From: Catajapyx aquilonaris
Lineage: Eukaryota
DNA length: 57,654 nucleotides
Reading direction: 5' to 3'
Assembly: GCA_000934665.2 (NCBI GenBank)
Contig: JYFJ02002394.1
Coordinates: 1 to 57,654, forward strand
This document shows positions 1 to 57,654 of this stretch, piece by piece. Each line of letters opens with the position of its first letter. The stretch's first letter is position 1. The notes under the pieces were generated by a model. That model did no database searches. It was not told the origin of the DNA and worked only from the letters and a program-made list of their open reading frames with translations. A program made the position numbers and the translations under genes.

Positions 1-2852
1 TTGGATTTTGAAAGTAAATTGAATTAGAACTGAACACTTAAATTCTGTCATATCCCCCCCTGGCGGTTTATGGGTGCAAGAAGTAGTGTGAGTGTATAAG
101 AGGGGCGGGGATGGGATGATACGAGGCGCGTGGGTCTGGGCTCACACTGTAACCCATCCCGGCGTGAAGATTCTTGCTTCGCTTGAGAAATTGCGGCTTT
201 CCTGCCCAAAGCCATTTTCCAAGAAAACGGCCAAGGGGGGAGGGAGAAGGAGGGGAGAGGGGCATTTCCTCCCCCCTTGCCTCACACCCACCTCCATCCC
301 CCTGTTTCTTATAATGGAAATCCGCCTCGTTAGTGCCTCACTCAATTTTTTCGGGGGGAAAAAGGTGGGCCAAAAACTCAGGCTGTTGGATACAAAAAGC
401 TCGGGTTTTGTGGCCAAATAAAATCGTGCGTGCCATATATTCACTCCCCGGGTTAAAACTATACGAGACTAAAAATTTGCTCTGTGGAGATCAGGCCGAT
501 ATTGATAAAATGTGCAAAACCAGAATACAGTAATTAACCAGCCGAATTATAAAAATTTAACGATTTGTCATTACCGCCATAATGATACTGTGACAAAGTG
601 CCACTGGGATATACATTCTCCCATTGTCGATATAATAATGTCCGAGTACATTGCCAGGGTTTAGGTGTGCTGGGTGGCCACTTTCACTTTTACACATTTT
701 ATGATTTTATTGCAAAGATGTGATTTGCATTAATTGGCAATTTAAGAGTATTGTGCAGGGAAGCCTGTACTCGACTAATATGGGAATGGGAAGTTATAGT
801 GGATTACGTATAATCTGGCACATTTTGATTAATTGCCATTGACTAGCCTGACGTGAAAGAAAGAAGTGGGTTCCTTTACGGCTCCCTTCCCGGCGGCCAA
901 AGAGAAGCAGGGACACGGCCGATGAAGTGGAGAAAATCAACGGCCCAAGAGCGTGGCTCTGCTTGGCTGGCCAGATTACATCCACTAATTAACCAATCTT
1001 CTTAATTATTATCAATGTAGACAAGGTTATGCATTGTGCACGTATTGCCACACACATGCATTTGATATTGAAAATGACCACCATCGTTGGCATTGATCGG
1101 AGTTGCACCTTTCCTGGATTAACGTACATGCCTATTCAGTGTGTATACACTGTACCAGACTTCAACTCAATCTGTAATAATTAAAAATGCTGCTTAGTTC
1201 GTCAGTTATATAGGCTACGCTGGTTAATTTGAATGCTAGGGAGGGGAGTTGGATTTGCAAATAGGCCTATAACATAATTTGACAAAAGAGACAACATTGC
1301 TGTGGCAAAAAATTACTGCAAATAACAGAAGAGAAATATTGTTAGCCTAGAAAACTTAGTCATAGCCATTCAGTATAAGGTCCTATGAAGAACCGTAGTG
1401 TCATGACTCATGACACTTCGGTTTCTTATTTGCAGATATGAAACGGCCCATTCAAATAGCTTTCGTTTTAATTGCATATCCAGTGTATCTGACTCTGGAT
1501 ATTCTAGAGGAGCTTTTGGTGACATTGCTATACAGACTGCGTATCCATAAGGCAAGCATTTATGTGATGCGTGGTAATCAAACTGCAGTTAATATGCTAC
1601 AATATACGGCGAAGTGAGTCGATTTCGGGGAAATCACTGATACATGAAAAATTATTATGACTGTATGCGTGTATACAGCTTCGTTTGTTTACAGGCGTAT
1701 TAACCTGCAACAGGGGTCTGTATAGCCATCTTGTTATTTCACACAAAATAATTTATTAACGTTGGTGGTCCCATGTTTATGAAAACGTTCAACTGAGCAT
1801 GTTTTCAGGCCACAAACGTACAGTATACACTAGAGCCTATAAGCTTAAATAAAGTGTGGGGTGTTTATATATTATGTTGCTTTAAAAATACAGCATGATT
1901 ACTTGCCTGTAAATAAAGCTGCGGAATTCAGGCAGCGGTTAGGTTATATCCATGTAGGTTGTTGCTCAATTATAACAATTAATTAAATGCATCCAGGCCT
2001 ATTGGAGTTTGGTGAAATGTAGCATGCATACTGTGCATGTATAGAAGAATAATAAGTATTACAAGATGTTCTGCAAAAACTAGCGCAGCAGTAGCATTCA
2101 AGTCATATGCCATTGTTCCGAAGGGGATACTTTTGTCGCATAACTATTGCCGGTAATACTAACTAAATAAGGCTTTCAAAAGGTTATTACAATAATGTAA
2201 GAGTTTTGATTCAGTTCTGTAAGTTTGCTTATTTGTTAGACTATCGAGATTAAAACTCGTGAATGTAAATATGCAAGTAATATTTTGACTTTTGCCTGAC
2301 ATTGAACGTGCTCATTTTTAACCTTTTTACTAGTAAACTCCTGGCAATTAATGTCTCCATTTAGAGTGGTGTCCTTCAGTGAATATACTATAGTACCCTA
2401 CAATTTGCATAATCGCAACGGCACTTGCTCATGAACAGACAATTGTAGCACTCAATTACATACATTTTAATATGCTATTATCGCAATCAGCATTGTGTAC
2501 TGCAGTATCATTTCAAGTGAACCCTTACGGGTAGCATATTTTTCTCTGTTCTCTTGTATTACAAGAAAGTGCTCAGGGCGCTGTAAACTCGCAAATCTCT
2601 TATCTCATAATTCAGTCCAATTCCGCCAGGTGGTCAGCTTGAATAGATCCTCCCATCTACCACCTCTTGCCCATTATTATTCCAACTCCACGGCAATTTA
2701 TTGTGTCCTTAAGCGCCAAGAGATGATGACTATTCACCTGAAAAATGGGTAAATATTTCTGTTTTCCACGACTTCTCAATGCCGTTTTCTCCATCGTCAC
2801 AATCCTCATGATAACACACAGATTACACTTTCTTTGTGTTATGAAATGCAAA

Positions 2853-2919
2853 CTAATGTGTTGTTTTTTTTGTCTTTTAGGTAAGTCCCTGGCTCTTGAA
2901 TCACGCCTGCGAGGTATGT
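2853..2919 (+). other. recursive splice site (AG|GTAAGT) with 33-nt cryptic/micro-exon 2881-2913
   Basis: CTAAT branch point (2853), long T-rich tract, TAG ending at 2880 directly abutting GTAAGT, and a second donor GAG|GTATGT at 2914. Confidence 0.55.
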
Positions 2920-5900
2920 ACATGAAAATGCTGGTGCACTTGTTCGAATAATCCATAGGCTCATTTCTCCAGCGGAACAACTTCCAATAAACTCCGATTC
3001 GGGCAGGAGTGATAAACGCGTCTAATTAAGGCCCAAAGGCACCTTTTGAAGCGCATCTTACAGACCACCAGAGTTTGCTTCTGGGCAAAGGAAAATTATT
3101 TCTGTGTTCCTATATGGGTTGGCATCATTGTTTGGCAGGGTAGAAAAGTCACATCAAAGCCTAACTGGACTGGAATGAGAAATTTGTTTGAAAGTTTCGA
3201 AAAGGTCAGACTGCAATTTGTGCCCTTTTCCTCCGCCCATTTGAAATGGGAATAATAAAAACTCATCCCGCTTTTGGAGTGGTAGAAAAATTCACCTGCA
3301 CTCGGGCCCCCAGAAAGGTTGTAAAGGAAAGCCATCCTTCACCCTTTTACAACCCCGAATGGCCACCTCAGGTCCCCTCACTGCTCAGCAATAAGGCCAC
3401 TGCAATTACACAAATAATAAAATGAGAAGGTCGAGTCCTGCCTAAGAAATTTGCCTCCAATTTGTTGTCGGTGACTTTATGACAGTCTTTTCTTAAAAAT
3501 TTCTGACATCTAATTTCAAATAGCAGTGTGCATAAGTAGTTAAGAGATAGGTGTACATTTTCATCATTATTATTACTATTATCTAGCCCAGCAATTTTGA
3601 GGGTAAATATAAACATTTTGCGCGCAGTAACCACTCTGTTAGCTGCTTTTTATTTTTTTGATCCGGAATAACAGGTGATATCATAACGATATTCAGGTGG
3701 ATGTATCCAACGGGTGGGTGGGTGGCGAGGTAATTGTGGAATGCAAGAAATGCAGTAGAGCAGGTGTTTGGGTGCGGAGAGATTGGGGGAGGCTTCTTTG
3801 TTTATTCCTCATCTTCAATGCTGGTCCATTTGGGCGGAGGTGCACTTCTCATGACGTATGGAGATAGATACTACTGGCGGGGTGATTTACCTTTACTTCT
3901 GACCAGAACTTTCCGCCGCTCTAATGAGGTCATCTAATGGCCAGCTTTAACCCATTTGTTAGGTATGGAAGTCCCTTAAAATGCGCGTACGTGAAATAAT
4001 TGTGATACTATATAATGGGCAGGTAGGACTCCAGGAATCCCCTTCATTAATGCTTAATTATATTGCTCGCAAGTGGATATTTTTTTTTTTGTGCGTTTTT
4101 CTCGCAACGGACTGGATGGGGTGTTATCAGGAACTCATCCATCTCAAGGCATAGGAATTTCTACCTGGTTGGAAATGAGTGGCAGGAACCTGTTGAAAAG
4201 GGAATTAAATCCGTCCGAAGAGTCTTGACAGGGATTTACGGGCTTTACTTGGACTAGAACGATCGGCTTCTATTTGCACCCTGTCTGCCCAGGTATTTCC
4301 TCATTTTGGTGAAAGAAAATGTCAAGGACTATGTTGAAATTCGTTCAAGTTCGAGCATGACTTGTGCGTCACGCATTTGGAATGCCAGGCATGTGCAAAA
4401 AATGTCAAAAAATTTTACCGACTAATTCGTAAATAGAGTAAATAAGTAAAATCCTGATTGCTCTTGCTGCATTGCACATAAAAATCATTGGGCGTGACTA
4501 TCGATGGAACCTTCCAGGTCTGGGAAATTGGGGCATGAAGCGTTAAATAAAACGATTACTGGAGATTTGCTTTACCCTCAGGCGTCTCCATGATTTAGTA
4601 TACTGATGTGCCAGAATTCACATGATCGAATATTTCTCATACTATATACTGCATCCATTTTCAAGTCAGCCAGTAACTGCTTTTTTATATATTTTTTCCC
4701 CTAAAAAAAGCGAGAGGCAAACATTGGGCACACCACCATTTGTGCCAGGGGCCAAACATCAGGTACACACGAATCTCCATGATGCACACGCAAACAAAAA
4801 GAAATAGGCTCGGTGTGTAGCCCCGTGGGGCCTGATGCCCAGCATGCTCCCTGCCTGCCCTTTGCTGACCCCGACCATACCGGGCTTCCCATCCAAGCCA
4901 CCAGAGCCACACCCGCCCAAATGCTGCTAACACACTTGCATCACATTAACTCAATTTATGGCCTCACACGCCAAATATTATTTTGAAGAAGAAAAAAATA
5001 ATACGGGTGACCCTGATCTTAAGTCATAAAAAATTGTTAACAATGGGTGCCCGCTATTACAGGTGAAAGCTGTCCTTGTGGATACCCCTAGTTGTGGTGG
5101 TCACTGCTTCAATGGAAAGTTATGGTGGGGGACCGAGAGGGGTGTTCGATCGGTATCAGAACCACAACAGCCTGAAAGCATACACACGTATGACTCTCTG
5201 GTACGGCAGGATCCCCCACTCCCGACGGCCTTTGGCGCTACGGGTTGCCGATTAACTTCCACCAACTTGCCGGCAATAAATCTGGGGAAGACTATAATTT
5301 CGCCCTTGACAATGCACGACTTTGTTATTTGTACGTTGCAGCCCGGCATTTTTAATAGGTTGGCTGCATGACGACCCCTTATGCCAGGATGCCCCATTGT
5401 TGAGAAGGGGGAATAAACCGGGCAAAGTAAACGTGGCGGGGCTTGCTGTAATTTAATATCCGCCTTGCACAATGCTACTTCGGTTTTTCTTAAGATAGGA
5501 AAATGCGGTTGTGATACGGGTTGGCCCGGGGGCGAACGTGAAACTAAAACAATACGACTTTCCAATCGCCCATCATTGCGTAATATGCACCAAATATTGT
5601 ATGTCTATGTGCAGTGAAAGTTGTAGGAAATGGAAATTCCCCAATGGTGTTTGCCCTAAGCCTTCCAAATGGGCTCCATTGAGATGTCCGGCTGATAATG
5701 ACCGTCTCCGTCTCCAAAGTCTCAAGTCTGGACACGATGTCCCACAGACGCCATATACCGAAATAGAAAGACTATCCGGAGCCAAAGGGCAGTTATGCTA
5801 GTCTGCAAATTAGGTAGTGTCTGGAATAGTTACAGTACATCTATTTGCATATTTGCTTTAAAAATGAGTGCCACGGGTGTAAGCCAGTGAAATTTCTAAT

Positions 5901-8808
5901 GTTTCATAATGTGATTTGGGAGTTAATGAGTCCCCGAGATGGGTCTAATGCGGTGTTGTTTGCCCAGGGACCCCTTGGGGACAAAAGGTACCATTCTCTT
6001 CGCCAAGTCACCTCACGCCAGCAGTAAAGATGTAAGACAAGGCAGACTTAATCCGCTTACAAAATTTCCACCCAAGAAACGCCACTGCCCCCCCTACAAC
6101 GCCCTTTGGGCTCCTTTGACTATAAGCTCGCCCCCGGATCATAATTAGAAAGGGAAGTTGCCATGAGAATTGCCTCCTGAAATTGTGCCTTATTGCCTCT
6201 TGTCACCTCGGGTTATATTGTTGAGGGGAAAAAATGGAGGGGGGGAGGGGGTTATAAGAAGTAGAAAAAAAATTATCGTATGGAGAAAACTCGTTTGATG
6301 TGCGATTTCATGCCGCTTTTACTTCTTTTCGACAAGGCCACTTGTGTTTTCTACCAGGTGTATACGTCGCTCCAGCCAATTCCACTCTAAATGCAAATGG
6401 CTTGCAAATGGGTACAGTCGATCTAGAAATTTCATCTCGTCCTCTAGGGTGGGAGAATCGCCACTCTTGAAACAGGGGGAATGCAGTAAAAAAAACTAGG
6501 CATGTCATGTGGCTCATGGTCAAAATTGTGCTCAAATTGGTGAATTTATTGGGGCCAAATTGTAGATGAATGTTCTGTATCCGGCCAAAACTTTATTGGT
6601 TGCGATTGTTGTCCCAGTCGGCGCACCTCGTTAAGTACAGTTACACAATGCAAGTGTGACGATAGTTGTTTCCGACAGCGATACTGTAGGAAACACGGCA
6701 TAACAATGCATGGTTTTTGGGAGCGGTTATTGGCAGCATCCAACCATTATTGTCGCACATTGTTGAAAGTGGACCACGCTACCATTCCCAGGATCCAACT
6801 GAATCTCCTGTTCCTCCATGACAGACACAATTTGGATCGTAAAGCCACAATTAGATATGATAATGCGGTTGGCCGACAAGAAGTCTTTGATGCCAAGTAA
6901 TTTGACCCTCCCAAGGATAAGGAAAGTTGACTTTTATTCCCATCGCCCTCCGGGGGGTACATCGAAGTCACAATCACATTGGAAGGATGATATTACCCAT
7001 TTCCGCACCACTTGCTTTTATTTTGTCAACAATGTTATGAAACTCCTAACCCGATCCATTCGCATTGGAGAACACGAGCGTTGTGAGTCAACGCAGGCAT
7101 GAGTGGATCTGGTTGCTCACTGCGCATGACCCTCACCGGTACTCGAGGGGGTTAAAGTATGCGCAAGAAAAAACGGAAATGCGTTGGTAGAGCTCCCTAT
7201 TGGATCGGGGAATGAAACGCGGAGGGTTTGTCACCCAATGGGATCGGACCAGGAGGAGCTGAGGAAGGGAGGGCCAGGGAAGGACTGCGCCCAAGATGGA
7301 AGCAGGCCACGCCTCTAGGGGGGGGGCACCTCTGCACATGTCGCCGACTAGCGGGGAAGACGTCAACTCACTGGTTGCACGCACTTCTAGAAACTGCCGA
7401 GGGAGGCGTACTGACTTGCTAAGTTAGGCAGGCGGGAAACTTAAATTGGTGGTGGTGGGTCATGACCTGACATGCGGTTAATGATTGACTGGGGCCTAGA
7501 GCAGTATGGTGCGACAGCTAGAGGCGGGGTTTTTTATACCCGGAATGCGGATCGTTGAATTATTGGTTGTGCAATCTGTACATTATGCCAGCGATCCGTA
7601 TTTACAGACAAGTTATTTAAATGTGCACGAACGGGTTACGGACAAGCGTTTTTGGTGGATGGCTTTATTTATGGTGCCGGTGGCAGTGATTTTTAACTAG
7701 GTTTTGGTGCAATTTACAGTACAGTATAGTATAACATAATGCGCAGGTGGACGGGTTAATATTGCTCGAATTTTTGTGGACAGGGTGTGACTGCGTGACA
7801 TCAGTCAAAGTAATGAGCGTGACGTGTACACTCTATATGGATTGCTCCTAACGACGTGTTTTTCTCATATGGCTGTGGGAACCTCGATACCGAAATCAAG
7901 GTTGCACTTTTTGTTTGTCTCAGTCGTGCACATAGCATCTGTAGAACACATCACACTATAATTATACAGTAGTTCAATTGCATTCCAGCTGCAGACTTAA
8001 TGCATTTTATACCCACATCTATTATGCGGCATCTCAGTGGGTGTAATAAAAAGTCGTATAAATATCTAGAAAGAGTGGAAATGTGGGATATATTTCTTGT
8101 TAAAAAATTATACATAGTGTGATAGGCGACTATTCATTTCTGTAGTACATCATTACCACAAAGTTGATTAGTGATGATCAATCGGTACGCTAAAGTTTCG
8201 GAGCATTGTGTCCAATAATCCATCACTTTCAGAGTTTAGAGCTGGTACAGCAGGCCGAAAAGGCCGATGTATCATAGAGCCATAAAACGTGTTTGAATGG
8301 AATTAAAGCTTGTTTCGCGAATCACCAATCCCTCTCTAAACCGCGAAAAAAAGTGCACAAAGCCCTGGACATGTGCAATGCTAGAATGCAAAAATTACAC
8401 TCCGAGTTAAAAGTTAATCTAATACGTGTGCCTGAAGCGAAGCTGCGTATGCACTGTATGTACGGATACCGCTAGGAAACAGGGTCCAGTGTCAATATGC
8501 TCGTGTTGTATTACAATGTTTGCGCATAATCAATAATGGCTGATTGTTTAGCAATAATGTCATCATAGTTCATATTTAATGGCCTCCTGAGACCCTCCAC
8601 GGCGGAATATGAAATCGGTTCGGTTGCAGTTACCACTCTTCAATAGAAAAAGAACGTCCTCAAACAGCTCCCAGCCGCCTGAATCAAAGATGACCTCCCT
8701 TCCAAACCCATAAGTAATACAGTGGCTCGCTCTGACCATTCTCTCGTACACTCTTGCTAGTAAAACACTACGTACATATCGATATTCCTGGGTGACGTCC
8801 TGGGCCCC

Positions 8809-8848
8809 GCGATTGGCTGCGATTGGCTGTGATTTGCCGCGATTGGCC
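8809..8848. repeat. 4 x 10-bp tandem repeat GCGATTGGCT (inverted CCAAT boxes)
   Basis: GCGATTGGCT GCGATTGGCT GTGATTTGCC GCGATTGGCC. Confidence 0.8.
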
Positions 8849-8907
8849 CTGGCTTCTTTTAACTCCTCCCATTTCTCTTAGACATCCGGAAAGACGATCG
8901 TCCTTTA

Positions 8908-8971
<64 letters not shown>
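8908..8971. repeat. (TAT)n microsatellite, about 21 units
   Basis: Directly visible perfect trinucleotide run. Confidence 0.97.
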
Positions 8972-11900
8972 GCGAGTTTGTGACTAGTAGAAATTATTGT
9001 GAAGCATCAAAATGGCCACATAAATTAGAAATAGTGCACGAGATGGGTGCGTGCAACCTGTTCTTTCCCACAGGGTGTGCCAGTGGGTGGGCGGACTAGG
9101 TGCCAAGTGGCACTTGTTTGGGTGTGATCCTTCGCCCTGTGGCTCCCTTGGCCTAAGAAAAAGGGGTTGCAGCTGCGCAAAAGCCAGGGTTACCGCAGTC
9201 CAAACACATTCATTCACAATGCCCTCCAGATGGCGCAGGATCAATACAGTTGGGAGAGCAATAAGGATATGCTCTGATGGGGAATAGTAGTGGTTGAGAC
9301 AGCAGCAGGTGAGCTCAGGTGAGATTGGGAAGGAGGGGTGCTGAAGAAAGTCAAGGCCAGGAGAGGGAAAGGAAGGAAGGGAATGGCATCCTCGACTTTT
9401 CAAGATGCCTCCAATCAGGCCCTGAAGGAACAAAGGCAGTTGGATATGCCCATCTTATGCCCAACACCGACACGGAATGGGGCGGCTTGCTCTTTGCCTG
9501 CCTAACATCATTCGAGCACGAGAAAGAAGCGTTTTATCCCCTCTAGCAACCTGCATCTTTATTTTTTAACATTAAAAAAAAATGAGATATGGATAACAGT
9601 GTTTCAAGGCGTGGTAGAAAGATCCTGAGCGTTAACGGATATAATTTTTTTTTGTCTTTTGTCCCCCCATGCGGCATTCCAGAGATACCTTCATACACAA
9701 ACGCGGTGCACGGTAGTTAAAAAAGCACATTGATTAATGGTGCGCTGGGCGGAAAAGACAATGCTTTGGCTTGGCTCTCCCCAGCAAGCATCTCCTTTTT
9801 TGTGAATAGACAAAAAAAAACTGTTGGTAAGTTATGCCATCAGGCTGCTCTAGTGACTATTGGCACTGGCTGGGTGTAACCTTTCCCTCCGAGTCGCCTT
9901 CCCAGGAGCAAGGTTGTCCATCCTATATGCCGGGGCACCAGAGGTCAAGATTGACTGGGTTGATAAGTTGGTTCGTTGTTGAGGTGTTGAGGGAGGAGCA
10001 GGTTGTTTGACTTGTAGATATTGCCACAACCAAGCCCTATCCATTAGGAACGGGATGTTTCAGAAGTGTCTTGATTTTTTTTTGTACGAGTGTGTTGCTT
10101 TGACGAAGTCTTTTTCTCGAGGCTATTGTCTAAATTAATTTGCATTGTTATGAATAAATGAATTCGGGGGTGAATAATGAGCAGAAATCGATATGTTATG
10201 ACAGCCGCTGCTAATGAAATAATTAACAGAGATTGTCAGACCACAAAAAGTGAATCCACATGTCGAAATCTACGCAACAGGTTTTGCTGGGTTAAACATC
10301 AGCTATTTTCCCATGCATATATCTGCAATACTTTCATTTCCTTTCTCTGATAAGCCTCGTATAAAAAATAATAATAAAAAGTGCAATTAATTATTTTATG
10401 GCTGAGTGAGCACAGTCTATTTCCAACCTTTCTTCTCGTATTTCACGGCCTTCTAGGAAACATGTTTGCAGGTGGAAAAAAAAGACGTCACATAATAATC
10501 ACACCCATGCACGAAACTCTTTTCTTCGACAAAGCCTCAGGAAGGACATGCCCACTGACCCCCTCTTCATGCACTGTAAATGGACTGGTCAGTCGCCCCA
10601 TTTGACAACATCGCTTTTCCTTCACCTGCCTGAAGCACAACCTGGGGGGAAGATGATGGTCCTGCGTTGTCAAGTCTCATATATGCACTGTGCAGACAAG
10701 GAGCCACTTCTTCGAATCCACTCCCATATTTAGCAAGGAAGACCGTTAGCATTTTAGCACGAAGAAATTGACACGAATATTAGCTACGCACAATTTTAAA
10801 GTGCTGTATGAAATATGGTGGCCATGACAGATCCGGGGTCTTACTGCCCACGACAGGAGCGCCGCCTTTGTGAGATTAGCATACTAGCAAATGGTAGACG
10901 CACAAAAAATCGCTCAACTATTTTTTTTTGAAATGCTTCTCCCGCTACAAGAGGTCATCTCGAGTAGCTGTCCGACGGCCACCGCCTACCTACTTTGCCC
11001 CTTTTCCTCCTCGGACAAGAGCCGCCGCCAATTACCCCACGGAGTGTCCCAACCTGCCCCTGGCTACGGGTTAAAAGCCATACCCACATTCACGCAGCCA
11101 ACTAACTCGTTTTTTACCTGCGGGCTTCTCCTCTTCTTATACATGCATACCTGCACTTTTATGAATGAATATCGAAACTCCTTGAATGTGGAGGCGGTCG
11201 GTGGCTTCTTCCAGCCAGAGGCGCTTGCAGAAGCAGGGTCTGTTGGTCAGCATCCAGGTGACGCAACGTTTTCTTAGAACATGTTGCGGTCAAGTTGGGG
11301 GAGGGAGAAGCGTAGGCCATACCTGTTTGTTGTGACTCACTGTTTACACGCTGCTTGTTTTTTTAAAGCAAAAAAAATGAATGCGAATTGCGAAATGATA
11401 GAGTATGAACTTGCAGTGAAAATTTCCCCACTTTGATTGTAAACATGTTACAAAATTAATCGTGACGCGTATGCGCTTTGCAGAACAATAAATCTTTATT
11501 TTGTTTATTCAATGTTGGCATAATGAGGGAGTACTTAAATACTGAAAATTAAATGCAATTATCGATAGAAATTGCCGCGGAGAGGAGGGAGCTTGTGAAC
11601 AATCATATACCTACATGATGTATGAATAATTTTTCATTATTTACATAGACTGAGATCAGAGTGTAGTAATACACAAGCTAATTAATACGCAGTACAAGGT
11701 TCATTGTGTTTTAATTTAATTATATGCAGAGAGCTGGTCGACAACCAGGAAAGAGCATAAGTTATAGGTCTGGTTTGCGCGGATAATTGAATGAAATAGT
11801 TAAATAAAAAATTAATAGAAGTGCAATCGTCCTTTAGGGAAACAATTAAGTGGAGAAACATTCATGGCAGAAAGTTCTGCTAAGGATTTGCGGATATCTA

Positions 11901-12967
11901 CCGTTTCGAGACATTTGATATTCAGGCATTAACATAATGTGGTAAAACTATAGTACTTTTTTGCGTTTTCTGTGTGCATGTGGCATATACTTGCTATATA
12001 CTCTACTATATGAAGTTACGTTGTTAAACAACGGGACGCTGAATAGTTTGCGAAAAAAAGTGCTCATTTTGTATACGATGCATTTGTCCAACTTTTAATT
12101 TATTTCCTGATACGAGTATGCTTTTAATAGTGCCTCGGGCCCATAACATCATATACACGAACCTTGACTTAAGACAACAAGAGAACGCGCCATTTGAAAG
12201 GCACAACAGAACCGTAGAGCATGAAGAAAAAAAAAATCCGTACGTTATAAAGCATTGCATTTACATCACAACTGACCAGGAAAAAGTACGACACAACCCC
12301 ATCCGAACATGTAAAAATTGCCAACTGCGCATGAATAACAAGTAGTTGGTGCATCTTGCCCAGTTGTCATTGCATCTTCTCACCTGGGCATGCGAAAAAG
12401 GGTTCTTCTGGCTGATATCCCAAGGGCCCATTAACATTCCAGCTAGGACTGGTCCATGGGCAACGTAAACACTGACGTGTATATGGTAGAGGGTGGTTGG
12501 GTGGCAAAAGAGCTCAACAGGTGAGTGTCTCGCCTGGCAACATCGCCTTAGCCTTGGGCAGGGGCGGATGGGGGAAACCGTGGAGGAGGATTGTGGTGGT
12601 GGTAAGAAGACGGTGGGGGTCGGCATTCCAAGGTGCCGCCGCCACCGCAGCGCCTCGGAGTGGTCACGGCGCTAATCAGGGAGTGGGCCTCCTTACGAAG
12701 GATCCGCAGCCCCAGAAAGAAGTGACGGCGGTGGGAAATATACTCGCGGCAAAAGTGTCCTGCGGCCATCTTAGAATTCACCTGTCCTTAGCCAGGCGCG
12801 CGCGCAAGCTGAAGAAGACTGGCCAGAGGCTGTGTTTCGGGTAGACTCGTGCGTGTAGTGTGCCGAGGGTGCCCTAGGCGACGGCGGCGGATCCGCGCTG
12901 TTTACTGGCCTCGGGGCTGGGGGAAAAAAAAGCAGCATGACCAACGCCCCCGACGTCTAAAGACCCA

Positions 12968-13180
12968 ATGGCCCAGATGAGTCCCCTAGGGGCGGACAGT
13001 CCCAATTCCTCGGGGCAGAAGAGGAAATCTCCAGCAGATGATACCGACGGTGATGCTCTTTCGCCTAGGAAGCAACCGACGCCTACTAATAATGGAAGCA
13101 GCGATGTCTCGGCTGTGTATCTGATTGACGGGTCTGACGATGCCACGGCGGTCGTGTCTGTTAGTGACGTGGACGAGGAG
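12968..13180 (+). CDS. TfAP-2: AP-2 candidate alternative first coding exon 1A (71 aa, MAQMSPLG...SDVDEE)
   Basis: ATG at 12968 follows an in-frame TGA at 12938. There are 71 open codons ending GAG|GTAATG (phase-0 donor at 13181), in phase with the exon at 19132. The peptide looks protein-like (KRKSP...SPRK, acidic tail). Its connection to AP-2 is inferred from phase and position only. Confidence 0.6.
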
Positions 13181-16100
13181 GTAATGTGGCTTCATTCTTG
13201 GCGGGGAGACTTCAATGCGGGAGTCGGAAGTGACCGGGATTGTTAAGGGCTTGAGGTTTGTTTGGGGGCTTGGTTACTCCAGCGTGACATATTGCACGTA
13301 ATTTAGGGGGCATACTTGGTTGGTTACTGTCAATTGTTTGAGTCGCGCGTCTGAATTGTTCGGAATGTACAGCCAAATTCCTGAAGAGTGGGCCGTGAGA
13401 AAATAAGATGGGTCCGAAAGTGCACTTGGTCATTTTAGTGTGGAACGTACGGCACGCTACTGTTACTTTCAGAACGTACTGTACTTTAAATGTGTTTGTT
13501 ATTTTTTGAGAAGTTCATACGAGAAAGGTCTGTAAGCTATTGATTAATAACACGCGTATTTAAAATATTGATGAGTAACAATCAGCAATGCATGTATGCG
13601 TTTAGCTGACTTATTCAGTGACATTATTTAACCCCGGACACATTTGTATTCATCCCGGACCTTAGCTGGTAGGATCGAAATAGACCCCATATTGCAACAT
13701 AATTTCGTATCGGTTTTACGTTGTGTACTGTAAATTTATGATCACGGAACATCCTATGAATATCGTACCCAAACCAAATATTATAGAGCATCCTCTATGT
13801 CGTGCGACTTGAAAGACATGAGCTAACCACCTCAGCAGGTGCCTTCAAGGGCAAAAGAGTCTTGCCAAACAACTATCAATCACTGCCTCTCATATTGACC
13901 AGCCATTTCACAAGTCCCAGCATCACGGTCCGACATGTTACCAAACCCATACCGCGTCGGGAGGTTATTCCACCAAACGACGTCCGTCCTCCATAGGAAT
14001 TCAGTCCCTGTTCGGAATCTAATGAATCATCAAAATTCTCCCCCAACTTCTGCATGACGTAGCCTGCATTGTCTGGAAATTCCCAAAGTGAAAAGCAGTG
14101 GCAATGTCAGTGGCAGTTTGAGTTTTCCAAACTCCCCATGGCGCCAAGGCCAGAAGGCGGCTCCAGGGCGATCGCAGGACACGATAGGACCCCACTTAAT
14201 AGTCTCTAGTCGGGAAGGAAATAGCCACAGGGTTGCTACATCCACAAGAATGCCAAGCTCTGATTTCAACATGCGACACTTCTCATTCATGATATTTTTC
14301 AGGTAAGGTCACACCACCACGAGTGGGCCGAATCCTGTTTGAGAGCAGGGTCATCCCTCACCTCTTTTACCTCCCAAATCCTGGCTCCTATTTGGCCCAC
14401 AGGTGCGGTGACGCCACAGAGGACACCCCCTAAAGGAATGCCTCTCTCAAAATCCATTCCGAGTTCTCCCCTAAAGTAGCATGATGGGCCAGCAAGATAA
14501 GTCCAGCCCGTTAATACATTGGGCCTTGGTGCAAAACCGCGAAAATGAATACGTCGCCTACCAGATTTATGAGGGTGGGTTACAAAAAGAGGAATTTTCT
14601 GCACGGATCTACCAGAAAATTGTTTTACTGCTGGTTTGCTTGTCCTTTGTCTTGCTCGCTCAATTTGCTGAATTGCGAGTTCACACAATGTTTACAGGAC
14701 AACATTGGGATTGAATTTAACACCGGACATTGTCCTCTTTGTCCACCCAGAGTGTTAGGTGTGGACTGAAAGGTGATGCTTGTTTTCTTCGCGAAACCCG
14801 CCTTGTTTGCCTGGCTATTCATCAAGTGACATAACGCGTGTGTTTCCCCGGGTGCAGGATAAGGAAGAAAAATAGGGCGGACAATTCCTCGAAATATAAT
14901 CCACGCCATTACACACTATCCCAGCACGATAGGGATAGTACGAGTCAAATGTAAGTACCGAGGGGGTGACGGACCGGTGCATAAAAATACACCGTAATTA
15001 ACACGTTGTCCAACATGTTATGCATACTGAACACCTGACGCCTAAGGGGTAATAACTGCACTACTACCCCACTTCTTTCTTCCGGTGCAGTTCCGGAATA
15101 TGGTTTCTGGGTGTTGGCGACTTTAACACTGGACCGAGAAACGAACCCTGGTACTGTTATGTGCGTGGCTCACAAAAAGGGACGCTTTTGGCACACACTT
15201 GCACTCCAGACTTTTCCTGTGGGAAAGGAGTTGGCAGTAGGGTAAAACTCGCACGGTATGCCAGCCCTGGTTTTCTCGAGCACATCCGTTGCAAAGAGGC
15301 ATTTATATTATTGCCCTTCTCCTCCACCACCTGCCTACAAAACTGACCGCGGTCATGTCTTTGGTCCGACTCTTTTTCTCCGTTCCTCTTCATCTTATCC
15401 CGCCTCTCCTCAGCACCAATTATCACAATTAGCCGAAAGGTGAAGGAACTTCCCGGCCTCCAACCAGAGCTAGAAGAGGTCTTCCATACTTGCTCAACAG
15501 GTGGTTCGAAAAAAAAAATCAAACAAAAAAAAAGGTTGAAGGCCTCTTCTTCCCCACCCAACATCCACCCCCACATAATATTCAGTATAATTATTCAGAC
15601 ATATTAAGATCATCTGTTAGTCCGGACACAATCCGATTGGCTCATGCTGACTTGCAGATGGTATATATGGTTGGTCACCTGACGTCTTACTAACTGCGTA
15701 GAATGGTGGCCTACCATGGCGTATTATTTTCCAAGCATCGTCAATATTCTTACCCCCTCATCCCCCCTCTATCTGCCACCTTTTCTTATGGCAACCTTGT
15801 GACGTCATTCAGTCTTTCCCGCGCTTTTGATTGCCTTGGAGAGCGTGATGACAACGTTGCCAATGTGCTTATTTTCATAATGCGATACAAAAGGTGTGAT
15901 AAAAAAATAAGGCGGAACTTTGCACTAATGGCTAGTCACGCTTCATTCGCGAATAACTCGCGTGTTTAGAGCTCTGCACAATGCTAACCATATAACTATT
16001 AAGGGGAGGGGTAAGGGGGTGTTTCCACGATGTTACCAGGAAATAAATAGTGAGCCGCCAAGTGCAAGGCGCTGGCACAGTTACACGGAATATGGACTAT

Positions 16101-16379
16101 AAAGTCGGCTTTATAGCCACGGTTTTATCTGCTACAGGAAGTAGAGTTGATGTCAATAGTTGCGGCCCTCACCCACAAACAGCACTTAGGCGAATTGATT
16201 CCATTAAAAAATTCCGTTAAAAAATTTATCAACTAACAATACCGTACGTATTGAGTTTGAGTGTCCTATATATAGGACACTCATGTTTACATCAATGTCT
16301 TACACCTGAAGATCGATACGACCCACTTATTAAAAGGCCCCGATCACCTGAGGAGTCCGTCGGCCCTAACCTCCGCAAC

Positions 16380-16550
16380 GCGCAGTGTCGCCCGGGGGCA
16401 GCCTCACCCCCCCTCGCCCCTCCGTCGAACCAACCAACCCGCACTCTCTTCCCCCCCATCTGCAAAACACCCCGCCCTGGGCCCAAAGAGCCTGGGGGTA
16501 AGCCCCGCTTCACGGAGCCCTTTTCCTCTCTCATCAGTCAGTCGGTCGGT
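16380..16550 (+). promoter_or_regulatory. putative promoter of exon 1B
   Basis: GC-rich tract with AP-2-type sites (16390 GCCCGGGGGC, 16474 GCCCTGGGC, 16490 GCCTGGGGG). It is followed by overlapping TCAGTC initiator-like motifs (16534, 16538) about 250 nt upstream of ATG 16790. Confidence 0.45.
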
Positions 16551-16789
16551 TATCGGGCGAGGTGTTTGTAGGGTCCGTCGGACTCTCCCTTAGCAACCCC
16601 CACGATGCACAAGGCATGACACTCACGTGGTGGTGTGCAACGGTGTCTTCCACATGCGGTTCCTTGTCCACTAGCTCAAACGAATGGCAACCTCGCGTGT
16701 ACGGAGTGACCGGTGACAGTGTGTGGAACATGTGTAATAGTGAAAGATAGTTTTTTTTATTCGTGTCAGTTGTGGATTGTCACGGAGAC

Positions 16790-16807
16790 ATGTCCACGGC
16801 GATGGAG
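16790..16807 (+). CDS. TfAP-2: AP-2 candidate alternative first coding exon 1B (MSTAME)
   Basis: ATG TCC ACG GCG ATG GAG|GTAAGA is a strong phase-0 donor, with an in-frame TAG upstream at 16748. It joins to give MSTAME-ERV..., reminiscent of short vertebrate TFAP2 first exons ending ...SAM-DR. Confidence 0.7.
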
Positions 16808-19131
16808 GTAAGATGCGAGTTTGCTAATAACGGTAATTAATATTAAAAATAGCAGTTTCATATCCGGGAGATAACCTTTAGGTCGAAATTAGGAAAGTTC
16901 GAAGTCGTCGATGGTTTTAGGTACAAAGGAATCCCATTTCCGACTGGGGGAAATTGCACTGTTGCCTCCCGGTGAACAGGAGACGTACACTTTGAATTGG
17001 AAACAATGGGGGAGTTGCATTCCAAAATATTTATCGCCATTAGCTCTCTTTCCTTGTGTGCGGGCCAGAAATGCAATTAATTAGTGGTCATTGGCAGGCG
17101 CGGAAATAAAATGCCGTTTCGGACATGAAATGTGGCGCGTTGTTCCGTATAACTACAGCCCCATGTTTAAAACACCCCTGAATTTACCAACAAACACAAA
17201 GTCATCAGCCGCATGATTGGCCCTCCCACCCACATATATCCCCTCACATGTAGCCCTCCCCCACCGATCGATCTGAATCGATTTGAAACGTTATCCAACC
17301 ATTCCCGTGTCATGATGCTGTTACACTTTATGGATGGTTAGGTTTTCATAGGTCAGAGAGAAGTTGCTAATTGTCCTGTATGATTAGTCTACAAGGGGGA
17401 AATTGGCGGGCGGCATCCTGAAAATTGTCATCGTCGTGTAATTTTTAATTAATATTTCATTTTGAATTTTTGCACAGAATTGAACACCTGAAATTAATCA
17501 AATAAAATAAAATCGTGTGTCAATTATGGAAGTGTTTAGAGTACATACACGGTAGTGCGTGTTTTCCATCGCGAACTCATTCACACACGTGCACATACTC
17601 ATAACTGGTCGTACAGCCTATGAGATAGCATCCCACGTTCCCATTTCTGACTTGAGGTGAATCGAACCTGTTACGTAGCAGAATTTTGACCGGTTTCCCT
17701 TTTATTTTTTGCTTCCAAAACCATATGCGGAAATTCGCAGCTAATATATCTCCTGTTGTGTGTTATTGAGGATTAGTGAAACTGTACTGGACGGGTCTCT
17801 TTTTCGTGTCAATTAATTAGCGTTAAACGATGCTGGTAAACACGCGTATTTTCCCCCATTGAAAACGGGAAAGGGCTATACTTTTTTTCTCCCCCTATAA
17901 TAGATTTATTAAGGCGATTGATGTGTCCACGAATGTTTCCAAGTCACGAAAGCGTATAGTGTGGAGTTTACCAATTTGGTTATTGACAATCGCAACCGAG
18001 CATGCCAATAGGAGAACAAACACCCGGCGGCACTGTTGGAAACTCCCAAAAGCGTAATCCTGACACGAGCCCGACTTTAAATCACAAACAAGGCCCTGTT
18101 GTGATTTAATTGTTGCGTAAAATTTCCCACGCCGTTTGACCAACATTTTTACGAGCTGGACCTAACTTCTTGATGCCAGACCCACGAGCCACAAAAGTTT
18201 TAAGAGTCGACTATAAATCTGTCGCATTGGAGCTTTTTGGAATAATGCGCGTGCTTGTTTGGCTTCAAAAGACGTGTGTGAAAGTGTGGGAATAGGTGTG
18301 TGTATGTGGAGAGAGCCGATTGGGACGTATTAATGCTGGATTCCCTTCGAGAGTCGCACATGTTTAAATTTATGGGCCATAAGTGGACCTATGGAAAAGC
18401 AGATCTGGTGGGCCTCGTAAAAAGAAGGTGTCCTCCTTGGGAAAAAAGATGACACTGAGCGACCGGAAGAGCGGGTTTTAAACCTGATTCTAGGGCAGAG
18501 GACATCTGCGTGTGACTCAATTCTGTACGGGGGCAGAGTGGGCTAATTGTGAATATGTGCGCAACTTATTTTTCTTTCAAACATTACCTTGCATGTTTGA
18601 CACGTTCGCTTGGTAGGTAACAAATGACGGGTTGGAATGGATGTGGCCCACGCAGCAATGGAAGTTGATGAGATAAGGGAGTCAGGCAGGACTTTTGAAG
18701 CCTTTTTGTTTTCAAGGCCTGCTGCTGCCGCTACCTTCTCTTCAGCAGCAAGAAAAGCAATTTATTTCATCCTGACCGCGCTTCAAAACCGTTGTCTTCG
18801 CCAAATCTTACCAACCGTGACAATGAAGGATGACCCTGCCCAATACCTTTTTAAAAAATTTTAAAAAATGCATCGCGTGACGTATGAGATAATTTACACT
18901 CTTTGTTACCATGCACCAGCATCCTCAATGTACACTTGTAACATCGAATCGTGACTGAGATTTACAAAGTGTAACCCGCGGAGATGTCCGGATATCTCCT
19001 GATTTGTGGCGTGGGAACTTGTACTAATGTCCACGAGACATTCATTAAGTTCCCACTGCGTGATGAGCGACAATAAATCTGATCATTCGGAAATTTTTTG
19101 ATATTAATCCACGTTTTTAATTCTGTTTTAG

Positions 19132-19407
19132 GAGAGGGTGACGGCGCATTCGGCGATCGGTTCGGTGGCTGGCAGCACACCGTCGTTCAGCTCAACGCGG
19201 ATGACGCCGACGTCGGACTTCCAGCCGCCGTACTTTCCTCCTCCATTTGCACCCCAGCAGCAACTGGCCGAGTTCCACGCTGCTCATCTCAACGCTGACC
19301 CATACTCACAGCTCAACTCGCTGCATCAGACCCATCAGACTCACTACCAGCTGGGTCAGAGGCCACACGATGTCCTCCGACGCTCTGAAAATGACCCCCT
19401 CCATGTC
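19132..19407 (+). CDS. TfAP-2: AP-2 common exon, proline/glutamine-rich transactivation region with DFQPPYFPPPF motif
   Basis: Acceptor ttctgttttag| and donor |GTAAGT at 19408; 276 nt, phase 0/0. FQPPYFPPP is the AP-2 family PY-motif signature. Confidence 0.93.
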
Positions 19408-21240
19408 GTAAGTATTGTCTCTCAAGGTTTTTGAAATTATTCACAATTTTAAGCAACAATGAAAGTAGTTGCTTGGGCCATATAATAAAGTGTGCCGAAT
19501 TATTTTGCTGAAAGGGCTGCAACACCTAGGGTTTACGACGTTGCTCTTTTTTAAAAAAAATGACCACACGGAGTCCCGAGCAGGTTAACAAGGATTTTTT
19601 CACCTGTTTGCATGGAACCCCCTAGTGATTTAAACCTCTAAGAATGATTAACGCCTTATTAAAACGTCTCAAGCGGTAAAGTAGCCATTATTAATGACGC
19701 TTAATCGTTTAAATGTTCGTGAGATTTCTGGAGCTCTGATCTCTGCATGGGAAATACTTAAATCCTGGGTTTCAACTTTTCAAAAAAATAATTCATACGG
19801 GTATTCCGGTTTCAAGATGTTTGAAATTTTTTTGTGTTCGCAAACAATCTCGAATTCGCATCGTGCAGCGACATTTTCTTTTCGATGGCTAGCTGCACGT
19901 GATTTCATTTGTCGGCAAGAGTTACAGTCCGGTTGCGGTGTGGAATTTAATGGAGCGATGGGACACGACACCTCATTACATGTGTCATAAATCGGGAGGT
20001 CTGAGTGTACGTTAGGATGGTAGCTGAACGTGTTGTGGCATGACTGTACGAAATTTCTGCCTGCACGCAAATTAAGTTGAAACCAACATTTTACGCCGGT
20101 TCTACCCACTAAATATTCTTTAATGGCTCAGTAACTTTTCCAAAATTTGTGTAATTCTCTTGTCTTAGTTTTTCGCGTGCGAAAATTAAGCCATTCAGGA
20201 GGTTTTCCTTACTATAAATTTTAGCTCGTGACCCGAGGTCAGCGTTCCTCCAAGTAGCCATACTAGTTATCCGCACATGCGCACTCTACAAATTGTTGAA
20301 TTCAGTTAATTGAACTAACAATAAATTATATTCGAAGCGCAGTTTCCTGTCACATGTGCTTCAATGTATCAGATGGACAGTGTCTTATCACGTCAATCCG
20401 TATGTGACTGTCCCTTTTTTATTTAATTATGCCACTTTTGTCCTCTCCCCTCTTTTTGATATATATCGAAGAGGAAAAGGGCCGCCCCTGTTCTTGGGTC
20501 CTTTGGCTTGCTGCACTTGGCCGTGGCCCCCTCGATTGCCTTCGTTTCCCGGGCTTTGATCCGCGTCACTGTGTCATCATCGAACTTGTCAAACATGCAT
20601 AGCTGCCTGCGGTGTCGGTTTCAGCCTTTTGGAACACTCCCCCCATCTACTTCCTTTTAATGACTGGCTGAAGGAAGCTGCAGGTCACGTGGCTTCAGAC
20701 TGTAATTCATGCATATTCGCTAATCGACACAATGGGTCCAAATTACTCACGCATTTCATTACGTTTGAGCGTGGTCCACAAAAGCCTGGAGTACAAACGC
20801 ACAATAGCGGAATTGATCTTATTCATCTCTTATCTGAATGAACTGGTGCTACCTAAATTCTTGGGCTAGAATCGATACACGGGTCTTTATAATTAGGAGT
20901 CCATGGCCTAGCTAATTCATCTCCAGAAACAGTGACAAGAGGCAAGCACCTGAAGACGTTGATTGGCATCCTATTTAAAATGGGATATTCTATGCATATT
21001 CAAACAGGGCCTGAACAGTACTGGTCTTACCTTACACTCCATCAATTTTTTTTGTGTGGATGGGGGAAAAAGACCCTCCGAGCGACCTCTGTTAACCCGG
21101 GTGAAATCAGCCGGATCCTATTTCTAGTTTGCCCTTTTATTTTTCATGAAGCTGACATCCATACTTAGGAGGGTGCTGAAGAGGGAGAGATCCCCTGGTA
21201 CACTGATTATGTGTCTGACAAGATATGTGCTTTTTTACAG

Positions 21241-21399
21241 GCGGCCAACATGCACCCGGCGGCTGGCTTCTACGATTCCAACCGACGGGAATATAGTGTA
21301 CGTCGCCCTGATGTCCTTGTACCTGCAGGTCATCCGGGGTTGGACGGACACGACGCACTTGTACTGCCAAACGCGCTTCCTTCCGTCGAAGATGGCCAG
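21241..21399 (+). CDS. TfAP-2: AP-2 exon (AANMHPAAGFYDSNRREYSVRRPDVL...VEDGQ)
   Basis: Acceptor gcttttttacag| and donor CAG|GTAAGC; 159 nt, phase 0/0. RREY..RRPDVL resembles the conserved AP-2 RRDY..RRPDVLL segment. Confidence 0.9.
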
Positions 21400-24300
21400 G
21401 TAAGCACACACCTTTTAGTGGGTTAACCTTGGGCGCGAAACATACCACCTTTCCGTACCTCTCGGATTGATGCTCGAGTCCTTCGAGGTGAAGTTTCATG
21501 GCTAACTGTTGTGCTCCGCGCTGGGATTATTTTTCGCGGAACATTCTCCCCTCCCTTTTGGAGGTATCCATCCCAGCCAAGCAGCCCTTTTCCCCAGCAG
21601 CTTCCCAGCACCGATAGGCACCCAATCGAATAGGGGAGGCATAAATTTGGGTCCCCATTAACGCCCGGCATCAGAGAGTTTTGCGGGGAGGCCGGAACCC
21701 GGAAACCGGAAGTGGCGCCGTGTATCACTCCGCCAGCGCGGGAACGCCGACAAAGGACCATCGCCTGGCTTGGCGCCACGATAGTGGGTAGCCATGGCAA
21801 CCCTCCACAAGAGAGACACCGGGGAAGTATACGTGGTGCTGAGGGGGAGGGATGCTGGCAAACAGGACCACCTCTGGACCTAAAAAAAAAAAAGATGAGA
21901 CATACGCCTGACCTCACATGTGGGCGGCCATCTTGGGGTTTGTTGAAAACTCGGCCATTTTGGATCCTGATGCGCACTTGGCTGTTTGTTATTAAAAGAG
22001 GTGCACTATCCTAGTTGGGAGATAGTCTAGGCGAAAAAGGGGTGTCGCAAATGATAATACGGCCCGAAAAAAGTGGGGGAAGTCGAGGGGGAGTGGATGG
22101 TGGGGAGAGGGGAGTTCGTCGGAGGTCGGTATTCAGAGCTAACCGTTTGCGCGTTTGTGATAACGGCTTGGCGAATGGGGTTGATATCGGCTAAATGAGG
22201 ATGGGGAGGGAGAGGCGGGGGTGGGGATGGGTGAGGGGTAGGGGGGGGGGGGAGAAGCTGCATCTCACCTTGCCTCGGGGCATGAGAGGCGTATTCAAAT
22301 CAATACGCCGCTTCCCGGCTCTCAAGGTGCATTCTGGGGGGGAAAAGCATGCTTTTGGACCTTCCCACAGGCTGTTTGGGACACCCTCGTACTGCTTATC
22401 CAGTTTTAAACCCTCTATAATAACTGGTTCCAAACATTTTCACCAAAAAGCCCTGTCAATCTGCGATTCAATTCTGGTAGGGGGGGTCCGATCAATGCAC
22501 GTGAATATGCACGTGTTTGCTGACCAACCCATTATCGGTGATCTGCAATAACTATAGGGTTTCACAACTGGATATACACCCATTTGTGGGTGGAAACACT
22601 AGATGATAGAATGGGGGAGAATCGGCAGGTTCGGATCACTTTCCGATCACAATCGATTCATGCAGTGCAAAAGAGCTATTAACAACGGGAAAATACGGGA
22701 CAAAAGTGGCAGATCTGCACCCACCATTAGCTACCTGGTTGTTAAATATGTAGGTACAAAAATTACACTTTAAACGCTGAATAAATTGAAAAGAAATCGC
22801 ACCAACTCGGCACACTTGTCACCTGCTAAGTATGTGCAACTGGTAAGGAAAGGGTGATGAATGCTCCTGAGTGCCAAAAATGAGAGGGTGGTGCCTGCAG
22901 GGGACATGTGAAACAACATCCCCCCCTCGCCTCGTTGTTGGCCCGGGGCGAGGCAGGTAAACTATTGGGGGACACCAATCCAGCCGCTGGAATTTTTAGC
23001 CCGGAGCTTCCAGCTGGGAGCCCCGGGTCACATCCGCGCCTCTATATGTTTTTTGTGTCGCGTCGATGAACGGATTTAGCTGCAAGAATCCCAGATCATC
23101 AGGGGCCGTTTACCCATCGAAAGTCGTCGCTGGTAACATTTATGCATATAATTTGATTTTAATTGCGATTTTTTAATATTATGGTGTGATTCACGCGGGT
23201 GTTATCGCATCAGACCACACCTTGTAGGGTGTGTCCTTAGTTTTGAGATAAACAAGTATGCGGATGCTTGACACTCCTACGGGGTTACCTCCTGCAAGGC
23301 GTCAACAGGGTGAGGCAACGGTTAGGTTAGCTATACCCAGGATGATACCAGATAACATGTTATACAGTTGACAGTGTTCACGTTTTCACGAGCAATAATA
23401 ATTGAATTCGTAGTATTGTTGTGTTGATAAAATCAGTTGCTGCAGGGCTATGTCGCAAAAACCACGTGCTTTATTCCAATGGGTGACGCACCTTCCCAGT
23501 TGTGTAAACGCGGATCTTCCAGGCTCCATACTTTTGACATCGCTTTTTTATTACCCTCCCATGTTCTTTAAAATGTACACTGCACAGTAATGACTTTCAA
23601 ATCTGTCCACATGAAATGACCCTCGTTTTCCCGCTGTTTGCACTATGATGTTAAGGCGAGGCCTCAACCTCCAGGTGGTCAGCAGAGACCCATGAGGCGA
23701 CCACCTCCCCTTTTTCGCAATGGGGTCGTGAGTGCCCCCATGGCCCCTCCTTTGATACCATCGTCCGGGTAGTCCCTTTCACCTCCTCCTCGGTCCACTC
23801 TTCGGGTGCACATCCGGATCTGCACCCAAAAAATATTTGCATGTAATCCCACCCAGGCGTGTTGTCAAAATCGACTAGTCATTTGGATACTGATTGTGAT
23901 CGAACCTCAGGCACTTTTAATCAATTAGACAGTCGCAATATTAACATTCATATACCAGCATGAAAAAAATAATTTTAAAGTTTAAAATATATATTAAGAG
24001 ACAATGTGCGAATATGAAATTAATATCGTACTGATTTCCAACGAGCAAGTCCTTGGTAGGTACGACGTGGTAATTACAGCAAAAGTATTCGTCGTATTTG
24101 CATAATTGTTCTCGTTGTGGTGCACATTCGCGGAAACTGGAAAGGGTGCACCTCAGGGTGCGTGAGACTTCACGTAATTACAAATGCCTTTTAGCTTGTA
24201 CATATTCCCTGTTTGCAAGGCGCAGATGGAGTGATAACAGGCGCGGTTTGTGCTTCTCAAGGCAAATCACCAGGTCCTGTACAAGTTTCCTCCTATCAAG

Positions 24301-27300
24301 TCCGGATCTATCTCCAGGATAGAGGGGGCTACAGGAAAATTACGAGCCCGGCAAGTTGCGCAAAAAATAATCAATGAAAAAGCAATTGTGTAATTGGCTA
24401 TATGGTAATTCCCCCCACTAATTCGCCCATCCGGCGAGAATTAGCCCTTGGTAATGATAGTCCGGCAGACTGTTTAGGAGCCATAATTTATGTACTAAGA
24501 GGCGACATCCTATGGACAAGCACAGAAATTTTTGTGGCAACATGTGGATGGGTAGTTTTCTTCAATGAACCTAACCTCCCCATTCATTAATGCGGTTTTT
24601 GCGACTCCAAAGGAATCACGGCCCCCTGTGCTTCCTCCCAAACTGGTGATTCCAGTTTGGAAACTGCCATTTTGGTACCCAAAAAAAACGTGGCTACACG
24701 AAACCCTTGGCTAACTCTTGTGTTTCCATCTTCACCTCGTCGTTATATCTTGGCGTGGTCGCGTTCCTGTTGCCCCCGCTGTTGTTGGTGTCGTAGGGCG
24801 GAGGTCGAGAGGTCAAGAGAACAGTCTCTTTTTTCATGTAAATGTCTCTCCAAGATCCTTCCTCTCACTTTTCCCCTTCTCCTAATTATTATCCACCTTT
24901 ATTGTGACACTCAGCCACTGTTGGTTTTGTATGATAAGTTACCAAGGATCTCAGGTTCATATTCTGGTATGGGGCCAAATATTTTACGTGAAAAAAATGA
25001 CATAGCGCGTATTCCCGGATGTCTCGAAACATTAATGGTTAATAAGGGGGCGCACCTTTACTTTCGGAATGTTTATGAGATATACGGTAACGACATGCGC
25101 AGGGCAGGGCGTGTATAATGGCGGCCTTGCAAGGCCGCTGGTTATAATGCTTGCACATATGACCTAGTCGAGGACGTGCTGGTTTGGGCCGAGATTATGA
25201 TAGACAATGGTTGCGGAGGTGCTGAGCCATAAATTATTGGCTCAAGTACCTGTGTTCAAGTTCGGTTGCTTATCTAGATGCCCTTTTTGACACAGGTAGC
25301 GATATTGTTGAAATTTTACGCGAATTTTCTGGACATTGGGCAGAGAGTAGACTTTCTTGTCCAACAACTTAATTGGTTTTCGAAGCTGTAAATTATGCGA
25401 TTCGTGATCGCAGTTATCACTTTTTTGAAGGAAAAAGTAGGGCTGCGAGTGATATGTGGTTAGTGTAAAGCGCGGGACGTGGCAACGGGGCGAAGGCTGG
25501 GCACGCAAGGGGTCAGTTTGGGGTCATCTAGAGGGCAGGGCCCTGCCGAGGCTCGCATGTCCGAGACCAGGGACCTGCGATGTGCCCACTTTCTCCCACG
25601 CAATCAAGACGACACCACCACTTAGGATATACCGACCTGGCAAATTTTTCATCTCCAAAAAAATACATTTTGGCAGAGTTCAGCCCGGGGTGAAAGCTCG
25701 GCATGCATTTTTCTCCCTAGAGTGTTAATAATTGAATTCCATGCACACCCGGAACCGCCATTCTTCGCGAAAAAAAATGTGCAAAAATCCTTGCAACAAG
25801 CGAGCGATTTGTTTTCCAAAACTTGACATTTATTTCCTATTGTGCACCTAATTGGCCACGTGCTGCGGCTTTTATGCATACAAAAATGCAATAACTGAAT
25901 CTTAAGGGTTGTTGGATTAGATGAATAGGGCCATTGCTCTTCTCGCTTTTGCAGCAGGACAGAGACAACAATCCATCCGCAAGATGGAGATGAATAGTCC
26001 ACCTCAGTCGCAGTCTTCATCCATCCTCCTGCAAAAAAAAAGAAGCTTCCTGACTTCTCCATGACACCTACCAACATCAGGCGGAGAATAATAATCGCCA
26101 TGCGTAATGTGAATTCAATGTTGTTCCAGAATCTCCACCAAACGAGTTCTTCTCTTGATCGAGATTTATAGGGCCCTTCGCCATCTATTTACTCGACAGG
26201 TCCAACCGAGTTCATTTTGCTTTTAGATGCATGTGCCCAGGCTGCCACCTGTGATAAAAGAGTGTGTTTTCCTACGTGCTTTATTGTCGGTTGGAAGTAT
26301 TGTTAGAGGGCGTTCACCAAACAGGAAACGAAAAATTTTGGGTTCAGACTCGGAATGGGAATTGTTGTGAGAAAGGACAGTCGTGTTTCTGTGATAGTCC
26401 GGTAGAGAGAGAAATGTTTCATCAGAACAAATCACACGAGTCACCGCCCTCCTTTCTCCTTCCCGCCTTCCTCCGGCATGCAACAGGTGTGCAAAAGGAA
26501 CCTCCGCACAAAATAGTTGATGGCTGCTGCTTGTGGGATGAAACCATTCTATGGTATACACCCTAGGGAAACAAACTGAATTTTCTGAATGGAAAAACCA
26601 GCCGAGTTTTTCCATCCAAACTGAACTTAAATTAATTTTTTGTTTTTCCTTCGTAATATACCAGGTAGGAGACATTTGAACCACAAATTGCATTTCGTAA
26701 GAGAAGGGAGGGGAAAAAAGTGCGTGAGGGAAAGGAGCGGAAGGCAATAGGCCCCAGGCTTACATCTGGAGGTCGTACAGGTGCTCTCTTTTTGCCATGT
26801 TTGCTTGCCTGTGTCCTGATGCTAATCGGTAGCTGAAAAATATAAAGATTGCAAGTGCACTCAATGGAACGTCCCTCTTTTGCAGGGACACTGTATGACT
26901 CATTGAGACAGGTACAGGGTCTATAAACATCGCCATATATAATTGTTATCTATATAAACATGGGCCATATTTTTTTTCTCTAAGAAAGCAATTTCGACAT
27001 AGACAGGAAAAGTCCCGGTTAAGTTTGGCAACATGGCCGAGGTCGAGCCATCAGAGTCATCTGGACGGCGGAGGTTTCGAATCTTAATTTGGCAGGAAAA
27101 AGTCTTGGCCATACCTTTGGGTGTTTGTTCGCGTGACGCAGGCATCTTTTTGTGGCGAGCCAATCCCTCCTTTTGGCCCATCTGTTACAAGTCGGGCCAG
27201 TCAGTGTCACCGTTACTACAAAAGGAATGTCTTCTCTACTCCAATCACTTGGAAGCTTTATAAATATTTCCTCATGTTAAGAGGCTAAAGTAGTTCCGCA

Positions 27301-27309
27301 TATTTTTTG

Positions 27310-27610
27310 AACCGCATAAAATTATTTACCCACATAATTTTTATTCACACTGCATCCGTTTATTTACGTAGCTGAAAATTTATGCACCTGATGAATATTT
27401 TTATAGAGCAAGTGAATAATATTTATGCATCTAGTGAATAATACTTTATGATCTAGTGAATAATTTTATTCGCCGAAGATAGGAAATAATTTTATTCGCC
27501 TAAGATAGGAAATAATTTTATTCGTCTACTGAATAATTTTATTCGCTTTGGCGAATAATTGTATGCGTCAACAATTTTGAAGCAGTTATTCAATGCGAAA
27601 ATAAATTCCA
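27310..27610. repeat. AT-rich degenerate minisatellite (about 21-25 bp units) built on the quasi-palindrome GAATAATTTTATTC
   Basis: Repeated ctagtgaataa... units and a near-exact duplication of ataattttattcgccNaagatagga. Confidence 0.8.
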
Positions 27611-29937
27611 TCATGATCTTTTTGCAAGTTTCCCCTATCATTTACACGGTATGTGATGGGGTGAATATATAGGGGGGGGGGGGCACTGGAATTTTCAGGT
27701 TAATATGAAACGCGACCTGTATTGATCGAGATGCGTCATACTGATGATCGATGAGTAATCGATCTTGATCCCTCAAAGCGGAAGCTTCCCGAGACAAAAT
27801 TGAACGCTCTGCTTCCTCATTTCTTAACCCCAGCAGCTTGGGAAATAATTTTCTAGGGGGGGTTAAATGAAAATAGATGGGGGGGAGAAGCCTTGCAGTA
27901 CCCCCCCTCAAAAAAAGGGAGAAAAAAAATCCGGAACGAGTGAGAGAGAACCATTAGACGGGGAATGCTCATTCCGGAACAATTTTCCGGACGGGCCGGT
28001 CGGAGATTCGACCCAACGAAGCACGTCTCTCTTCAGCCACCGCTCTCACTCAGCTTCTAATGATGGATCCAAATGGGGAGTCTGCCTGGGATTCTACTAG
28101 AGGGGGGAGGGGGGAAAGGATGATTATGTGCATATTCTTGAAGAAGATTTAAAATCATCTTACGGGCCACAAACGTGTCTTAAACGCCCGGATCTTGAAG
28201 GCGACTGTTTTTTTTTAATGTAGTCATCCGATGGTGTATGGGAAGAGAGCGGGACTAATTTCAAAAGTCGTGAGGTTGTGTCTGAGGCATCAGGCGAAAT
28301 GATCAGGACTTAAATCACAGCCGCGTCACGCAGGATGAGCCACGTGTTGGGCCAGGAACGTGCGTGAGCCACCTCTTAAAAAACTTGGGTTTCATCAGAA
28401 TAATTGTAATTTAATTTATACTTAATTAACCGACAATTGCGCACACTGCAATGGCGCATATAATCCGCCTTATTATATAGTTTAATCCTTGCTGCCAATT
28501 TTCCGGGTATCCCGTTAGCTTAGTGTCAAACCCCCGAACTACTGACACCTTGCTAAGTCTCCTTTCGTGTCTTCATTGTTTACCACGAAGGTGATAGAAT
28601 CTAACAAAAGCTGAAGTCAGCAACGGGGCCAAAAGCGAGCACAACATGTGCATTAAGTAAGTGGTCATGCGCTGTCTGCTCGGTGCAAAATGCTGTTAGG
28701 TAAGGTTTCTTCGCCTTTTTATTGCCCGATTCGTTAGTAAGAAGGGGGTAATAAGGATGCAGGTGTGGTTGGGCTGGGTCAGGTGAAAGGTTTCAGGGCG
28801 TCGAATAAGTTCCTTTCCTTCAAAAAGGATCTTAAGTTTGTTATTGAAGCGTGTAATCCAATCGCGTCTTATATTCAGCTCCTTCAGCTTAAACTCGGAG
28901 TAATAAAGATAATAAAGTCATTAGCCAGGCAAGTCGGTGGCGTTGGGGAAATAACATCGGTTATGCCGGAATTGAGAAGTTGTTGGAGCCTCAGCAATTT
29001 GCGTGGGCGGAGGGTTCCCACACTCGACATTATTGCGGAGGATTGTTCTTTTCCAAGGGTGGTGGTTATGGGTAGTGTCGGGACACACTGATTAATGGAA
29101 TCCGGATTGCATCAGTATTTACCGGTCGTTCACCAGGTAAAAAAAAGACAGATTGACAATTGTTCGTAAGATGGAGGCAAACGCGATTCTTCCCTGTCAA
29201 GGGCAATGTCCCAGTAGCATCCTCCGAAGGATCACTTAAAAGTGGCTGTTATCCGAGGTGTGGACAACGAACTGCACGACTCGGTTTTAAAACGGGCGAC
29301 AGTACATTGACTTCAATTATCCGGACCTAATCCTACAGTCACACCTATATGGACACCATCACGTTTGTCATATCCCCAGTCGTTGTCGTAGTATCCATCA
29401 AAGTTGCCTGGGCTGATATTACCGATTTGTAATTCAATAAGGAACAGTTGCGCACCATGTCAGTATACGAATGAAAACACTGCATTGTGCATGCAATGGG
29501 GTCAATCATGCCGGCTTCTATACTCTTAAGATAGGTATCAAGAGCGTGCGTGAAAGAGCGCCATGTAATAAAATGTTCACGGCTAGAACCCGCCGATTTG
29601 ACCGAGAGAAAACGTGTGTAATTGAGACATTTTGGGAGCGTTTGCAACACGACGACACCGGGATGGCAACATGGCTGGTCAGACCGTGTGCCGGCCACGA
29701 GCTGGTTCCCCCCACAGCCTCTCATCATGTATATCCACCCAAACACCCCCAATATCCTTCTTCACCAACTAGTTTGGGTGGCTTGGTAAATCACCACAAA
29801 CGCTTGCCTCCTCCTTTCTCGTCCCCTGCTTGTTAATCTGGCTTGGTGAGCTTGGGACGCCGCCAATGATGATGCCAATGATGATGCTTTTATGCCCAAC
29901 TTCTTGCAAATCTTAACGATGCTTTCTTCACTTACAG

Positions 29938-29995
29938 AATACCAATGTGGAAGACAACGGCGGATTCATCGGTAGCGACATTCCTCTTCTTAAAA
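29938..29995 (+). CDS. TfAP-2: AP-2 small exon (NTNVEDNGGFIGSDIPLLK)
   Basis: Acceptor ctttcttcacttacag| and donor A|GTGAGT; 58 nt, phase 0/1. It supplies exactly the phase change needed between 21399 and 34053, and resembles the short vertebrate exon (HVEDPG..I..DQTVIKK). It is not in the ORF track. Confidence 0.85.
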
Positions 29996-32900
29996 GTGAG
30001 TATTTTCTCTTATCTGCTATTTTGGGGGTGATGTCACTGGCAGGCTGGAGTTGACCAACTCGAACAACAGGAGGATAATCCTCAAGAGGGGGTCCAGGAG
30101 TACCCCCTATTCAACAGTGTTAATCCTCTAGTTGTCAGCTGGCCATTTAGCATAAGGGGGAAGGTGTTGTCAACGTAACACCCCACATGCTCTTTTTCCA
30201 CCCTGGTTACTCCCCCATAATGAGAAGACATCGCTGTTCCCTCCGACCGATTAGCTTCATCGTCCCCCTCCAGCTCTTTTGATGATTGTTCAATGAAGCA
30301 ATCTTCACATTCCCCTCCATGTTGTCACCAAGTGTTGGAAATAATGTCTGATTGCGGTGTATGCAAATTGGTTATATACAGGAAGCTAGGTCGATCCTAT
30401 CCCACAGGTGTTGAGTTGCAAATCTATTCCTCCCCAGAATCCTAATGCTCGCCAGGGAGCGCCAGATTGCCTGAGTCAGATGACAATGGAGGCTTCATTA
30501 AAAGCGATTGCGGGGGTTGGTGGGAACCGCTAATTAACCGATGGCGGGCCCGGGTGTGTATATAGCACAGTGTGTATTAGAAGGGAGCAAAGGCGTGAAC
30601 TAGGGGCGGCCATGTTGGTTTTTTCCCGTAATAATTGGCTTCTTTTGAGTATGCCGCTGCCGGCGAATCTCTGCGTGGGCGATGGACATCTAATTGGCAA
30701 AAGTGGAGTAATGGAGAAGAGTCGCCCACTGAGAGTGACGGGGGTCGAGTTTTTTTTTACGACCTGGAGGAATTCTTGGCTCCATTAACCTGTGTGTCCT
30801 GACTTGTTACCGGCCCGTGGAGCAGGTAAAAAAAAGGGATGGGACAAGTACCCTAAACGAATTGCGCACTTTTTTGTTCGGTTAGAACACAGGTTTAGGA
30901 AAAAGTGGAGCTTGGCGAATGTATTGGTCAAGGCATTAGGCCAATAGGGTTGTCACTGGATAAAATGACGGGCTAATGGTGATGTTATTTTAGCCTGTAA
31001 TTATTGCGGCTGCGTATGTAGATGACAGTTGGAATTGATTAAAAAGCAGAAATGGATAACAACATGTCAGGGTTGAATTTCTGTGAAGTGTACTGTCGGT
31101 GCTTGACAGACATTAATCACAGTGCGAAGAGTGTAATTTGCAGGAAAAAAGAAATTCAATGTGCGGCCTACAAAATGCAGTTTGACGTCATAACTCGAAT
31201 CATACAGCAAGTAGTATACTTATTAAACATGTGATTTGCACGGATTTTGGTGAGCAGACTGATACATTCCCATTAGACATAATGAGTAAGCTCAAGGGCT
31301 AATGAGGAAACCTGAGACTATGTAAAGTCAAAAAGTGGTTCAGATTGTATTTTTTTCCATCCAATGACTGCAAACACGAATCCCATTCATTTGTAACCCG
31401 GATTCCGTCCATGCTTAGGGCGTAGGTTCTTTACTAGGCGTCCTTGTGCTTCTTCGCTGCTTTCTCTCGTCTGCTGCATCATGGAATTATGTATATATCT
31501 CCGTTTGACCAATCGCATCCTGATAAATCCTGGCAACGGCTCCCATCCGGCGCCTTGTGTCAACTTATCGCATATAGCAATTCTGGCCCCTTATTGGGAC
31601 GATTTCCTGCACGGGGAGGCGAAATGCGTGGCTTCTAATTGCGCGTAAATTAGAGGGGTGGATTCCAATCTTGGCTCCGAAGGGAACTTCCAAGTCAGCC
31701 GCAAGTGAATGTAGCTGAGGGGGCAATGGTGCATAAGCAGGAGATGACAAAGCAAGGCTTGGAGTATATGTCCGGAGTCTGCATGCACATCTTCTCAAAT
31801 CAGTCGGCAGATAAGGAGCAAGGTTTCTTGTCATCTTTTCAGTCCTGGTATTTTTTTTATGTATCCCGTAAAGCTTGCCGACAAGGACAAAGGATCTCGG
31901 TAATGAATCCTGGCTGGGTCGTTTACGAATGCAAGCTTCCTGGTGACTACTCGCGTGTGCATTGAAAATTGTGAGGTACAATTTTTCAACAATGAATCTG
32001 GCACGAGCACTTGTTTTAAAGAAGCACACTTGTCACTTTTCCGCATATCAAGCTATCGCATTGAATAATAATTTCAGAAGCATAATTTTTGCGAAAAACT
32101 TCAGAAGCACATCATCTCGACTATATGTTATCATACCTTGCGTTAGCGCAGGGCATCAGTGACAATAGCTCAGTGTCATAGAGGCGGCCTTGCTTTCTGT
32201 GGAATCAGCCGGGGAACTGCGAGGAAAACCGGTTGGCTGCATGTTGGCGGGCCTCCCCGTGACTTATGGCTTCATGAAATTCAAAATTACTGCCGCTTGT
32301 TGGAGAGCAGCACTTTGTCTCCGTCCACATTCGGTCAAGAAGCCTAGAGGCCATCCACTTCTATATACACAGGAGCATATATACAGTTTGTCGCTAATAG
32401 CTTTTCGAAAAACTTTCAAGCTGCCTGAAAAAATAATCAGCGCTGATATACGCTGCTTAGGATCGTATAAGGGGAAGTTTGGGGTAAATGGATGAATAGT
32501 TGACATTCCTACTGTCTGCGAGCCGAAATTACCAAGTCGAGACCGCAGCCACGAAGAGAGAATAAACCGGCGGAAAACCCTCCAGAGGAATGTGAGTTAA
32601 ACCTACGTGTTGCCATCATAAACCAAAGTAACGATCCGCACATTTTTCTGCACTAATAAGAATATTCATCTGTAAAATTGATCGCAACAATTACACCTGG
32701 CACGATCCGACTATGTACAGCAAGTACCTAGGGGGGTGTTGTTGGCCCGAAAAAATGGGATGAAGGTTGCAGGGTTCAAGTAGGGGCCCACACCCCCAGC
32801 CAGACGAGCTGGATCCGGGACGATGCCCTCGGCAGCACACACACACACGACGAGAGGAGCATCGGTAATCGGTAGCTCAGCCACTTCACTACACACATGT

Positions 32901-34052
32901 GCATTCAATGCTAATTGATGGATGTCATTTTGATGGAGAGTATACCTTGTTTTACATTGTTTTGATACCAAAGGCTAGATATTGCGAAGAAACTATTTTG
33001 GTAAAGCACTTTGCGTACTTTCCTAACGAACGAAGTTTAATCGCTAGAAAAGCCCATGAAAGAATACGTTCCTCCACCCAATTTCCTTCCCATACCTTGG
33101 ACCTCATAACGGTCCGGTATTGATATTGGAAAAGTTTTACTGGAAAAAATGCCCGCTCTCCTACAGTCCATAATTGGAAAAGGGCAGGCAAGGCCCGCCT
33201 TTTTGCCTTTCCTCCCTCCCCCACCATCCCCCTCTCTTGGATTAAAAACTCTCGTAATGAGACCGCAAGGGTGGGTGGGGGATGGAGTGGGTGGGAAGGG
33301 CTCCCCATCTCCAAAACCTCCCCTCAGTACACCCCCTTCCCTGCCAGTTCATATTGACCAACGGGCATTCCACAACTGAGATACATACCCCCCTCTCTCT
33401 TCCCTATCCTATCCCCCCCCCCCTCCAAAAGCTAGCATTGTTCCAGTGAAAATGTTTAGCATACTTGGCGTTTTAATCAGAGTATTGCCTCAGAGCGAGT
33501 TTAGCTGCAGGAAATTCCGGAAGGGGGCTCCTGAGGCAAAGAGAGCGCGAGAGGTATATCAGGGGAGGGGGGGAAATGAAAGGGGATGCTGCAGTACCAG
33601 AAGAGGAGGCAGGTATATACACTTTTGGGGATGAAAAATGCTCCTTTTGAAGCAATGGCTTCTGTGTCTACCCCTGCAATCGACCTGGTACAGATGCGCC
33701 CAAGTTGGCTTCCGAGGTGACAAGTGTGCACTTGGTATCGCTGATAGCCAGACAAAATTGTTGGTTATGAGTTATGACATATTACAAATTATGAGTGGGA
33801 CCCACTGTTGGTCTTTGTGATTTGCCGATTTGGCATATATTATATTAATATATTAAATATTATATAATATTCCCAACTCGCGGTATACGTTATGTTCTAC
33901 ACACTATGTATATAGATAAGCAGATTTCCAAGTTGTATGCCTATAAGTGTGTACTATTGTGGGCTATTGAACTGGGTGGAATCCGTTTCAAAGAAGTAAC
34001 ACAGGCGGGGATTCAAACCCCGATTAACCCGAAGCAATGTTTCCTTCTTTAG

Positions 34053-34254
34053 GCATGAAACCCCGTTCGGAAGGCACCAAAGAGATGCTCCTGTCCGGGG
34101 TGGCGTCCCCGACCGATGTGTTCTGTAGTGTCCCTGGACGTCTGTCCCTTCTCTCCTCCACCTCCAAGTACAAGGTGACTGTCGGGGAGGTGCAACGACG
34201 CCTCTCGCCACCAGAGTGCCTCAACGCATCACTGCTCGGCGGGGTCCTCAGGAG
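34053..34254 (+). CDS. TfAP-2: AP-2 exon, start of DNA-binding domain ([46 protein letters not shown])
   Basis: Near-invariant AP-2 family sequence. Acceptor ttccttctttag| and donor AG|GTGAGT; 202 nt, phase 1/2. Confidence 0.98.
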
Positions 34255-37200
34255 GTGAGTACATTATTGTTGAAACATTGTTGCAGCCACACAAGCCTTC
34301 GAGTTGGGTATTTATTAAATTAAAAATTGAAATTTCTGAGGGAAAGCATGGCATCATGGTCGTGAATCGTGTTCCAGCTTTTCATCCATGGACAAAACAC
34401 ACACCAGTCCTCCCCCTGCCCCCTCTTTTCCTTCCTTCCTTCCCCATCCCTCGAAAAGCGTGTACATATAGTCCGAACCTATACTGTTCTCTCGCTCTCT
34501 CGCGCACACGTTGCACCACGATAAAACGTCGCGCATAAATCCTCTTTATGCAGAGGGGGGGACACAGGGTCCGTGATAACGCCAAACAATGCATTTTCAT
34601 AATAAACGACTTTCGACTGCCAGCTGAACAAATTTCACTAGCTTCTTTTAACCAACCGCGAATATTTTTTTTTTGCAATCCAAAGAATTTGCAAGCACTG
34701 TTGACTTGTCAGCAAAAGTCACGACAATCTGTCCTTGAATCGGCCGTATTATTGTGGCGATCTGCATTGGGGTTGTTTGGCTCTTTTCGTGTGCCGCCCA
34801 TTTTGAAGCTGCACCCAAACAACACAGTCCCTCACCTTGAAATCAAAAAACTTCTTCTCCCCTTTCGCCTTTCACTAAACCACAGCTGCTGGAGCCGCCA
34901 TTACATGACCCTGAAAAAATAACTGATGAAAAATCTATCATACCATGTACGGCCCAGTATATGGGTCCGATTCTAAGTTAGATACTGTACAAAGTGGCCG
35001 TGAAAACATTTTGGGAGACAAGGGTTCCTTTAGCCTGAAGGCATGTCGTCATGGAAACACTTTTTTTTTTATTCGAGGGGGTTGCTAGGGGCAACGACGA
35101 TGGCGCGGGGTGGGATCCGCCATGTTTCGCCAATGGGAAAGGAAGGCACCTCCTTTTAATCCTTTCGGATGGTTGTTTTTGTCCCCCCCGGTGGTTAGAG
35201 AATATCGTTCCCTATAAATCCAACTGACTTTTAGGACAGGGCGCGGTTCCTTACAATTGCGGGGTTCCATAGCTACCAGGAGCTGCCACTTTTTTTTTCA
35301 AACTAGTTTTTTTTAGGTACAGGGTACAATAGTAGGTGTGATTAACGGCGCCCAAAGGGTGCCTCAGATTTTACTGTTTTTTATGTATGGTGGGGGTGGG
35401 GAGAAGACAGGTGCGTGAGGTTACGCGGTTAGCACCTGACGCCCTCTACAGGACATATTTTCCCACGCCTAACGTCACTTCAAGGGGGTGCATATCACTC
35501 GTGATTCAATTAGGTGGCATGCTCAATGTTAATATTAATGTGTGGAATGGTGGTGTACTTTTATGGGTGTGGATGTACTTAGGCTGTCTGATTTTCCCGT
35601 TACTTCGCTGCAAACTTGTTTCGTTTCCTATGAACTTCCTACTGACCCTTGTGAATTACATTCAACTAATGTGCTGCAAATTGGTTATAGCCGTGCGGTT
35701 AGTTAACGAAATGGCGGGACGGACAGTCGATATTTATCCAAAAATTGCTATTGTGTGCAATATATCGAAATAGGAAATAATTGGAAAATGAAATTTTTAA
35801 AAAATGTTCCGAACCGATTTATCGAAAAATCGCTCTTGGAGCCGATTTTGCTGGGGGTGTACACGCAAATTGCTTCAATATCCAGCACATTTAGGACAAG
35901 TACACTAAGTGTCCTGGTCATCCGATAAAGATGGCCACCTGAAGGCGATAACATGCCGGAATTGGTACACCTCACGCATCTGCTGCTAAAACCAAGGTGC
36001 GTGACCATTCAGTTGAGATCCTGTTCATGCTGAGCTCATTACTTGTAATATATTCCAGGATCTGAACACGGTTTTTTGAAAACGGGGCGCGTGTCGTCAG
36101 AACCCGAATTATATTGTATATGACCAGGTGTGGGCGTGTAGGATGATCCACCCTATCGTCACCTTGAATCTGGCGGCCCCTGTACCATAAAGATTGGAGC
36201 TGATCTTCAGTGTCTTCTTGAGAACAAAAAAAAAAGTCGCCCCCGCCAGTGCTATAAAAACGTCTAGATACAGGTTGTCGCGGGTCGCATGAATGTCCAA
36301 GAAGAACGATAATTTACAAGGGCAACTCTGGGAGGTTTTTGCCGCCAAAAACCTGTGGGACCCGAATCTTAACAGGGGTTTGGACCGCCCCGCCTGATAA
36401 TACACGGAAGAATTCGACTCCCAAAGTTTGCACGGACACACTGATTACAATGGTGTAATCAGCTTGTTTACTTAAAAAAATTTCCTTGATAGAAAATTTT
36501 AGCTGGCGGCTCTAAACTGAAATGAGACGTAACCACGAACGTACCGGGGACATATACAGTGTCTTGTCCTTCCAGTTAGACCGCCGCCTTGGTTTTACAA
36601 CGGCTCAATCACCGTGGGGTCCACGGACCTGGACATTTGCACAGTGGTTGTCTGACGCATGGTCGTAAAGTTGATGCTCCACCTTTCTAGTTGGTATTTC
36701 TGATTCACACTGTGAAGACGGGACATTCGGTCCGTCTCGTCTTCAAGTCGGAACCCACACTGCTGCTTATACAATGTGGCATAAAAAAGTGTGTCCGTAA
36801 CACTCGGCTGATGTTCTAGTGCTGATAAAATATTGCAGTTCTATCGAGCCTCGTGGTTACGTCATATGTAATGAGGCAAAATAGTCGGTCTTCCCAAGGG
36901 CAAATTTCAAAGGAATTATAACCTGCACGGTTCGAACAAGTACATTACGACATCATACATGTTATTTTCTGCACGTCATTGCGACTGGACCACAATATTG
37001 TAGCAAAGGCACGAATTATTTTCAATAAATAAAATCAGGCGGATACTAGCCTGAAATAATAGTCACCTGCTGTCACCTGCTGATAGTTTCAAAAAATTTT
37101 TTAGTCGGCTGAGCCACAGTAGCTCCACCCAGAAAGCATCCACGCACATAATAGGAGGTGCCGGAATGTAAATGAACACAAGTGAATAATCACTGGGGAC

Positions 37201-37866
37201 AAGTGGCGTATCGCACTGGATCGGCAATTACCTATAAGGATAACATCAATCACTGGGTGTGAAGGGCAGGGGGTGGAAATTTACAGGCTTGCGAAACCCA
37301 CACCCTAGACCATATAATAGATAGCTAAGTCCAGATGAGTAGTTTATTTACTTAGTGAAAGATGCTGAGTTCGACAATGTATATAGAAAGTGCACTATAA
37401 TTCATTTATTAATGAACTAGCTTCAATAAATGTAGTACAAAATACTATGTTTACCAATTTCCTATACGTACAAAGATCCTAAAAAATTGGTACCGTTTCG
37501 AAAAGTGGGGAGGAAGAGTAACAAGAAGCAGCTGCCACCTTAAAAGAGAAGGTGGGGTGGGTGGAAGGTGAGGTGGGTGGTGGGGTGGAAATGATGGAAA
37601 ACCTGCCCTGAGCATGCAAGCAAGAGCCAGGCAACTAGTTGTTCTAGCTGTGGTGGCCGTCTCTTTCCCACCGCCTCTCATCCTCTCCTCCACCCATTCA
37701 CATGTTTCGTGTGCACACGTGCTAAGGTAGCACGGAAGTGACGTCAACTCATCTCCAAGGGGTCAATCACCTCATCTCTGGTGGGCGGCCTCTCGCGGGG
37801 ACACTCGGAGGACACACTGCCCCTCTTCATCCCATCAGGGTCACTGTATCACTGAAATAATTGCCA

Positions 37867-37996
37867 TGTGTCATATTACACACTTTGGTACACAAACAAA
37901 ATTATGCACCAAGTGTGTAATATGACATAACATTTAGAGAAACAAAATGTGTAATATGACACACTTGGGTGCATAACACATTTGTGTAATGCACTA
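37867..37996. repeat. nested inverted repeats (possible MITE/foldback remnant)
   Basis: TGTCATATTACACACTT (37869-37885) is the exact reverse complement of 37911-37927. A further arm, TGTGTAATATGACACA, lies at 37948-37963. Confidence 0.7.
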
Positions 37997-40900
37997 GAAT
38001 AAAATGATGCACCGAGGCAGCCACTAAAATGCATTTCAGTGCATAATATTTATTTTTTTTTGCACGAAAATTGCTGAATTTTTGTGATTGGTTCAAATTG
38101 CCAAATAAATGAATGATATAAGACAAGATCCGGAAGGGTTTGGGTACTTCTATCTCAGTCGATGACTCAAGTGTGTGGAATGTGTGTACCACCCATTAGA
38201 ATCAGGTCAGTGCAGGTCCGCGGGATTCATTTGCTCCAGGTGACCATTAGCTAGTCCCCGCCCTTTCCCAAGTTTCATTTGATTGCTACATGAGAAGTAA
38301 ACAATTCCAGGGTCGTTAACCTGTGCAAACTATGCGTCTTGCCAAGCATTTAGGGTAATACCAGACCTCAACATTTCGAGGAGGTAAAAATCTTATATAA
38401 TATAAATTTTGAAATCACAGCCCACAATTTTTTTTATTCATAAAAATGGGCATCCTTTTTTAGTCATGTGCGTGATATTTAATGGCAGGTTATTCTCACG
38501 AATTTCCGGCGCATCAGTATGACGCAATAATTATCCGGCCCAATAGTTGCTTCTATTATCTGTCATATAGGAACCAAGCAACCAGTTCAGTCGCTTTTTA
38601 TTACATTGCGTTCTCATTCAAGAAATTATTTTTTTTCTCCCCCCCCCCCCCCCATCCTCATTGGTAGTCAATGAAAATCCGGCCCTTTTTTTTCCTTCTG
38701 GCTGGAGGGAAAAAGCCAAGGCAACTAAGTAAGCTGCTAATCTTCCGAATTTTTGTCTTAAAAGATGGGCATATTATTGGGCCCAACCTAATCTAGGGGG
38801 CCTGGAGTAGCAAGGGGGCTCCCCAAATCGAATTTTGCGCGCAAGATTTGAGCGAGAGAATCGATTTGCTAAGGTTCTCCTCGGCAAATCCCGCTTCTAA
38901 GGAATTAAGCCTACTAATTAATTATCCTCGAAAAGACGGGGAGACTGCAGGAGTTTCTTACTTCAAAAAATACCTTCCTTTTGTAACATCTTAAGAGAAA
39001 ACAAGAAAAGGCGGCCAATCACACGCTCGTAAATTTTGCAGCTTTTTTTCTCTCGTTTTCCTTTCTTGAATTTCACCGGTGCATGGCAGCGCAGGTTTTT
39101 TAAAATCAAGATGCTGGCAAGTTCAGGGGTGACTTGCGATGGAAGTGCGAGATGCTATCAGGTCCGATTCAATATGCGCGGCACGAAACACTGTCATGTG
39201 ATATAAACACACATGACAAACAGTAATGGCTCGTTGTGGAAAGGATTCATGCAAATTCGACATAATTTTAAAACCATAGGAAAAATACTAATTGGCCTTT
39301 AAAAAAAGCGCGATTTTCACACACCAATGGAACTGAAGCCCTGAGGTCAATGCTGCCCTCTGGAGTGAGTGGGACAAAAAAAAATGGCTTCCGAAAGGAG
39401 TCGGTGGAAAAGAAAGGGTTATTCACAGGTGGAAGAGCCGTACCCGGCGGCTCCTAATGACAGAAGATAATGCCCAGTGTCCATCAAGGAAGCTGACCTT
39501 TGACGTCGCAAATGGAGCTAATGGCGGGCTGTCACTTGTGGGACAGACGGGCAGGGCAATGGTCACGGGATGGGGTCTAGCCCCGAAGGGAAATTCTTAC
39601 CAAATATACATAACATACGTGGGTATGTGGAGTGCATTGCGGCCATGCCCACCATTTTTCCATACTAAGAATAATGATATGGGTTTTATAATTGCAGTCA
39701 GTGTTTTGCTGCTTGATCCTAGCATAATTAATGGATGCTGCAGCCCACATGTTGCATTCATCGCCGCGGGTGAGAGGTCAGCCGTTACACTCTTCAGGCA
39801 CGTTAATCATACATACCTGGGGGTTTGAAAAAAAATAATGACAAGGTGGCCTATTTCGGGAGATTTGTGGCGATGGGCTACCTGAAATGTTTCATTATCG
39901 TAAATTACGCAAGGTACCGTATCAGTACAGTCGTAAATCAACGCAATTTGACCATCATTAGCTGCGAAATGGCTCTGTGCGATCAGAAACGCCATTAGTT
40001 ACATTTTAGCCAAATAGAATTTGACTATTAGTGTGTTCCATATCAAACAAACATGTGCACCAATAATTTGAATGGAAAGTTTTGAGTGTACATAGATGCC
40101 CTATGTACACTCGTAGGTTAACAATTATTAATTAACCCTCCCGTAGAACCCGATTGGCGAGGGAAGAGCAGGAGGGTGGAGGAGAGGGTAGAGAGGGGGG
40201 TTGCTTCATTAGCTGAGAAGGAAATTACTAGGGAGATTGAGGGTGGGGGGAGAGACACACAACCACACCTGGACCAAAGCCATGCACGAGATGCTCCGGA
40301 GAAATTAAAGGATAACCAGGACCGGATTGTTAGCTGGCTTTGTACACCCTAATCGTGCACATCACGAATGAAAGAGCCCGCTTATTGTGTTCCAAAATGA
40401 GTTCTGCGCATTCATGGCCGCCATTTTTATGTTCAGCACCCGTGCTGTCCGGTTAGAAAATGAAGATGAGTTGTGCTTGTTAATAACGAACTAATTAGAG
40501 CTTTCTCTGTAGTCATCCAAAGGTTGTTTTTTTTGTGTTCGGTGTCTCCATAAAGACTGTTCCGTTACTGGTCAACGCAAGGGGCAATGCAAAAAAAAGT
40601 TTTGCATGTGAGCTTCGGCGCCATTTTTCCCATGTCCACTTATGTCATTTTGATTTCATGATAACCTTAATCTTGTAGGGTCGGCCGAACTAAATGTCTG
40701 TTGAACCCTGTGGGAACTGCCCCGCCCTGCTCCTCGACCATACAGTCACAGGTCACCACACCTTGTAGCGTGCACAAGTCACAGTGTCCAAACCATTCTT
40801 CCCACGACCCAAACATGTACAGAATAGTCACGAAGCTACTGATGAAACATTTCAATTGAAAAGCAACTAGGGTTCTCCGAAAATTAATGAGTAGCGGGCA

Positions 40901-43900
40901 ATGACTGGCATTCCGAGGCTGGAGTGACCCGTGACCAAAGTGCGCTTTTGAGAAAGGATGAGGGGAGGCCTTCTTCTTCTTCAACATCCCCAACAACTTC
41001 CCCGGCAAAGATGGCTGCAGAGATTTTCCGCCGTTCATTTTGCCGTCTTTTTGCGGCTTCCCAAGGGCCGTCCTTGACAAAGAAGGTGCAGTGGATCTTG
41101 TGGTGCACTTAATTACATTTCTTTTCAAGTGGTCTGCCAGGTGATTAATGGGGCCCAAGGGGAGAAGAAGAAGAAGAAGAAGTTGCCGGGGAAGCTTCCA
41201 CAATGGGACACTCTTAACAATGGCGTGGCTTTACCGATCCCCCGCACCGATTGGGGCATTATTGCCAGTGCAAAAAAAGCAATTGTTCCACATTGCATAG
41301 ATTTGTGCGTCTAATGATAATTTTTTCGTGGGTATATGTCCCTTTTTAGTCTGTTTTTCTTGCATGCCTAAGCTCGTTCTGCTTCGTTAACTTTGGAGGA
41401 GTGTCGTGGGACTGGCCTCCTTGTCATTGCTACACGCCCAGCGTCTTCGGCTCGGAAGTCATTGTTCATTGTTTTTGCTGGACTTTTACTCCTTTTTTTG
41501 CCCCCATGTCGGCCATGTTGGTATAGATTGCTTGGCCTTGCGATCGACCGGAATTTTTCTAATTAAACTTGTTGCAATTAGTTACACTCCAAGAGGCAAA
41601 ATATGAGGTTTGACAAGAAGCACATGTTGTGACGGAGGAATGCGTGAAACCTACCTTTTTTCAACTCAAAGGTTGCCGTCACATTGTATCCTTCTTATTT
41701 ATGATCAAAGAATGGAATGAGTGACGTCTGGGTGACCCTGTACCGTGAACCCCAGGTACAGCAAAACAAACTGGAAACGGTAGCCTCAAACCGGCGCTAC
41801 CTAACATATACACCATTTTTTATATTCAAAACCATCATCTAACCGCATATGTCTCCTGCTGAGCCGCAGCGCAGAAGCAGCCATATTTTAATTGTGACGA
41901 ACAATCACTTATGCGGAAACATATGACTGGTCAAGAATGACGACGTTATCAAAAGTAATTGCAGGCTGCTGTGGGAAGGAGTGCGAATGTGTGTGGATAA
42001 TCTTGAGATAAGGCTGGATTGTCCGAGTGCTTTCGGCGTGGATCAAATAGCTACCTTCGGTGGCCCTTGACCTGGACATTCAGGAGCGGGAGTGGCAGTG
42101 TGACAGGTTGACAGCAGGAGAGGAGCTTCTCTTTCGAGTGATGGAACGGACTGTGAGAGAAGAACTGCAGAGGACAAGACGGATGGTTTGCCTTTGTCGC
42201 TGCAGACTATTTGTCATACAGACATTTTTAAATGTCCAAATCGATCCCGATCGGACCTTTCAAAGTGGGTCAATCATGTATTATTGGCTGTTCCCACGAT
42301 CAGAAACAATACGGACGTAAATTTGACCGCCTTTCCTAATTACTCATCCGTGTCTTCGGCGCAAAAACGGTCACACGCTGCAGCAGGTTGGTGTGAAATG
42401 GACGATTTTCTTAGCATGACGAACGCCTCCGGTGGTCCATGGTGATGCTGACGAATGAGGGGTGGACAACAACTTGACGGCCTCCCCATTCTGACGTCCA
42501 GGACACAGCTTCATTTTTTTCCCCTTCGAAGCGACTAAGGTACCACCAAAGTCCTCTTGAGCTGAGAAACAAACAATTGATGGATGAGCCTTTACCAACA
42601 GCTACCGGAGACATAAGATGGACGATGATGAACGAGTTTTGGTGTTGACCTACTGGAGAAAATCTGCAAGAAAAAAAATCGCGGTTCATTGTCCGTTTGT
42701 TGAGGCTGGATAAAAGATGAAGGGGGCACGTGATGGGGTCCCGTCCACGCCTTTTCGTACAAAGTACTACAGCCTATGATTATGTAAAGCAGCTCTTCAG
42801 AAGGCCAATAAAGTGGATGGGGGCCTGCCATATTTTTTTAGTGGTCCCAAGCCCAAAACTGTCCCGTGTGGATTGTGGCCACATTATATGAACTCACCCC
42901 ACAGCATTTTTTTTTCTCCATACACACATCAACAGATTTTAAGCAAAACATTAACCCGTGCGTTTGACCTGGGCGCCATATTTGTAGGCCGGAATTGCCG
43001 AACATGTTGGGATGTGCCATTCTTTCTCGTGTTTCCCTTGTAATCAGGCTTCTTTGAAATCTGTCCCCTCTTCCCCACAAAGCTTGATCCAGGCGACAAA
43101 GGCGACCCCTCCACCCGCCCCCCTTTGACGCCCGGGACAAAAGCGGTGCTTCCAGGATCAAATTGCAGGCACAGGGATATTCACTGGCTGGATCCCCGCC
43201 CCAAAAACTAGGGTAAAACGTGGGACTCTTGAATTTTTATATGGTGGAAATCAGCTGTCAGTCAGCGTCGTGGTCCAATTTGGCCGTAAGGCCAATGATG
43301 GCCAATGGAGGAAATTGGCTCCCGTGATTGGAACAAGGAAGGACGCGTGCGGAAATGGCATATCTCAGCAGGGACACGCCCTCTCATCAAACGCCCTAAA
43401 ACGACATTCCCTCTGGATTTATTCCTAATCGGCAAATTAGCGCTCTCAAGAGGTGTCGCGACATCAGAGATTTGCGCAGAAAACAAAGGATCGAACATTG
43501 TTTTCACAGGAGTCAACGCAGCAGTCCAACTGGATTAGCCAGTCCTATTCATCAGTCACAGCCTCTGGCCATGGAAAGAAAAGGGAAAACAATTTGTCAA
43601 TCCTTTCGTATTATACTTGTATGGGAAGGATATGATGGGAATGGACTCCATATACGCCTTAATTTATTGCGCAAATGAATATGACAACTGTGGATATTTC
43701 GATGTCATTTTTACAGGAGAGCTTCTCTGGTGACTATAATATCGCAGCAGCATCTTCCATTGGATGCATAATTAAAGTTGATGAACTCGTCTGCTTGAGG
43801 CGACCATCTGGCAGACTGCATGCTCTTTTCTCTCCCCTGGGGGACCCCACCCTGTAGACCGGGGGCTTCTGGCCTTTCCGGGCGTAGCACAGAAGCCGGC

Positions 43901-46469
43901 CTTTACACCAGCCTCTAATTATCCCAGCTTCGTGGCTACTTCCATCAAATTGCCCTTCTTCTGCTTCAATTCCCCCCCCCCCCTACCATCAGCCTCCCTA
44001 CATGCCTACCAGAAACAAGCAGAACCCGGAGGGTCCGGTTCCCGGAGGCCAGGTCACGACTGCCCCCAGATTCCAACCTGAGGGCCTCCAAAAAAAAATA
44101 TTAAGAAAAGGGAGGGGAAAAAATAGCTGTTGTTTTCAGCGTTGGCTTTTATCGCTCGCCAAATTCCTGATAGCCTTTAGTAATTGTGGGGCATTTTTGC
44201 GGCAATTAATTTCATTCCTTCTCAGCTTCCAATCTTCCCATCAAAATCCGGCTCATCATCTCCTAATTTACAATATGAGTAAAGCACACCTTTTGTCCTC
44301 CATTTCTCAGGAATTTCGGGCCCAGCCCATATTTTTTGTCGGAGTAAATTTTGCAGGAATTTGCTCTAAAATTACATTGCAAATTATAGTGCTGGTGCTC
44401 TGTTCCACCTATGAAGTCCAGTGTTCGATTCCCGGTTCGGATGTGGCATTATTAATTTGTGATATGCAAATAGAATTTTGCACACCTTTAGAGTCTGGTC
44501 GCATATTTTAGTAAGCATATAAGTATGCATAATTTCAGTATCTGGGAGCGGTTACCCTGAGGTGGCGAGGCTCCTTCGAGGCAAACCAGTAGTGAGGGGG
44601 TGTGTCTGGAGGCTCCAAGAAGAGCAAATGGCTCAAAACAGGAGCCCCGAGACCAGATTTTTATCCCCCCCCCCCNCCCCACCTTCCCCCTATATCTTTC
44701 TGAGCTTGTATAGCGGCTAGAATCAAGAAGGCTTCATGGAGAAACAATCAAGGGGGATGATCCTGGCATGCTCGGCATGGACTTGCAGGTGGGCCTATGG
44801 AAACAGGAGGGATGGTGGTGGTGAGGACTGGTAGTTGGTCACGAACAGCTACCGTTCAAGGGCTTCTTCCAACATCAACAGCTTCTGGAAGCTACTCTTT
44901 TTACCCTCAAAGTGGCCTGAGAGAAAGGTTCCTCAGCTTCTGAATTTTTGGTACCGAACATGTTGGGCTAAAACTGAATTTAAGCCCTCCCAAAATGGGG
45001 GTGTCAACACCATGCTCAGTAACAGCTTGTGGTCATGATGAAATGCAAATGTGATGAAGATTATGTAGTGACATTGTACCTTTGTGGTGCCCCACTCTAA
45101 ATGGGACGTCTGGGATCAATGAATAATTAATTATGTTAAGCAGCTTAATTACAAAACAAGAGCTCGAATGTGAGATTTACTAGCAGCTTTAAATTTTTGG
45201 GGGACGCGGATGACGGCAGCACCGTGCCATTGGGGGGGGGGGGGGGTGATGTACCACCGCCTTTTTATCACTTTTGTTCTACCCTTGCAGCCAAGCGCAT
45301 AAAGGGTAGGAATTAGGCAAAGGTGTACCCAACAGCAATTAATTCTTCTGTCACGCATCGTTTTCTGCTGTGGGACTTTTTGCAATGTCGTTCTCCCACC
45401 AAGGTTCAGTCTTTCCACATTTTGCTATAGGTGCCGGGGTATATAATTATCGGTTTATGAACGCTTGTTTTTCTTACACCTGAGACTTGGGTGAGCTTTA
45501 TGAGATAGTGACTAATGATTTGAAATATCGATAAATCTTGTTGGCATATGTGCATGTGTGATTGGGAATCGAATGATGAAAACGTACACTTTCCCACCGC
45601 AAGAGAAAGAGAAAGGCAAAATGTATAGCGATAAGAACTTAACTATTTTTTGAGTTTGTAACACTTCCCTGCTCATTTTCTCATCGTTTTACGACCTTCC
45701 CTTTTGTGTCCTTGTCATGCTATAATCTTTTATCCGCGACTAAAGAACGAAACGAGCGCATTTATTTAACAGCTGTAGGACAGCAGTAATTAAATTCTTA
45801 ACAATCCCGGCTATCAATGTTACGTCTAGCATTTTTACACCTTGAATTACTACCCGATCAAAATAAAGGCTGACGTGAGTTGGAAAAAAAAATCGGATCA
45901 TGTGCTGCGTGATACAGTAGCAGCCTTGCATTAGCAAATGCCAAGAAATTGCCGTATTATTATCCTGCCCATGACAATACGCAGGTATGTCAGCATGCCC
46001 TTCCAATTTTCAAACCACCAATCCCCCTGCCAAAACACATAACGCATGCAAATCGCGATCCAAGTCTCGATTATAATCACTATACTTGTTGGCAAGTAGA
46101 TATATCTAGACAATGTGTAACGAGTGAAGAAAAGAAAAAAAAAAAGCAACAAAAGAAACGTATATAAGAAGTGTTGCGAAGCAGCAAGGTGAATGTGGGA
46201 GCATTTGGAAGACGCCTCTTTCTAATTCCCTAATTACCACCCTGGGTTATTAGCATGGGGGGGTAAGATTGGGTCGAAACCCGCCATTAAGCCAACGACG
46301 GCTACTGGGAAATGAGGGGCCGGATTTTGAACTGAGACGAAGGCTTGTGTGGCATGTTAATGAAGCCTTAAGTCAAGGATGTGGGAAGAGGGGCTTGGTG
46401 TGGGCATTCTTTCACCTACGGGTCAGGACTTTTTAACACGCTACCTGTTTTTGTCTGATCTTTTTCCAG

Positions 46470-46588
46470 GGCGAAGTCCAAGAATGGCGGCCGATTATTG
46501 CGGGAGAAGCTGGAGAAAATCGGGCTCAATCTCCCTGCCGGAAGGAGAAAGGCTGCCAATGTCACGTTGCTCACCTCTCTTGTGGAAG
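46470..46588 (+). CDS. TfAP-2: AP-2 exon, basic region ([40 protein letters not shown])
   Basis: Translated by hand because this frame is absent from the ORF track; it is canonical AP-2 sequence. Acceptor tctttttccag| and donor G|GTAAGT; 119 nt, phase 2/1. Confidence 0.98.
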
Positions 46589-49500
46589 GTAAGTTAATAC
46601 ACATTAAAATATAGCCTATTGGAATATTGGGCATGTTTGATTGGCTGCCGGCAGCCGTCGCAACGCACCTCCAAACATGGCGTCGCGCGCAGCCTACCCC
46701 CCTGTGATTTCGGCCAATTAATCCGGTATAGAGTGGCCGAAGGGCATGGAAATTGAATATCCGCCTGGCTGACTGGCAGAGTGAGCCATGCTGAATACAT
46801 GTGCAAGAAACAGGCAGACATGTGAGATGTTCCCTACTTGCTTCTCCCGGCCTCTTCGGGATCTCGGTTGTCACTTAACGTCTGCGTAGCCTCTGGCTGT
46901 GCTTCAGAAGGGTGGCTGTCACTTGCCCGACGCCTCTCCCCTTCGCTAAAATTCATTACTGGATGGGAATTGAATAAAACGCGGGAAAGGCCCTTCCATG
47001 TGCTTGATTAGTTGGGGAATTTTCTGCCTGATGCTACACTTCCAAATCGATGCGATGATGGGGCCTATGGCGACATGGAGAAAAAATATGCGATGAGATA
47101 TCACATGGATTCGACGGAAAGGTCCTCAAAATCACCCTTCACGCGGTTTCTCACCGATTTTTCCATTTCCTCTCAATTTTTTGCTATCCTTCAAATCGTC
47201 CCTTGGCCATTATGCAGACGAGGGTCATTTCCCCAGAAATGCTGTGGCAAAAGAAGAACTGAGAGGAGGGGTGCAGAGGGCCAAATAATATTAGGCCGAG
47301 TCGGATCTAAATGCATTTTATATTCCAAGTAGCAATTTAAACTTGGGGGGAAACATGCCATGGCTGATTGCCCCTTCTGATTTTCACTTCCAAAGGAGGG
47401 TGACAGCGTTATTATTATTTTTTCCGCCAACTTTTGAGAGCTGTAAGAGAAGCATTGGCTAATTTACCTGGACGCTGATGAATGGGCTTGGTGTAATGCT
47501 TCTAATTTTTTTGTGAGGGTGTGAACGCGTTTCTTGGGGGCCAAGGATCCCCATACTCTTAAGGGTTGCCGATCTGTAGATAAATCTGCCCCCGAGAAGA
47601 GCATACATAACTCGTGTTGCCTAGGCAGATCCGTTTCAACACCGGGCACACCAAAAACTCATTTTCCGTAGCACGTTTGCCATCAGCGGTTTTCCTTTAA
47701 TTTTTTTTTTGTTGGAGCCTCGTCACAATATCCGTTGTCTTATGGGGCTCGTCGGGTGTAATCACATGGTACGAACGTGCGTCAACTGTGTTTTCCAGCC
47801 ATAAAAACACAGCGAATGTTCCCTGTAAATCCCAACATCGATCTGGATGTAATAACAAGCTTAGGGGACTAATAGCAGAGATTAGCCATCTCTTTGCAAC
47901 GCATTTAAAATCCCATTTCATTAAAATTGTAATTACAACTTGTTATTTACATGTGGAAAAAAAGCCGATGCTGAGATAAATGTTGTTTCATCGTGTGTAT
48001 TCAAACGCGTTTAATTATAGTGATTTTTCTGTGTTTGTATTTTCGATTCGGTCGGACTGTATTTTAAAAGCTGCAATTGGTCCGATAAACGGAAAAGGAA
48101 CTATTAATTCGTGGGATCGGCTTAGTTTACGACGAAGCCGACGTAAGTGCTACGTTTTAGCGATACATTAGCGGGTACGTACTCTCATTAGATGTTGCAC
48201 GGCGGATAACAACAGTTAGGGCCCTAGAGGGGATAGACCTGATTGCTCCGGCATTTAATTGGTTTTCCATACTGGCAATGGGAGTGACGCAACGGCCAGT
48301 TCAAGGTGGGGCAAGTGCAGCATACCCCCCCTGCAAAAACCCGAAAGTGCCTGCAGCATGTTGGTTAGTACGGATGCGAGATAGGGGCTGCTGTCTGCTG
48401 CCTGTCGCGTGGGGGAAAAGAGCCATTACTGGGGTGACAGCCTGTTATTTCCATTGGTTCTTGACCACTGCAGGTCCATGATCTCGACTCACTTGTCCAC
48501 ATTTTCTACCTGCATTGCATGCCAAGTGGCGGAGCAATACATGCAGCGCCACGTGACATTTTCGGAGAGTCTGCAAAATTCAAGTTCATATAGCCTATTG
48601 GACACATTTTATGGAACTAGGTGTCCAACTGAACAGGTTTTACTGTAGGTATAAAGACACAAATAAACTGGCTGGCCGTGCAATAAACTGGTCGTTGAAA
48701 TATTTGTCATTCCAACAATCAAAAAATTGCGACTTGTAATCAATTGTCTATAGACTCCGATGTATTATTCGGATAAAAAGATGAACAGATTTAAGTACCA
48801 TTGAGCAAACATGTCCTGGAAGTAATCCGAGTAGAACTACTACACAAGTCCAGCCGAGCTTTAGAAACAAGCAGATAAAGAAGCGGATGGATTTTATTGT
48901 CGTCGTTCACATGGTTGAGTAATGAGGACGTAAATTATTTCACACTTGGTGCCTCTTCATTTAAATGTGAAGCACGTATGAGACTAGAGGTGGAGGAGGT
49001 GGGGGGTTTGACATGGAAGCCCTTTTCTCACGTGCTGTTCATGAAGTCGGCGACGAAGGCTCAGAAAAACATAACATGTACACACAAAAAAAAATATGTT
49101 AAAAGGAAGTGTACGGGTAGTGGCTCCATATCAAACTGCGTGGGAAGTAGGGCAATAGCTTCACGGTTGTAATACTAATGAGATACCGCACTACTTTTCC
49201 AGGGCTGCAGTAAACTTTTTTTTTTTAAAGTAGAAGTTAGGCGTTATTAGTGCGGTTTTCAACTAGTCTGACAGCAGGTCATGAAACGCTTAAGCTTTGA
49301 TGAATAGCAATAATGGTACATCTTTCAATATGTGGCATAAAAAATTAGTTGCCGGACATGCAAAAATGTGTACCGCTGATAATGAGCTGACACAATTTCT
49401 GATAACCTTAATAATTTGCGGAGGAAAAGGTCATTTTATGGAGCATGTTAAATCCGGGGCAATATTTTATAGTATGTAAAATGTGGGAAACGCCTTTTTG

Positions 49501-52500
49501 TGAAGTAAAATTACCAGCAAATGTTTCAATTTTAAAGCAGGAATATTCTACTAATTTTCATGCAAAATGTATAGTTAATAACTCCAGGGAATTGCACGAT
49601 ATTTTGACTTGTTTCCGGCTCAATTTTTGAATTACAAAAAAAAAATGGCTTCCTTATGCCCGAAGCTGAAGATTCATCAGAGGTCAAAAAAATGGCTGGA
49701 AGGCTAGAAAAAAAATGGAAAAAGTGAAACACGTATAACTAATTAACAGGTAGTATAGTTGGGCGTGTTAGGTCAAATTGCGAATCTGGTTTTTCGCCTT
49801 AGGGGCCTCTTTTTGGGGCTACATCCGGTGAAGCTAGCCTGAATCGCCCTTCACCTCTGTATAACTCTTTTACATCTTAACCTGCACGTGATATTCATCC
49901 AAGATGGGCCATCTACTGTAAAAAATGTATTCCGTTTCCGCAACTACTTCTCGCTCGATGGGCCATTTTTTAAGTTGAGTAACGCAGGAATTGGCTTTTT
50001 TTAGTACGCTATAAAAATCAACTGTTTTTCGGCTGAGTTGACAACAATGCTAGATTTAACCCAGATTAGATTTAACGAGCTCCATTTCTTTACAAAAATG
50101 TGAGATCAGCTAAAGGCCATTTCTCCTATTAGAAAACACTTGGCACGATTACGTCAATTAAACTAACTGTGAAATAAATTCAAAAAAATGGGTTGGGTGC
50201 CAAAATCCGCCTACTATGGGTGCACCTATCTGGGTCGTTCATCATACATGTAACCAGCACGTTTCATGTATATTACATGCAATGCGTGGTTTGGAATTAA
50301 ATTTTTTTAAAGCACATTGGGCAGTCATTAGCACGCTTGACTTGCTGGACACGGGAGTGTAACAAGGTCACTTTGTCGTCATTGAGTGAGAGAACCACTC
50401 AAAGTATGCCATCATTCGAATTTCCCACGCCATTTTCTAGATGCAATTGGAAGATAAAACAGGCATTTCCGGCTGAATTTCGCGGAAAAAGTGAACCTCT
50501 GACATAATAATTTCATACACCATAACGTGAATCATTCGCACACAAAAAATACATTTTCTTGGTATACCGGGTGCGTCCGAAGATGATTTGATTGGGTGTC
50601 CCTGATGCAATTTTTTTCGGACATTGATTGGCGATATTTCGTTACCCCTGCGAGCGATGCACAAGACAAAAAGATAGTACCAGGAAGGGAAAAACTGGGT
50701 CCGCTTTCAATTTTTATGCCTCGTTAGGAAGACCTTGAGGGCCTCAACGGGGGTGTAAGGAAGGTCCATGTCTTTTTGATATTAAACTGTTTCCGGTTCG
50801 GAGCCGTGATGCCAATCGGTGTCACGTACAAAATTCGTTAAGTGTGGGAACTGTGCCGATAAGTAGCTTTTACGGCCGCAATCCGGGGGAAATTCCTAGT
50901 TTTTGCTATCAGCTATATCCTGCCAAATAAGATTATCCAGACTCTCCAATAAATAGCAGTTGGTACGGTAGTAACGGCTGTTGGGGGCCTCCTGTGTTAT
51001 TATAATGACATTCAGTGGTGTTAGGAGGACCACGCCTGTGAAGCTTGAAGGTGCGAGGGTGCTCTTTGTCCATGGGCTGCGGGGGTCCTTAATAAGCCAG
51101 CTTGCCCAATAGGGTTCTGCCCCTGGGCGATATGATCCGGCGGCAATTTTGCACCCCATGGTGCCTTTTCCAAAAAAGCGAGGGGTTGCTCAACAATGCC
51201 TGGTTTTTTGGAGGGGTGGAGGTACTCATTTGCTAATTGGGGCTTGTGGCTCACAAGGGGGGCTTGTCCGCATCTTTTTCTGATGTAGTGGTGTCAATCA
51301 GTTGGTTGCCTATTCGTGCATCCAAGTCTCCATATAAGGACGCAATTTTTTAACAATAAAAATATTTAAAAAAAAGGTGGGCTCCAAAAAGTCACATTTC
51401 TTAAAGATTAAAGGCGGTAGACACACCCCCTTACCCACCTGCAAAAGGTTGATGGGAAAGAACCAACCGGTCGTTATTATTACAGGCTACTTATCTGGAC
51501 TTCAATGAAGGGCGTCCCGTAAGCAGTATGGCGTGACCTGTGCCAAGTCATGTGTGAGGTCACGCGAGATGGCGTGGGGCCTGCAGGAGGTTCCAGAGTG
51601 TATGTTCACTTGGAAAAAATTGAGCGTGAAAAAAAATTTTTTCTCGGTTTTTGACAAGTGCTTCCATATAGTGTCAGAGCGATTTTTGCGAGATGCCAAG
51701 CGGATGCGGCGCAATTAAATGAGCATTTTTACTTACATCCGCTCATGCGATTGTTATCTGCTTCTTGAGACACTTGAACATGTTAGGAATTTTATAGTGT
51801 CTCGCTTGTCTCGCTCGTGTAATGGCTCGCCAACAAGTTTTACCTCTGGATGAGCAGGCATTGAAGTCGGTCCCTACAACGAATCGAAGTACTTGTAACA
51901 TGCACACAAAAAAAAGTTGGTAAAATTCTTGTTTCTGGTAAACAGTATTTTTTTTTTATCCGGGCAAGGAGACAAGGGCGTAGCGCTTTAAATTGTCATT
52001 TAAAGTGGAAGTATCGCCTTGGAATGTGAAGTGCTGAAACGACATGGGCGGTTGGAAACAATGGCCTGTTTTTTGGGGTCATTAATAGAGGAATTAAATG
52101 GAATAAATTAATTGGTTGGGAACGAGCCGGTTGCAAAGTTGTCACCACCACGTTCTTTGATTCATCGTTGGCAATGATTAAGAGGACCCCCATACAACCG
52201 ATAATTGGATATTGAGTCGGGAACAATTGCTCCGGATAAAAGGACCTACTGCTTCATAAGGCCCCGGACAATCCTGATAGATGATCGGAGCATATTAGTA
52301 ACGCTTAGAGTCACCTCCACCTGTTCCTTCTGGAGAAGCAGCCAGGTGACGAATGGCCCCGAGGCTAGTAGGAGGACACATCTTCGTCCCACAAGGACAT
52401 GTTGGTCTGTACGCCGCCTAGGACAAACCCGGCTGACCTTAGCTTTGGAAGCTCATAAATCTCTGCTCAAACATGTGCACGTCTCTTATTGCGGTCGTCG

Positions 52501-52524
52501 CTAATATTGGCTTGTCTGTTCCAG

Positions 52525-52666
52525 GTGAGGCCATCCATTTGGCAAGGGATTTTGGGTACGTGTGCGAGACGGAGTTCCCAGCCAGGCAGGTGGCGGAGTA
52601 CCTGGCCAGGCAGCACGCTGATCCAGGAGACTCCTACCGACGCAAGGAGCTCATCTTAGCCACCAA
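52525..52666 (+). CDS. TfAP-2: AP-2 exon, helix-span-helix region ([18 protein letters not shown]...KELILATK)
   Basis: Canonical AP-2 sequence. Acceptor cttgtctgttccag| and donor AA|GTAAGT; 142 nt, phase 1/2. Confidence 0.97.
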
Positions 52667-53104
52667 GTAAGTCCGGTTGCAGAATGGCCACCCAAGTGGA
52701 TGGCCAAAAAGGGAAAGGTCCTCTTTTGTTACGGTGGGTTTTGCATGTGACTGTGGCTTGGGACTATCATTTGACAAGTGTCAGGAATGTCCTGCGTGAC
52801 AGTACTTGCCTTTTAGATACCATTAAAGTTAGAGGGAGAAAAAAAAAAGTCAAACACTGGCCATACTCTCAAGGGCTTCTTGTTTGAAGCCTCCGGCCTT
52901 CAGGGTTTCACCTTGAGGCCTTGGTGGTCGTGAATGAAGATGGTTACATGTACTAGTGTCATATATGCTAGAACTCTTCACTCCGACATTAATTAAACAC
53001 TAATAGTATATGATTGGTTGCTGTTGTGATGACAATTTCTTAATTACTAGTTTTAATATTATGCAATTGACACACATGTTGCTGACGTCCTAATAATTTT
53101 CCAG

Positions 53105-53276
53105 GCAGATCACCAAAGAACTGATGGACCTGCTGAACCAGGACCGGTCACCTCTTTGCAACACCCGCCCCCAGATCATCCTGGACCCCAGCATCCAGCG
53201 TCACCTCACGCACTTCTCTCTCATCACGCACGGATTCGGATCTCCAGCGATCGTCGCCGCCCTCACAGCCATCCAA
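53105..53276 (+). CDS. TfAP-2: AP-2 exon, helix-span-helix region ([17 protein letters not shown]...[22 protein letters not shown])
   Basis: Contains the QDRSPL and [12 protein letters not shown]-2 signatures. Acceptor atttttccag| and donor CAA|GTACGT; 172 nt, phase 2/0. Confidence 0.96.
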
Positions 53277-53345
53277 GTACGTACACCTATGACTCTACAT
53301 ATGACCCGTATATTACCTGCACAACTAACACACTATTATTTTCAG

Positions 53346-53465
53346 AACTTCCTCACGGAATCCCTGAAACATCTGGAGAAGATGTACCCGTCAGGAAATG
53401 CTCACGTGTCAGTGACATCTTCACAATCCATAGACACCAAACCGAAAGACCTGGACAAGAAGTAA
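53346..53465 (+). CDS. TfAP-2: AP-2 last coding exon ([14 protein letters not shown]...KDLDKK*)
   Basis: Preceded by a CTAAC branch point and tattattttcag| acceptor. Splicing restores the family motif Q-N(Y/F)L.E.LK..(D/E)KMY. Ends at TAA 53463-53465. Confidence 0.93.
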
Positions 53466-56400
53466 CGTTCCATTTAGTGGAACACTTGTGAATTCCCCCC
53501 CCCCCCCATCCTCCCCCCCCTAGCTGCCAATTTTTATGTATACATAATATGAGTAACTGCGCCCCACTTCCTCCCCACTCCCTACCCATGAGCTCCTGGA
53601 AAGTCTTTGGACACAAGACGAAGATGCTCCCTCGAGGAGCAAACATTTTTAAGTTTCGAAGTGCATCAGAAGCAATTATCCGATGGTTGTGAGAAGATGT
53701 GTAGTGCAAAGAAACCGGAGGAGAAAGAGGAGGGACGCCTGTTTTGTGAGAGTTGCAATCCCACCAAAACCTGACAAGTTAGGATTGTAAAGGAAATTAT
53801 TGTAATCAGAATTTTTGTGTGCCACAAGTTAGCAAGGAAAAAAAAAAGAAAAGAAGGGCTGTGGTCTGAGTCCCTTGGTTTTCAAGTGGTCGACCTACCC
53901 CCNCCCCCCCCCCCCCAACACACACTTGTAGTGTTTTAGTCACGCCAAAACACCGCAGCCCGACCTGACGGATTCAGATCTCTTCAGTGTTGATCGTGAT
54001 TTTTGTCCCTCTCCCTCAATTTTCTTATTTTTAGTGCAAAGAGATGTGGCGTTATTGTGCTCAGTTTTTAAAAGGGATAAAAAGTTGAATTTTGTTTTTT
54101 GGAGAGGAAAGTGCCCACATTATATACCTGCTTCCCTTTGACCCCCCCTCTTCCATCTCCCTTCCATCCCTACTGGGATACTCTCATGTAGCTGTATAGA
54201 GCCAGGACTTTGCATGGCGTAGAGATAGTGTTGATTAGACTGTCATAGTAAAGACCTGCGGGGATGCAAAAAAATTAATAATAATAATAAGAGAGAACAA
54301 TCCACCAGATGCAAACGTGAGGTCTGTATGTGTGTGTGTGTGAGTGGGTACAAGTGAGAATGTGTTATCAGGTGCAATGAAAATTTTTTAAGAAAAAGTT
54401 TGACCTCGTGACAACTGAAGAGTCGACGTCATCCGAAATCTGCCAGCAATTTTGGTTCACTTCGACTAACTTCTGGCCAAATAAGAGGAGTTTTACTATG
54501 ATTGTATTATTTTATAAAGGCTTTGAATAGGTTGCCGCTGATGGGAAATGGTGTTTCTTTTTCCATCAAAGGTGACGTTATGTGTAAATCAACATTCCTT
54601 CCCGTTCTTCACCTATCCCCCTCATAAGAAAAGAAAAAATAATAATAATTATAATAATAAGTGAGCTCCTTATTTTTAGAGGGGCTCGTTGAGAAAATGT
54701 ACGCTCAAGTGCAAGATAAAATAGTGTTTTTAAATCTCAAAAAAATATAACTATAGCTAAGGCGAATTTTAAACGGTGTGGGTTTTGTAGAAGGTGTATT
54801 TTAGTAAGACGTGCATTATTGACCTTTGTGACCTGCTCAGCAGCCATCCCCTTTGGCAGTTCCGAAAAAGATATTGGGTTTTACAAAAGAAACATTACGT
54901 TGCTCCCATGGTCCCCTCACATCTTGTAGTTTTTGGGCAAGAGGTGGTAGTTGTACAGTATTGTTGCTGTTCTCATCTTTGCTCAAACTTTTTATGTTTG
55001 CCATGCCATTATTTGTGAATTCTCTGGAGTGTGCCAACATTATGTTCAGTTTGTGAATTTAAATGACTTAGTGGAAAAACTCTAAATTACTGTTCAGTAA
55101 GGCTTGCACTGCCAAATGCCGGCTCCATTGCCCTTTGGTTCCCAACTGTAGTGAGTACGTTAACTGCACAATGAAGTCTGGCATCAACTACATATCTCCA
55201 TGTCTTCAAACTTCATGACATGAGCCCCATGGTGTCCATAAGAGGCCAAAATATAATCCCCCTTCCCCATTTTTTTTTCTGAAAATGCAAAAGAAGGGCT
55301 GCTTCTGAGTCCTTCCTCCTGAGGAATTGTGAATATTGAGAGTCTGTGCCAATCCACGTGCGCAAATGAGCTGGGTGAGAGTTCAAAGTGGATGTGTGGG
55401 TGGGTGGTTCTCGTGTGTGTGAGTGTGGGCATGCACGTTGTATCGAATGGGAAAAACACAAGACAGTGGCAAAATGTAACAGTAGATTTGCATACTCCTC
55501 TTGGCCAAATTCCGACCTTGTGCTTTCCTCACATTAGTTGCCAAATTGATTGTTGCAATATGCAAATCTGATGCCAATAATTTACTGGGCGAATGCTTTG
55601 TAAGCCAATGGTTTGGACCAGCCCTGACATTAATTACATATCATTATTATTCACTGACCATTGGAGGGCTGGCAGGTGCCCTCTAGAGCACCCACAATGC
55701 ATTGTCGGCTCTCATGTTTAGCCACAGAAGAACAATCAAAAAAGGGAGTTTTTGTAGATGATGTGTCGGTCTCCACTTGGTTATGTCAAAATCTGTCACA
55801 GTTTGTGCCAATATCACGTCACATTTGGGGATCATCCCACAGCGCAGAGTTGTACATTGATTTTTTTATTGTTTCTTTGTACATAGATTTATTCCTCCCC
55901 CTTCCCCTCCCCCTCTTGAGTATGTACTATACTTTGCAGTGTTAGCTCCAATGATTAGTTACCTGTGCTAACAGCAACAACTGTAAAAGACAAGCCTTCG
56001 TGCCAGTGGAGCTTCTGCACTGTAAATACTCTCCACCCTGTCCTTTTATAAACAAAAAAATACGTCTTGGAGAAATAACCCAATTAGTATGCCACAATTT
56101 ATGTAAAAATCTGTAAGCAAAAAGTGCTGCCATGTTCTGTTCAAAATACTCGCCTTGTTTCTTGTTTCTTTGTTCCCCTTATTTTGGTTCATGCTCCCGA
56201 AGAGATGTGGCGACAACAATGGCACATTATGCTACGATGTCAACCACTGCAGCATATGAAGCGAAGGGAACCCCCATATAAAGCTGGTGGATAGGACTTA
56301 GTTGTTGTGCCCTCCCCCAAGGTCCCCCTTTCCCTTCCTCCCAAAACCTGCAGTACACCCGCCGTATGTACGGTGGTGTTTACTTCCTCCCCCCCCCCCC

Positions 56401-56500
56401 CCACGTTATTTAATTGTGATAAAACTTCGCATTGTTTTTACTTTGAAAGTTGTGTATTTCAAGCTCCACAAATAAACTGCATTCCAATTGTAAATGCAGA
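53466..56500 (+). other. probable AP-2 3' UTR (about 3 kb)
   Basis: The first canonical AATAAA I found after the stop is at 56471-56476, followed by a T-rich tract near 56508-56525. Pumilio-type TGTANATA elements occur at 55878 and 56021. The end point is inferred. Confidence 0.5.
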
Positions 56501-57164
56501 ACACGGATTCTCTTTTCTTTTACTCTGCAGGATCCTATGTAGCGTATAGTTCGCCTTAATTCAAAGTACTGCGATTTTTGCATAGCACCGGGAAAACTAC
56601 TATTTTACATACCATAGGCCCTACTATAATATTACGGTTACGTTTCCTGGCTCGTGTAAAATGTGACATCCTACTGCATCTAGTGGGCAATTTTTGTACT
56701 ATAAGAGTCAGAATTATGAAAACACAATATGGGTGGGTGTGTGGGGGGGATGTTTCATTTTCAGTGTTATTGAACCAAAATGGAGTTTTGCAAAATAGTG
56801 GGCTGGTGGGAAATAATATATTCTTCCGGAAAGCTTATCTAAGTTAGGGCCTACTACATATTTGATTAATGTATAGGCTATCAAAAATATATGGCAGTAA
56901 AATTATATTAGGCGAGGGGGGACTCACTCGACTGTAAAATGTACACCGGAGTACCAAATTCAAGGAGTACCAAGATGTACCTGGGAGTACCTAATTAAGG
57001 AGTATATACAACCTTTAACCCCCCCTGTGATAGCATGTAAGCCTCGATCGACTTGATTGCTTAAAAAATGGATTTGAAAAAGAAATGCTTGGTGCGACAT
57101 TGTGCTTTTCGTGTGATGACTGATGACAATGATGATGACGATGTGTCGATGTGATGATTAGAGC

Positions 57165-57168
<4 letters not shown>

Positions 57169-57220
<52 letters not shown>
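57169..57220. repeat. (GA)n microsatellite, about 26 units
   Basis: Directly visible perfect dinucleotide run. Confidence 0.97.
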
Positions 57221-57223
<3 letters not shown>

Positions 57224-57403
57224 CGGAGCTGGGCGCTTATTGAGTTATTGTGGGTTTCTGTATCCGCAACATTTACTGTCCGTCTTATGGCGTCTTTGGG
57301 TTAACGGACTGCAGCAACCATCATGGCTTTCATATTTCCCACCTCCTTCATTAATACTGTGGTCCTAGCACTCGTCGGATCGGTTCGTGTGGCAGGGGTA
57401 AGA

Positions 57404-57521
57404 ATATTTTTATACCACGGGAATTTTTATAGCATGGATATTTTTGTACCACGGGAATTTTTATACCACATATATTTTTATACCACGGGAATTTTTATAC
57501 CAGGGAAATTTTATACCACAT
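57404..57521. repeat. 17-bp minisatellite (NNNTTTTTATACCACGG), about 7 units
   Basis: atatttttataccacgg/gaatttttatagcatgg/atatttttgtaccacgg/gaatttttataccacat/atatttttataccacgg/gaatttttataccaggg/aaattttataccacat. Confidence 0.9.
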
Positions 57522-57654
57522 TTAAAAAAATATATGTCACATGAAAAGAAATCATAACAGGATTTGTTTTTGTTTTTGGCACACGAATATTTTTTAAGAA
57601 TATACTGAAACACAAATTATCACATTCTTTTACTTATTAACACACAAATAAGGC

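Follow-up and report, generated by a model that had tools for sequence, protein, structure and literature searches.

A candidate recursive splice site upstream of the AP-2 transcription factor gene of Catajapyx aquilonaris

The stretch of DNA analysed here, a contig of 57,654 nucleotides from Catajapyx aquilonaris that is referred to below as the window, holds on its + strand an arthropod gene for the transcription factor AP-2 (Table 1). Exon 2 of this gene is closest, among named proteins, to its counterparts in the mayflies Cloeon dipterum and Neocloeon triangulifer (61-63% identity), and it is the exon that any distal first exon would join. Two alternative first exons precede it in the window. 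Exon A, which is 48% identical to residues 1-73 of Cloeon isoform X2, has no pyrimidine-rich acceptor 5' of its ATG and for that reason looks like a genuine first exon. Exon C lies inside the intron that separates exon A from exon 2; it was missing from an earlier gene model and was added by the present analysis, and its relatives read MSTMME in Periplaneta and MTSFME in Bemisia. At the other end of the gene, the 69-nt intron that splits the last coding region (GTACGT...ttttcag, 53277-53345, + strand) is in frame and free of stops, and its retention would add 23 residues and leave the protein unbroken. A donor-like sequence, caacag/GTGAGTGT (12513-12528, + strand), is located in a GC-rich stretch about 450 nt 5' of the exon A ATG, and may either end a non-coding leader exon or be a chance occurrence.

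The 12.9 kb that lie 5' of exon A contain 42 open reading frames of at least 70 residues, none of which has an above-cut-off Pfam match, and searches of the same region returned no Rfam family and no repeat, so that no other gene lays claim to the site described below. Comparison of this upstream region with the known introns for strand asymmetry (poly(A) signals, donor hexamers, T-runs and base composition) gave no discrimination, and the skew profile likewise gave none.

It is in this region that the initial annotation had placed a consensus recursive splice site, about 10 kb upstream of the first AP-2 ATG. The motif that it described, consisting of CTAAT, a poly-T tract, TAG/GTAAGT and a second donor after 33 nt, is present on the + strand where it had been placed, and the measured distance to the ATG at 12968 is 10,087 nt. 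CTAAT is the fly branch-point consensus, and its second A (2856) lies 24 nt 5' of the G of the acceptor AG. Within the 20 nt that precede the acceptor, 16 are pyrimidines and 15 are T. The acceptor itself is TAG (2878-2880), with the GTAAGT donor directly 3' of it (2881-2886). Translation of the 33-nt piece that lies between the candidate junction and the second donor agrees with the peptide reported earlier, VSPWLLNHACE, which is free of stops in phase 0 and contains no in-frame ATG. The same frame is closed on the 5' side by the TAG at 2878-2880 and on the 3' side three codons beyond the second donor (VCT and then the stop). Because the piece has no start codon and its frame is closed on both sides, it could be coding only as an internal exon. 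The in-phase partner that had been named for it is borne out, as exon 2 starts with ERVTAH at 19132 in phase 0. A supposed echo of the vertebrate ...EDCE/DRH junction found no support: the vertebrate exon is an ATG-bearing first exon, and the 33-nt piece has neither an ATG nor any similarity to it.

Table 1. Positions in the window of the AP-2 exons and of the elements of the candidate recursive splice site (a slash marks a splice junction).
Feature	Position	Strand	Basis	Details
Branch-point-like CTAAT	2853-2857	+	sequence	
T-rich polypyrimidine tract, gtgttgttttttttgtctttt	2860-2878	+		TT at -5/-6
Candidate ratchet point, juxtaposed acceptor and donor AG/GTAAGT	2879-2886	+	sequence	junction 2880/2881
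Candidate RS-exon, 33 nt	2881-2913	+	translation	phase 0
Second donor GAG/GTATGT	2914-2919	+	sequence	GT at 2914-2915; would define the RS-exon
AP-2 first exon A, coding part	12968-13180	+	homology	71 codons, MAQMSPLG...VDEE; donor GAG/GTAATG
AP-2 alternative first exon C	16790-16807	+	equals the N-terminus of Cloeon dipterum isoform X6	6 codons, MSTAME; donor GAG/GTAAGA
AP-2 common exon 2	19132-19408	+	homology and RNA contig	ERVTAH...PLHV; acceptor ttttag/, donor GTC/GTAAGT
Further AP-2 exons	near 21235-21399, 29935-29994, 34040-34255, 46468-46588, 52518-52667	+	tblastn	
AP-2 last coding region	53100-53465	+		split by 69-nt intron

How often such a motif would arise by chance can be gauged from the window itself. 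AGGTAAGT occurs twice in the 57.6 kb, both times on the + strand, once at the candidate site and once at ~46588, where it is a real splice donor, that of AP-2 exon 6. When Markov copies of the window were searched for AGGTAAGT behind at least 16 pyrimidines in 20 nt, it was found in none of 300 of first order and in 4 of 300 of third order, and with the further requirement of a second donor 15-100 nt 3', in none of the 300 copies of either order. Both strands of the window together hold 65 acceptor-like sites, which, multiplied by the frequency of GTAAGT (9.5e-5), give an empirical chance expectation of 0.006 against the one site observed; the expectation for a site of such quality is 0.006-0.013 per window. 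The motif is unlikely as a chance event within one window. Over the at least 605 windows scanned in the genome, about 4-8 chance sites of such quality are expected, and the statistic alone is thus no proof of function. A second and weaker recursive-like site, tttttcag/GTAAGG (14282-14309, + strand, junction 14301/14302), has 15 pyrimidines in 20 nt and TT at -5/-6, and falls, 11.4 kb 3' of the first site, within the intron that links exon A to exon 2. Its looser class is expected 0.7-1.0 times per window by chance, so that it may mean nothing.

A recursive splice site at this position presupposes a first exon farther upstream, and the first exons of AP-2 were compared among the isoforms of 14 arthropod taxa, where recurrent types are found that all enter exon 2 in phase 0. 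The exons of type A are long (MAQLSP..., ...DTDGDALSPRK...), and those of type C read MSTAME, MSTMME, MTSFME or MLAAELAME. Type B, which is present in 9 of the 14 taxa, takes the form MSFLALDS.SWQ in Cloeon, Neocloeon, Varroa, Tachypleus and Parasteatoda, and a longer form, MTFRC.PAFQPL..DC.APW, in Bemisia, Schistocerca, Periplaneta and Anabrus; their alignment suggests that the two forms are homologous. The isoforms listed for Limulus, Daphnia, Diaphorina, Pediculus and Orussus include no type B. A comparable arrangement is reported for human TFAP2A, which has alternative first exons 1a, 1b, 1c and 1d (PMC3219183), and in both human and arthropods several short, ATG-led exons lead into a common exon 2 in phase 0, with types A and C represented in the window. 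The 33-nt candidate differs from all of these in that it has no ATG and has an in-frame stop just 5', and it could be at most an internal piece of a transcript from a distal promoter.

Exon B was sought in the window in three ways. Full mayfly proteins gave no tblastn match to it, pattern searches of the + strand of 1-19140 gave none, and the best score of three profile HMMs built from B peptides, run over six frames, was a partial match of 8.1 bits. Since exon B is absent from the window, it must lie upstream if it was kept in this lineage, at a distance of more than 12.9 kb from exon A and over 19.1 kb from exon 2. The intron from exon B to exon 2 would accordingly measure at least 19.1 kb, which is above the minimum for recursive introns in flies. 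The initial annotation had taken the start of the window to be the inside of a long intron and had proposed a more distal AP-2 promoter beyond it. The support that this proposal receives is indirect, and consists of a window that holds exons A and C and lacks the B type found in 9 of the 14 taxa; the candidate site is on the same strand as AP-2, and the long intron that would host it is deduced from the absence of exon B. Alternatively, exon B may have been lost in the lineage, in which case the site would be intergenic.

Two RNA runs, X1 and X2, were compared as contigs with positions 1-20000. Run X1 is an invertebrate metatranscriptome that holds a related organism, the exon 2 of which shows 25 differences from that of the window in 279 nt (254/279 identical), and one of its contigs joins exon A directly to exon 2. 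The contig of run X2 covers 19131-19408, exactly exon 2, with 0 differences. The contigs of both runs leave 2669-3335 uncovered and have no joint at 2880/2881 or 2913/2914, a contig gap being uninformative either way. In both runs the exon 2 contigs begin at the acceptor boundary (19131 in X2, 19130 in X1), which a graph assembler would yield if several upstream exons join exon 2, and which low depth could explain equally well. Contigs of run X1 also match non-coding patches of the window at 9399-9452, 9674-9765, 14117-14245, 17959-18129 and 18377-18657, as well as near 2593. Identity in two of these patches (54/54 at 9399-9452 and 91/92 at 9674-9765) is above that of the coding exon 2; the contigs concerned fit in part only and may stem from DNA carry-over, and the patches are possibly conserved regulatory elements or pre-mRNA. 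Among DNA sequences, exon 2 matches two metagenome contigs (1757 and 3189 nt) that end short of the upstream region, and no look-alike of the stretch around the site was found among the other genomes scanned.

The closest known counterparts of the candidate are the ratchet points of Drosophila. As described in one study (10.1101/006163), these consist of an acceptor and a donor set side by side behind a prominent pyrimidine tract; TT occupies -5/-6 in 196 of the 197 sites, and the introns that hold them measure 11.3-132.7 kb. According to a second source (PMC8605326), a short cryptic exon of variable length (~50 nt) that is ended by a donor is needed for their use, and is skipped as the recreated donor wins; cryptic RS-exons of this kind are 'generally out of frame'. 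Recursive introns are, furthermore, enriched among first introns (PMC6110457). The AG/GT and downstream-donor architecture that had been attributed to the candidate matches that of Drosophila ratchet points and their cryptic RS-exons (Ubx, kuz, Bx, luna) feature by feature as sequence: an acceptor and donor meet around AG/GT, the tract is T-rich, TT occupies -5/-6 as in flies, the donor is GTAAGT, and a short exon defined by its own donor, GAG/GTATGT, follows the junction, with 33 nt here against ~50 nt in the fly. The predicted place is similar too, namely a long first intron of a developmental regulator. The candidate differs from the Drosophila sites in its acceptor, which is TAG where CAG is usual; counted by eye, the first 47 rows of table S1 of PMC6110457 hold 4 TAG and 43 CAG acceptors, with GTAAGT in 13 and GTATGT as the ratchet-point donor in 3. 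It differs also in that its exon is in frame and stop-free, in that both its host intron and its use are predicted, and in that its host organism is not a fly.

A second point of comparison is provided by RS-exons that are expressed. The Ubx micro-exons mI and mII are expressed RS-exons of 51 nt each that preserve the frame (PMC8605326), and in vertebrates RS-exons are under the control of competing donors and of the exon junction complex (PMC6224609). With these the candidate shares the form of a frame-preserving micro-exon that starts with a donor sequence, as well as an outcome predicted to be set by the recreated donor against the exon's own donor; it differs from them in that none of the AP-2 proteins compared conserves its peptide. 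The literature search found no paper that combines 'recursive splicing' with 'TfAP-2'. In the nine supplementary files of PMC6110457, the table of which comes from S2 cells, neither the gene name of fly TfAP-2 nor its presumed FlyBase number occurs, a weak negative.

Taken on its architecture, the site is plausible, and unproven, as a recursive splice site. The reading to which we give most credence, tentatively and at a little under even weight, is that of a fly-type ratchet point with a short cryptic RS-exon, serving AP-2 transcripts from a distal first exon, probably of the B type, upstream of the window. A distal exon would first be spliced to the acceptor at 2880, with the 33 nt and the GAG/GTATGT donor together providing exon definition. 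The resulting junction would recreate a strong donor, ...AG/GTAAGT, which would then beat the weaker GTATGT and be spliced to exon 2 at 19132. The effect of this last step would be to remove the remaining 16.2 kb, including exon A with its promoter and exon C, and to leave the 33 nt out of the mRNA. As the better donor of the two is the recreated GTAAGT, the 33 nt are predicted to be skipped. We infer both transcription across the site and its use in splicing.

The mayfly isoforms of AP-2 contain a segment that bears on this reading. In Cloeon isoform X5, MSFLALDSNSWQ/ERVTGH, exon B passes straight to exon 2. Isoform X3 of the same species separates exon B from exon 2 by a 36-residue insert, VSKAAAALWARQ...EPSIHQ. 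In isoform X4 this insert follows a single Met, and the protein of Neocloeon triangulifer is of the X3 form. As the insert is present in X3 and X4 and absent from X5, it is an optional cassette with its own acceptor that can follow two different upstream exons. The cassette opens with VSKAAAAL in the isoforms XP_065332075, XP_065332076 and XP_059485288. Its start is thus Val-Ser, which corresponds to GT[AG]AG[TC] read in phase 0, as at the candidate site, and by our own estimate well under 1% of random exons would start in this manner; read as it is from protein, Val-Ser may equally be encoded by GTN TCN codons. The mayfly cassette thus fits an RS-exon at the equivalent place in the AP-2 gene of early-branching insects, a fit that is suggestive only. 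Val-Ser is also all that the 33-nt peptide has in common with it. The cassette gave no tblastn match to the window at E values up to 10, and neither the cassette nor a vertebrate-like exon 1a gave a pattern match in 1-19131. A search of other taxa with the Neocloeon N-terminus returned only itself, in a collection where clustering at 90% identity hides isoforms and such a negative is weak. It is conceivable, and in our judgement rather unlikely, that the AP-2 genes of early-branching insects share an old RS-exon kept behind the B exon, in which Val-Ser is fixed by the donor, and both the length (36 residues in mayflies against 11 here) and the rest of the peptide drift, with donor competition deciding the N-terminal segment of the protein.

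The ratchet-point reading has to be weighed against others, of which the one to be taken most seriously is that the motif is a chance combination of a T-run and AGGTAAGT in intergenic or regulatory DNA 5' of the AP-2 promoter, with no + strand transcript crossing it. That reading, a real if doubtful possibility, draws on the 4-8 sites of equal quality expected over at least 605 windows at 0.006-0.013 each, on the appearance of exon A as a true first exon with no pyrimidine-rich acceptor ahead of its ATG, on the direct joining of exon A to exon 2 in the related organism, and on a distal exon that was not found in the window. It has to account, however, for the coincidence on the gene's own strand of a branch point and a TT at -5/-6 with two donors, one of them perfect and the other at +33, and for a widespread arthropod first-exon type that is missing from the window and for which only the upstream DNA is left. 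A splice element there might also belong to some other + strand transcript than AP-2, for instance a non-coding or enhancer-associated RNA made upstream, or a neighbouring gene that has escaped recognition. The matches of RNA contigs from the related organism at 9399-9452, at 9674-9765 and near 2593 indicate that RNA, or contaminating DNA, may exist for this region; however, positions 1-12900 have neither coding potential nor a known RNA family, and the matching contigs are partial and strandless and open to DNA carry-over, which makes such a transcript improbable as the source of the site.

The initial annotation had gone a step further and suggested that the 33 nt could be an optional coding micro-exon toggled by donor competition. 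Such an exon would resemble Ubx mI and mII and would add VSPWLLNHACE between a distal exon and exon 2. The length of the piece is indeed a multiple of 3, and it is stop-free and in phase 0-0, compatible with exon B, which ends on a full codon, and with exon 2. Mayflies, moreover, have an optional cassette annotated at the same place in the protein that starts with Val-Ser, and expressed RS-exons are known in flies (<50 against >500 cryptic ones, PMC8605326). The suggestion nevertheless found no support in the proteins, as VSPWLLNHACE precedes exon 2 in none of the AP-2 N-termini compared and bears no likeness to the mayfly cassette beyond the first two residues in tblastn at E up to 10. Nor is an open frame much of an argument, given that a piece of 11 codons would be in frame and stop-free by chance about 1 time in 5 (our own estimate), and the rank of the recreated GTAAGT above GTATGT predicts that the piece is skipped. 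An expressed micro-exon has, on this balance, only a slim probability.

A fly-type ratchet point with a skipped RS-exon would leave the known mechanism of recursive splicing unchanged. To our knowledge, experimental knowledge of intronic ratchet points comes nearly all from Drosophila. If the site is used, it would add to the known recursive splice sites one from a non-fly arthropod, in a gene for a developmental transcription factor. Furthermore, AP-2 would in that case have a far-upstream promoter in this organism, with transcripts whose splicing would have to pass over the proximal promoter and the two other first exons.
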